A DNA stretch of 63,006 nucleotides, counting the filler, from Octopus bimaculoides (taxonomy: Eukaryota): the NCBI RefSeq assembly GCF_001194135.2. It is 5 parts of 5 records of this genome, joined end to end, with 100 filler letters (N's around TTAATTAATTAA, not from the genome) between each part and the next. Parts side by side here need not be neighbours in the genome. Positions count along the whole stretch, not along the records: positions 32,298 to 56,342 come from NC_068990.1; 4 more parts are not named here. One strand, 5' to 3'. The number at the start of each line of letters is the position of its first letter. Position 1 is the stretch's first letter. This document shows positions 1 through 63,006 of this stretch, one piece after another. The position numbers and the translations under genes are program-made. A model generated the notes under the pieces. The model was not told the DNA's origin, ran no database searches, and was given only the letters and a program-made list of their open reading frames with translations.

Positions 1-119
1 GGTCGAAGTGTATAGACTTATACACCTCTTCCACAAAAAATATTTTAAAACTGCAAAAGTTTTGACATATAAAAGGCCAACTTACTTGCGAGCCGATGTG
101 ACTAGCATCCGTCCAGATC

Positions 120-120
<1 letters not shown>

Positions 121-197
<77 letters not shown>
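121..197. repeat. (GATA)n microsatellite
   Basis: Uninterrupted GATA tandem run. Confidence 0.98.
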
Positions 198-198
<1 letters not shown>

Positions 199-410
199 GT
201 GAGCCGGCAGAATCGCTAACACGCCGAACAAAATGCTTAGTGATATTTCGTGCGTCCCTACGTGCTGAGTTCAAATTCTACCGAGGTCGGCTTTGCCTTT
301 TATCCTTTCCGTGTCGATGAAATAAGCACCTGTTGAACACTGGGCTCGATGTAATTGACTAGCGCCCTTCCAACAAAATTTCAAGCATAGTACCTCTAGT
401 AGAAAGGATG
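198..410 (+). mobile_element. SINE family B copy (GAGTTCAAAT B-box-like core)
   Basis: GAGCCGGCAGAATCG...CTGAGTTCAAATTC...GAGGTCGGCTTTGCCTTT...GATGAAATAAGCACC...GTAATTGACT...CAAAATTT. The same motif order recurs at 21715, 32770-33235 and five times at 52191-53270. Confidence 0.8.
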
Positions 411-1004
411 TGTGTGTGTGTGTGTGTGTGTGCGTGAATACTTGTGAATGTGTGTTCGTACATACATTGAAAAATCTATGAATGGCGTTATGTCACATGT
501 GTCATGATTTGAAAATTATAGAAATTTCTCATCGATGAATGTATAATCAGTAATTGAGGTTAAACAAATAAAAAGACACAATCTAAACATTTTAGGCGGT
601 TTCATTAAGAATACTTGTAACGAGAACAAATAATTGCTCTCATTGCACTTTTTCTATAACTGGTTAGGTTTTTTAAACGAACGGATGTTATCAATGTGAA
701 TGAGAAAAATCAATCCATTCACTCTTTAAAGACAACCAGCAAACAATTTTGAATTCGCATATAGCATACACACCATTGTGAATTCAAAGTTGATTTTACA
801 CTAATTATCCGAGTCAAAATATTCAGTTATTTAGACGACCAACAAAAATGTATTACTTTAGTTTTTATTTTATTTTAAAACTTTCTCGAGATTTGTTGTC
901 TCCCTTTTTTTCCTCTTCTGATTCTTTTCTTGCAGAAAATTGCAATCATGGAACAATATTAATTTCATTTAAGAAGACATATCTCCTAAGTAGCATATCC
1001 AAAA

Positions 1005-1243
1005 TATTCTTTTATTCTTTTACTTCTTTCAGTCATTCGACTGCGGCCAAGCTGGGGCACCGCCATTAAGTCGAAGAAATCGATCTCAGGACTCATTCTT
1101 TTTAAGCTTAGTACTTATTCGATCGGCTGCTTGCCGAATCGCTAAGTTGTGGACACGTATAATTTGTGGAGATGTAATCTCACCAACACCTGTTTTCAAG
1201 CGATGTTGGGAGGACAAACGAAGACACACGCACGCACACACAC

Positions 1244-1317
<74 letters not shown>
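1005..1317 (-). mobile_element. SINE family A, 3' half, running into its internal (CA)n microsatellite and an N gap
   Basis: Matches the 3' half of the full copies at 24089-24554 and 29484-29926 (CAGTCATT.GACTGCGGCCA.GCTGG.GCACCGCC...CAAGCGATGTTGGG). Confidence 0.9.
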
Positions 1318-1458
1318 NNNNNNNNNNNNNNNNNNNNNNNNNNNNNNNNNNNNNNNNNNNNNNNNNNNNNNNNNNNNNNNNNNNNNNNNNNNNNNNNNNN
1401 NNNNNNNNNNNNNNNNNNNNNNNNNNNNNNNNNNNNNNNNNNNNNNNNNNNNNNNNNN

Positions 1459-1536
<78 letters not shown>

Positions 1537-2334
1537 CGAAATATTTGAAATTCAGTTGTATTAAGTACTTAAGTTGAAGCACCAAGTCAGTCCGGTATTA
1601 TCCGCATAGCTCGAAGTAGGGTGAATGAAATCAAAATAAGCAAAAGGATATCTAGAAGTGATGCAGTACAACCGTTTCAAGCGACTCCATTTAATTGAAC
1701 AATGCACTCATTACACCAATTTAAATTTATCATCAGCTGCACAAATAAATAGAATTTTAATCAGTCGGACACAGTAATATAATTTTACTCAAATACTTTA
1801 ACAGAGCAAGAAGATGGAAGAAATCCATATTGTCGCTATTGTAGCTAAGAATATACTACACTTCCAAGAAAAGCATGAAGCTTACTGGGGTCATAGCTTG
1901 TAAAGGATTGTGGTTCATTTCTAACTTATTTGTCTTTTATCAACTACTAAATCTAAGACTAGAGGACTATGTCTGTTTGGGATGAAGGGTAAGAGTGAGT
2001 TGACAGCTCATGGCTAGATATGGTCATAAATATTGTCACGATATTATGAGTAGTAAACTGGGTATAAAGTAACTGTCTATAAAGGAGGCTGGGTAGGGGA
2101 AGACTCTAAATCATAATGTTATACAGAGGAAATTTTATCATGGGGTACTATGGATGATTGTTTGTAAACAATATTGTTATGTTGTATAAAGATAAAATTT
2201 AAGATTATCAGAAATGATATCATAACCAAAATAGGTAAAAATGTATGTATATATATATATCAATTTTCAACATTAAAAAGGAAAGATTGCATAGAATCAG
2301 TTTGATATTCATTCATTAATTATTTACTTATTAG

Positions 2335-2578
2335 GTGGTTCCTATCAAGACTGCTCTGGGCATTTACTTATGGAATACTGGAAAGATAAGACGCAGTACT
2401 AACACATCTAATATAAACAATATAGACTGTAACTCCGAGGTTTACACTAGCACAGAGATTACTAACACAACACCTGTTGATGCTGAGATGAATTTGAATG
2501 ATACTACAGTTGAAGGAAGTATGAATAATAACAGAAATAAAAATAACACATACAATAGTAGTAGTAGGATTGATAATC

Positions 2579-2653
<75 letters not shown>

Positions 2654-3995
2654 GGAATATCAATAATATTAACAGTAGTAATTCTCCTGGTTGCAATTAT
2701 AGAGTTAAACCCTACTGTCCGTCATTAGGTCGCTGTCTAATACAAAACGTAATTTATAAATGCACAAGCATAGCTGAGGCTGGTAACTTTATATATATAT
2801 ATATATNNNNNNNNNNNNNNNNNNNNNNNNNNNNNNNNNNNNNNNNNNNNNNNNNNNNNNNNNNNNNNNNNNNNNNNNNNNNNNNNNNNNNNNNNNNNNN
2901 NNNNNNNNNNNNNNNNNNNNNNNNNNNNNNNNNNNNNNNNNNNNNNNNNNNNNNNNNNNNNNNNNNNNNNNNNNNNNNNNNNNNNNNNNNNNNNNNNNNN
3001 NNNNNNNNNNNNNNNNNNNNNNNNNNNNNNNNNNNNNNNNNNNNNNNNNNNNNNNNNNNNNNNNNNNNNNNNNNNNNNNNNNNNNNNNNNNNNNNNNNNN
3101 NNNNNNNNNNNNNNNNNNNNNNNNNNNNNNNNNNNNNNNNNNNNNNNNNNNNNNNNNNNNNNNNNNNNNNNNNNNNNNNNNNNNNNNNNNNNNNNNNNNN
3201 NNNNNNNNNNNNNNNNNNNNNNNNNNNNNNNNNNNNNNNNNNNNNNNNNNNNNNNNNNNNNNNNNNNNNNNNNNNNNNNNNNNNNNNNNNNNNNNNNNNN
3301 NNNNNNNNNNNNNNNNNNNNNNNNNNNNNNNNNNNNNNNNNNNNNNNNNNNNNNNNNNNNNNNNNNNNNNNNNNNNNNNNNNNNNNNNNNNNNNNNNNNN
3401 NNNNNNNNNNNNNNNNNNNNNNNNNNNNNNNNNNNNNNNNNNNNNNNNNNNNNNNNNNNNNNNNNNNNNNNNNNNNNNNNNNNNNNNNNNNNNNNNNNNN
3501 NNNNNNNNNNNNNNNNNNNNNNNNNNNNNNNNNNNNNNNNNNNNNNNNNNNNNNNNNNNNNNNNNNNNNNNNNNNNNNNNNNNNNNNNNNNNNNNNNNNN
3601 NNNNNNNNNNNNNNNNNNNNNNNNNNNNNNNNNNNNNNNNNNNNNNNNNNNNNNNNNNNNNNNNNNNNNNNNNNNNNNNNNNNNNNNNNNNNNNNNNNNN
3701 NNNNNNNNNNNNNNNNNNNNNNNNNNNNNNNNNNNNNNNNNNNNNNNNNNNNNNNNNNNNNNNNNNNNNNNNNNNNNNNNNNNNNNNNNNNNNNNNNNNN
3801 NNNNATATATATATATATATATATAGGATGTTAGATAAATATTTTTTAAATGTATCAATAACCATTTTTCATCTTTTAGACTCAAACATAAAGCCAATTG
3901 TACGTCCTTATCTAGCAAGATTTCGGAACTGAACGAAAGCGGAATCGAATTTAGCCTTAAATGGGATATCATACGGAAAGCGCAGCCTTATAGAG
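2335..3995 (+). mobile_element. Penelope-like element remnant (Asn-rich linker plus GIY-YIG region), interrupted by (TA)n and a gap at 2807-3804
   Basis: GCNYRVKPYCPSLGRCLIQNVIYKCT before the gap. NNHFSSFR and SLSSKISELNESGIEFSLKWDIIRKAQPY after it. Both are typical Penelope GIY-YIG segments. Confidence 0.65.
2581..2652. repeat. (AAT)n microsatellite inside the Penelope linker
   Basis: Pure AAT run, read as poly-Asn in the ORF track. Confidence 0.97.
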
Positions 3996-4138
3996 ATACA
4001 TTTCTTTTATTAGCCACACAGGGCTCAACGAAGATGGGNNNNNNNNNNNNNNNNNNNNNNNNNNNNNNNNNNNNNNNNNNNNNNNNNNNNNNNNNNNNNN
4101 NNNNNNNNNNNNNNNNNNNNNNNNNNNNNNNNNNNNNN

Positions 4139-4173
<35 letters not shown>

Positions 4174-4489
4174 GTGTGTGTGTACATACATACACACAAT
4201 TGAAAATAAGTTACCTGTTTTTCCATTTTGAATATCTGATCCATCAAAGGCCTTGTTATCCATGCTGTTACTTTGATAGAGATCGTTGAAATGTGTGCTG
4301 ATCGTACGTTTGATCAATCAGTTCTACTTGGCTGATATGCCATATAAGGACTTAGTGCAGTAGTAAAATAGAAAAGGAAAAAATAACTGCAGTACAATTG
4401 TAAGTGATATTGTTTAGGCATATATAGGCTATGACAGGTGAAAAAAGAAAAAATATATAAATGAAAGAAAATAATGACAAAAAGGAAGG

Positions 4490-4491
4490 AA

Positions 4492-4525
<34 letters not shown>

Positions 4526-4857
4526 AATACGGAGAGAAAGAAACAAAAGAAGAGAGGAAGAAATGAAGAAAGAAAAACATAATCTTACTTCACTGATTTG
4601 TTGCATAACACATACTTTTACACCTGTGTATGTATACGTGTATATGTGTGTGCGCGCGTGTGTGAGTGTGTGGTGCGTGTGTGCGAGCGTGTGTTTGTCT
4701 CTATGTGCGTGTGTGAGTATGCGTGTGTGTGTGTGTGTGTGTGTGTGAGAAAGAGAGAGTGAGTGTGTGTGTGTGTGTGTGAAAGAGAGAGTGAGTGTGT
4801 GTGTGTGTGAAAGAGAGAGTGAGTGTGTGTGTGTGTGTGTGTGTGCGTGTGTGTGAG
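4490..4857. repeat. Compound low-complexity tract (GAAA, TG, GA)
   Basis: Visible short tandem runs. Confidence 0.85.
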
Positions 4858-5385
4858 AATCGTATAAATATCTATGAGGAGTGTTTGGATAAGTGAAACA
4901 CATTGTTATTAGTATTTTTGTTTTTGTTCTTTTTTTTGGCGGGGGGTCCCAATATTGTTTTTCGGTGGGGGATGGGCGATATTTTGCTTTTTCTTTTTTG
5001 TTCTTATTGTTGTTTTGCATTGTTTTATTTCACCTTTTCAGAATACTTATTACATTCAAATCTAAAAGGATTCGAACATTCAATATTGTTACATAAATAG
5101 ACAAATTAAGTGAACCGAAGTAGGAAAAGGAGAAATGTTTCCCTAGGTTTGCAAATTTCGCTGACTCATATTTCCATATATAGTATTAAACAGGTGCTCA
5201 TCAGCCGTACACCGCAGTTTCTTTGCAATTGATCTCAGCATTACTCATAGAAGAAACCGTGTTTGTCTATGTAAAATTATATTGAAGTATTAGATAATTG
5301 GTTGAAAAATAAAATTTCACGAAGAGAAAACTTGTGATCTGGCTTGTCAATAACCTTTGTATCTTTACATCCTTACTCTTGCACT

Positions 5386-5540
5386 CAGTGGTTCTCAACC
5401 GGGTTCCATATGGCCCTTGAGATTCCATGTAAGGTTTGGTTGTTTAAATTTATTTGCAATAAATTGGTTATTCTGCTACAATACACAAAATATTATAATA
5501 ATTACTTTTATGCAATTCCTAGTAATATCCAATTATACAA
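5386..5540 (+). mobile_element. hAT (Charlie-like) non-autonomous element, left end
   Basis: Begins CAGTGGTTCTCAACC, a typical hAT-Charlie TIR. No right TIR is seen before the next element. Confidence 0.5.
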
Positions 5541-5541
5541 A

Positions 5542-5912
5542 TACTAGCAGAAATACCCGGCTTTGCCCGGGTTAAAGAGAATAATGAAATCTAAAAACGC
5601 CGTCTAGACTACGCAACCCTCAACTGTTAGTAGCTACGATACTATATTTCTACCTTAATAACTCTCCAATCCATGCCAGCATGGAACATAGACATTAAGT
5701 GGAATGCTAGAAGAAAGTTTTCAACTCATATCTATATAAAGTAAATACACGTAATTCAGAAACACGTTTTGTGTATTTTATTTCGTAACCAAACAAACAG
5801 GTACAGATTATAAATAATGAAAGGCCAATTTTGGTGATTTATTTGACAGAGGTAGTAGAGAGACAATGCGATGATAAATCTGAGGTTGGATCTTGAAAGT
5901 TTGGATGAATGC
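5542..5912 (+). mobile_element. Helentron/Helitron-like non-autonomous element, 5' part, cut by a scaffold join
   Basis: Starts TACTAGCAGAAAT followed by the subterminal palindrome ACCCGG-CTTTG-CCCGGGT, the usual left end of such elements. Confidence 0.55.
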
Positions 5913-5956
5913 NNNNNNNNNNNNNNNNNNNNNNNNNNNNNNNNNNNNNNNNNNNN

Positions 5957-5968
5957 TTAATTAATTAA
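5957..5968. other. Artificial scaffold-join linker TTAATTAATTAA
   Basis: Exactly 44 N on each side (100 bp in total). The same construct occurs four times and has stops in all six frames. Confidence 0.95.
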
Positions 5969-6106
5969 NNNNNNNNNNNNNNNNNNNNNNNNNNNNNNNN
6001 NNNNNNNNNNNNATTTCCGATGTCTTTGGATAAGTTTCGGAGCAGTGATTTATCGTACTCACATGTTAAACTTCCCCGGTGTTCTCCACTTCCCCGGTGT
6101 TCTCCC

Positions 6107-6107
<1 letters not shown>

Positions 6108-6170
<63 letters not shown>

Positions 6171-6970
6171 CATATGATGAAAACTCACAGCTAATTTTGC
6201 TGGGTATGATGGAAAGTGTCAGCTGTCCACAGCCAACAGACTAAGGTAACACTTGCTTACTAGTCATAATTCAAGAACTTTGCGTAGAATTCTTGTAGTT
6301 CCAAGCAATGCGGATTTTTGTAGGTGTTCTACTTTCACACTTGCACCAAACTTTTTCAGCCATATTGGAAGTTGAATGCTGATACTTACAAGTGCACCAA
6401 TAATTATTAGTATCAAATCTGCTCTCTGCATTGACCACGACCTTCGTATTTCCCACTTTAAATCGTAATAGTTGTTTAATTTTTCTTCTTTCACATTGAT
6501 CCTCGTGTCACCGGAGCATGCTATTTCGATTATCATACGTTCTTTCGTTTTTTATACACCACAACAATGTCCGGTTTCCGATATCTTGTCAGGTGATCGC
6601 TCCGGATCATTGCATCCCAAAAGAATTTGCATTTCTCATTCTCAGTGATTCCTTCTGAGGTATGTTCATACCACGTCTTAGCTCACTGTGAGCCGTGATT
6701 TCCACAGAGCTCCCAATGGATAATTTCGCCACATTTTCATGGCGTGTTTCATATTCACGTTGTGCCAATTTCGGGCATTCGCCAACGATGTGTCATACCG
6801 TTTCGCCAACATACATTCTGCATTCGTCGCGTCCGGTAATGACGTCTATTTTGCACTTCACATAGTTGGTCCTTAACAATTTTTCTTGAGCTGCGCATAT
6901 GAGTGCATCTGTCTTTATCTTCAGGTCACTCCACTTCATTCATAGACACCGGTCCTCTGTATCCGTCTTG
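6108..6970 (-). mobile_element. R4/Dong-like RLE non-LTR retrotransposon, 5'-truncated 3' end with (TAA)n tail
   Basis: Minus strand: MKWSDLKIKTEALICAAQE, CCHC remnant HIVGECPKLAQREY, RLE motif RKPDIVVV...IIEIAC, LQKSALLGTTRILRKVL. A short 3' UTR and an (AAT)n tail follow at 6108-6170. Confidence 0.88.
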
Positions 6971-6974
6971 GATA

Positions 6975-7850
6975 TATACAAAATGTGAATCCTGGCCGGA
7001 ATTGAAAATACCACTGTCCCGATTGCATATCGGTTTTGCAGGCCTGGTAAATAGATATTATTACTTAATAGTAGTGGACAGCTACACAGAATGGTTTGAG
7101 GTCACGAGGTATAAGCGACCAACCCCATATACGGTAATAAACTTCTTACACGAGCTGTTTGCAAGATTTGGTGTACCAGATATAATTGTCTCTAATAACG
7201 GAACACAGTTTCTATCCTGTGAGTTGAAAAGATTCTGCGAGATGTTCACGTTACAGCATAAAACTATAGCTCCGTATCATCCTAGATCGAATGGAAGGGC
7301 CGAACGATTCGTGGACACTTTTTAAGAGAGCTTTAAAGAAAACTAATAAAGAAGCCACGGATGAGATCGTGATCCAATAATTCTTAAGTGTATACAGGGT
7401 AACTCCGAACCCAAATGCGCCAGAAAGAATTTCACCAGCAGAATTAATATTTCTCAGAAAAGTGAAGTCAGTATTCGTTAAGCTGTTACCAGTGAATAAA
7501 CTATACATGCTAGTGAAGACATTCCAGAATTCTTTCGAATCGGTGATAAGGTATATGCAAGAATGTACAAAAATGGTAAGCAATACTGGGAAGAAGGTGA
7601 AATTGTAACATACATAGGAAGAATGATGTAAGGTTTAAGAAGCAGAAATGGAATGGAAAGGACGCATAGAAATCAGCTTAAGGAAAGAGCCATTGAAAAG
7701 GAACCAACAAGAGTAGAAATACCGATGGATTGGCTATATGATACTTTTCAGGTTCCAACACCGTTACAAGAAGTCGAAACCATACGTACAAGGAAAACAG
7801 AAGAACACTGAATTCCTAAAAGTAGACCCTAAGAAGAAAATATATTGAGT
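6975..7850 (+). mobile_element. Ty3/Gypsy pol 3' part (integrase), frameshifted
   Basis: WPELKIPLSRLHIGFAG...LIVVDSYTEWFEV...ELFARFGVPDIIVSNNGTQF...APYHPRSNGRAERFVDTF. A -1 frame continues LSVYRVTPNPNA and ends VDPKKKIY. Confidence 0.9.
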
Positions 7851-7854
7851 ATAT

Positions 7855-7892
7855 ACAGGCTCAGGCTTGACTGTGTGGTAAGAAGCTTGCTT
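7855..7892 (+). mobile_element. SINE family A, 5' head (A-box part), split by the insertion at 7893-9837
   Basis: GGCTCAGGCTTGACTGTGTGGTAAGAAGCTTGCTT matches the head of the intact copies. The body resumes at 9838. Confidence 0.8.
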
Positions 7893-9837
7893 TCCTCACG
7901 GTGCATGTGCGGACCAGAGTAGTTTTTCTAACGATAATGACAACACAACTAAATTTAGCTCTGTTGTGGATTAAATCTACGAAAAGATATTAGCAGCGCA
8001 GCCTGAAGGTAGGAGAAATTTTGTTTCTGGGGCACAGTGGAGGTGCGTTACTTGTATTAAATTGTTATTTTTCACTAGTAAGCTATCTCCACTGGTCTCG
8101 GGGCAATTTTGTTCGCCTTTGCTTCCGTTGGTTTTGTTGAAAAATTCTTAGGGGACGTATCCCGCAACGCAAGAATTTTTCTATTGAAACGTTTTTTACT
8201 GAAGAATTTCGTAACTGGATTTTTGTCTCTGTTTATGGACAATTAAGCGCTACTAGCTGTTAATTATACGACGAACACCAGTTTTTGTGGATAAAATTGT
8301 TTGGATATTGTGGATAACATATCGGATTACCGAGGCCTGACCAGGAGTTCGAATAGGCCAGAGGACAGTGAACATTTAACTGTGCATTTTTTAAACTGTG
8401 TTTCTTTCCTTTTCTCCTTCTGTCTTGCTTCTTGGATTTTTGTTTTTATTTTTCTTCTACAGTTTACTGTGAACATGAAAAATAATAATAGTAACATTAC
8501 TTTGGAGTGGGAGAACAACCCACCCAAAGAATGGGAGGAAGATTTGAAAGAGAGGACTTATTCAAGGTCCTTGGACACCATTGTCCCGTTTTACAGACCA
8601 GAGATAGAAGAAGAGCTGGCGGAATATATGCCAACGATAAAGCATATTGCCAGGGGTCCCAAATATGCAACTGTATCGTTGCTGTTCGAGACCCCGGAGA
8701 TGGCGTGTAAGTTCGCCAGTCAGCCCCTGGAATGGGAAAGGATTCTGTTTCTCCCCTCATATTGTGGGAGAAAATGCAAGCGTGCGTTGGTATGTGAGTT
8801 GCTGCCAGGGGTTAAGCCCGAGTGGATAACAGAAACTATCCGACAGCGAATTGGTGGCAGTAAGGACACGAAATTCCTAAATGTAAAAGTGTTGCCGGCC
8901 ATATAAAGAAGTATTGTCGCCGAGACCAGAGAGTGTCCCAGAGGCAGTCAATTAATAAAGAACGCAGTCCTGCTCAGCAGATGGAAACAATGAGGAGGCG
9001 GAGGCCTGACCTGAAAGAGGGAAAAAGAGAAAGGCGGGCATTGATAGTAGCCCGCCGAAACCTCACATAAATGATGTAGAAGTGGAAGGGGCATTAAAGC
9101 CCCCGGGTAAACCGGATGCCCCCCCACCCCCTCCCACCGAAAAAAGAAAAGGAAAAAAAGGAAGAAAATGGTATACCGACGGTTGAGCTGCCGACGGACG
9201 TTGAACCATCGTCAGTGGATTTTGTGCCGCCGACAGCCGAAGCGGATACCTCGTCCCCAGAGGAAGTGGAATTATTGGTTTTCTTCTACAGAAGTGGAGG
9301 AGGTGCTGGAAGAGCACCAGAAGGGAGCAACTTTGACCTGCATACGTGATCCTGAATGGCTTTCGCAGATAGCTCTGGAGGTCATAATGTTGGCCGTGAT
9401 GCAAAGGTTGAAGGGGCTTAATGAGGAATATCGCTTGTGACCGGGCGACGCCGACACGTCACCCGCTTTGTGCTTAAACGAGGCGTGGGCGATGGTGGAA
9501 GATGTGGTCACAAGCGATGCTGGGGTGGAATATGGATAAAAAGTTGAAAAGCCTCAATGTTATGAATTGAGGAGGGGTTTGAAACCTCATTTTGTTTAAA
9601 ACAAAGTAAGAGGCGTAATGCCTGCTTTTTGTAGCAATGAACATAACGAACAGTGTAAGAGTCTTGTTGCCTCAGATATAAGAGAACAATGTTTTCGGGG
9701 ATCAGTCGGCGGTCGCTGATTGTTCCTCCCATTTATTCAGTAACCATCATTTTTTTCCCACATAACATTATGTCTATGCCCAGCCCGCAGTTTTTCTTTG
9801 TCTGTATAAGGCCTTTATGGCAAGTCTTGATGAAATA
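7893..9837 (+). mobile_element. 1.95-kb ORF1-only (HAL1-like) L1/Tx1-type non-autonomous retroelement with 13-bp TSD
   Basis: AAGAAGCTTGCTT flanks it at 7880-7892 and 9838-9850. It contains an ORF1-like frame and a zinc-knuckle remnant (GHIKKYC). No RT or endonuclease motif was seen. It ends GCCTTTATGGC...GAAAT. Confidence 0.75.
8475..8906 (+). CDS. Retroelement ORF1-like protein (RRM-like), disrupted after about 143 codons
   Basis: MKNNNSNITLEWENNPPKEWEEDL...GPKYATVSLLFETPEMACKFASQPL...FLPSYCGRKCKRALV resembles L1/Tx1 ORF1. Other frames continue with the knuckle and an acidic, Pro-rich tail to about 9520. Confidence 0.55.
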   Translation: MKNNNSNITLEWENNPPKEWEEDLKERTYSRSLDTIVPFYRPEIEEELAEYMPTIKHIARGPKYATVSLLFETPEMACKFASQPLEWERILFLPSYCGRKCKRALVCELLPGVKPEWITETIRQRIGGSKDTKFLNVKVLPAI

Positions 9838-9976
9838 AAGAAGCTTGCTTCACAAAGGCATGGTTCCGGGTTCAGTACCACTGCGTATCACCTTGGGCAA
9901 GTGTATTCTACTATAGCGTGGGGATGACCAAAACCTTGTGAGTGGATTTGGTAGGCGGAAACTGAAAGAGGCCCGT

Positions 9977-10012
<36 letters not shown>

Positions 10013-10228
10013 NNNNNNNNNNGTGTGTGTGTGTGTGTGTTTGTTTGTTCCCTCACCATCGATTGACAACCAATGCTGGTGTGTTTACGTCCCTGAAACT
10101 TAGCGGTTCTGCTAAAGAGAACGATGCAATAAGTAATAGGCTTACAAAGAATAAGTTATGCGGTGCTCCAGCATGGCCGCATTTAAGTGACTGAAACAAA
10201 TAAAAGAATAAAAGAATAAGAGAATACA
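9838..10228 (+). mobile_element. SINE family A body (B-box, internal TA/TG microsatellite, 3' half, AAAAGAAT tail)
   Basis: GGTTCCGGGTTCAGTACCACTGCG...GGAAACTGAAAGAGGCCCGTCG (TA)n...(TG)n...GCGGTGCTCCAGCATGGCCGC...GAAACAAATAAAAGAATAAAAGAAT. Confidence 0.9.
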
Positions 10229-10292
10229 AAAAAAGAGAAGGTGGGGTGAATAAAATAAATTGATTGTTAAATAAAATGATTAAAATGGGTGG

Positions 10293-10541
10293 TGTTGTAT
10301 AGTGTAACTGTATATCTCTCTCGGTAAAAAGTGCTTGGGCAAGCCATTATAAATATACCAGTAGGCCAGTTGTCAAGAGAGAGTCGAGAGTCGAAAATTG
10401 GAGAGTCGACAGTTCTAGTCGGTGTCTTGTAGAGCTATCCACGATAGTAAGACAGAAGTTAGTGCATTACTATTCCGGTATGAAGTAATACAACGGTATC
10501 GGATGACAAGTAAATATTGTGGCTACTAGCGTTAAACAACA
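10293..10541 (+). mobile_element. Probable 3' LTR of the upstream Gypsy element
   Basis: TGTTG...CAACA termini, purine-rich AAAATGGGTGG (PPT-like) immediately 5', internal TATAAAT, downstream of the integrase on the same strand. Confidence 0.6.
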
Positions 10542-10806
10542 ACTAGACCAAAACAGCAGTCACACATCACACTAATGGGAGGAAGTAACTTTACAATACA
10601 AACATGGGCTTAGTCACAGGTGACCAAAAGCTCACCTTAGAAGGACGATATAAATGTTGGGACAATCAACGATTTGAAAATGGCGGTGTTGAAATGTCGG
10701 TGTTGAACAGACACTATATAATGAAAGTGGGAAATGATTCTTAAGGTGAAATTATCCTTTGCAATCATATCTTAACACAAAACTACAAGCATTATAACAA
10801 TTAAAA

Positions 10807-11380
10807 ATGCTATCAGCAATATCAGTAGGAACAATTACAAAAAGAAAAGAAAACAAGCAAGCAAATCCTGGGTTTCAAGAAATTTATTCTGCTGAGGGGT
10901 GAAAGCCTAAACAAAATAACCGACTTAACAAAGATCCTAGGAGGGAAGCAACTGCAGGTAGTGTGAAAGTTAAAAGGATTTGATATTACAAATGTGGAAA
11001 CAATCACCTCAGTATTTTCTGCCCACCCCACCACCAGCGACCACAACAGACAACAGTTGAAAGAAAGCTTCTATTACTGCCAGTAACAGAACTTCAAATC
11101 TATTAATAGCATGAAACGCAGCACAAGTAATCTCAGCATCCGACACAACAGCATGCAACCGCAGCAGCAGTGATTTTGGCACCTGCTACATGTCTAGAAA
11201 CAACACCTATATCAACAGAAGTAACAAGAAAACCAAGTGTGAAGGCAACATCAAGACAAATAAAAGAAACGTGGTCATCTAACACCAGCTCATCACCACC
11301 ACCGTCAGTGACTGAAAGCTCTAAAATAAAAAGAATGCATGAAAAAGCCAACCTATGCCACTCGCCGCTGAGAATCACTT
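10807..11380 (+). mobile_element. Possible decayed gag-like region
   Basis: YYKCGNNHLSIFCP resembles a degenerate CX2CX3HX4C knuckle and is followed by a Ser/Thr-rich frame. Multiple stops. Confidence 0.3.
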
Positions 11381-11516
11381 AGACATGATGTGTGACGTAG
11401 GTGATAGAATAGAAAGTAAAAAGCAATGAAAAATGAACTACAAAAATTTATGAAAAAATAAATTCGCGCTAACAAAGAGAGCAGCTGGGAACGGATGGAA
11501 TGGCACAGACGCAACG

Positions 11517-11519
<3 letters not shown>

Positions 11520-11567
<48 letters not shown>
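11520..11567. repeat. (GA)n microsatellite running into a gap
   Basis: Pure GA run. Confidence 0.97.
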
Positions 11568-12179
11568 NNNNNNNNNNNNNNNNNNNNNNNNNNNNNNNNN
11601 NNNNNNNNNNNNNNNNNNNNNNNNNNNNNNNNNNNNNNNNNNNNNNNNNNNNNNNNNNNNNNNNNNNNNNNNNNNNNNNNNNNNNNNNNNNNNNNNNNNN
11701 NNNNNNNNNNNNNNNNNNNNNNNNNNNNNNNNNNNNNNNNNNNNNNNNNNNNNNNNNNNNNNNNNNNNNNNNNNNNNNNNNNNNNNNNNNNNNNNNNNNN
11801 NNNNNNNNNNNNNNNNNNNNNNNNNNNNNNNNNNNNNNNNNNNNNNNNNNNNNNNNNNNNNNNNNNNNNNNNNNNNNNNNNNNNNNNNNNNNNNNNNNNN
11901 NNNNNNNNNNNNNNNNNNNNNNNNNNNNNNNNNNNNNNNNNNNNNNNNNNNNNNNNNNNNNNNNNNNNNNNNNNNNNNNNNNNNNNNNNNNNNNNNNNNN
12001 NNNNNNNNNNNNNNNNNNNNNNNNNNNNNNNNNNNNNGAGGATGCGAAAAGGGGTTGCAGCTTAGATTTTTTACCTCATAATTCTAGTAAAAGTGGATTT
12101 AAATAATTTAGCTGTCGCTTGTCTCTGATAGATGATGCGCAAACATGTCATTTTAAGCGGTTCTATCACCGAGAGCCTC

Positions 12180-12835
12180 CCATCTCATGCAGCACGTCAT
12201 ACAGAGCATGGGTAAGAATCCTGGCACGGATGGAACCGTGACCAGCTTACTTGAATCTAAATCCTCGGATATGTTTTGTCACCAATATTTGGCATACGTC
12301 CTTATGGCAGCCAGTTTTTAGAGTCACAATCGCCGGAATGTACATTAACATCTACTCGATTATTAAGGTGAATGACCACCCATCGAGACATTCAGTGTCT
12401 CTTAACCCGTCAAAGTTGTCATCTCCCGTCTCTTGTCTATGTGCTGTCTCTTGATGCAGAAACTCGTGACATTGAGAAGTACGCGGATGATCTGTGTCTG
12501 TACATACGGACGACGTCACCAAACACATCGAGTTGTTCGTTAGTTTTCTAAGGAATTACGAAGCGTGGAACTAAATCCAAGCATTTGATGTTAGTAGCTT
12601 TGCAACACAACACATGGAGAGGTACACATGCCGTCCAAAAGTGTCATGGAACTCAGTATAGACGGACTGTTTTAATTGACTTCATCCATTTCTTCAAGTG
12701 TTCAAATAGCTAGATGGCCGTTCTCGCTTAGAAATAAACGGAGAGGGAGCTATCACAGAATGATCTAGCTATGGTTGAGAAGCCCATTATAATATCCATC
12801 GTATATGACAACCTGATCATCGTACCTTCCCCAGT
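12180..12835 (-). pseudogene. Possible decayed intronless coding relic of an unidentified protein
   Basis: About 218 codons with one frameshift and 8 stops: TGEGTMIRLSYTMDIIMGFSTIARSFCD...LFEHLKKWMKSIK...EQLDVFGDVVRMYRHRSSAYF...GHGSIRARILTHALYDVLHEM. CpG-richer than its flanks. Pattern recognition only. Confidence 0.3.
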
Positions 12836-14529
12836 TCATACCTGACCGAACTAAAGTGTCTAGTCTTCTAGTAGTTATGAAAAAGATGCATTGAACCGCC
12901 CATAAAGCAGTTTATTTGCAATCAAAAACCTTTATATTTAGTAAGAGAGCTAGGCATGCCGTATCGAAGGATGAATAAGCAGGTGCAGAGATGGCGGTAT
13001 GTCCAGCTACAGATTACGTTATGATATTCATACAAAAGTAGTGTACATATGACTTATTTACGTTCAGGTAAAGTCACAATAATTTTTTGAATATGATTTA
13101 TTGGTTTAATAGTACGACCCATTTGGTTATTTATAATTTCATAGTGCAATGCAAAAAAAGAAGCAGCACAAACAAATATCTTGGTAATATCTATTTGATG
13201 AATTCAGACGTCATTACGATGTAGAGAAAATGAAATTAAACAGAAAATAGCAGATATTCTATTTTTACACATATTTGCCCCTTTGTTCTCTGGCATCGCT
13301 ACTCTCCTGCTAGCTAAGTTAAGCTTCTTGTTAAAGAGAAATAAATATATTGTTATTTGTCAGGAGTAGCCAAGGGAAACAAAACAGTCAAATATCATCC
13401 CCAATGTCCAAATTTAGGTTCTGTGTGTAATCTAGCGTTTATTTACGTCTGCTATATTGCCAAAAGTTCATCGAATATTTCATTGTCTTTTATCAATAAA
13501 CCTACTTATTCTTAATACTAAGCCCAGTAATTCCACTCCAGTTAACAATGATAATATAGTTTCGATTTCCTGGAAATGATTCAGAAAATATCGGTAACGC
13601 CCAGAATTGACATTTAACCTTTTTTCTATAGACACGCATATAAATACGCTTCAATCTTCTTTGCCATTTACGCCCCACAAACACTACATTTCAGAATAAA
13701 TAATATTCATCACAAATATACTTCCACACCACATTCATAGTACCAGCAGTAAAACAGATACAACACAGCCTACATGCATTAGTTACAAGTATTACTTCGG
13801 TTGCATTCTCAGCAGTGCACTAGAGTTACACAATAGCAACATAATAGAAAAGCAAAAAGAAAAACAAGCAAACAAAAACACCTCTTAGTGAACAAATGCG
13901 AGTATGGTGTAATATACTTTAACTGGAAAAGTGGACCACAATTAATTGCCAAGCCACTAACAAGACTATTAAAAAAAACAGATAGACGTGAAGCAAACCT
14001 GGAGAAGAGGTATGTCATATATCAGGGCATGAATGGTGATAAACCGAGTTCATTTAATTGATCAACCGAACGATTAATCAAACAATCTATTAGATCATTG
14101 GTTAAATGGTTAACCATATGACAAATAAAAATAATTAAGTGAAATAGAACCAGTGCGTGTGTTTACTCTCTATATATTCATCCCCGAGGTAGAATTTTTG
14201 AATACACAAGTTCACACCGAAACTCAAACAAAACAAATACAAATACACTTTTACAACGTTATATGATGTTACAGAAACATCAGAAAATAATGTAAACATA
14301 TACGCGAAAACTAAACGACAAACACTAATTTCCCCAAAAGATAATACAAAAAACGAAAGCATTCACAATCAAACATACAACTAACATGTATAACACATAG
14401 ATGTACTGTGAGCTTACCGTAGATCTTTAGACAATGATTGTGAACCAGCTGCTCAATCTCAACCTTTCAATTGCCAGGAACCTTATTAATTAGTTTTCTC
14501 CAAGTTAGACTTTCCTAAACGACAAACTT

Positions 14530-17500
14530 CACTCACTCTTCCATTCCATCACACCCGATGCGACTATCTCAACTCCGTCCCTCCCTAATACGCTCCCTCA
14601 CCCTCACCACCAACCCCGTTACTCCATCCCCCACACACCTACCCCTCATCAGTTCCTCTCAACCTTCCACTACCCCATCACCCTCCCCTTCTGTCTCATC
14701 CACCCTTCTCCACTTCAATCTGTTGTTACAATTCCTCCAGATCTTCCCTTCTGAGGCGGAGTGCTCCCTCCTCAGTAGGGACCTGCGCTTTATCCCCCTC
14801 ACTCCATCCTGCAACGAATTTCGGACTTGTATCGATATCCACAGCATCGTGCGCCGTGTTAGGTTGTGTGCTCTATTCTGCGACACTCCACCGGCATCTA
14901 ATGAGGAGGACTGCTTCACCGACCTGGGCCGATGACTATCCCAGTGGACGCTTGCTCCTGGCCAGTTCCAAACAGTTGATCGTTTTGCGGGCGCCTGCCA
15001 GCATACTGTAGACCGGTTTGACTTTTCCAGTCGTCCCCGACATCTAAACATCTCCCCAGCCAAACTCTCGTCCCTTGATCTCTCCGCCGACGCAAAGACA
15101 TCATCATAAAATCGGCCGACAAGGGTGGAGCCGTAGTGGTGTGTCACGCGGACCTCTACAAGGCTGGACCTCTCCGCCAACTTCAAGACACTTCCTTCTA
15201 CTGCCCTCTGCTCTCCAACCCCATTTTCCATGACCTCATCTCCTGCAGCCTCTTCCCCAACACCTTCAATCTCTTTATCCGCATCCCTCGCACCCCACAA
15301 TTTACTTCCTCCCCCAAATCCACAAACCTAACAACCCTGGCCACCCCATCATCTCCACCTGCAACTTCCCCAACGAACTCATCTCCAGATATCTTGACCG
15401 TGCCTTGCCTTCCCTCTCACATTCATGATACCAAACATGCTCTTCATCTGTTCAACTCTTTCTCCTTCCCTACTGGCCCCTCCAAACTTCTCTTCATTCT
15501 TGACATCCAGAGCCTATACACGGTGATCCCACAACACGACGGGCTTCGAGCACCCCAACATTACATTGACCTCCGACCAAACCTCCAAACTGACACATCC
15601 ACACTTCTTCGTCTGGCCGAACTTGTTCATTCCCATGACTGCTTCTCGTTTGTGGGTGATTTTTACCAGCATTCTCCGGAGTGGCTATGGTAACGAGAAT
15701 GGGCCCCAACTATGCGAAAGTGTTCTTTGGTTACGTTGAAGCCCAAATATTCTCAAGTTTCAGTGGTCCTAATCACGAAATATATGGTCCTTATATTGAC
15801 GACTATATCGGTGCGACCTCACACTCCCGCGAACAACTAGATTCCTCCCTTTCTTTTGTCCAATCTTTCCATCCTGCCCTCCACTTCTGCACTATTTCCG
15901 ACACTTCTGTCGACTTTTTCAAAATTTCGGTCAACGTTCATCATTCCACTCTCACCACCTCCATCCACTACAAACACACAAAATCACACTCATACCGCAT
16001 CTTCCCCTCATCGCACCCCAAGCACACTAAGCTCTCCACCCCCTATTCCCAATTCCGCCGTCTGCGCGGGCTCTGCAGTGACAACAAAGGCTTTGAGACT
16101 CAGTCTCAACTCATGACTCATCACATCATCCTACGTGGGTATCCCCTCACCACTATCCACACCGCCCTTGCCATAGCACTTCCGTGGGCCTTGCATCTGC
16201 TCTCTCCCACGCTCCTGCCCCGCTGTCACTGATCTCCCTTTCCCCCTCACCTACCACCCCTCCACCCTACCTCTCCAACGCACAATTCTCCGCGCCTTCC
16301 GGCAACTCTATTGCGACCACCCCACTTCACACATCTTCCTTAACCGAGCACACAACCTACGTGACCTAGTCACAGTTTCTTCCCTAACCTAACCTCCCAA
16401 CCCAGCTCGTTCCCCTGCTTCCGCCCACGCTGCCACACTTGCCTTTAACTCTCCAACACCATCATCTTCACCGGCACTCATCATCGACCCTATCATATCA
16501 CTGACTCCTTTATCTGCACTTCTAGCAACGTCCTCTACTGCATCTCCTGCTCTCTCTGTCCTTCTCTATACATCAGTCAAACGGGACACCGCCTGGCAGA
16601 CCGGTTCGCGGAACACCTCTGAGACATCAGACGCAGCAACGACACCCCGGTCTCGTGCCATTTCCGCTTTACCGGTTATTCTTTACATCACCTGTCTGTG
16701 TTCCGATTGTCCTTGCACAAGGGCCATACGGACTCCCGTCTTCGCCGTGAACAGGAAATAATCTTCTCTTTTCGCTCCTTTTGCCCCACATTGGCACAAC
16801 CCCCTCCCCGCTTCATCTAACCCCCTCCTACCTTCGCTTCCTCTCACACCTATTTCCTCCCATCACTCCTACCCAACGCTCCTATCCTCACTTGCTCTGA
16901 GACCTTCCTCTCTTCACTCCTGCCAACTGTCTCCCTTCCACCCTCTCCCTTCATCGCCGCCCATCCATTGTTACCCCACTCATACACATTTCCACCCCAC
17001 CATCCCTACACATACCATCCCACCCACACCATCCCATATATTCCACTCCCACATACCCCATCCCATCATCACACCTCACTCCCACATAGCTCACCCTACC
17101 CTCATACCCCACTCACACATAACCCCCACCTACCTCCATTCTCACCCAACTCAAATCCTACTCTTGCTTCCCCTACCCTCGCCTCACCCACACCAAAATC
17201 ACCATACCACACTACAACCCATCACACCACACCAAACACTACCATACCACCCCACATCACTCCACCTCGCACACAGTAGCACTGACCACTTCCCAGCACC
17301 CACAACATCATCCACACACCTAGACATGCACACGTCAAGGTCACCAGCTCCTATCCGCACGCACATACACGCTCTCACATACACACGCATGCGCACCTTC
17401 GTATTGGATCACCACTGCATTGTTTTTATCTCCGTTGCTTCCTAACTCTCCTGTCTGACCACCTCTGTCTGGCATTCGCCATGATTGATCGCTAGCCACT

Positions 17501-17645
17501 AAACCTTTTTTTTTATTTCTGTTCTTTTCTGTTGAAGAGAGTAGGTTTGAAACGTTGTAGACTCTCATTTCTCGAGCGTTAAACTAATACATTGTTGTTT
17601 ACACACCTGTCTTCGCCTTTTGTTCTTTTTGTAAGTTCCAACTAT
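14530..17645 (+). mobile_element. Penelope-like element, near full length, frameshifted (RT, GIY-YIG, pLTR-type 3' end)
   Basis: KSADKGGAVVV, LFILDIQSLYTVIP, MGPNYA, PYIDDYIG, TSIHYKHT, YSQFRRLR, YCISCSLCPSLYISQTGHRLADRFAEH. The terminus carries a degenerate hammerhead motif (17529-17555) and abuts (TA)n. Confidence 0.92.
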
Positions 17646-17648
17646 ATA

Positions 17649-17684
<36 letters not shown>

Positions 17685-17695
17685 NNNNNNNNNNA

Positions 17696-17726
<31 letters not shown>

Positions 17727-17759
17727 TTATATTGTGTAGGTGTGAAGTAGAGGGGTTTA

Positions 17760-19094
17760 ATACCTCTGAGGATAATTACATCCAAAGTGGCTCCTGGTTA
17801 TTATTTGGGTAGGTACAGTCTTTTGTAAGGTTGTACGGGAACAGGTGGTTCGGTTGGTAAACCGTAGTTTAGGTTATATAGGAGAAGAAAATGGATGTAA
17901 TAACAAGGGGAAGCTCGTGGTTTTCGCTGGTAAGCCTTTAATTGAATTAGATAACAAAGAAGTAGGAAGCAGAGATGAAGGTAGTATTTACCATTGTTTC
18001 GAATTACTGGTTTAAGTAAATCTCTCCAATATGGGAATATAGATAGATGCATCGGCTAGAATGCGAAAATAATTGATACATATATGATGGTAATATAAAC
18101 AAAGGTAGTAAGTCTTACATTGAATTTTGTTCTTGCGCTGGTAAATTCGCTGGGTAGCTGTTTGATTTTAGTAGACTGGTTAGTTTCGTTTTGTAATTAG
18201 GGCGGGCTGAGTATTTTTATGTGTGGGGTTCCTAGTTTGATTAAGCACACTTTTTTTGCGCGTGTGTATTCAATTTGTTTATATTCTGCAGTAGGTTATC
18301 ACCGGCGGTGTAGGTGAAGGGGGGTAACTCTAAAAGGGTGAAAAGGGAGCTAACTCCTACCAAATTTTTATCGGACTAGATGGGGTGGTTAAAAATGTAT
18401 TATGGCTAACAATTATCTTATTGCTAGACTTTAGGAAGTTCTTAGTGCTAGGAGGGGCCCTATGTATGTGCAAAGTGTATTATTATGAAATGTGAGGGCG
18501 AGTGGGTTTGCGGTGTGACTATTTGTTTGAAAGTATTTAATGTTTTCCAGTTAATTAGACTTATATAGATGAGTATTCAAGTTTGGGATTATGAAAGATA
18601 TAAAGGCTTGCATGAAGACAAAGAAAGTTGTTCTCAAATTTTCTGTCCAGAAGGGTATGTGTTGACGTAAGTATAGCTAGGCGTTCTGATATACAAAGAG
18701 CGCAGCGTCTATTGCGGTGTTGTAGTAGGTTATTTTTGTGAGTATACGCCAGTTTCAACTATAATCAATTTTTTTATCTTTAAGTTCCCAAATGCATGTA
18801 TTAAGCCCTGTTGAGTTAGCCTTATTCCTATCTCTGAAGCTCGATTGGTGTGCATTATATCTGAGAATTATTTGGTTCTTAGTGGCATATATATATAAAT
18901 TATTTTCGCATCGTAACCGATGCGTCTATCTATATTCCCATTCTGAAGAGATTTACTTAAACCAGTAATTCGAAACGATGGTAAATACTACCTTCATCTC
19001 TGCTTCCTCTTTCTCTATTATCTAATTAAATTAAGGGCGTACCAGCGAAAACCACAAAACCACGAGTTTCCTCTTTTTATTACATCAATTTTCG

Positions 19095-19095
<1 letters not shown>
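17760..19095 (-). mobile_element. Second Penelope family: 5'-truncated GIY-YIG end flanked by inverted pLTR copies
   Basis: Minus-strand RRCALCISERLAIL...LLDRKFE...CLH. Inverted repeats of about 200 bp at about 17890-18090 and 18885-19095. Confidence 0.8.
18940..18986 (+). ncRNA. Minimal type I hammerhead ribozyme motif with intact core
   Basis: AUU-CUGAAGA-GAUUUAC(UUAAACCA)GUAAUUC-GAAA-C(GAUG)G-UA^AAU. Helix I 3 bp, helix II 6 of 7 pairs, helix III 2 bp, GUA cleavage triplet. Confidence 0.65.
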
Positions 19096-19157
<62 letters not shown>

Positions 19158-19653
19158 NNNNNNNNNNNNNNNNNNNNNNNNNNNNNNNNNNNNNNNNNNN
19201 NNNNNNNNNNNNNNNNNNNNNNNNNNNNNNNNNNNNNNNNNNNNNNNNNNNNNNNNNNNNNNNNNNNNNNNNNNNNNNNNNNNNNNNNNNNNNNNNNNNN
19301 NNNNNNNNNNNNNNNNNNNNNNNNNNNNNNNNNNNNNNNNNNNNNNNNNNNNNNNNNNNNNNNNNNNNNNNNNNNNNNNNNNNNNNNNNNNNNNNNNNNN
19401 NNNNNNNNNNNNNNNNNNNNNNNNNNNNNNNNNNNNNNNNNNNNNNNNNNNNNNNNNNNNNNNNNNNNNNNNNNNNNNNNNNNNNNNNNNNNNNNNNNNN
19501 NNNNNNNNNNNNNNNNNNNNNNNNNNNNNNNNNNNNNNNNNNNNNNNNNNNNNNNNNNNNNNNNNNNNNNNNNNNNNNNNNNNNNNNNNNNNNNNNNNNN
19601 NNNNNNNNNNNNNNNNNNNNNNNNNNNNNNNNNNNNNNNNNNNNNNNNNNNNN

Positions 19654-19687
<34 letters not shown>

Positions 19688-20992
19688 ATCCACTTCTTCA
19701 CAATTAGTAAATTTTGTCATGAGATGTCAGGGACTTGCAGTCTGGCGTTTCACAAACTGCAGATGTTACAAATATTTTTATGCAGAACAATATCTGGGAC
19801 TGTACTAATGTCCAGTTTACGAAATACTCATTTCAAAATGGATTGCTCGATTTTCTGCAGTTCAAATATCTTACAACCATTGTAGATCATTTCTTTCCCA
19901 ACCGACCGATTTTCTGTCATCTGCTCTAAGTCTTCACTATTCCCACTAAGATTCTTAAGTGGCTTTTGACGGGCATAAAGTGAACCTGAGATAATCCATA
20001 CGTATAAATTGATCCATATTCTCTCTAGAACCCTAAAACTATCTCAAATTTGCTATTTGTGACTTAGCGTTCTTTATCGGATCTCAAGCAGGCTTGTATG
20101 TTTTGGCACAGTTCCCTGAAAATGTTTGATTTAACACGCTCATTAATGTAAATGGTAATATGACTGTATTATCTTGATCGCATTATATACGTACTTTATA
20201 TGTGACTGAGCATAATTTTTTTACATAGAATACGCATTATGTTATTTCTTCATCTCTATGAACTTTGCAGGAACCGGTTAGTTATTTCATGTTGAAATGA
20301 ATAAATAAACAGATAATCCATCATTCATGTACCCCCATATCAATGTTGTCGATATTTAACTCAAAACAACTCCTTCAAAAACCAAAAAAAAAAACCCCAA
20401 AAGAAGACAAAACAAAACAATAAAAGCCAAAACAAGACAAAACAAAACAAAAAACAAATACAAATACGAATAGCCACAGCCTTTATTATGAGACGTCAAT
20501 CAACAAAATTTAGGGTTACTTGTTTCAAAATTCATATTAATGTACTACGGATTCAAATTAACTTTACCTAATGAATGATATGTGATTCACTGAAAGTAAT
20601 GTCTATTTGCTCAAAATGGTAGTATATTTATTGGAATATTCACCAAGTTTTACAATAATATGATACGCCTCTATCGCGTAATATGTCTAATTTCATTTTA
20701 CTAAATATGATACTTAAACAATAAAAACATATCAAGACTAAAAAAAATAAGGAAAATTAAAATCTCCAAACACGGTAAAGAATGATTTACAGTCACTATT
20801 GTAGCCAGTTTGGCTACAGAATTCAATATCTCATGCTAGCCATGCGTTTAACAGCAGTATTTGCCTATACTGTCTATGATCAATAAGTAAATTACCTTTC
20901 GTTTTGTGTTTTTTTTAATTTTCACTTCGCTGTTTATTTATTTAGAAAGATTTATAGAGACTTTGTAGCGGCTACTCGTTTTCATTGTATAT

Positions 20993-20995
<3 letters not shown>

Positions 20996-21064
<69 letters not shown>

Positions 21065-21083
21065 CAACAACAACAACACCACC

Positions 21084-21115
<32 letters not shown>

Positions 21116-21165
21116 CTCTCTCTCTCTTTCTCACACACACAAACAAACACACACACAATCACACA
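20996..21165. repeat. Compound microsatellite (CA)n(CAA)n(CAC)n(CAA)n(CT)n(CA)n
   Basis: Directly visible. Confidence 0.95.
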
Positions 21166-21714
21166 CATACATATGGGCATATATATGTATATTTGTTTAT
21201 AATTATGTATGTATGCAGTTTGTATAGATGTATGTACAAACGCACAGAAATTATGCTGCGATTTATACAGAATTATTATTTTCGATTATCTGCTTACCAT
21301 ATTTACTATTTTAATCTTGTATGTTTATAAAATATTTTTGTACCGTGCAACATCTTGAGTCGGCAAATTATTTGAAAACGTTACAGACAGAAAATGTATT
21401 AGTAATTTTATGTCTGACATATTGATAAAGCAGGACGTTAAGTTTAAGTGATAGAAACAGTAATATAGTTTATGCTCCAAGCTTAAATATATCTGGAGTA
21501 TTTATTAGAGAAAATCGAATATCATCGTAATTTAGCTTAAATCCATTGGCAATTACGATAAAAACAACGAAAAGTACAAAACTAATGACCTGTTTTGTGC
21601 AAAAGTTGATTTAATCGACTGTACTCACACCTAAATCCATTACAGTATCTCAATGTTTCACACAATTCGTAACGTTATTATGATTGTACTAAATCATAAC
21701 CGTACCGGACCCAA

Positions 21715-21845
21715 TACTGAGCGGTATTTCTCCTGCCTGTGCAATTTCCGTCAAGGTCGACTTTTTCTGTCGATGAAATAAGTACCATTTGAGTAGTGGG
21801 GTCAAAGTAATCGACTTCCCCCTCACCTCAAAATTTAATGTTGGT
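21715..21845 (+). mobile_element. SINE family B, partial copy
   Basis: AAGGTCGACTTT...GATGAAATAAGTACC...GGGGTCAAAGTAATCGACT...CAAAATTT. Confidence 0.7.
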
Positions 21846-22439
21846 ATTATTTCAAGTTTAGAGAGGCTATTATCAATGGGTCAGTGACCAGAATTAGTTC
21901 AGAGATTCAAATTCACAAGAGTCAGACTTTTCTGTGCCATATAGCATTTTATGTGTGGAATATGTGTGTCACCTTGACCGAGGCGTTAGTTTGTATTTTG
22001 GCTAACGTTCTTTTATGCCGTGGTTTTCCCTAATGTTCTGTTGGTAGATAAATATGTAGATATTCTTCCAAATGGAAATTTTTTACCGTCACACTTTACT
22101 ATATAGACATTAGCTGTTACCATGTATGTATATGCATCTATTTCGACATTATATATAAACAAATTTTATATAAATTTCTAATTGAATGTAGAATATGAGT
22201 CATGGAATTGGGCAGCATTATAAATATTGTGGGTTTTGATTTTATTTGTATTACTTTCTAGAATTTCTTGAATTATCAGGTGGTCTACCAGTGTAACTAA
22301 TACAAAGGGTCTATCGACCACATGAGCCGAAAATTATCCAAATGCTACTCGAACTCCTCCCACACTTTTCCTATGGGGCCCAAAACTTTAGAGCAACCGC
22401 CTTGAATGTTGTCACTATGAGTGGGACTAGAACAGCTAA

Positions 22440-22498
22440 AGAGAAAAAGAGAGAGAGAGAGGGAGAAAGAAAGCGAGAGAGAAAGAAGGAGAGATAAA

Positions 22499-22540
<42 letters not shown>

Positions 22541-22615
22541 AAGCAAGAGAGAAAGAAGGAGAGAAAAAGAGAAAGACAGAGACATGCAGAGACAAAAAGA
22601 GGGAGAGAGAGAAAG
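22440..22615. repeat. GA-rich microsatellite tract
   Basis: Directly visible. Confidence 0.92.
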
Positions 22616-22989
22616 ACTGTGATTATAGGCAGAGAACTGGCGCAACATTAACTAAGCTTGACCGGAAACATTAGCCTACCTCTTTCTTAGTGGCCACCGA
22701 CCATGGAGCAGATACACTTCATATTAATAATACGAGAGGAATTGAAAATGGTCTCTACTTCGGTAACTTTGGTTATTTCGGCAATTACTCTTGCGTCAGG
22801 CCTTGAAAACAATAATAAAACGCCTCTAGATGGGTATACATGGAAAAATGTAGCTGGGCAGATCGTGTCAGTAGTCTACTAAGAAGAGGCATAACTTTGA
22901 AAGTTAACGAAAAGCAATATCAGAAATACTAGTGTGAGACCTAGCGCAGCTTAACTGAGTGGATGGAATATCTCCGTACCTTGGTTAGT

Positions 22990-23410
22990 AATAATATAGT
23001 GATAATGCTACAAAAATCACCACTCAAACGGCCTCTATGAATGAAACGTCTGAAAGAAATCTAATAGATAACAAGTTATATGGGACTGGAATAAGTGTTG
23101 ATGGTGCCATGTCCGGCAGTTTTGCCACTGAGTTGCATGAAAGGCCCGGTTGTCAAACTGCGACCTCTAGTATAAGAATAATCGAGGAAAAAGTATCGCA
23201 AAGATATCCATGTGACTACTATGGAGTGCAATTGTATAAATCAAACGACAGATGAAAATGGAGTAACAACAAGGGAAAATTGAAAAAGATATACTGCGAC
23301 TGACAACAATGAAGAATATTTGAAATAGGATTATACAACCATGCCAGAAGGTTAACGATATCTGGTGAAGAAATACAGGCCTCAAAATGATTGAGTGTAA
23401 ATTACCTGAC
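22990..23410 (+). mobile_element. Highly decayed RLE-type LINE C-terminal fragment
   Basis: MSGSFATELHER...CDYYGVQ...KW weakly echoes the HIxSGC..LA..EY..RH..IHW.LC..YG..KW layout of the R4 copies. Confidence 0.3.
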
Positions 23411-23444
23411 GACCACATTGCAAAACAACAATGCCATATTGCAC

Positions 23445-23990
23445 TACCTAACAGTGGCTCTCATGGCTTCCGATCTTAACTGATTGGAAGTGTTATCATT
23501 GTCTTGTCTTGGTATAAAAGATGGGATACACCAAATATTCTGCTCAATGCCACAGATTTGCTTGTCAGTTGTTTGACCTTAATCAGTTAAGCATGTCTCT
23601 TAGCGGCTAACGATATGTGTATCTTTGATCACGAGCAGAAGTGGTGGGGGAGCATCATAGCCATATATTGAGAAGAATTCTCTGAGGTTTGGATTATTCA
23701 TCTTTGGAAACACGGGTGTTTCGTTCAGCATCCCTAAAAAACCCATAGTCAGGGATCTTCTGAGCGGAATGGAGTACTCGACCAGAAAAAATTTCTAACT
23801 GGGCTCCACCTGCAATATCATGCGCTATTTATCTTGATATGAAATCACCATATCGCGCACATATGTTTGTGATGCGTGCTTGGTATACCCTTATCAGACG
23901 GGTAGTCATGGTGGGTATATTGGGCTTCATATATTTTACCCCAGTGTCACTTTGATGGCATATTAGAAGCCACGAATGCCTCTGTCTGGT
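23445..23990. repeat. Probable dispersed interspersed repeat of unknown class
   Basis: Recalled as an abundant octopus repeat (unverified). No ORF; composition differs from the flanks. Confidence 0.35.
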
Positions 23991-24088
23991 ACTGCATCAG
24001 GGCATTGATGTTTTGCATTGTCGTTGTCTTTAAAATCCTCTCTATATATGGACATTGCTGTTTCGTCTCGTTCTCTCATTTATGCTTC

Positions 24089-24554
24089 TACTCTTTTACT
24101 CTTTTACTTGTTTCAGTCATTTTGACTGCGGCCATGCTGGAGCACCGCCTTTAGTCGAATCAAATCGACCCCAGGACTTATTCTTTGTAAGCCTAGTACT
24201 TATTCTATCGGTCTCTTTTTGCCGAACCGCTAAGTTACGGGGACCTAAACACACCAGCATCGGTTGTCAAGCGATGTTGGGGGGGGGGACAAACACAGAT
24301 ACACAGCATATACACACATACATATATATATATATATACATANNNNNNNNNNACATACATATATATATATATATACATATATATACGACGGGCTTCTTTC
24401 AGTTTCCATCTACCAAATCCACTCACAAGGCTTTGGTCGGCCCGAGGCTATAGTAGAAGACACTTGCCCAAGGTACCACGCAGTGGGACTGAACCCGAAC
24501 CCGGAACCATGTGGTTGGTAAGCAAGCTACTTACCACACAGCCACTCCTGCGCC
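24089..24554 (-). mobile_element. SINE family A, full length (tRNA-like head, internal microsatellite, AAAAGAGT tail)
   Basis: Reverse complement of the 29484 copy. Head GGCGCAGGAGTGGCTGTGTGGTAAG, tail (ACTCTTTT)2 on the + strand. Confidence 0.93.
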
Positions 24555-25099
24555 TATGCATCAACAATAATTATAAATGCGAATGAAACTTCAACACATG
24601 TCCATTTCCGTTGTTCTCTCAGAACATATACACTGTAAAGTCGGACCAATCTCTTAATGTCACTGCCCAAACGAATAACAAATCCCCAAAAAGAACGATG
24701 GACAGATAAACATGAATACCACAAAATGGTCGATTTATGATTTACGTACACCATAATGCAACACTTCTTCCTTCAGAAACATACAGGAATAAACTCATAC
24801 ACTAAATATCCAATAAATTGAACGAATCCCACGGCACGTGCCGTAGAAGTCCGATAACAAAACGAACACAACCTGCATTGCGCAAACAACATACAATACA
24901 AAACTTATTACAAGAAAGACTCAAAACAAGCCCTCATAACAAAACATACGGATGCAAGACAATATTCCCCAAAGGGGAAAAATGCAGCACGCACCTCACC
25001 GGCACGAAAGTGCAGCAAGTGATGCTACAGAAAGTTACTTGAAACTAACAGATGTCAAATAATAATAGTGGTGATGATGATGACGAATGTTGCCTTATG

Positions 25100-27330
25100 T
25101 CAGCTTATGTGAGACAAGAATTTGCCTACGAACTTTGGTGGTTAAAGCGGAGGTTGGACCTTTAAGAGAATGCCTTTTGCTGAGCAGTGGTTCAGTAATG
25201 ATGTAGACTGACCACAGCTCTTATCCCAGGAGAACATCAGCAGATAATAGAGTAAGAAGAATAATGAGGAGGAAGTGGACCAGCGAAGAAAACAGGATAG
25301 TGATGCAGTGCTACTGAGGAAGTGAACCAAAAAAAGGGGTTATAGAAAACGGATGTTAAAACTTTGGGTAGAGAAGGGTATAATTAAAATGACTGAGCAG
25401 AGACAAGTAGACCAAGCTAATGCTGTTAGGAGAAGAACGTGGACGACAGAATTGGAGGTAGAAAAGTTCACAAGAGAACTGGAATAGAAAGACCAGGCAG
25501 TGGGAAAGACGAACAACAACATAAGAGATACAACTCAAACGAAAGAAGAACTAATGGAAAAAAATAATAGCACTACCAATAAAGAAGGGATAATTGGTAA
25601 CAGTGATTTAAGTGATTTAAGTGAGGAATATTAAAAGATTTTAGATGAGTTGCAGGAAGCAATGAGTAAAGAAGTAAGAAAAAGATTACCAGTATTGAAT
25701 GGTACCAACAGAAGGAAGCTGCTAGATATGACTAGGAAAGTAAAATCAGTTATCAGTAGGACAGATACTAAAAATATAGGTGACACTAACTTATTGATCT
25801 ATGCAGGAGTGGTAGTAATTACTAGATGATTAGATATTCCACAAGGAAATATTAGAAAAGAGCGAATGTGGATTATTTACAAAATAAAGTGAAGACTTTA
25901 AGACAAGATCTGAGTAGAATAGAAGCCTGGAAACTGAGCAAGATAGGAAAAACAAGATTTAAAACTTCACTTGAGAAACGATACTTAGTCAAAGTGAAAG
26001 GCTTTGGAACAGTAATAGAAGAGTTACAACAGCGTATCATAGCAGTAGCAGGTAAGCTTCCCAGATATCAGAAAAAAAAGATCAGAATCAGCAGAATAGA
26101 GTATTTGAGACAGACCAGAGGAAATTTTATAACCAAATAAATAGTGGAGAACAAAGTACTGAAGATGAGAAACCTAATGAAGAAGAAGCTAGAAATTTCT
26201 GGAGTAATAAGCCAGTCAATCATAACGAAGATGCAGTATGGTTAAAAAAAGTGAGGGAACAAATAGTCAGAAGCAGCCAGATATAAGATTAACTACTGCC
26301 TCAATGAGTAAAGCGTTAAGTAAAATACCGAATTGGAAGGGCCCAAGACCAGGTTTAGTTTAAGTGTACTGATTAAAGAAATTTGGTAGTTTACATGGGG
26401 TGGGGAGGGCTGAACGAATAATTTCAGGATTGCCTTAATAGAGGATTAATACCAGATTGGATGACTAGAAGAACACTACTGCTAATGAAAGACAAAAGCA
26501 AGGGTAATACAGTTAGCAATTATAGACCAATCACTTGCTTACCATTACTGTGGAAGCTGCTTACAGGAATGTTTTCAGAAAGCATTTACGAGCACCTTGA
26601 CAGCCAGAATTTGCTACAAGAAAAGCAGAAAGGTTGCAGAAAGAACGAACGCTAGAGGAACGCATGATCTATTAAATATAGTCAAAGCAGTTCTGAATGA
26701 AGCAAAATTTAGAAAAAAAATCTAACAATAGCATGAATAGATTATAAGGAAACATATGAAATGATCCCACACTCATGGATAAGTGAATGTCTGAGTATAT
26801 TCAGTAAAGCAGACAACAAGAGAATTAGCTTTAGTATGAAAAAGTGGCAAGTAGGTCTCTACTCAAGTCACACGTTATCTCCTTAATATTTGTCTTATTT
26901 CCCCCAGTTTAGTATTAAGGAAGACAAAGGTAGGGTATCATTTCAGAAATAGTAAAGGAAAAGATAATCCATTTGCTCTACATAGACGACCTGAAACTTT
27001 TTAGTAAGAATGAAAAAGAGACAGATTCCTTAATACAGACTGTACACCTCGTAAGCAAAGATATAGGTATGGAATTTGGACTAGATAAGTGTGCAATATT
27101 AGTCATGAAAAGGGGACAGGCAGTTAACAGTGAAGTTAACAGTGAAGTTACTGATAAATGACATGAACATGAACCTAGTATAGTACTAGAAAGTAAGAAA
27201 TATAAGAAGTTGTGGGACTTTAACAATCAGACGGAAAGACTAATAGAAGCTAGAAGGCCAACATGAGAGGTATAGAGAAATAGCAAAGTACCAGGACCTA
27301 GCCATTGAATTACAGACTATGGAAAGTGCT
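25100..27330 (+). mobile_element. R4/Dong-like non-LTR retrotransposon, decayed and internally deleted
   Basis: N-terminal Myb-like RRKWTSEENRIVMQCY...GYRKRML.LW; RT motifs NYRPITCLPLLWKLLT and HLLYIDDLKLFSK...GMEFGLDKCA; then a jump to KLWDF...RP and KYQDLAIEL. Confidence 0.88.
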
Positions 27331-28039
27331 ATCTGAATTAGTTCGTCTGGTCGCCTGTAGATCGAGCGAGTGGTCGCCGTTGGTTCTCTCGTAATACTGG
27401 TTTCTTCTAATTAATCTGCTTTATACTTTTTTGGTATTTAAGATTTTGAGAATTCGCATATTCACATCAATAATGAATGTAGTCCTAGATGTAAACTTAA
27501 AGCCCCTCCATATTAAACAACACTTTATATATATAAGAATGCACGTATGCATAGAAAACACATTTTGCTTCATGATACGCTAAACATTTCAACTAGCACA
27601 ATCAACTCCACACATTGAAATATCATTGTGACTATTTAACGAACACACAGGATAACTCGGATCAGTCACAATATATAAACAATAGCTATTTGGGCAACAA
27701 TCGATACCTCTACAATGGTACATATGTTAACACATTTGTAGGACCTTGTTTAAGTACACACTTAAGTTTATAACTAAATAAAAACGTATAAATTCTATGT
27801 TGATATTCTTTCGTCGATACTGGGTTTGAAACGACAGCGCTGCAGTATGAAATTTAGTACAATTTTTATATAAGACCCTAAAACCAGAATTTACTTTCTA
27901 TGACATTGGTTTCTACCTCACTGATGGATGCGGAATATTTCATAGCAGTGATGTTCACGCACTAAATACCTTTAGAATAAGAAAAAAAAAAAAATAAAAG
28001 CTTATAACTACCATGAGCATTATAGCTCTTAAATCATAG

Positions 28040-28560
28040 TGGCTATAAAAGTCACTAAATTTGAAGTCTTAGACACATTCCTGAACCTAGATTTAAGGTT
28101 TTACAAGCCATACCATAAACGAAATCAAATTCTTAGGTATATACGAATACTCGTGCATGCTCCACCTCTCTTTAAAATCCTTATAGCTTATAAAATATCT
28201 TTCTTTAATAAGATCTCTTCCTCTAAAGGAATTCTCACTACTATAATAGTGTTCTGGTCAACTGTGTTTTATTGAAAAGGTATCATCCATTTTGACCCAA
28301 ACAAGTACCAAGCCTAAAATAGATTTGAGAAAGTTTTATGAGTCACCCCATTAGTTTCTTCTTAGATGTAAATAAGAAATTCGTTCTTTTAAAAAGTGTT
28401 CTGCGAATGTTCCTTATCATGTAAGTCCTAATTCGAAAAGCATAAATTTCTGTAACTCACTCAAGATGCCCTCTCATGACTGTAGCTGGTTAGCTCAGTT
28501 TTCGTGAAGACATTTTTACCACCTTGCTGCTAAATAAGGTAAGCGAAATAAAAACATATT
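28040..28560 (+). mobile_element. Penelope-like RT C-terminal remnant
   Basis: TFLNLDL.FYKPYHK.NQILRYI...HAPP resembles the Penelope FLD..L...YKPY.KPN...YI...SNHP segment. Confidence 0.45.
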
Positions 28561-29483
28561 GGTTTCTGTGAAATTAACTTCCAAGAGAGATATTTTAAAC
28601 ACCAGTCTTCATTCAAAAAATGTAGACGAAAGGAAAAGCACAAAGATAAAGGTCTGCTACATAATTTGACAAATATTTATCATATCGGTTTGGCGCAGAA
28701 ATGTGGAGAAGACTATATTAAAACTCAACCCAAACGGAACAAATAAATAAATAAGATAAATCAATAGCCATTAAACTGTATCACAAGAAAAATTAGATAC
28801 AGTAAGCATTTAAATGAAACGCTCCAGCACTTTTAATGAAACAGCCTGAGAAGATGAAGAAACTCACACTTGAAACGCATGCGTTACGAAGTTAAAACTT
28901 AGCACTCAGATATATTAAAGCGCAACATACAGTACACCATAATGTAACACTACTTACAGAGGAATGACCCAGAAAGAGACGAAAATGTATTGGACAGCAA
29001 TAAAAATCTGTCACAAACAGAGAAAATGGAAGCATCAGTAATCCAATGATAATTAAGAAATGTCCAAGGTATAGATGTCACAATGTAGCTAATTGTTGTT
29101 TTAAGGAAAGCCTGCCGCAATAGTAAACCAGAGTAGCGGAAACAACAAAACGTAAAATTAACCTGAAAATTATAAATTTATTGAAAGGAAATTTAAATAT
29201 CGATCTCTTATTAAAGATTCAAATATCTTCCCACACTTATCCCAAATAAAACCAAACTAAATGCGGACATTCAAGACTTTATCATATGCCTTCACACAAG
29301 AGAACTTTTCAGCAAGTGAACTGATTTTAAATGTTATCTTTACATAGAGAAATAGAAGAGTATTTGAATTTTGATATAGATGCTGTATCAAAATTCCATA
29401 ATTATATCCATAATTACAAACGAACCCTTCAGACATAAAATAATGAAGTTCTACAGATGTTGAAAAAAGATAATTAATTATAC

Positions 29484-29645
29484 ACGCAGGAGTGGCTGTG
29501 TGGTAAGTAGCTTGCTTACCAACCAAATGGTCCCGGGTTCGGTCTCACTGCGTGTCACCTTGGGAAAGAGTCTTCTACTATAGCCTCGGGCCAACCGACG
29601 TCTTGTGAGTAGATTTGGCAGACGGAAACTGGAAGAAGCCCGTTA

Positions 29646-29723
<78 letters not shown>

Positions 29724-29926
29724 TGTATATGTTTGTTTGTCCCCCAGCATCGCTTGACAAACGATGCTTGTGTGTTTGCGTCCCCATAGCTTAGCGGTTC
29801 GGCAAAAGAGACCGATAGAATAAGTACTAGACTTACAAAGAATAAGTCCTGGGGTCGATTTGGTCGACTATAAAAGCGGTGCTCCAGCATGGCCACAGTC
29901 AAATGACTGAACCAAGTAAAGAGTAA
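29484..29926 (+). mobile_element. SINE family A, full length and gap-free
   Basis: A-box TGGCTGTGTGG (29493-29503), B-box GGTTCGGTCTC (29536-29546), internal (TA)n(TG)n, conserved 3' half, AAGTAAAGAGT tail. Confidence 0.94.
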
Positions 29927-30329
29927 CTTATCTTTAAAGATGCTTCTAAGGCCCGGAATACATTTACGTATGCTCAATCATATATCTGAAAGCATATTTT
30001 GTATAACATTTTCTACAAAATAGATTTGAATTATTATTATAGCTCTTAACAGGTTTCGCTTTTCACATGAATTCATGTATTTTGCAGTATATACTGTATC
30101 AGCATTATATACTATCTGCTCCATATTTTAAAATCGAAGTTTACAGCATTAAAATTAATCAAGGCGGAATTAATTGATTAATATTGCAAATATATTTATA
30201 GTCAAATATTTTGCCTGACGTGAATTTTGTTAGTAGAATAGCTAATGCATTAGCTACTACATTTATTACAACAAAGCTTCCAGATTTGTGATGAGCCTTG
30301 CATTGCTAATTTTACCAATACTGCAGCGA

Positions 30330-30800
30330 TACACTCACATCTAGCAGCAAACCGTCCTGGGACTGTTACATATTCGATATTCTGTTACATATTCGATATT
30401 CATGAGAGAATCAAAAGAAAGGTTACTCGAATAATTCGCATAATTCAGCTGCAGGAATTTCGCAGATTCTGGACCATAGACATGCATGTGATAGTCTCAC
30501 ATGTAGCAGCAAACATTCCTGAGTCTATTGCTACATATCTGATATTCTAGAAAGCATCAAACGAAAAGTTAGTTGAGTAATTCGCATAATACAATTGCAG
30601 GCACTTGTCAGCTTCTGGTCCACAGACATGCAATTTCTAACTCTAATTGAATGGCATCAGCACCTACGAGTTGGTTAATCTTGTACCACCTACACTCAGA
30701 AAATCCCGAGGTGCTCATCACACCTGCACCTCTCATTGTGTAGGTTGTATACACTGTTCACCGTTAAACATACTTTACTCTGTCCCGACAATATAATCTT
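30330..30800 (+). mobile_element. L2/Crack-like LINE 3' remnant with an old tandem duplication of about 165 bp
   Basis: Two diverged copies of CACAT.TAGCAGCAAAC...TACATAT..GATATTC...GAATCAAA...TAATTCGCATAAT...CAGACATGCA, then NG...ELVNLVPP. Includes an exact internal duplication of CTGTTACATATTCGATATT. Confidence 0.5.
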
Positions 30801-32241
30801 CATAAAAATGGAAATATAATTAATTTAATTCCATGTGTTAATTTCATATTTTACGTATTTAAATATGTATTTCCAACCATCCAACTAATCCATCCAGTAT
30901 TCCTGAGAGGGTGGTACGTGTACAGTCATCAGGCATCACCCCTATGGTGTTCTGTCAAAAGCAACAATAATAAAACTTGAAGGTTGTATTCCCAAGCATG
31001 ACCAACTGAGACCATATATATTATCCAACCCTCTCGTTCTGGGTCTACTTCTGGAGGAAATATGTATATATAAAATAATAAAGATATATGAAAGGCAGCT
31101 CAATTTGTGCAACGCATGTTTCTATCACGTGGTTATATAACTTAAAATAATATTACATAATCGTGCACCCACAACATTTCATTAGGTAACAATCAATATT
31201 TTACCAGTAAAATTGATCAGCTATATACAAATATATATAACTTTGACACTTGTGTTTCGATAAATTTCTTTTTGAGCAGTAAGTTTTTATTTAAAACCCA
31301 ATTTAAAATTCCTTAGGAGATTTACCACTAACATTTAACACGGGCTCAATGTAACAAATTGAGGTTTTTTGTAAGTGCAGGGAGAAACTGATTGCACAAA
31401 TAGTTGATCTTTAGCCGTCATAAAAATGTCTAATGTAATTTCTAAGCGTTTATAATAATATGTTCTTTTTAGTCCAGAAAGTAATTACATCGGGGAAAAA
31501 GTAACCAGATTACGCTGATGCCCTATTAGCCACCAACATCTACTAGAGTGCTTTGCAATTTTTCTCCACTGCATTCACTTTAATCGAAAGACGTTATTTT
31601 AGTAAATCAAGAATTCACAGCTCGTTAAGTTGTGTGAATTTTAGTTGAAATTTTCACCTATGTGTTATACTCGTATGATGAAGCTCAAAGTGACAATTTA
31701 TTTAAGAATAATTGATACCTACATTTGTTGGATAAATAGTACTTGTCATAACCTGTTACTCTGCAAATTCCTTCTACAGACACCAATCAAATACATAGAG
31801 CAGCTAAATTAAATTCCATTTGATTCTTTTCCAAAACAGATAAAAAATCTTATATTCATTTTATACAATATTTCAATTCATTTGAGACATAAATACATAA
31901 ATTACTGGAGCATAATTTCATCAAACATCTTGCCCCATATAATGATCTAATGTATATCTCACGCGCAATCTCAAAATAAGGAGATTAATATGAAATATCT
32001 GAAATTACTCATCAATACTAAGCAATATATACTAAGGTAAAATAGCACACACAAACAATACAAGCGAGTACATACTATAATAGTCATATATTCACATGAA
32101 TTTGTATGTATTCTTACATACATACACACATACACACACAAATATATATACAAATAAATGAATAAATAAATAATTATATATATATATATATATATATNNN
32201 NNNNNNNNNNNNNNNNNNNNNNNNNNNNNNNNNNNNNNNNN

Positions 32242-32253
32242 TTAATTAATTAA
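32242..32253. other. Artificial scaffold-join linker TTAATTAATTAA
   Basis: 44 N on each side. Confidence 0.95.
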
Positions 32254-32297
32254 NNNNNNNNNNNNNNNNNNNNNNNNNNNNNNNNNNNNNNNNNNNN

Positions 32298-32534
32298 CAT
32301 CTACCTGAAGGGGTTTGTGTTTTATCTACCTTCCTACTTATTAGGATTTTGGTTTTAGCTAGGTTGACTCTAAGGCCCTTCAATTCTAGACCTTGCTTCC
32401 ACACCTGAAACTTCTCCTCTAGTTCTGATAGTGACTCCGCAATTAGGGCAAGGTCATCAGCATAGAGGAGCTCCCAGGGGCAACCTGTCTTGAACTCCTC
32501 TGTGATTGCCTGGAGGACTATGGTAAATAATAGG
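32298..32534 (-). mobile_element. RTE-clade LINE RT fragment, 5'-truncated, with a fold-back 5' junction
   Basis: LLFTIVLQAITEEFKTGCPWELLYADDLALIAES...GLRVNLAKTK. Perfect 38-bp inverted repeat at 32479-32516 and 32535-32572. Confidence 0.9.
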
Positions 32535-32769
32535 CCTCCAGGCAATCACAGAGGAGTTCAAGACAGGTTGCCTCCTCTGTGATATTAAGATTAATTAAAA
32601 TGACACCCTTAATGGGCAGGGGTTCAGATTTTGAGTGATTAAATTTCTTAGATTGCTATATTAAGTTTTGAGTGTCCATATTTATTTACATTTTTATCTT
32701 ACACGTTTTACTTGTTTCAGTCGTTAAATGATAATGAAATTAGAATCATTTTAGTTTTCCGTTCTGATT

Positions 32770-33235
32770 TCAGTAAAATGATGTGTCTTACCACGGCTAG
32801 CCATATTTAGTTACATCCTTTTACATTCTGCATTCAAATCCCAGCAAGATGTACTTTGTCTATTTTGCTTCAGATAAAACAAGTACATGTACTGAGATTG
32901 ATTTACTCTTTTGTATTCTCACTGCAGAATGTGTAGCCATGTGCTAATGCTGGAAAAGGTTATCTTTAATATTTCTAACATCAACAATAGTTATCATTAT
33001 TATTGTGGTGTGGTGATATAAGGGTGATGGATTCATAGAATCATTAGAGCATCAGACAAAATGTATTGTAGTATTTGTTCTGGCTCTTTACCTTCTGATT
33101 TTACATCTTGCTGAGGTCAACTTTGCTATTAATCCTATCAAACCCAATAAAATAGAAAACCAGATTTAGTTGACAAACTCTACTTCCCAAATTGTAGACT
33201 TGTGCTTTATGAGCAATTATTATTATTGTTGTTGT
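32770..33235 (+). mobile_element. Two decayed SINE family B copies, head to tail
   Basis: Two successive CATTC/TTCTG..TTCAAAT...CTTTG...ATAAAA...GTAC units, each followed by ATT-rich sequence. Confidence 0.55.
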
Positions 33236-33274
33236 TACTATTTTTCATTGATTTAAATTAAACTTTAACTCCAG

Positions 33275-33514
33275 ATGTCCAGAACCATTTTGTGAAAATC
33301 CGTAATACAATTCTGGTTTTGTCCTCGAAAACATTGTGGGATACCGAAAATGTATCACCAGAAGACTGTGCAGCAAAATGTTGGTCTGATAAAAGGTGTT
33401 TGTCATTTGAAATCAGTAAAAAAAGAGGAAGATGTTTCTTATCAAAGGAAAATGCAGCTATCTTCAGGGAAATAAGGAGAACTAAGGGAAGAGATTACTA
33501 CCAACGGGTAAAAC
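33275..33514 (+). CDS. PAN-PAN-sushi-GON protein, exon encoding PAN/apple domain 1 (phase 1-1; upstream exons not seen)
   Basis: Acceptor ccag, donor C|gtaaat, 240 nt. ...SPEDCAAKCWSDKRCLSFEISKKRGRCFLS...RDYYQR has the PAN C-x3-C...C.SF...C.L...DYY pattern. Confidence 0.85.
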
Positions 33515-34372
33515 GTAAATATTCTTTGTATTTTATTACAGGAACTTTGTTACTCTTTTCCATTTATATTCCATAATTATAGAGACAACCATTTCTGTAA
33601 AAATATTAGCTGGTTTGACCTACATGCACAGACATAGACATGTTCCAGAAATAAGCAATATCAGAAACACTAAATACTGTGTGGGCATTCTCATACCGCA
33701 TTTATTCACCTTGAACACTCTTATGCATGTTTTCTATTATTATTATTATTATTGTTATTATTATTATATAGATATAGATATTTTTAGAATATTAGATAAT
33801 CATGCAGAAGCATCATGTAATTGAAATTTGATTAAGATATTAGAAAGTTATCTGGTGCATTATTTTTAAATGATCAATTTATTATAAAAATATAATCCAT
33901 TCACAAAATAATTTGTCAGCATAAGACAACTTTTCAGAATGACTGTGAATTGTAGTATATCATGACACACACACAAAAGCTTGCCTGCATGTTTTGACTG
34001 TAGATCATCCGTCTATATACCCCTCTCCTGATGGTCTGCTTTTGTGTAAGACTGAATGACCATAACAACACTGGACATGTTGCTTGACCACCTGTCTAAG
34101 GGAGTCTTGATCCCACAAATGTAAACCATCAGAGGAAGGATGTACAAATGGATTACTACAACTTTTATGCTGAGACAAGGTTTTAAGTGGGTCCCAAGAT
34201 GTTCAACAACTAACATGAACTCTAACTAGAGTGTCACTTTATAGATCAATTATTTGTTTATTATAAATTGTTCATTTAAAGAATTACAGCAATGTTTTTG
34301 TTTATTTAAAATGTGTCTGTTTATCAGTGGGGGTATAACATATATTTTTTGATTTTTCTTTTTTGCTTTCAG

Positions 34373-34606
34373 CCAATGAGAAACTTATTATATTTAAAAA
34401 AGGTAGCATACAAGGATATGACAATCTTGGACACTATAAAAATGTGAGTTTAAAGAAGTGTAAGCAAACTTGTCGGAAACATCCAGAATGTAATTCATTT
34501 GAATATAAAGAAGAAACAAAGTTATGTGATCTGAGCAACGTCACTCACCTGACTAATGACATTAAATCCAACAGATGGGGCTGGGATATTTACATCTTTA
34601 ATCCAG
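34373..34606 (+). CDS. PAN-PAN-sushi-GON protein, exon encoding PAN/apple domain 2 (phase 1-1)
   Basis: Long polypyrimidine tract plus ttcag, donor G|gtcagt, 234 nt. SLKKCKQTCRKHPECNSFEYKEETKLCDLS...WDIY. Confidence 0.88.
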
Positions 34607-35664
34607 GTCAGTAGAGTGTTTCTATTTTATTGTTTATATACTAAACCATTATAAGAGAAATACATATACTAACAATTTAAAGCTGACCCAACAAGATTGT
34701 AATTTTAGAAACCAATCATAATGCCCACTACTTAATAAGTGCCACTCAAAAGAGCTCATCTACAAAGTCAAAGTTCAAAATAATGAAGACACTGTAAAAT
34801 TGTATTTAGACTTCGCAGAAAACACTTTTAGGCCTGTTTTACGCAATCCATAACAGTTGTAGAAGGAATTCTACATCGTTGTCTAAGTACACCTGACACC
34901 TAAAGGACAAGAGTATAAACAATCCTACAATCAAGTGGAGCACTTTAGCTAAGGAAGTGCCTATGATGGATGAGGTAGAAGATATAATTTGTGTGTAACT
35001 GAAGAACTGCACAGCCTGTCTACAACCAGTATCCTAAACTCAAAAGAGGAAACATTTGCCCCCTAACTTAATGTGAGGAAATTTAGTCTCCATTATTTAA
35101 ACATAATTCCATCTGCAAACAGGATAGCAGTAATCCTGAATGCAGATTTCTACTCACAGGGCCTCCTGTTTTCATCTCTCACTGTCATTGCAATTGTCTC
35201 CCTGCTCCTTTTTTTCAATGACTTCATTATTGTCCCGATTGCCACAATCAGAACTGCTGTTAGTAACAGTACATATACACTTCACATGGCTGATTTTAGA
35301 TCCAAACCCTTTCAACAATACAACTATATCTGCCATCTATCCCTCTTTATTCATACTTTATCTGCTGGTTACCTGTATCACTACTTATGTCTAATACCTT
35401 GATTACCTTTGCTATCATCTTATATTGCACCCTTATATAATCTAACCCCCTTCATTTGCTGTAAATGGTATACTTCAAATACCTGTTTCCTCTTCTTTTT
35501 CTATTTCTTTTTGTATATATCCAAATGTCTTTATGCGTAGATGTTAAATTTTTCAGTTTGTTTCACTCAGTATATTTCTTTCTAAATGTCTCATTATCTT
35601 TGTATTCTCACTTTCCTCCTGACACACTTTCAACATTGGTATCAATTTCTCTTATCAATTTCAG

Positions 35665-35835
35665 GTTACCGGAAGATTGACTGTGGAACTCCAAAAGACC
35701 TTGCTCGTGCATTGAAGGTCTACACGAACACTACCTATGAATCTGAAGTGACCTATATTTGCCCAATGGGAGAAAAACTTACATCAACATGTGAAATGAA
35801 CAATGAATGGACTTTAGTTGAGCCTACTTGTAAAA
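35665..35835 (+). CDS. PAN-PAN-sushi-GON protein, sushi/CCP exon (phase 1-1)
   Basis: tttcag acceptor, A|gtaaca donor, 171 nt. IDCGTP...TTYESEVTYICPMG...TCEMNNEWTLVEPTC has four Cys plus the conserved Trp. Confidence 0.88.
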
Positions 35836-36955
35836 GTAACATAGATTCTCTCTTGTTGCCTCTGCCAATGTAATTTTGTTTTATCATTGTGTTAAATGTC
35901 CAAGAGGAAGAACTATGACCGTTTTTACTGTTTGTGGTTAGTGGGAAGGAGAGAGGAAGTTGTTCCCAAACTAGAAACCTCCCAAAATGCTTGCAACACA
36001 ATGGATTCCATTAATTCTATCCAAGGGTCGGCAACAACACCAAATTGGGCAATGGATTGTCTGTAATTCAAAAAACTAGACAGGTGGAATCATATTTCCT
36101 TTAACAGGATTCAACACAGTTTCCATTTAACAAATCTTATCCTCAAGATTTAGTATAGAAGCAAATTTTTAACCATGCAGGGAAAACTGCAGCCAATTCA
36201 AGTACTTTTTTGATATTTTCAAGTTCATTTGTATACTTATTTCCATTTTAACACTAGACCTCTTATTCTCCTGGTAACATTCTTCTATATGTAGGAAGCT
36301 CTATTAATCATCTTCATAACCTATTATGGCATCTATAAACCACTTTTTGGTGGGACATCTTTCACTTTCATCTTTGCTAGTCTTTTTCTCTTTAAGAAAG
36401 AAATTGACAAAAATTCCTCTGTCTTTATATTACTGATACACATCAATTTCTCTGAAAGGCTTGCTACAAGAAGCAAAAGTTTTTTCGGACCCCAAATGTT
36501 TCTCAGATATTTTCCCACCTATCCATGCATTAAGTTTACAGAACAGCTAAATTTCATTTTGATGCATCAGAAGTTCACAGTGCATTTGTTAACATTATTT
36601 CACACGCTATATTAAGAAAAAAATTGCATTGTCTTCTCATCTATAATATTACAGTCCATCTAAATAATTCACCATTTACCAACACAAGAGAAACTGCTTG
36701 AGGCAGCTTTGTTATGTTTAGCAGCGGTTATTGTTGTTGTTCTTATGGTTGTGTTGAAACTAAAACAGTTGCATTGGTGTAGTGTCATGCTATATGTCCC
36801 ACCCTTCATGTATCCACCTCTGTATTGCCTTCCAAAGCATTTTCAACTCAATAATCAGGAATATCATGCTATTACAAAATAAAACAAAGGGGAATAAAAT
36901 GGTGTATGTGTGTTTTAAACATCTATTTAAAATTTTTATTATCATTATTTTACAG

Positions 36956-37227
36956 AACCTATGTCATGCAAAGACATAAAAATGTGTGGTAGGGATGCAA
37001 CTGATGGGGAATACTGGATCTACCCCTCTGTCCTTAACCATAAAAGATTAAAGGTTTACTGTCATGACATGGAAACAGATAAGCCAAAAGAATTTATCAC
37101 CTTACCACATGAAAATTTTGCATATGTACCAGCTTTGAAACCATTCCATTTATGCATGAACCGCTTTGATGAAACAATTAGCAAACCAGGGAAAACTATT
37201 TTTAAGAAAGTTCGAATTTATCCAGAG
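36956..37227 (+). CDS. PAN-PAN-sushi-GON protein, GON domain exon 1 (phase 1-0)
   Basis: tttacag acceptor, GAG|gtaaat donor. PMSCKDIK...DGEYWIY...KVYCHDMETDKPKEFITL..ENFA...T.F.KVRI matches the GON N-terminal pattern. Confidence 0.88.
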
Positions 37228-37628
37228 GTAAATGTTTAATTGTTTAATTTTCATGATGTTTTCTATAAATATAAAAACTTAGTGATTTGTTGATCTGGAA
37301 ATTTTTGATTCAGCCAAGAAAACTAATTGTGCACGCACACACACACACCCATGTATATTTATTTGTATATATGACAAACAGTCATTCATTTCCTCTCAAT
37401 ATAAGCCAAAAAAACAGGGTCTGGAAGATGCACATCATGACAGCACACCTTTGATGCAAGTCTGATGAAGTGCCTCTCTAATGTCTAAAATTGCAAACAT
37501 TACGGAAATTTTCACTTCGTATTTTTACATAAACTGGTGTTGCAAGTATAACTGGTACAGAAACAATTGTAATGAATCATTAAACTTTGGCTTCTTCTCA
37601 TTATTTGTATATACACACACACATATGC

Positions 37629-37665
<37 letters not shown>

Positions 37666-37677
37666 AGGAGAGAGAGC

Positions 37678-37719
<42 letters not shown>

Positions 37720-37792
37720 CACACACACACACACACAGACAGACAAACAGACAGACAGGCAGACAGACAGACAGACAGACAGACAAAGATAC

Positions 37793-37920
37793 ATCATCAT
37801 CATTATCGTCATTTAACACCTGTTTTCCATGCTAGCATGGGTTGGATCATCATCATCATCATCATCGTTTAACGTCCGCTTTCCATGCTAGCATGGGTTG
37901 GACGATTTGACTGAGGACTG
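37793..37920 (-). mobile_element. Two stacked RTE-type 3' termini with (CAT)n tails
   Basis: (CAT)n-TTTAAC..C.G.TTTCCATGCTAGCATGGGTTGGA occurs twice in tandem and is the reverse complement of the RTE end at 55950-56000. Confidence 0.75.
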
Positions 37921-37974
37921 AAGTGAATAAACTGGCTAATGATGTAATTTTTACCTTTATTATTCTGTCCACAG

Positions 37975-38151
37975 GAAATGGTTCTCGACAGATTTGATTT
38001 TACATTCACAGAACTTGAAAAAGGCAAAGGAAAACACAAACGAGGTTTTGGTGCTGCTGAAGATTGCTTGTATGGTAAATCAAGTTACTGCAAAAGTAAA
38101 GGGGAAATGAAGGTTGATCTAACACACACTGGTCTCATCCTTGGAGATTCG
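37975..38151 (+). CDS. PAN-PAN-sushi-GON protein, GON domain exon 2 (phase 0-0)
   Basis: ccacag acceptor, TCG|gtatga donor, 177 nt. DFTFT...FGAAEDCL...C.SKGEMKVDLTHTGL. Confidence 0.87.
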
Positions 38152-38800
38152 GTATGATTTATTTACTTATTTATTATTGTTGGAACCATAAGTTCAAATT
38201 TTATAAGAATTTCTGTTAACTTTGATTCAGTTAAGCATATGGATAGTGATAGCACTATCCCAAATGTAGAAACAGTTTAAAAGATATAAGCTGGCTTACC
38301 ACCTAGTTTCAGACCAGTCGCAGTGGAACCGTGTTAGTGACCAAGTTGCAGAGAGTGCAATGAAAATATCAATTCCACACAATAAAGTTAACAGATTTAG
38401 GGTGTTTTTGAAATACTAAAATGAGTCTTTTATGCTTTAGTTGCTTTGGTTTCAACACAAAGTCTCAGATAAAATCATTAACTCTGGAATTATTTTTGAT
38501 ATTTCAACCCTATTTTCCCTGTTCCCTGTTTAAAGTGGTTGCTTTCTTGGACCAAATGTTTTTAGAGATGGGTGTTCTTTCTTTTATAAACTGGAGTAAC
38601 TAGAGATATAAGCCTTGCTCAGTGACTCAAACACAATGGCTATAAAGGTAACAAGATTTGATTTTGTGACCTCCTGATTTGTCATTGAATACATTTACTT
38701 CACAACTATTGTGATTCCTATCTATTTTGTTTCTCAGAATGTTAATAATGTGATTATTATAACTTTGTGTTGATCCTATCTACTATTTTCATAACTTTAG

Positions 38801-38945
38801 GTTAAATGGGTGACATATGGTGATGACTCACGAATTAGTGATTTGACATATTCTGAAAATAAGCAAGTAGTAACAGCTACATGTGGAGGAAAATGTGGTG
38901 GATGTAAACCTGAAGGCAAGTTTACAGTGCAACTTGGTCCAGATG
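38801..38945 (+). CDS. PAN-PAN-sushi-GON protein, GON domain exon 3 (phase 0-1; terminal exon not identified)
   Basis: ctttag acceptor, G|gtaagt donor. VKWVTYG...VTATCGGKCGGCKP matches the GON C-terminal CGG.CG.C.P motif. Confidence 0.87.
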
Positions 38946-39202
38946 GTAAGTGAAATAATTTCTAATCTATATTTGTTTTTATATCACACATTAACCTCAC
39001 TAACCTCCATGTCAGAGCCAGATTAAAGCCAACTGACACCCTTAGCACTACTGGACATTGGTACTCCTTTAATTATTCTCTGACCATTTCCATAGGCCAG
39101 GGTCTATAACTGTATTAAAAATACTCTGTTTTTGAATTTCATTTAATATAAACAATTTATTTACTTTATGTGTGTGTGTGTGTGTATGTATATGTATATG
39201 TG

Positions 39203-39269
<67 letters not shown>

Positions 39270-39499
39270 AGTATTAGTCAAATACTAGAGTTGATTAAAT
39301 CTAATATACCTCTTCTCACCCTCAAAATTTGTGTACTTTTGTAAATATATGCAATCATATAAAATAATTTAAACTGCTTTCTATCATACATCTTTCCAGA
39401 ACCCTCAACTACTGGTGTGAAAACCTGTGAATTCCTGAGACAAAAACATTGTTCCAAGCCTGCTCGTGCACAGTGAAAAGTACAGAAAATTTTCAAACA

Positions 39500-40085
39500 T
39501 AATGTCTTGTGAAATATGAAATAAAAGTTGATGATTTATGATGTGAAAAATACCTTCAGCTAATGTTTTTTGAAATGTGCAATGCAAAAATTTCATGTCT
39601 GATGAAATGTTAAAAAGTGAAATTTAATAAAAGCTAATTGTTTTTCAAGAAATGAAACATGTAAAAATATATTTTGTGAAATGTAAAATGCTGATGTTAT
39701 GTGAAATTTTATGAGATGTGAAACATCTGAAGTTGTGTAATAAGATGTTTAATGCAAAAATATGCAAGCTCATGAATGTAAGAAAATGATGCATTGTGAA
39801 ATATGATTCATGAGAAGATGTATTGGAAAATGTGATATAAAAGCCTTGTGAAATATGAAATTGGACAAGATATCTTTTAATATCTGAAATGCAAGGGCTT
39901 ATATCAAATGAAATGTTACAAGGTGATGTATTGGAGAAATTCTGAAATGATAAATATTGGAGAATGGTATCTTGTAAAATGTAAAAGATTTTATTGTGAA
40001 ATGTTAAATGCTAAAAAAACAATGTTGTTGCAAAATATGAAATGTGAGATGGTTTGTCTGTAAAATGTGAAATATGAAATGTAAT
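39500..40085 (+). repeat. Cryptic TGTGAAAT/TGAAAT-rich simple sequence
   Basis: Many same-strand TGTGAAAT and ATGAAAT words without a fixed period. Confidence 0.6.
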
Positions 40086-41434
40086 CATACTAACCTCTGA
40101 GAAATATCTGATATATTTTCAAAACGATTTTGAGGTATTTATGCAGGGACACATTTTAAATGCAAGTAATAAGGGTAACTAGAAATGGAACGAGCTTATT
40201 TATGAAGGAAAGTGTATAAACATAACCAAGGTAAATGAGTTCATAAGAATGTCCAAGGTTTGAATATCACATCCTTTGGATGACAACTTCCTCCATAAAA
40301 GAAAAAATACCATTCCTGGGGCTCTCCTCTCTTCAATTATACTATGGTGCAGCACAACAGCTGCAATGGCTGCCATCTCCCTCAAGATTCTTTGCTTGAG
40401 TTCTAAAGCTGTGCAGGGTTTTCTCAACATACTCTCTTTCTGTCAGATAATCCCACAAGAAATAGTCCAATGGAAAGTTCAGAGAGTAATTACTTTTGTT
40501 GGCAACAAAAGCTTTCTCTCTCTGAGTGAAAGGCAGATTGTACGATGCTTGAGCATTGCAAGATAGTGAAAAGTTTTGGGAAGATGAGTTGTTGGGGAGA
40601 AATTTGTGAGGAATAAATTGTGTGCAGGGGCATATGAGCATGGGTAAGTTTGAAAGTAATGAAGCTAACATGTTCTGCAGGTTGTGCACTACCAGTGAGT
40701 GGGTATGTTAAATTGTAAATGTGTTGAAAGAAAAATTGAGCATAAGTGGCATCAGATGTAGTGTTGAAAAGAAAAGACTCCACTTTTTGTTGTTAGGAAG
40801 AGGATGCAGCCATAGAAACCATGCCAAAGCAGACAGTAGAATTTGGTGCAGCCCTCTGGTTTACCAGCTCCTATTAAACTTTCCAATCCATACCAGTATG
40901 GAAAACAAATGTGAAATGATGATGATAATAACGATGATAATGATGATGACGGTATTACAGATCCACTTCAGCTGATTTAGTGTGATGAATATGTATGTAT
41001 GCATGTGTGTGTGTGTGTGTGTGTATGTGTGATTACATAGGTATGATTGGATATGCTTGACAAGTGACAATTAAACCGCATAAGATTTATCTCTAATCCA
41101 AAACACGTTAAACTCTCACTCTCACTTGAACACACCGGTTCGTAATGACATAATACGATGTATATAATTATATATGGTTATAGAGTTCCCAGGTCTGGTA
41201 ATGTCATTACTTAGAGTCCCACCAAATAGTTAAACGATATTTCTGCAAATAATTATCGGACAATCAAAATACATAACTGAACTAATTTATAGCAGTGACC
41301 TTGGAAGTGCCTGCGGGTTGTCATACATAATATAGTGTAGGGGGAATAATTAAATTTTGTTGTTCTTTAGGATCAATAATAAACGTATGCATTGATTTTA
41401 TTTCACTTATTACTATTAAACTAAGTAATCCTTA

Positions 41435-41539
41435 GACCAATTAACTAATCGATTGTTTAATTAATCGAAGGTTCGTCAGAGTCCTTTCATCGAATGATTG
41501 ACCGAATGATTAATCAAACAATTGATTCGTTAATTGGTC
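41435..41539. repeat. Short palindromic (MITE-like) element with 32-bp arms
   Basis: GACCAATTAACTAATCGATTGTTTAATTAATC versus the reverse complement of the right arm: 3 mismatches. A related partial copy lies at about 14040-14160. Confidence 0.7.
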
Positions 41540-42165
41540 AACTAGGAAACTAATAATGATAACAGGAGTGAAATAGAACCAGCGCTCGTAAATGAACAAA
41601 ATTTGTTTCAACATATAATTTCACATCAAAAGTCTTACAAACCAAAAGTAACAAAAGTATCTGACATGACAAAAAAAAATTTTCAAGTCAATGAGTTGCT
41701 TCCCTTAGATCAGTTGAGTAACGAATTTCAGGTTTAATTTATGCAGCAATAAAATTTCCAAATAAAGCAAATAATAAAATCAAGATTACTAATCTCTTGG
41801 TTGATGGTAAGGGAGAAAAGGTTAACAGGAAAAGACGAGATCCATCAGATTTCAAGGGTTGCCTTTGAGATTTATTAATGACTGCAGCAAAGACTCATCT
41901 ATTAAATTCAAATAGGAAATCGACTGGCTTCAGAAATATTCTCGGAATAAAACAATCATCTCCATGCCTAAAAAAGGATGAGGTTGTCACTACTAGACTG
42001 CATTTCATCATGTCTGCTCAGTGAAAGCTAATATGGGATAAACAAGAACATCATACAAACATGCACATGTATCCAGATTCAAGATTCTTGCCTAATACAT
42101 GTGCCGTGAGTGTCTGCTTTAAATACATGTGCCATGAGTGTCTGCTTTAAAGCTGGCACGAAGGA

Positions 42166-42228
<63 letters not shown>

Positions 42229-42420
42229 CACATACATACATACATGCATGCATTCATACATACATTCATATATACATGTATTTTTAAGTATACATATAAA
42301 TGTATGTTTATATGTATGTATACACATACATATTTAAAAACAAAAAATTCACTCATTAGTCCAAAATCAGTGAAGAAGAATAGTGATAGAGGCAAAAAAG
42401 ATGTGCATTTGCCAGGCAAG

Positions 42421-42830
42421 TCATCATCATCATCATCGTTGTTTAATGTCTGCTTTCCATGTTGGCATGGGTTAGACAGTTTGACTGAGGACTGGCGAGC
42501 CAGAAAGCTGCACCAGGCTCCAACCTGATCTGACAAAGTTTCTACAGCTGGATGCCCTTCCTAATGCCAACCACTCGAAGAGTGTAGAGGATGCTTTTAC
42601 GTGCCACCAGCACACGGGCCAGTCAGGCGGTACTGGCAACGACCACGCTTGAATGGTGCTTTTTACATGCCACCTACATGAGAGCCAGTCTGGTGGCACT
42701 GGCAACGACCACACTCAGATGGTGTTTTTAACGTTCCACTGGCACGAGTGCCAATCAGTTGGTACTGTCATCGGCCACATTAGCGATTTTGATTTTGATT
42801 TCACTTGCCTCAATAGGTCTTCGCAAGCAA
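42421..42830 (-). mobile_element. RTE-associated repeat ending in a (CAT)n tail
   Basis: Same terminus as 37793-37920, plus GCTGGATGCCCTTCCTAATGCCAAC and internal repeats of GGTACTGGCAACGACCAC. Confidence 0.7.
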
Positions 42831-43019
42831 AGTTTATTGTTCAGTGAATGAAGGGTACTCATAAGTAGGCTGGTTAAGAAATGATTTCAGAATGGAAGCA
42901 GGAAGAATTAGAAGTGTTGGGAAAAGAAGTAGACAGAAAGGAAATAATGAGAGATATAGAAATATAGAGGTAATAGACTAGGATAGAAAAAGAGAGAGAT
43001 AAAAGGACAATAAAGCAAA

Positions 43020-43430
43020 ACTGATGTCGCAATAAATCAACGAAATTATCAAGGTAAGGAGAGGAAATAGGTGTAAAGGTACAAAATGAGATTAACAGAT
43101 GGAAAAAATTTTCTTCCCATCAACCATGTGAGGTGCTAAGACTGAGTATAGTAGAGGAGAGAATGAGAGATAACTGAAGGTCGAGAAAGGAAGTGATCAG
43201 TGAGAATTGAGTGGGAAGGCAAGGAGGATAATGAGAATGAGAAGTGAAAGTGGTTCCAGGAGGGGATGCAAAGGAAGAGAGGGAGTAATATATGCTGATT
43301 CTGCTCTCATGTTATTACAGCCACTGTGTAGTTCCATGGATAGAGAAATGATGGAGAGCTGAGTGCTAAAAGAATGAAATTCTGGAATGTTTGATTGTAC
43401 AGAATGGGTGTAGGGACAGGGCCTAGCACA
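43020..43430 (-). mobile_element. Decayed L2/Crack-like LINE 3' fragment
   Basis: Purine-rich + strand. The minus strand echoes the SLFY...GC..EL...P...R...HP..V layout also seen at 30650-30780. Confidence 0.4.
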
Positions 43431-43599
43431 CACAAGCATAAACAACATGATTTTATGACATCATCTTTTGTTGTGATTAATGAATCTTCTTAAGCACAGC
43501 AAATTATCAAGCATCCTTTGTAATTTCCATGAGGCTCAGCATCTTGAGATCACCCTTTACGACTTCATCTCATATCATTCTGGACCCCTCTCTTCTACA

Positions 43600-43935
43600 A
43601 GTTCATCTACTTTAAGTGACCAGCACTTTATGCAGCTGTCCTCATGGATACATATCACGTGACCTAAACAGCAGTCTTTTCTCTTGTATGCTACACATGA
43701 TTCCTCTTATGCCTAATTGTTCTCTCAATAATTTAGCCCATTGTCATACATGCACACTGACATTCCACATTTAACAGAGCATACCGGTTTCATTCCTCTC
43801 TAGTCTTTGCATGTCCTTTGCATTCAAGGCCCATGTCTAACTACCATGTAGGACTGCTGTTTACATAGAAGCATCATACAATTCACCTTTCACTCTGAAT
43901 GAGATACATTTTGTTGCCAACAGAGGTAAAAGGTC
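43600..43935 (-). mobile_element. Decayed RTE 3' ORF fragment
   Basis: Reverse complement similar to the RTE segments at 53890-54170 and 55705-55900. Confidence 0.55.
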
Positions 43936-43949
43936 ACCTGTCAGTGACC

Positions 43950-44145
43950 TATCTCTGTGGTGTTGGAGACGTTTGGAGGGGCTGGGCTGCTAATGGTGAA
44001 GTTCTTGTCATCGTTGGCAGCTCACCTTACCGAAGTGTTAGATGATGCCCATGAGGATGCTTGGCTGTTCCAACATCTTAGCCTTACTATTGCCCATGGT
44101 AATGCCATGAGCATGTTGGCTTGCTTCAGAAGGTTTTGTTGAACC
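43950..44145 (+). mobile_element. CRE-like RLE LINE C-terminal fragment
   Basis: VLETFGGAG...KFLSSLA..L...HEDAWLFQHLSLTIAHGNAMSML fits the ET.G..G...FL..L...WL.QRLS.AI.RGNA pattern. Confidence 0.6.
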
Positions 44146-45016
44146 TTGAGGTGTGTGGTAAACTGAGGCACTTGGTGTTGAATTGACGTGTTCTTTCTTT
44201 CTTTGCTACTCTTTTCCCATTTTTGATTTTGGACATGCAAATGATTATAAAGAAAAAAAAATAATAATAATTGTGCTTCGGGTTTCGGATTTGGATTTTA
44301 ATGTGGCATATTCATGTAATTAAATATGTTGTAAATGAAATCGCAAAAGTGTTTTGTTTTATAAACTCGCTCGTTACTGTTTAGCATGTAAAAAAACTTA
44401 AAAGGTTCTATATTCGGAAAAAACAGACAATTCAGATCAAAGTTGCGTATTGGGTTGCCTCAAAAAATGATAAGAGAGGAACACCTGTACTCTCAGGTAC
44501 CGTGTATAATTGAGTATGCAGGCTTTTTTTTCTTTTTCTCGCTCTCTTATACTCATTTTCATTGCTATTTCCATTTATTATTGTAAACTGTTATCTTTTG
44601 CAGTTCTTAATCAAAATCAAAGAAATAACATATAATGAACTATTGTATATCACTAAATGACACAAAGCAAATATTATTTATTACTCTTCTAATAATTGGA
44701 ATTTATTTCATTTTCAGTAAATCTTATAAAAATAACACCTCGAGTCAAGCAGTTAGTTTTCAATAACTTCTACACAATTCATGAATTCGTCTTTCGTTTA
44801 CATAATCCGCAGTTAATAATCATTGATACAAGAGAAAAAAATTAAAGAATATTATATTACCATAAAGATATTGCATTATTATTACTATAAATTAGATTTA
44901 TAATTACACTAATTTTGAATATAATACGTAAATGTTATGGATGTATGTTAAAATATTCAGTGCGGATCTAATTTGGGCGACCTTAGAAAGGGCGTCTGGA
45001 GATTTACATCGTTGTG

Positions 45017-45068
45017 ATGGCTGCATCTCTCCGGTCTCTGTCGTCGGCTGCAGTGTCAGCCAGACAGG
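45017..45068 (+). CDS. NDUFV1: NADH:ubiquinone oxidoreductase 51-kDa flavoprotein, coding exon 1 (transit peptide)
   Basis: ATG then MAASLRSLSSAAVSARQ (Arg/Ser/Ala-rich, no acidic residues); donor G|gtatgt; phase-compatible with exon 2. Confidence 0.75.
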
Positions 45069-46071
45069 GTATGTATACATACATTCTTATTTCATGTATT
45101 TCACTCTAAATCTCCCGGATCTTTTGTAATTACTACCCGTTTGAATCCTGCGACCATTGACATTGTCGAGGTCGTCAAAATAATCTTTTCTACTTTAGGC
45201 ACACGACCTGCTCCTGAGAGCAAGAGAATAATTCCTCGCTGGTCGTGTTCCCCATTTTCGGTTTCAATCCCCGGTTCATTCCATTTAATTTTACACCTTA
45301 TTTATATTGTTAATAGTATAACACCTAGAAAAGCACGAACGTCGCACAATTTCATTTCCATCTTCTTGCTTTATATAACAAATTATGATTTCATCTCTTT
45401 AAGGACTCAATTAACTGAGATCGATCAGCCAAATACCAGTCAAATACCGATAGATTGAAATCAGTTTTATGTAACTTAATCATCTCTATCGTCCATAGAG
45501 AAATACCAATTTTATTTTATGTGAGTAGGGAAAACAAACATGCTGAAGGAAATCAAGAGCATATATTTACCTGGACGGGTGTCGTTCTGTTATATAATTA
45601 GACCTTGAAACTAAGCAAGCGCAGAAAGTAAACATACATCGTAATAAAAAGAAATAATATATTTCATAATCAAATGGCATCTTAATATTTCAATTTGGAA
45701 ATGAAGCACCCTGCAAGATACGTAAAGAACCTTGCGTTTTTGTTGTTTTGAGGATCCAAAACTTAAAATATACCTAACTTTGTTGTCTTCGAGATTCCCA
45801 CTCCGTTTAAACCATATTATCATTTAATTTCTTCTTTCAAATGTTATTCCTGTATTCTCGTGTAGTTTCTTCATATTTAATTTGAGAATAGGGCATTTGT
45901 TATCCTTCCATAACGTATGCTATTTTGACAGCATTTCCATGATGTACTAATCCTCCATTCGGAGAACATACACACACGCTGGAGTTTGTAACTAAATAAA
46001 ACTTTTTAATTTCATCTTCCCACCATCATCACCATCATTTAGTGTCCGTTTTCATACTGGCATGGGTTAGA

Positions 46072-46120
<49 letters not shown>

Positions 46121-46121
<1 letters not shown>

Positions 46122-46258
46122 TTTATTTAAAAGCAGCAGAAATATAACAAAAGGTATTACTCAGAGTTTCGCGTTCCCGATCGTCGGACAGATTTGTTAA
46201 CAAATCGTGAAACTCTAAGTAACAGCTTTTGTTATATTTCTGCTGCTCTTAAATAAAG
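46121..46258. repeat. 53-bp inverted repeat in a Penelope-type terminal repeat, with a degenerate hammerhead on the minus strand
   Basis: Arms 46121-46173 and 46206-46258, 5 mismatches. Minus strand CCGACGA...GAAACUCUGAGUA. Confidence 0.7.
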
Positions 46259-46355
46259 CATATTACTCTACCTCTGGTATTTGAGTACCCCTTTTTCCAC
46301 CTTGTTTCACATTTATGTGCTTACTCCGTTCTGTATATATATATATATATATCTC

Positions 46356-46618
46356 GAAGTGTACAGTATTATATATCCATTACGGCTGATCTTACCGATT
46401 GGTTTTGCACTAGGGGTTCAACGGAGTGTTAGATAACAGCCTGATTATGTAACCCTGTGCTTTCCAGAGATGGTGGTTATGGAATGCATATATTTATTCC
46501 ATTACTCTGAAGAGCATGGGGTTACATAATCGGTCTGTTATCTAACACTCTGTTGAACCTCTATTATGAAATTGATTGGTATGATTTGCTGTAATGAATA
46601 TATAATATTGTGCACTTC
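46356..46618. repeat. Fold-back element with 114-bp arms in NDUFV1 intron 1
   Basis: Arms 46356-46469 and 46505-46618 align without gaps, 91 of 114 identical. Inner ATGGAAT/ATTCCAT stem. Confidence 0.9.
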
Positions 46619-47203
46619 AATTAATATACCACTCTATTGACAAATATAGGAGTGCATATTTTTTCTGCCTCATGAATTTTTAGGCAGCTAGTGCAGCCCC
46701 TCAGCTTACCAGCCCTGGTCAAACCATCCAGCATGGACAATGGACGCTAAATGAAGATGATATATTTGCCTTTCTTTTGGTATTAATACATGAAGTACCA
46801 GTTGAGGGCAATGAATTGATGAAATTGTTCAAGCAAAAGATGGGTTGCATTGAGGTATCTTTTCTGGCTTCTTACTTTCTGACAGTAACACCTGTATGGA
46901 AACTGGATGTGAATGATGATGATACTCCTATTATTTTCCTTCTATGCCTTTAATCTGTCTGTTTGCTTTGACTATTGCATTAAATTACTCCCTGTTGCCT
47001 TTTGTCACATTCCTATTTCAATTTGACCAGCTAAGTTGTTTGTTCTCTTCATTTAGTCTTCAAATTCCAATTTCACCTGATTATAAAACACAAAAACTTC
47101 AACTTTGTCTCATTTGTCTGAGAGTAAGGCAAGCAAAGGCAACAAACACTTCCTTGCCATCTCTGACGAAATTATTAACAAATGTGTTTCTTTCTCTTTC
47201 CAG

Positions 47204-47268
47204 TCCAACTCACCAAAGCTGCTGTTGGTTACTCAGTTGTTAGAAATCAGACAACTAATTCCAAAAAG
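47204..47268 (+). CDS. NDUFV1: NDUFV1 coding exon 2
   Basis: ctctttccag acceptor, AAG|gtaatg donor. VQLTKAAVGYSVVRNQTTNSKK bridges phase 1 to phase 0. Confidence 0.78.
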
Positions 47269-48343
47269 GTAATGTTGAATTTACCTGATCTAGTCAAACA
47301 AAAGACTCAATATGCTCATTAAAATGGGTACAATATCAATTATCAAACTAGAGTTATGTTCTCTATAGTGTTTCCAACATCCAGTGACTCAAATCCACCT
47401 GCCTTCTCCATTGTAAACAACACCAAAACCAAATGTTTACATACGAAGAGACTTAACAATTAAACAAATGCAATATGCCCCATTTTGCTTCCCAGCACCT
47501 TATAAGTAAATATCTCTATGTCTGAGGGACTTCTGCGGGTGTGCTTAGATTCAGTTAGTTAGTTTGAAGTGGACGAGATATTATCATGATTAAAAAATTT
47601 TAAAAAAAGCAGGGTAACAACTCTGAAATTTAAATTATGAAAATTTATTCTATCCAAATACATGACAAAATGTCTGTAACATATATGGAATTCAAGACCT
47701 ATGAACTGGTTGTCCAATACATTATATGTCGCAAACTACTACATAACAGTGTGCAGCATAGTCCCAGGTGGGTGCAAGATCTAGGTATTGTTCTTAAGTG
47801 TTTGATTGACAACCTGTTTCTGTAGGTCTGTGTATGCGAACCCAAGTGAGGCCTTTCACAACCCTAACACTTACAATTGCTATGACATCACAACCATCAT
47901 CAAGTCAAATATTTGAAGAAACATTAGAATTAGAAATATCTGTAATTGGGTCATATGTTTATGACAAAAATGTGTTTTTGTCAGTTCACAGTAAAGAGGA
48001 CTAAAGATGCCAATTAAATTCCATATTTTAAATAGCCAATATGCCTCTACCAAAATAAAGTAGATCATTATCATTTTATATTAACTTTATACTATATTGG
48101 TATCAGTTGATCAGGCTTTTAGAAGTTGATTTATGGTTTGATATCCTTCCTGTTACCAATGCATTTGGTGGTAAAACTCCACCCTAAACTATCTTTAAAT
48201 TGTTAAGTAATATGTGGAATTATTTCTAACCACAACAGAACTATTTAAAACTCTAGTTTCATAATTTTTCATGTTTTTCTTTTTGTCTATTATAATGTTT
48301 GTATGATTGGATACACTAATTATATTTTTATTTCTACCTTCAG

Positions 48344-48433
48344 AATGTTTATGGACCTTTAAAAGATGAGGACCGTATTTTTACCAACTTGTATGGTCGT
48401 CATGATTTCCGCTTAAAAGGCGCTTTAGCTAGG
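48344..48433 (+). CDS. NDUFV1: NDUFV1 coding exon 3
   Basis: [30 protein letters not shown]; canonical splice sites. Confidence 0.96.
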
Positions 48434-48686
48434 GTAAGTCTTGTTATTTTCACCTAAGATTGTGTTGTAGAAAGTAGAAGTCCCATATTACACTTATCAG
48501 TAATACAATGGTGACATTGGAATTTTGCCTGAGAGAGTTTAGCAGTTAAGCAAGTTGAATCTTTTTCCTTGACGTAATGCTGTACCTTTCTTTCAATCAC
48601 TCTTTCAAAGCAGAATTTTGGAATAGAAAAAGTTCTGTTATGGAATCCTATTGTTGTTAATGTTATTGTTTTATGTCTTTTTGTAG

Positions 48687-48835
48687 GGTGACTGGTATAA
48701 GACTAAAGAAATTATTCTGAAAGGACATGAATGGATCCTGAAAGAAACTGTCACATCTGGCTTAAGAGGCCGTGGTGGAGCTGGTTTCCCAACTGGAATG
48801 AAATGGGGTTTCATGAATAAACCATCAGATGGGAG
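48687..48835 (+). CDS. NDUFV1: NDUFV1 coding exon 4
   Basis: [13 protein letters not shown]...[27 protein letters not shown] (FMN/NADH glycine-rich loop). Confidence 0.97.
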
Positions 48836-49220
48836 GTAAGACGTTTTATTTTTTCAGCTGCCCTTTTGTTTATTTCCAAATTTCATTTGTCTTACTGGAC
48901 ATCATTTGTTTATGAACCATAAGGACTTGGCACTCTATACAAACTGAATATCTCTAACGCTGTACTGGCAGACATAAAGCATTTATTTGCAAACAGATGC
49001 CTTGGAAAAGTACAGTAATGTTGACAAGGAATACTTTTTTGTGACACTTTTTCATGCAAGGTCACATGTTTTCTATCCTAGCTTCAGGTTGATCAGTGTC
49101 TTGTGAAAGCAATTTGGAATTTGGTGGGTTATTTAGCTATTTTGTAAACTCACTGGTATTCGAAGTGTCCATACTTTAACATACAGTAACAGCATGATGT
49201 TTTGTTTGCTTTCATTACAG

Positions 49221-49354
49221 ACCTAAATATCTTGTGGTTAATGCAGATGAAGGTGAGCCAGGAACCTGTAAAGACAGAGAAATCATCCGATGTGACCCTC
49301 ATAAACTTATTGAAGGTTGTTTGGTAGCTGGTCGAGCCATGGGCGCGAGAGCAG
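49221..49354 (+). CDS. NDUFV1: NDUFV1 coding exon 5
   Basis: [44 protein letters not shown]. Confidence 0.97.
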
Positions 49355-49682
49355 GTTGGTTATTATTTTCAGAAATTACTATATTTATCGATGTAAGATA
49401 TTATCATTGTTGTTTTATAGGGTGGTGGCTATCAAAATCGGTTATTACATCTGCATTCAAATCAAGGTCAATTTTACTTTCGAGGGACAGCAAATTGTAA
49501 GTTGAAGAGGGCATTATGATTAGGATGTTTAGTAACTGTCATGTTTTGGAGAAGAATATAGTTTGGGGAGAGGGATTAGTGTTTTAATTGTGTACCTTAG
49601 GTTCATAAGAAGTATTGTTTTAGAAAATGTACTTCTGGTATGTGAAAAAGATTGCTTTGCAGTTATATAGTATTTTTCAATG

Positions 49683-50110
49683 ACTATGAGCAGTTCCCAT
49701 GAGTACTGTTTCCTGGATTTCTTCCATTTTTGAATCCCCTGGGATTTGAGATAGGTAATAGGTTCTGTTTCCCATGAGTACTGTTTCCTTTGCTATTATT
49801 TCTAGGGCACCTACAATTGTGAATATTGTTTTAGTCTTAAGTTTCCACATTTTGCCAATTTCTATTTCAAGATCTTTGTACCTGCTCAACTTTTGATAGA
49901 TTTTGACAGATACACTTATATCAATCAGGGCAGTCATATCGATGAAGAGGCATGATTTTCATCTGAAATCCTTCCATATGACAGCTGGCCTATTTGCATC
50001 TATCTTTCTGTCAGTTTGGACTGAAAAGTTCCATAGGAGTGAGATATGATCTTTTTCAGCACTGAAGGTAGTTTGTGTGTCCCACCAGTTTTTATGATGG
50101 GATACGTCAT
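49683..50110 (-). mobile_element. R4/Dong-like RLE 3' fragment in NDUFV1 intron 5
   Basis: LLWNFSVQTDRKIDANRPAV...LIDISV...KLSRYKDLEIEIGKMWKLKT...IVGAL. Local 19-bp duplication CCCATGAGTACTGTTTCCT. Confidence 0.8.
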
Positions 50111-50285
50111 TGATACTAGGCTGTTATGATAAACCCTTCTGTTTCTGATTGACTACTCTTAAAACTGCTAGCCTTGTGCCTAAATAAGAAACTATTATTA
50201 TTATCATCATCGTTATCATCTACACTTTCTTTGCTCTAAAGAATTACTGTATAGTTAATCAAGAATTTACCTTGTTATCTTTTAG

Positions 50286-50350
50286 CCTACATCTATATTC
50301 GTGGAGAATTTTATAATGAAGCTTCTAACTTGCAGATTGCCATTAATGAA
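50286..50350 (+). CDS. NDUFV1: NDUFV1 coding exon 6
   Basis: AYIYIRGEFYNEASNLQIAINE; phase 1-0. Confidence 0.96.
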
Positions 50351-50827
50351 GTAAGTCAAATTTTCTCTCTCTCTCTCTCTCTCTCTCTTACACACACTTC
50401 ATCTCCTGCCTCTCTCTCCTCTTCTCTCTCTCCCCTCTCCTCCTCCACCTCCTCCTCATCTCTCTCTTAGTTGACTGAAGATTCTCACAACTACCATTTG
50501 TTGTGAAAGAGATTACTTTAATTAGATGTGTAACTATGGAGATTTGTGGCAGAGTTTTGCCTCTTTCTTAGAGAATAACAGTTGCATTTCTTGAGTAAAC
50601 ATTGTCAGATTCTCGTTTATATGGTAAAGAATATTTTGGTAAACAAGACTGATAGACAGTAGGGTGGTGGTTGGTGCTATTCTCAGCTGTTAGCAAGATT
50701 TTAACCATTCCACAGTCATATTGTCAAATTACCAGTCAGTTTGATAACTCTCAAGTAAAAGTATACAGAATTATATTGAGTTTGCATGTTACCTTGATCA
50801 GTGACACTAGAGAGACACAAGATGGTT

Positions 50828-50985
50828 ACCTGAGATGGGTACATTGAGGCACTGGAGAAAACTTGAGTTGGCTATATTGTGATTCTAGGGAGACCTGAGC
50901 TAGCAACATTGTGGTTCTAGGAAAACCTGAGCTGACTATATAATGTTATTAGAGACCTGAGTTGATTATATTGTGGTACTGGGAA
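50828..50985 (+). repeat. Degenerate minisatellite, about 32-bp unit, about 5 copies
   Basis: Units of the form ACCTGAG.TG.CTA.ATTGTG.TTCTAG. Confidence 0.7.
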
Positions 50986-51209
50986 GTTTCAAAGTGACTT
51001 TGGCACAGAAGTTTTAAAATGTGAGCATTTCTGTTGTCATAGTAATGAATTGTGTTGGTGGTAGGCATGTAATCATTGATGAAGATTAGTAAAAGAGCTT
51101 GGGAGATAACATATCACTAGAGGACTCTATGATTAATGAAAATAAAGGACCAAGAGATGTTGGTGATAGTCCTGATGACAGTCACTGTTATAGATGTTTG
51201 TCTTTTCAG

Positions 51210-51314
51210 GCCTATACTGCTGGGTTAATTGGTAAGAACGCTTGTGATTCTGGTTATGATTTTGATGTATTTGTGCACCGGGGTGCTGGAGCCTATATAT
51301 GTGGTGAAGAAACA
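51210..51314 (+). CDS. NDUFV1: NDUFV1 coding exon 7
   Basis: [35 protein letters not shown]. Confidence 0.97.
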
Positions 51315-52190
51315 GTAAGTAAATTTTCATTCCTGGATATTTTATTGTTTTTGTTTAAAGGGCAAAGCTAATCTTTGTGTGAAGATGGCAGGGTTTACTA
51401 GATGAAAGTGGACTTGGTTTATTAACCCTTTAGCATTTAAACCAGCCATATCCAGCCCAAATATTCTACCCGTTTTATGTTGTAACTGGTCAAATCTGGC
51501 CTCTCACACCTGCCTGATAGTGTCATTTTAAAAATAGACAATCACATCATTGCAGTTTCAAAGCTGTGAGATAATGCATGATTAAATCCAAACTATGTGA
51601 TTAAATAAGTAAGTTTGGCAGAGTAATCTGAATGCTAAAGGGTTAATGCTTTTGCTTTTATTTTCTCTTGATGGATAGAAAACAAACTGAACCATTAGTT
51701 TGTTGCCTAAAGAAGCCTGTTAAACACTAGTATCAGTCAAATTAACCCCAGTGTTTTAGTTTATTTTGTTTTATTGAAAACTAGAAAGATGAAAGGCTGA
51801 TAAAGGTAATATCTGGCACATGTACTAGGGTTGATTATATCATCTGTATGTCTTTCCTTGCAGATTTGTGACAATGTTAGAAATCATCATCATTTTATCT
51901 CTGCTTTCCCTGCTGGCATAGGTTGGATGGGTCTCACTGTCTAGTTCAGTTCTTATTTGGAGTTATTGTCCTTATAGAAGAGTCATAAGACCACGTCTCA
52001 CTCATATGGTTTCTAATGCTAGATGCTCTTCTTAACACTTACCACATTACAGTTTCTATTCAGTATGTTTTACCATGGCACCAGCACCAGAGAGGTTGTC
52101 ATGTCATGTCCTTCAGTAGTATTTAAGAATCCTTTCAACCCTATCATGTCTCCACTTGTTTGACATTATTATTAACAATGTTGTGAAATC

Positions 52191-53270
52191 AGCAAGCTGG
52201 CAGAATCACTAGCATTTCTCCCAACTTTACAGTCTGAGTTCAAATTCCCCCAAGGTCATCTTTGCCTTTCATCCTTTTGGAATCAATAAAGTAAGCACCA
52301 GTTGTGTGCTGGGGTTGTTGTAATCGACATACCTGCTCCCTCAGACTTGCTGGCCTTGTGCCAAAATTTGAGACCAATATTATTACTATTATTACAACAA
52401 GGGTTGCGGATTGGCAGAATTATTAAAACATTGGAAAAATGCCTTGTGGTATTTGCTTTCTATTCCTTATATTCTGAGTTCAAATCTCACTGCAGTCATC
52501 TTTGTCTTATATCTTTTGGGATTGATCAAATAAAGTACCAGTCAAATACTGCAGTTGATAGTATCGACTCACCACTGCCCTTCAAAATTGCTGGCCAAAA
52601 TTAGGAACAGTTGTTATTATAATGGTGATGAAGGCAGTGAGCTGGTAGACTCATTAGTACACTGGATGAAATACTTCTCAGTATTTCACCTGTCGCTCCA
52701 TTCTGAGTTCAAAGTCCACCGAGGTCGACTTTGCCTTTCATCCTTTCAGGATCGATAAATTAAGTACCAGTTGTGTACTGAGGTCAATCTAATCGACAGC
52801 CCCCCCCCGTCCCAAATTTCAGGCCTTATACCTATAGAAGAAAGAATTATAAGGCTGATGGATTGATGGGAGCATTAAAAAAGTGTCATCTCATCCTCTA
52901 TATTCTGATTTGAAATCTCAGTAAACTCAGCTTTGTTTTTCATTCTTCAGGGTTAATAAAATGAAGTACCAGGTAGGTACTTGAGTCAGTGTAGTTATTT
53001 AACCCACTTCCCTCAAAATTACTTGTCTTTTGCCTAATTTAGAAACCTTATTAAGACAGTGGTGGATTATCAGAATTGGTATAATAGTGGACTAAATGCC
53101 TTATGGTATTTTAATTACATCCATCCTGAGTCCAAATTGCACTGATGTTGACTTCACTTGTCCCCAATTTTGTTTAAATAAAATAAATCCCAGTCAAATA
53201 CTGCAGTTAATTAAAGTGACTGTACCACTCCTCCTAAAATACAGACATGTCTAATTTAAAAATTATTTGT
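52191..53270 (+). mobile_element. Head-to-tail array of five SINE family B copies in NDUFV1 intron 7
   Basis: Units begin at about 52191, 52399, 52631, 52849 and 53052. Each has the GAGTTCAAAT-like core, AAGTACCAG-like segment, CAAAATT and an ATT tail, and the copies are mutually diverged. Confidence 0.8.
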
Positions 53271-53355
53271 TTTTTGTAATTACTATTTTTTTGCCATCAT
53301 ATATGTATACAATGTTTCTTCCATCTTACTGAGCCTTATATTTTCGTACTTGTAG

Positions 53356-53541
<186 letters not shown>

Positions 53542-53889
53542 TGATTTCTTATATTTAATGTCTGAGTGCAGGCATGACTGTGTGGTTAAAAATTTTACTG
53601 TGCAACTATATTGTTTTAGGTTTAGTCATGCAACACAGCACCTTAGGTTAGTGTCTCTACCATATCCTTAAAACAACCTAAACTTTGTGAGAAAATTTGG
53701 TGGATAGAAAACTAAGGTGGAAAACTGTAGGAGAGATAGTAACTTAATCAATTGACCTCACTTAGCTCTTGTGGTTACCTTTAGTGGAGTCCACCCTGTT
53801 GCAAGCTTTCAGGCCATCTCTCTAGTTTGAGAATAACTTCCTCCTGAAATAGATCATAGGTTCTCTCTTTCCTTATGGAATCACAGCAT

Positions 53890-54170
53890 GGTTAACAGAA
53901 AGTAGTCTTTGTGTGCAGTTGATGTGCAGGTACGATGAACACTAAGGATATGCAGGAAATAGATTTCCTCAAATGTGCAAGGAATTCCTTGGAGGTAGTG
54001 GACGGTTTTTGTTACCTAGGTGACCAAATTAGCAGCAATGAAGGTTGCTCAGGAACCATAGTTGTTAGAACAGGAACCAGCTGGGAAAAGTTCAGGGAGC
54101 TATTACCTTTGTTGTTCACAAAAGGCCTCTCTCTTCTGAGTGGAATTGGGAGACAGAAACTAGTGTGTGA
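53890..54170 (+). mobile_element. RTE LINE post-RT fragment
   Basis: LEVVDGFCYLGDQISS..GCS...WEKFRELLPLLFTKGLSL. Confidence 0.85.
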
Positions 54171-54527
54171 TTGTTGTTTCATATGTTCCCATTAACAATA
54201 CCTGGATAAAAATGATGTCTTTATTTACAATCTTCAATAAGCAAAAAATTTCACAGTTTTAGCTTTTGATATGTGAGAGCCAGGAGAATGAAAATATCTT
54301 ACTTTGAAAACAAGTATGGTTTGATGACAGGATACTTCACATTAGAATCAAACTTATTACTTGATGGTTATGAAGCAAACTTCTTAATCACTCAGCATGC
54401 CTGTACCATGATTGAATTCATTTTATGAACTAGCTGTTCAATATGGCTGGTTCAGGAAAGCTCTTTTTGCCTTCATTTTGTAACTTTGATGTATTTTCTA
54501 TTCCTGATAATTTATGATATTCTATTG

Positions 54528-54713
54528 CAGTGCTCTGCAACCTTTTTTCACTTGTGGTACATTTATAGTTTTTTCAAAATTCAGCAGCACTCCTGAACTA
54601 AAAATATTACTGAAAGTGTAGGGAAAAAAATTGTGTTCATGTTACACTGCGACAGATCTATCATCATTTTGTGGTACACCAGTGTGCTACAGCATACTGG
54701 TTAAGGAGCACTG
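54528..54713. mobile_element. hAT MITE, 186 bp
   Basis: TIRs CAGTGCTCTGCAACC and GGTTAAGGAGCACTG (12 of 15 match). 8-bp TSD TTCTATTG/TTTTATTG. Confidence 0.8.
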
Positions 54714-54884
54714 TTTTATTGCAAGCAATTGGTGGTATTTTATGCTATTAGCATATTGCCATGGGGAATTTGAGGTGTTTTGTATTGTTTCTATACTGTT
54801 TTAGGCAATTTGTGGTATCTTATGTTGTTGCTATGTTATTTCAGAGAATTTGTGAGGTCTTATGTTGCTGATATTCCATTGCAG

Positions 54885-54950
54885 GCAATTTGCAGGCGAG
54901 GTGGAGAATGGTTTGCTTCATTTGGTCGAGAGAGAAATCGTGGAACAAAG
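54885..54950 (+). CDS. NDUFV1: NDUFV1 coding exon 9 (last exon visible)
   Basis: [22 protein letters not shown]; donor AAG|gtaatt. Confidence 0.96.
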
Positions 54951-55704
54951 GTAATTTTTTTTATTCCTGTCATATTGTGATTGCATGAGATCAGGTTCAA
55001 ACTTTTTCATTTATCAATTTATTTAAAATTGAATTTTTATTAAATGGCTTTAGCAGATGATAGTACTATTAGTTTCCTTGGAAACTGTTCGATGGTCAAT
55101 GCAGTGGACAACATAATACAAGGAACATAACTCTGCTTATTCCACTTCGCCTGCTTGAACAATTCCCCATCCTGATCATCGTTTAACGTCCTTCTTTTCT
55201 GCCAACACGAAAGGAGAATGTATTATGTTGCACACCGCATTAACAGCCGAGCAGTTTCCAAGGAAACTAATCGTACTATCACCTGCTGAAGTCACTTCAA
55301 AAAATTCACAAAATGGAATAAGTTTTTGTGATGTAAATAGAGAGCAAAGAATTTATTGTCCATACAAAAATAGTCATCTCTTATTAGCTGATGCTTTATA
55401 TGCTTAACAATCCTCTTACCTGCCTTACATTCTACTTTCTCTCTTCATGGCACACAAACTTATTTATTCCATAAGATTTATATTTTTTTAGACTTTTAAC
55501 TTCACTGTTACAAATAAAGAGATTTCAATATATTAAATGAAAATTCCATCTTTGTAGATGAGGCTAAGAGGCCACAAAAATTATAATCTCATAATTTCAT
55601 TCAGCTCATCCATTTAAACATTTATTCCATTATGTGAAATGTATTAGAAACACAGCAGGGTATGAGAAACACCAACTTATTTTAGGGTGTATAAAAATAG
55701 GTTT

Positions 55705-56000
55705 CATCTGTCATCTATATAAAGGGCATCAGATGTTGTGGGCAAAAGAGAAGACTGTGCTATGATCATGTGATGTGTATGGATGAGGAGAGCTGCATAA
55801 ATAAAGTGGTGCTGATCTCCAGTTGTGGAGGGAACCTGTGGAAGGTGTGGAATGAAGTGATGAGAAAGGATCTGCAGATACTGGACCTCATTGAGGAAGT
55901 GACAAGGGACTGAGACTTCCAGTGATTTGTTGTATTTTAGTGCCTGCCCAGTAAAACCATCCAACCCATGCCGGCATGGACAACGGACGTTAAATGATGA
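55705..56000 (+). mobile_element. Old RTE 3' end with (ATG)n tail
   Basis: Decayed HVM.MDEES...VEGTCG...WNEV..KDL, then AACCCATGCCGGCATGGACAACGGACGTTAAATGATGAT. Confidence 0.8.
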
Positions 56001-56342
56001 TACCTCGTCGACGAGTGACAGGGACCTTCTCTTTGTGGCTGGAGACTTCAACGGTCATGTCGGACGTCGTGCTGGGGGCTTCCATGGCATACATGGAGGC
56101 TATGGCTTCGGTTCCCGCAACGAGGAGGGAACCAGACTGCTGGAGTTCTGTGATGCAACCAATCTTATGGTCTGCAATACCAACTTCAGGAAACCTGCCA
56201 GTCACCTAGTCACCTACCGCTCCGGCAGACACTCTAGCCAAATCGACTACATCCTCGCCAGAAATAGGGAAAGAGGGCGGCTTATAAATGCCAAAACCTA
56301 CCCTGGCGAAGAATGTACCCCACAACATAGATTAGTAGTTAG
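56001..56342 (+). mobile_element. Younger RTE copy, AP-endonuclease region with open frame, cut by a scaffold join
   Basis: LFVAGDFNGHVG...RNEEGTRLLEFC..TNLMVCNTNF...TY.SG...SQIDYIL...CTPQHRLVV. Confidence 0.92.
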
Positions 56343-56386
56343 NNNNNNNNNNNNNNNNNNNNNNNNNNNNNNNNNNNNNNNNNNNN

Positions 56387-56398
56387 TTAATTAATTAA
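56387..56398. other. Artificial scaffold-join linker TTAATTAATTAA
   Basis: 44 N on each side. Confidence 0.95.
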
Positions 56399-56442
56399 NN
56401 NNNNNNNNNNNNNNNNNNNNNNNNNNNNNNNNNNNNNNNNNN

Positions 56443-56935
56443 TTCTACTCACGACTAGCTAGCGCGGACGCGCGAACTTTCGAGTAATAGATAGATAGAT
56501 AGAGAGACAGACAGACAGACAGACATATAGCTCGCTCCGGCCAGTCATGGTATTAGCTGTCAGTAGCCAAAGAATCGACAGGCAGGCAGACAGACAGACA
56601 AACAGATACTTCACTAGCAGTGAGCACTTTCACTTCTGACAGCTAATAGCATGATAGTGCCCAAAAGTATACGAAGTTTGAAAGTCTTTCCGTACCAAAA
56701 ACACTACGTAAAACATTAATGAAAAATGTGGCCCCCGTTTTAAAATAGATCCTAATTCTTTCAGTCTCCCACAAAAGCTCAAGTGTTTCATTGAAGCAAT
56801 CTTGATGTACCTAACACCACTGAACTACCTCATGATCCGCTATTAAAGTGACACTGTGCGGTGACCATAGCTGAGAGCAGTAGTCCAGAAACAGAGTGGA
56901 CACACACAACAATTTTATCTTCAAAATATTAAGAT
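56443..56935. mobile_element. Probable non-autonomous DNA element (Helentron-like) with internal GATA/GACA repeats
   Basis: 19-bp inverted repeat at 56545-56563 and 56636-56654 around GACA repeats. The class assignment is from recall only. Confidence 0.4.
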
Positions 56936-58234
56936 TCATTTTGTATGTTTGTGTGTCAGTATGTATGCATGCATGCGAGTCCTCCATTTTTCTTTCACTT
57001 TAAACTGCGATATAATCATATCGAATTAAGATAAAAGTCACAGGGTTTTGTCCGGATCCCATAAATTGTGACTTTTTTTTCCTGTGATTTTATTACCCGC
57101 CACCATAAATTAATTGTGACTTTATAACCGGTCACCATCAAATATACACAATCCGAGAGCTATTTGTAGAAAATATCCATTTTTCTGAACATTATAAGGA
57201 AACAAATACGATGCTTCGTGTTTCTTAAGTTTCGTTTAAAGTCAGATTTATAAAAGTAAACAGTAACAGAAAAAGCAAAGAAAAAAGTAATTAGTAAATA
57301 AACAAGCAAACATAAAACAAAAACCTGTATAGACTGCTCTATGGGACACTGGTTTCTCTAAAACTTTTGAAAACTTAAATCACTGACAGAATTATCCAGT
57401 TTAATAAAAGTGTGTTAAATAGAAAATAATTTATCATTAACATTCAGAGAAAGTTCATTAACAAACAATAATTATTGTTAACAGAAAAAATACAAAACTA
57501 GACTTGTGCTGAATTAAAGACAAAACTAATTCTTGTGCTGAATTAAAACTTAAGAAATATTAAAGCTTAATTAGTGCCAAAATAAACTTACAAAAATGTC
57601 CCCAACTGTTAAATGACTTAAGCGAAGCCAACAGTTTTCTTTGATTCTGTATTTGAATATATTTAATAAAGTTTGAAGAGATTTTTGAAACAATATTGTT
57701 GATTATTTAGGTATAAAAAATTGTTATCAAACTAACGCAAAACTTAAGATTATTTTGTTCGAAAATAATCGTAGTAGATGTAGAGTTGAAAATTGGCTGG
57801 CAATCACAATGGTTTGAAAATTCTCTTCCTCGTTGGTTACTTATTGGTAAAGTATTTACTGACTTATATTTCATTATAATTTTTACAAACCAAGCTTTTC
57901 TGAAGCTGGACTGTATTTTTCATTCTGCCTGAATGTAGAAACAACTTTTACTTCCTATTTATTAAATGTGTTCTTTCCATTCGGACAAACTTCTGTCTGA
58001 CATAACTTGATGCTTTATTTCCTATTACAGCAAACAGGAGTGCTAATATGCACAACTGCTCTACATGCTAGAAATAACAGTTACTTTCTTTAAGATGGAA
58101 GGACACATTTGGATAGTGTTGTCATACATATATCGTTAGTGCAGATATCCGAGAAAAAAAAGCACACTCTAAAAGTTAGAGCAATAATATATTTATTATA
58201 AAATTAGGGGAAATTAGATATATATCCAGTCATA

Positions 58235-58296
58235 AGAATGACTAATAGTTTCGCATTCGTGAAACACTTAGCTTTATAGACAACTCGTCAGACTCC
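58235..58296 (-). ncRNA. Minimal type I hammerhead motif with intact core and weak helix II
   Basis: Minus strand GGAGU-CUGACGA-(32 nt, G...C)-GAAA-CUAUUAG-UC^AUUCU. Helix I 4-5 bp; near-palindromic helix III ACUA-U-UAGU; GUC triplet. Confidence 0.55.
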
Positions 58297-58305
58297 AAAT
58301 AATAT

Positions 58306-58809
58306 ACTCTTTACTCTTTTACTTGTTTGAGTCATTTTGACTGTGGCCATGCTGGAGCACCGCCTTTAATCGAGCAAATCGACCCCAGGACTTATTCTTT
58401 GTAAGCCTAGTACTTATTCTATCGGTCTATTTTGCCGAACCGCTAAGTTACGGGGACGTAAACACACCAGCATCGGTTGTCAAGCGAAGTTGGGGGGGAC
58501 AAACACAGACACACACACACACACANNNNNNNNNNCCACTCACGAGGCTTTAGTAGACGGAGACTGAAAGAAGACCGTCGTATATATGTATATATATATA
58601 TATGTTTGTGTGTCTGTGTTTGTCCCCCCAACTTCGCTTGACAACCGATGCTGGTGTGTTTACGTCCCCGTAACTTAGCGGTTCGGCAAAAGAGACCGAT
58701 AGAATAAGTACTAGGCTTACAAAGAATAAGTCCTGGGGTCGATTTTCTCGACTAAAGGCGGTGCTCCAGCATGGCCGCAGTCAAATGACTGAAACAAGTA
58801 AAAGAGTAA
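58306..58809. mobile_element. Head-to-head inverted pair of SINE family A 3' halves
   Basis: Minus copy 58306-58551 (10-N gap inside) joined directly to a plus copy 58552-58809. About 200-bp arms with 7 differences. Confidence 0.88.
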
Positions 58810-59372
58810 GTACACAAATGGGCTGAGGTTCACTACAGCTGTTTCAGACGGTTTTATCATGATGTAATTGATTTGTCCATCAATAAAAAAAAATGCTTCT
58901 AAAACAGCTGTTGTAAGCCTCAATCCATTTGTGTTCTTACTTATTTTACACCATACCTGGAACTTTACCTGTGTTGAGTCTGCAACTTAAAGTGAACCAC
59001 GAGTACATTTGTGATTTTACTCATACATGTATATTTATATCGATGAGCATATTGATCTGTTCATGCACATGTATATGTAGTGGTTAAATGTGTATCATGG
59101 TGAACAGATGCGCTAGGAATGTGTATGCCTTTGAAGTAAACAAATGAGTGAATCGATTCATAATTGAAAATAATTTATTCACTGGACTTAATTTGTTGTT
59201 GGTACACATAATTCTTCACTACATGCAAAATGTTGACAACTGCTACGAGTTGCTAGAAATAGAAACAGGGTACATCTGTAGAAGTGATGTATCAGAAATG
59301 AATATGTAAGGGAAACTGTGTGAACAGGCTCGCGTTGGCTGTACAGATCAGAAGAGCTGTATGAACGAATCA

Positions 59373-59437
59373 ACGTCGGGGGTCACCAATTGTAAGGGAC
59401 GACCGACGTCGGGGTCACCAATTGTAAGGAACGACCG
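59373..59437 (+). repeat. Tandem duplication, 33 bp and 32 bp copies
   Basis: ACGTCGGGG(G)TCACCAATTGTAAGG(G/A)ACGACCG twice; possibly a PPT/LTR-start junction. Confidence 0.8.
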
Positions 59438-59510
59438 TGCGAACTCAAAAAGGAGAAATGGTGACGNNNNNNNNNNNNNNNNNNNNNNNNNNNNNNNNNN
59501 NNNNNNNNNN

Positions 59511-59522
59511 TTAATTAATTAA
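59511..59522. other. Artificial scaffold-join linker TTAATTAATTAA
   Basis: 44 N on each side. Confidence 0.95.
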
Positions 59523-59566
59523 NNNNNNNNNNNNNNNNNNNNNNNNNNNNNNNNNNNNNNNNNNNN

Positions 59567-60355
59567 CGAACAGTCGGGCAAAATGCTGTTGAAAGGCCTC
59601 ACACATTTTACTTGGCACGAGTAATTCGCGCCTCTGTTCATCTACCAGAGACCGAATGGTGGCTTTGTTGCCTTGTTGTGCCTCCGCCACCCGAGCCTCT
59701 CGCGCAGCTCCAACACCTTCGTTCCTTAGAGCACACATCCTAGCTCTGACAACACACCCTTCGTGTTTGGCGTTGAAGTGTTGGATCGAGGGCCAAACTC
59801 GCCGCCAAAACGTCGGATACGATGCCATATCTAATCGCCTCTTCTAGCTTCTTAACTAGGTCACCCTCTACTCTGTTTCTATCTATGGCTAGTGCTTTGC
59901 TATACCTAATCGCTTCTGCTTTTATTGCTCTCTTGAGGGCAAACCACCATTTGTTGTTGATGATGGCTCCAGTCAAAGCCCTCTTTACTAGCGTGCTAAT
60001 CCGGTCTCTGAAAACCTGTCTCGATGGGAAAGACACGTTTAGTTTCCAATACCCGGGACCCTGCCATGTGTTTTATCTAAGTCTAGCGTACACGTCACAG
60101 GTTTGGGATCCGTGTAGCTGACTATGTGGAACTGTGAACACTCTATACTATCTCTATCTACTGTCCTACACAGTATCCTATCTAGATACGATCTCCAAGA
60201 CCCGATGCGGTTGCTCCATGTCCACGTTGGTGCGTTCAGGTGGTCGAGTTGGTGCCTGTTAGACAGTTGAAAGCGTCTGAACAGGTCTCTGAGGCATTTG
60301 CATCTCAGTCTATTCCTATCTCTGCCCACGTAGTCTACATATGTGTCCAAAGTAG
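59567..60355 (-). mobile_element. L1/Tx1-like LINE ORF2 fragment (AP-endonuclease C-terminus and linker)
   Basis: PTWTWSN..GSWRSYLDRILC...VSYTDPKPVTCTL (decayed SDH), PGYWKLNVS, WWFALKRAIK, MCEAFQQHFARLF. Confidence 0.85.
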
Positions 60356-62034
60356 CATTCCCCCACTAAAAGATAGATAGATAGATAAAGGCGATAATTA
60401 TAATCCTGGCTAGCGTAGTGTTCTGAAATCAAGAAGAGATCCGTAAAACTTCGATTAAAATAAAAGTGAGAACTATACAAATCTAAAGCAACATTCAGAA
60501 GGCTTTAAATAAGCCCCACAGAGTGACTAATAAAACTAATAATTTAAATGAAGAAACAGAAGTCAAATTGACATTACAATTGTTTCCTTAAGTAGGTGAT
60601 ATTTTTATTCCATTTCTCATACAATTTTATGAAAATCATAGTGTTATAAAATACATGCCATATTTCATAATACATGGAAATATGCAATAATAATCCTATT
60701 GTCCATCGCTTCCTCAGATGTCATGATTTGAAGGTCCGGCCTACGAAGTGAATATTTTGGGATCATTTAATTTCAGCGTGTCACAATATGTAAATCGGGG
60801 GAACTCAAAAAGCTTTCACTTGATATCTCATCTAAGTTTTGAGACAATTAATGTTAATACAAAGGCATAGGAGTAGTTCAAAATAAAGTCAGTTAAGTTT
60901 ATCTTATATCAAAGCATTAACAATAAAACTACGACCAGCCGTTTAATGATTTTTATGGCAACGACAAGAGACAAGCAAAGAAAGTTTACAATATGAATTC
61001 ACCGGCCCCTTTCTTCTACAATCCCATCTCCACGATGCACCCATCGGCAAACAAAAAGGCACACCAAAATGAATTAGCATCCGCATTCTCTCCCATAATT
61101 ACGATGCTAAAATAACCGCACACATACTATATATATTATACATATAGACACACGCATACGGATATATATATATATATCATTATAAATATACAGGGATTAG
61201 CAATTGAGTTGCTTCTCCAACATACTGAAAATTTAGAAATAGCAGTCAAAGAACTACTGATTCCAAACTACAAATTTTCTCTAAAGTGGATGGCGATATT
61301 TATGGCACNNNNNNNNNNNNNNNNNNNNNNNNNNNNNNNNNNNNNNNNNNNNNNNNNNNNNNNNNNNNNNNNNNNNNNNNNNNNNNNNNNNNNNNNNNNN
61401 NNNNNNNNNNNNNNNNNNNNNNNNNNNNNNNNNNNNNNNNNNNNNNNNNNNNNNNNNNNNNNNNNNNNNNNNNNNNNNNNNNNNNNNNNNNNNNNNNNNN
61501 NNNNNNNNNNNNNNNNNNNNNNNNNNNNNNNNNNNNNNNNNNNNNNNNNNNNNNNNNNNNNNNNNNNNNNNNNNNNNNNNNNNNNNNNNNNNNNNNNNNN
61601 NNNNNNNNNNNNNNNNNNNNNNNNNNNNNNNNNNNNNNNNNNNNNNNNNNNNNNNNNNNNNNNNNNNNNNNNNNNNNNNNNNNNNNNNNNNNNNNNNNNN
61701 NNNNNNNNNNNNNNNNNNNNNNNNNNNNNNNNNNNNNNNNNNNNNNNNNNNNNNNNNNNNNNNNNNNNNNNNNNNNNNNNNNNNNNNNNNNNNNNNNNNN
61801 NNNNNNNNNNNNNNNNNNNNNNNNNNNNNNNNNNNNNNNNNNNNNNNNNNNNNNNNNNNNNNNNNNNNNNNNNNNNNNNNNNNNNNNNNNNNNNNNNNNN
61901 NNNNNNNNNNNNNNNNNNNNNNNNNNNNNNNNNNNNNNNNNNNNNNNNNNNNNNNNNNNNNNNNNNNNNNNNNNNNNNNNNNNNNNNNNNNNNNNNNNNN
62001 NNNNNNNNNNNNNNNNNNNTATATATATATATAT

Positions 62035-62256
62035 ATTAATAGTTATCGCCAAGCCAACATGGCAGTCCCAAAAAATAGGACAAATGCTGCCGCTGATTAG
62101 CTCCAAGAGGCCATCGCGATGTGACACACGAACCTGTGTCTATTATAACCTTCGAACAGGGGAGGTCAGCCGCTTCCCCTTGCTGGTCTGGCATCTACAG
62201 ACTGGTTTCGGGGTATTGCCCCTTATCAATGTAGAGCAGCCGAACCCAGCAGGGTT
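62035..62256. mobile_element. Short non-coding repeat (Penelope pLTR or retrozyme-like) carrying a hammerhead
   Basis: ORF-less, GC-richer unit bounded by (TA)n runs; contains the hammerhead at 62194-62235. Confidence 0.55.
62194..62235 (-). ncRNA. Minimal type I hammerhead ribozyme, U3-A8 core variant
   Basis: Minus strand UCUACA-UUGAUAA-GGGG(CAAUA)CCCC-GAAA-C(CA)G-UC^UGUAGA. Helix I 6 bp perfect, helix II 4 bp perfect, GUC triplet. Confidence 0.75.
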
Positions 62257-62552
62257 ATATATATATATATAAACAAACACATACAAGTTCACGCCCACAT
62301 ACACACACATTCCTCCACCTACATAAGTACACACAAAAATTGCAATGCTAAGATATATATATGTATGTATGATACATACAGACATATGTACACGGATATA
62401 CATATGAAAAAACANNNNNNNNNNNNNNNNNNNNNNNNNNNNNNNNNNNNNNNNNNNNNNNNNNNNNNNNNNNNNNNNNNNNNNNNNNNNNNNNNNNNNN
62501 NNNNNNNNNNNNNNAACCATTGTCCAAGACCACTACAGATGATGGGTCAGGG

Positions 62553-63006
62553 ATGGCCACCGCTAACACCAGGAATCCCTGCACAGATATCACACCGATA
62601 TTCCTACTGAATATCCGGGGCCTATTACGAACAGGCGGCAAAGACAAGTTTCTATACCTGAAAGACCTAGTTACATGCAATCAAGCAATATGCATGGTGC
62701 TTACCGAAACGCATCTAACATCTAATATAGCAGATGCGGAGATAAACATACCAGAGTATGCCGTACTCCGAACAAACAGAAGGGATAGAAGTCATGGGGG
62801 AGTTGCAATGTACATCCGAGAAGATGTCACACCCCTACTACTCCTATCACTCAAACTCTGTCTGTGATACTTTAATAGTACCCATAAAACAAATTGATGT
62901 AGTTGTATGCTCAACATACCGTCCACCAAATACCGCAAAGCAGGAGGGTAAATTTGAGGACAGCCTCAGACACATAGAAGAGGTCTTGACAAATCTGGAC
63001 CAACAC
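62553..63006 (+). mobile_element. CR1/L2-group LINE AP-endonuclease N-terminus, frameshifted, runs off the window
   Basis: FLLNIRGL...MVLTETHL...EINIPEYAVLRTNR.DRSHGGVAMYIRE, then YRPP in a shifted frame. Confidence 0.88.

Follow-up and report, generated by a model that had tools for sequence, protein, structure and literature searches.

The Octopus bimaculoides gene LOC106874924 encodes a small protein, very probably secreted, in which a GON domain occurs without a protease and which is a relative of the cephalopod proteins named GON-Abd, GON-SepT and GON-Sep. The gene, its architecture and its family are already known, the gene being annotated in RefSeq and its relatives deposited under GON names. 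The initial annotation of this locus had described the gene as easily missed, a view that does not hold given the existing models in RefSeq (O. bimaculoides and O. sinensis) and GenBank (O. vulgaris), and the analysis is of practical use for putting labels right rather than as a discovery.

Exon organization of LOC106874924

LOC106874924 occupies approximately 88.124–88.135 Mb of chromosome CM046610.1. In the window, the whole stretch of 63,006 nucleotides (filler included), seven of its nine coding exons fall within a piece beginning at position 32298, which is an exact match to CM046610.1 throughout their overlap (positions 32298–49476, 100% identical over 17,179 bases). The six exons recognized by the initial annotation all belong to this gene, as coding exons 3–8 of nine on the plus strand; their coordinates, lengths and in-frame splicing were re-derived from the sequence, and their translation is 100% identical to XP_014778328.1, which is labelled 'GON domain-containing protein' in UniProt. 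Exon 3 (33275–33514, 240 nt) encodes the first PAN/apple domain, with PAN_1 matching residues 4–77, exon 4 (34373–34606, 234 nt) encodes the second, and exon 5 (35665–35835, 171 nt) encodes a sushi/CCP module. The lengths of these three exons are divisible by three and each exon has phase 1 on both sides, confirming the symmetric 1-1 arrangement that had been ascribed to the PAN, PAN and sushi modules. The GON domain is divided between the next three exons: the first third, with the CxxxxxC...DGEYWIYP motif, is contributed by exon 6 (36956–37227, 272 nt, phase 1-0), the middle by exon 7 (37975–38151, 177 nt, phase 0-0) and the end, containing the CGGxCGGCxP motif, by exon 8 (38801–38945, 145 nt, phase 0-1). 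Pfam and tblastn matches support all three GON exons. AG precedes and GT follows every one of the six exons and the frame is kept across the joins. Their total of 1239 nt stands, whereas its reading as 413 codons does not, the sequence comprising 2 nt, 412 whole codons and 1 nt.

A terminal exon had been predicted after position 38945 and is present on the plus strand at 39400–39476, where coding exon 9 (77 nt including the TGA stop, phase-1 acceptor) encodes the 25-residue tail EPSTTGVKTCEFLRQKHCSKPARAQ. This tail contains two Cys and no KDEL or HDEL, and it corresponds to residues 441–465 in both XP_014778328.1 and GON-Abd-1. Two AATAAA polyadenylation signals, recognized as a sequence pattern only, follow on the same strand at 39520 and 39626 (39520–39631), in the likely 3' UTR. 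The seven exons between 33275 and 39476 display canonical splice sites without internal stops, and their spliced product of 437 aa is 100% identical to residues 29–465 of XP_014778328.1. With GON-Abd-1 as tblastn query, these seven exons were the matches in the piece and there were none other; a search of either strand of the remaining piece for additional copies of GON, PAN or sushi exons gave chance-level matches only, and an Rfam scan of the piece returned no match. Taken singly, no exon is a long open reading frame, as would be expected of chance open frames or of a decayed pseudogene. This explanation is virtually certain to be wrong and was rejected on account of the intact frame running through seven consecutive canonically spliced exons and of the conservation of every module among octopods, protein identity to other octopod genera reaching 89–91% across all modules.

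The initial annotation also predicted a 5' signal-peptide exon, which proved to be two short exons located 3–4.4 kb upstream, outside the piece; accordingly, tblastn with GON-Abd-1 found no signal-peptide exon in the piece upstream of 33275. The two exons code for the signal peptide only, their products being MVAIANALMLGTLYSCL and ANPAQCLTPP and nothing else, and together they place 28 residues ahead of the first PAN domain. The hydrophobic N-terminus MVAIANALMLGTLYSCLA spans both exons and was read as a signal peptide by eye. The full-length product of 465 aa consists of the signal peptide, PAN, PAN, sushi, GON and the two-Cys tail, and a membrane anchor is absent, the modules and the short tail filling the remainder of the protein.

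The piece begins merely ~1 kb before the exon at 33275, and the O. vulgaris orthologue (in GenBank) and several Haliotis relatives (in RefSeq) are named 'ADAMTS9-like', both of which would suit exons that encode the C-terminal end of a regular ADAMTS9/20-type protease with its catalytic exons further upstream. That origin is nevertheless highly improbable and was rejected, because a signal peptide directly precedes the first PAN domain and the upstream exons encode no protease. Both XP_014778328.1 and GON-Abd-1 open with a Met and signal peptide immediately N-terminal to this domain, the 28 upstream residues leave no reprolysin/TSP1 region, and no other gene is called within 10 kb upstream. 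Similarly, the molluscan proteins named 'ADAMTS9-like' measure 311–385 aa, and GON is the sole domain in their precomputed Pfam annotation, which includes no match to reprolysin.

Domain content of the predicted protein

The GON, two PAN_1 and Sushi matches expected for the spliced protein were all found by Pfam, the last of them below its cut-off. GON (PF08685), for which the cut-off is 22.6 bits, scored 120.9 bits with an E value of 8.7e-35, covering profile positions 2–196 of 199, and its conserved Cys, DGEYW and CGGxCGGC motifs line up with those of other GON proteins. PAN_1 (PF00024) matched two stretches at E 2.1e-18, its 66.4 bits lying above the cut-off of 21.4. Sushi (PF00084) reached 16.9 bits, below the cut-off of 20.7 (E 0.0086), with the whole model aligned (1–56/56). 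Residues C6, C32, C42, W48 and C55 of the sushi module are invariant across 15 family modules, and a family sushi profile searched against the PDB retrieved CCP proteins only, namely CR1 (1.3e-36), CR2, DAF, MCP and MASP-2. Each N-terminal module (PAN, PAN and sushi) contains four Cys, and the protein carries four N-glycosylation sequons. In a Foldseek search with the full AlphaFold model, matches included the apple domains of prekallikrein and factor XI, MIC4, the galactose-binding lectin SML-2 and the N domains of plasminogen and HGF. Taken together, the Pfam, profile and AlphaFold/Foldseek results uphold each of the modules.

The C-terminal GON domain is common to the octopus protein and to ADAMTS9, ADAMTS20 and Caenorhabditis elegans GON-1, the respective domains of the octopus and ADAMTS9/20-type proteins being 32–36% identical. 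In contrast, the octopus protein lacks the propeptide, reprolysin, disintegrin-like, spacer and TSP1 regions: no Pfam match to reprolysin, propeptide, TSP1, TSP1_ADAMTS or ADAMTS spacer was obtained in the spliced protein, whereas true ADAMTS9/20-type proteins returned Reprolysin and Pep_M12B_propep in the Pfam scan. The two PAN domains and the sushi module occupy the place of the TSP1 repeats and spacer ahead of GON, and the 465 aa of the octopus protein compare with about 1700–1900 aa in ADAMTS9/20/GON-1. The earlier description of a non-proteolytic, exon-shuffled PAN-PAN-sushi-GON protein is thus borne out by the Pfam results and by the position of the signal peptide.

The first ~40 residues of GON, a part encoded by exon 6, match by sequence the procollagen C-propeptide family COLFI, and this is confined to that segment. 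Foldseek found no significant structural relative of GON in the PDB (best E 0.2, TM ≤0.22) with a confident model of the domain (pLDDT 86, pTM 0.84). Weak Foldseek matches to the fibrinogen-like fold (ficolin, tenascin) were not significant and were disregarded.

Cephalopod and gastropod relatives

The closest database sequence is GON-Abd-1 of Abdopus aculeatus (UniProt R4G2C1), which is also 465 aa long, is 91% identical over 437 residues and has the same signal peptide, the same PAN-PAN-sushi-GON-tail order and the same C-terminus. The LOC106874924 protein falls in the same 90% cluster as GON-Abd-1, GON-Abd-2 and the gene models from O. sinensis and O. vulgaris. The O. sinensis protein XP_029640861.2 (89% identity) is extended by 24 residues at its N-terminus, without any added domain, while the O. 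vulgaris model CAI9728787.1 is missing the first PAN exon. Skipping this symmetric 1-1 exon keeps the frame, which explains the Pro-to-Ala change at the O. vulgaris junction. The decapod proteins GON-SepT-1 and GON-SepT-2 of Sepioteuthis australis and GON-Sep-2 of Acanthosepion pharaonis begin with a signal peptide and end with GON, with an overall identity of 38–47% (42% for GON-SepT-1 and 38% for GON-SepT-2). They have the sushi-to-GON junction in common with the octopus protein and vary in module number, as GON-SepT-2 contains two sushi modules and the GON-Sep-2 type, ~293 aa, consists of signal peptide, sushi and GON without PAN. Among octopods GON is 93% identical, the PAN and sushi modules 84–96% and the tail 84%; against two squid proteins GON is 47–48% identical, with the top or near-top score among the modules. 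Thus, GON is under constraint.

Two further O. bimaculoides genes on the same chromosome record, LOC128248838 and LOC128248840, contain the PAN-PAN-sushi cassette at 45–51% identity to that of LOC106874924. LOC128248838 lies ~158 kb downstream and its PAN exons have the same lengths of 240 and 234 nt. Unlike LOC106874924, both genes repeat the cassette several times ([PAN-PAN-sushi]n) and lack GON.

The initial annotation suggested a lineage-specific architecture, and this suggestion does not stand, as PAN-sushi-GON proteins are also present in the gastropods Patella and Haliotis. Several paralogues with PAN(-sushi)-GON architecture and ~360–410 aa exist both in Patella caerulea, including KAK6173913, KAK6188974 and KAK6169074, and in species of Haliotis, including XP_046356022 and XP_046351784 of Haliotis rufescens. 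They provide the best non-cephalopod single-GON matches to the octopus GON, at about 35–37% identity. These proteins differ from the octopus protein in their low identity and in having one Pfam-detected PAN only, and they belong to non-venomous grazers. A word-indexed protein search with the GON profile gave 10 matches only and an exhaustive search of representatives was far richer; among its best 150 matches, short protease-less proteins outnumbered the ADAMTS type. The commonest partner modules of these short GON proteins were PAN (23/112) and sushi (11/112). Two long GON proteins that were scanned (P0058 and P0064) pair GON with C-type lectin, F5/8C, SUEL and WSC modules.

Possible functions of a protease-free GON protein

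Judged from its sequence, the protein is most likely a secreted, non-catalytic binding glycoprotein. It would be made in secretory cells and exported with N-glycans and abundant disulfides, and its two PAN domains may form, together with the sushi module, a ligand-recognition arm for protein or glycan, by analogy with the apple domains of factor XI, prekallikrein and microneme lectins. GON would provide a second interaction. The GON-Abd, GON-SepT and GON-Sep names presumably derive from posterior venom gland (posterior salivary gland) cDNA and transcriptomes, and work by Ruder and colleagues in 2013 on posterior venom gland transcriptomes is said to be the source of these sequences. Given this origin, the family would be expressed in the posterior salivary (venom) gland; a full-text search of the literature collection used retrieved no paper discussing cephalopod GON proteins or their expression in this gland. 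The question of whether the family is well characterised has a divided answer, the family being named and its function not characterised. The presence of the architecture in grazing gastropods implies that a venom role cannot be ancestral.

The PAN(-sushi)-GON paralogues of ~400 aa in Patella caerulea and Haliotis, the recurrence of PAN and sushi among the short GON proteins and the lectin modules of P0058 and P0064 are compatible with a protein that serves molluscs in general in extracellular recognition or in the matrix (immune-lectin, mucus or matrix), without a particular link to the venom gland. This wider role is conceivable, if on balance unlikely, and is opposed by the cephalopod members carrying names that presumably come from gland cDNA libraries.

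A role within the cell is suggested by the only tested function of GON, since the domain of GON-1/ADAMTS9 acts intracellularly in protease-independent ER-to-Golgi transport and, in gon-1 mutants, ER morphology is rescued by a signal peptide plus GON alone, no protease activity being needed (PMC3338439). Apart from a signal peptide and binding modules, the octopus protein has little beyond GON, which is its most uniformly conserved module, and by this analogy a stand-alone GON might aid ER-to-Golgi export in the ER lumen or early secretory pathway of the gland cell, within a heavily secreting tissue, rather than act on prey or matrix. Such a helper function is rather doubtful: the C-terminus …KPARAQ carries no KDEL/HDEL retention signal, PAN and sushi are typical extracellular binding modules and the octopus GON is merely 32–36% identical to that of true ADAMTS9/20-type proteins. 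In addition, the cephalopod GON family is reportedly a secretory product of the gland. The bolder proposal that stand-alone GON proteins are dedicated secretory-pathway factors, in which GON hastens export from the ER of highly active gland cells while PAN and sushi select cargo or provide anchoring, is improbable. If it were true, the cephalopod 'GON' gland protein would be secretion machinery and not a component of saliva, and it would offer the first tractable protease-free model for the GON domain.

For the secreted binding protein favoured here, the immediate consequence concerns nomenclature. The 'ADAMTS9-like' names given to the O. vulgaris and Haliotis proteins cover proteins that lack a protease, and such mislabelling matters wherever metalloproteases are counted in mollusc genomes or venoms. 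As Foldseek yields no significant structural match for GON in the PDB, a first GON structure could conveniently be sought in a small and well-conserved secreted GON protein, and a protein of the LOC106874924 type could show whether the ER-export role of GON-1/ADAMTS9 is a general property of GON domains.

Gene structure, annotation and surroundings of LOC106874924

The six exons that the initial annotation had assigned to a protease-less PAN-PAN-sushi-GON protein at 33275–38945 were recovered exactly, in coordinates, in lengths and in their sum of 1239 nt, when the borders were re-derived from the window sequence. All lie on the plus strand, are flanked by an acceptor AG and a donor GT, and comprise the PAN1 exon at 33275–33514 (240 nt), the PAN2 exon at 34373–34606 (234 nt), the sushi exon at 35665–35835 (171 nt) and three GON exons at 36956–37227 (272 nt), 37975–38151 (177 nt) and 38801–38945 (145 nt), the last ending in phase 1. 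The PAN1, PAN2 and sushi exons have lengths that are multiples of three and are in phase 1 at both ends, so that each module occupies a symmetric 1-1 exon as originally described. The two ends of the gene that had been sought were also located. The terminal exon, at 39400–39476 (+), is entered in phase 1 and its frame runs on for 25 codons to a TGA, with AATAAA signals 3' of it at 39520 and 39626 (+). The seven exons of the NC_068990.1 piece splice to 437 aa, and the N-terminal 28 residues absent from this piece are coded by two small plus-strand exons on L001, the stretch of chromosome CM046610.1 around the gene. The signal-peptide exon (L001 10001–10052, about window 28868–28919, outside the piece) encodes MVAIANALMLGTLYSCL plus one base, and exon 2 (L001 11205–11234, about window 30072–30101, also outside the piece) encodes ANPAQCLTPP in phase 1-1. 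The nine coding exons total 1398 nt, or 465 codons and a stop.

Residues 29–465 of the Octopus bimaculoides protein XP_014778328.1 ('uncharacterized protein LOC106874924'; UniProt A0A0L8GSV1, 'GON domain-containing protein') are 100% identical to the spliced product, and window 32298–49476 is 100% identical to L001 13431–30609 of CM046610.1 (assembly GCA_001194135.2). Thus, the piece is O. bimaculoides chromosome and its gene is already annotated. In the initial homology search, GON-Abd-1 of Abdopus aculeatus (465 aa) matched with 91% identity at 100% query coverage, and GON-SepT-1 and GON-SepT-2 of Sepioteuthis australis were also hit. The 90% cluster of GON-Abd-1 contains four other members, namely XP_014778328.1, the O. 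sinensis protein XP_029640861.2, the O. vulgaris protein CAI9728787.1, labelled 'ADAMTS9-like', and GON-Abd-2. LOC106874924 is therefore not novel, as RefSeq holds the gene and UniProt its named close relatives, and the core of the original interpretation of the exons is supported. The N-terminus of GON-Abd-2 (P0013, 306 aa), MKSLLYLKKVAYKALTILDTIK, corresponds to a wrong frame of the PAN2 exon, the window frame opposite it giving MRNLLYLKKVAYKDMTILDTIKM (compared at window 34310–34444), and its C-terminus diverges within exon 7; from its sequence, GON-Abd-2 looks like a partial or frameshifted cDNA and not a second gene.

The next gene downstream, at window 45017–56342 (+), is an orthologue of NADH dehydrogenase flavoprotein 1 (NDUFV1, 51-kDa subunit). 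Its locus annotation starts at L001 26150 (window 45017) and gives a 471-aa product with Complex1_51K, SLBB_2 and NADH_4Fe-4S domains, and ORF pieces such as 49234–49500 and 51099–51371 (+) fit the family. At 32298–32540 (-) a translation containing ELLYADDLALIAESLSELEEKFQVWKQGLELKGLRVNLAKTKILISRK appears to be a piece of the reverse transcriptase of a non-LTR retrotransposon, beside which lies an inverted repeat of about 37 bp (arms at about 32480–32516 and 32537–32573). The ORF at 55927–56342 (+), open at the end of the piece and containing GDFNGHVGRRAGGFHGIHGGYGFGSRNEEGTRLLEFCDATNLMVCNTNFRKPASHLVTYRSG, resembles a non-LTR retrotransposon endonuclease domain. At 37631–37902, the intron between exons 6 and 7 contains a microsatellite block of (AGAG)n and (AGAC)n and, after it, two tandem 56-bp copies of the element (CAT)n-TTTAACxxCCGCTTTCCATGCTAGCATGGGTTGGA; diverged copies of its core motif are found at 42455, 51906 and 55960 (three more in the piece against a chance expectation of 0), and the element probably represents a SINE-like repeat that is abundant in octopus.

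Domain modules and indications of shuffling

A Pfam run on the spliced product retrieved the expected domains: GON at residues 217–408 over almost the full model (E 8.7e-35), two PAN_1 matches (2.1e-18) and a Sushi match which falls under the curated cut-off (E 0.0086) yet spans the whole model. Fifteen sushi modules, taken from the octopus protein and its relatives, were combined into a profile, which in the PDB matched exclusively complement-control modules, led by CR1 (1.3e-36) and followed by CR2, DAF, MCP and MASP-2. AlphaFold modelled the 437 aa with a mean pLDDT of 75, the GON part lying mostly at 83–97, and Foldseek aligned the model with the apple/PAN domains of prekallikrein, factor XI, Toxoplasma MIC4, SML-2, which is a galactose-binding lectin, plasminogen and HGF.

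The likeness of GON to solved structures is limited, in sequence, to its first ~40 residues (SCKDIKMCG…DGEYWIYP…KVYC), which resemble the base region of the fibrillar procollagen C-propeptide (5k31, 4.7e-06; 4ae2). Modelled alone, GON is predicted with a pLDDT of 86 and a pTM of 0.84, and Foldseek found no significant PDB match for this confident model (best E 0.2, TM ≤0.22). Thus, the GON fold is experimentally uncharacterised, a gap of the whole family and not a peculiarity of LOC106874924. The domain is 93% identical among octopods and, against squid proteins, has the top or near-top score among the modules; GON is thus under constraint.

The PAN-PAN-sushi cassette recurs in O. bimaculoides in LOC128248838 and LOC128248840, whose repeated cassettes are 45–51% identical to the N-terminal half of the GON protein. 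LOC128248838 lies on the same chromosome about 158 kb downstream of the GON gene, adjoins a further PAN/sushi gene with a product of 1133 aa, and has PAN exons of 240 and 234 nt, as in the GON gene. LOC128248838 and this neighbour belong to a cluster of at least two PAN-PAN-sushi repeat genes on the stretch L002 (CM046610.1 88282203–88327768), about 150–190 kb downstream of the GON gene, and they look like the local pool from which the shuffled cassette came or into which it went. Module content also differs among cephalopods: GON-SepT-2 has two sushi modules, whereas the GON-Sep-2 type (~293 aa) is without PAN. In the O. vulgaris model the PAN1 exon is left out with the frame kept, and the codon at the junction reads GCA (Ala) instead of CCA (Pro), precisely what skipping of this exon predicts.

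GON proteins without a protease

The product could be read as the tail of an ADAMTS protease. This reading is rejected since only 28 residues lie upstream, forming a typical hydrophobic signal peptide as predicted by eye from the sequence, GON-Abd-1 of Abdopus starts identically, and the locus annotation calls no gene in the upstream 10 kb. Neither reprolysin, TSP1 nor any other ADAMTS module was detected by Pfam in the spliced product, so the non-proteolytic character first proposed holds with the upstream exons included. Several relatives bear the public names 'ADAMTS9-like' or 'ADAMTS20-like', including the O. vulgaris orthologue CAI9728787.1 (P0010) and the Haliotis proteins P0030, P0055, P0061, P0176, P0178, P0179 and P0180. 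These O. vulgaris and Haliotis proteins measure 311–385 aa, and in those checked GON stands alone or with PAN and sushi and there is no protease domain, so the names are misleading; for the O. vulgaris orthologue and Haliotis relatives of 311–364 aa the name 'ADAMTS9-like' reflects the GON match alone.

In an exhaustive HMMER search of 1.84 billion cluster representatives with the GON part as query, 545 proteins passed E ≤0.001 and 178 passed E ≤1e-10. Among 147 representatives examined, 112 are 150–620 aa long, most with GON at the C-terminus. PAN_1 accompanies GON in 23 of these 112, Sushi in 11 and TSP1_ADAMTS in four, and reprolysin in none among the families listed; trypsin, Kazal, link, VWA, C-type lectin, fn2 and collagen are one-off partners. 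PAN-sushi-GON and PAN-GON proteins are found in Patella caerulea and Haliotis species, and GON-GON proteins in Branchiostoma and Gigantopelta; in Gigantopelta, one EGF-rich protein carries as many as three GON domains. True ADAMTS9/20-type proteins display a propeptide, reprolysin, spacer and 9–12 TSP1 repeats and match the octopus GON at only ~1e-12 with 32–36% identity, and another two long GON proteins that were scanned are mosaics rich in lectin modules. Thus, GON frequently occurs in proteins that lack a protease, and the PAN(-sushi)-GON arrangement is common to cephalopods and gastropods.

Possible function of the product

The LOC106874924 product consists of the signal peptide, recognised by eye, and disulfide-rich extracellular modules, with nothing else; cysteines number four in each of PAN1, PAN2 and sushi, nine in GON and two in the tail. 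Four N-glycosylation sequons are present, and KDEL/HDEL is absent from the product. The protein is probably a secreted, non-catalytic binding glycoprotein whose PAN-PAN-sushi arm would recognise a protein or glycan ligand. The names GON-Abd, GON-SepT and GON-Sep reportedly originate from the posterior venom gland transcriptomes of Ruder et al. 2013. The main alternative, which we consider improbable, is that the protein acts inside the cell as the GON domain does in GON-1 and ADAMTS9, where a signal peptide plus GON alone suffices to restore the morphology of the ER and transport from ER to Golgi (PMC3338439). The gastropod relatives suggest a second alternative, a general role in extracellular recognition or in the matrix, which appears somewhat unlikely; it overlaps in mechanism with a secreted binding glycoprotein and differs in tissue and target only.
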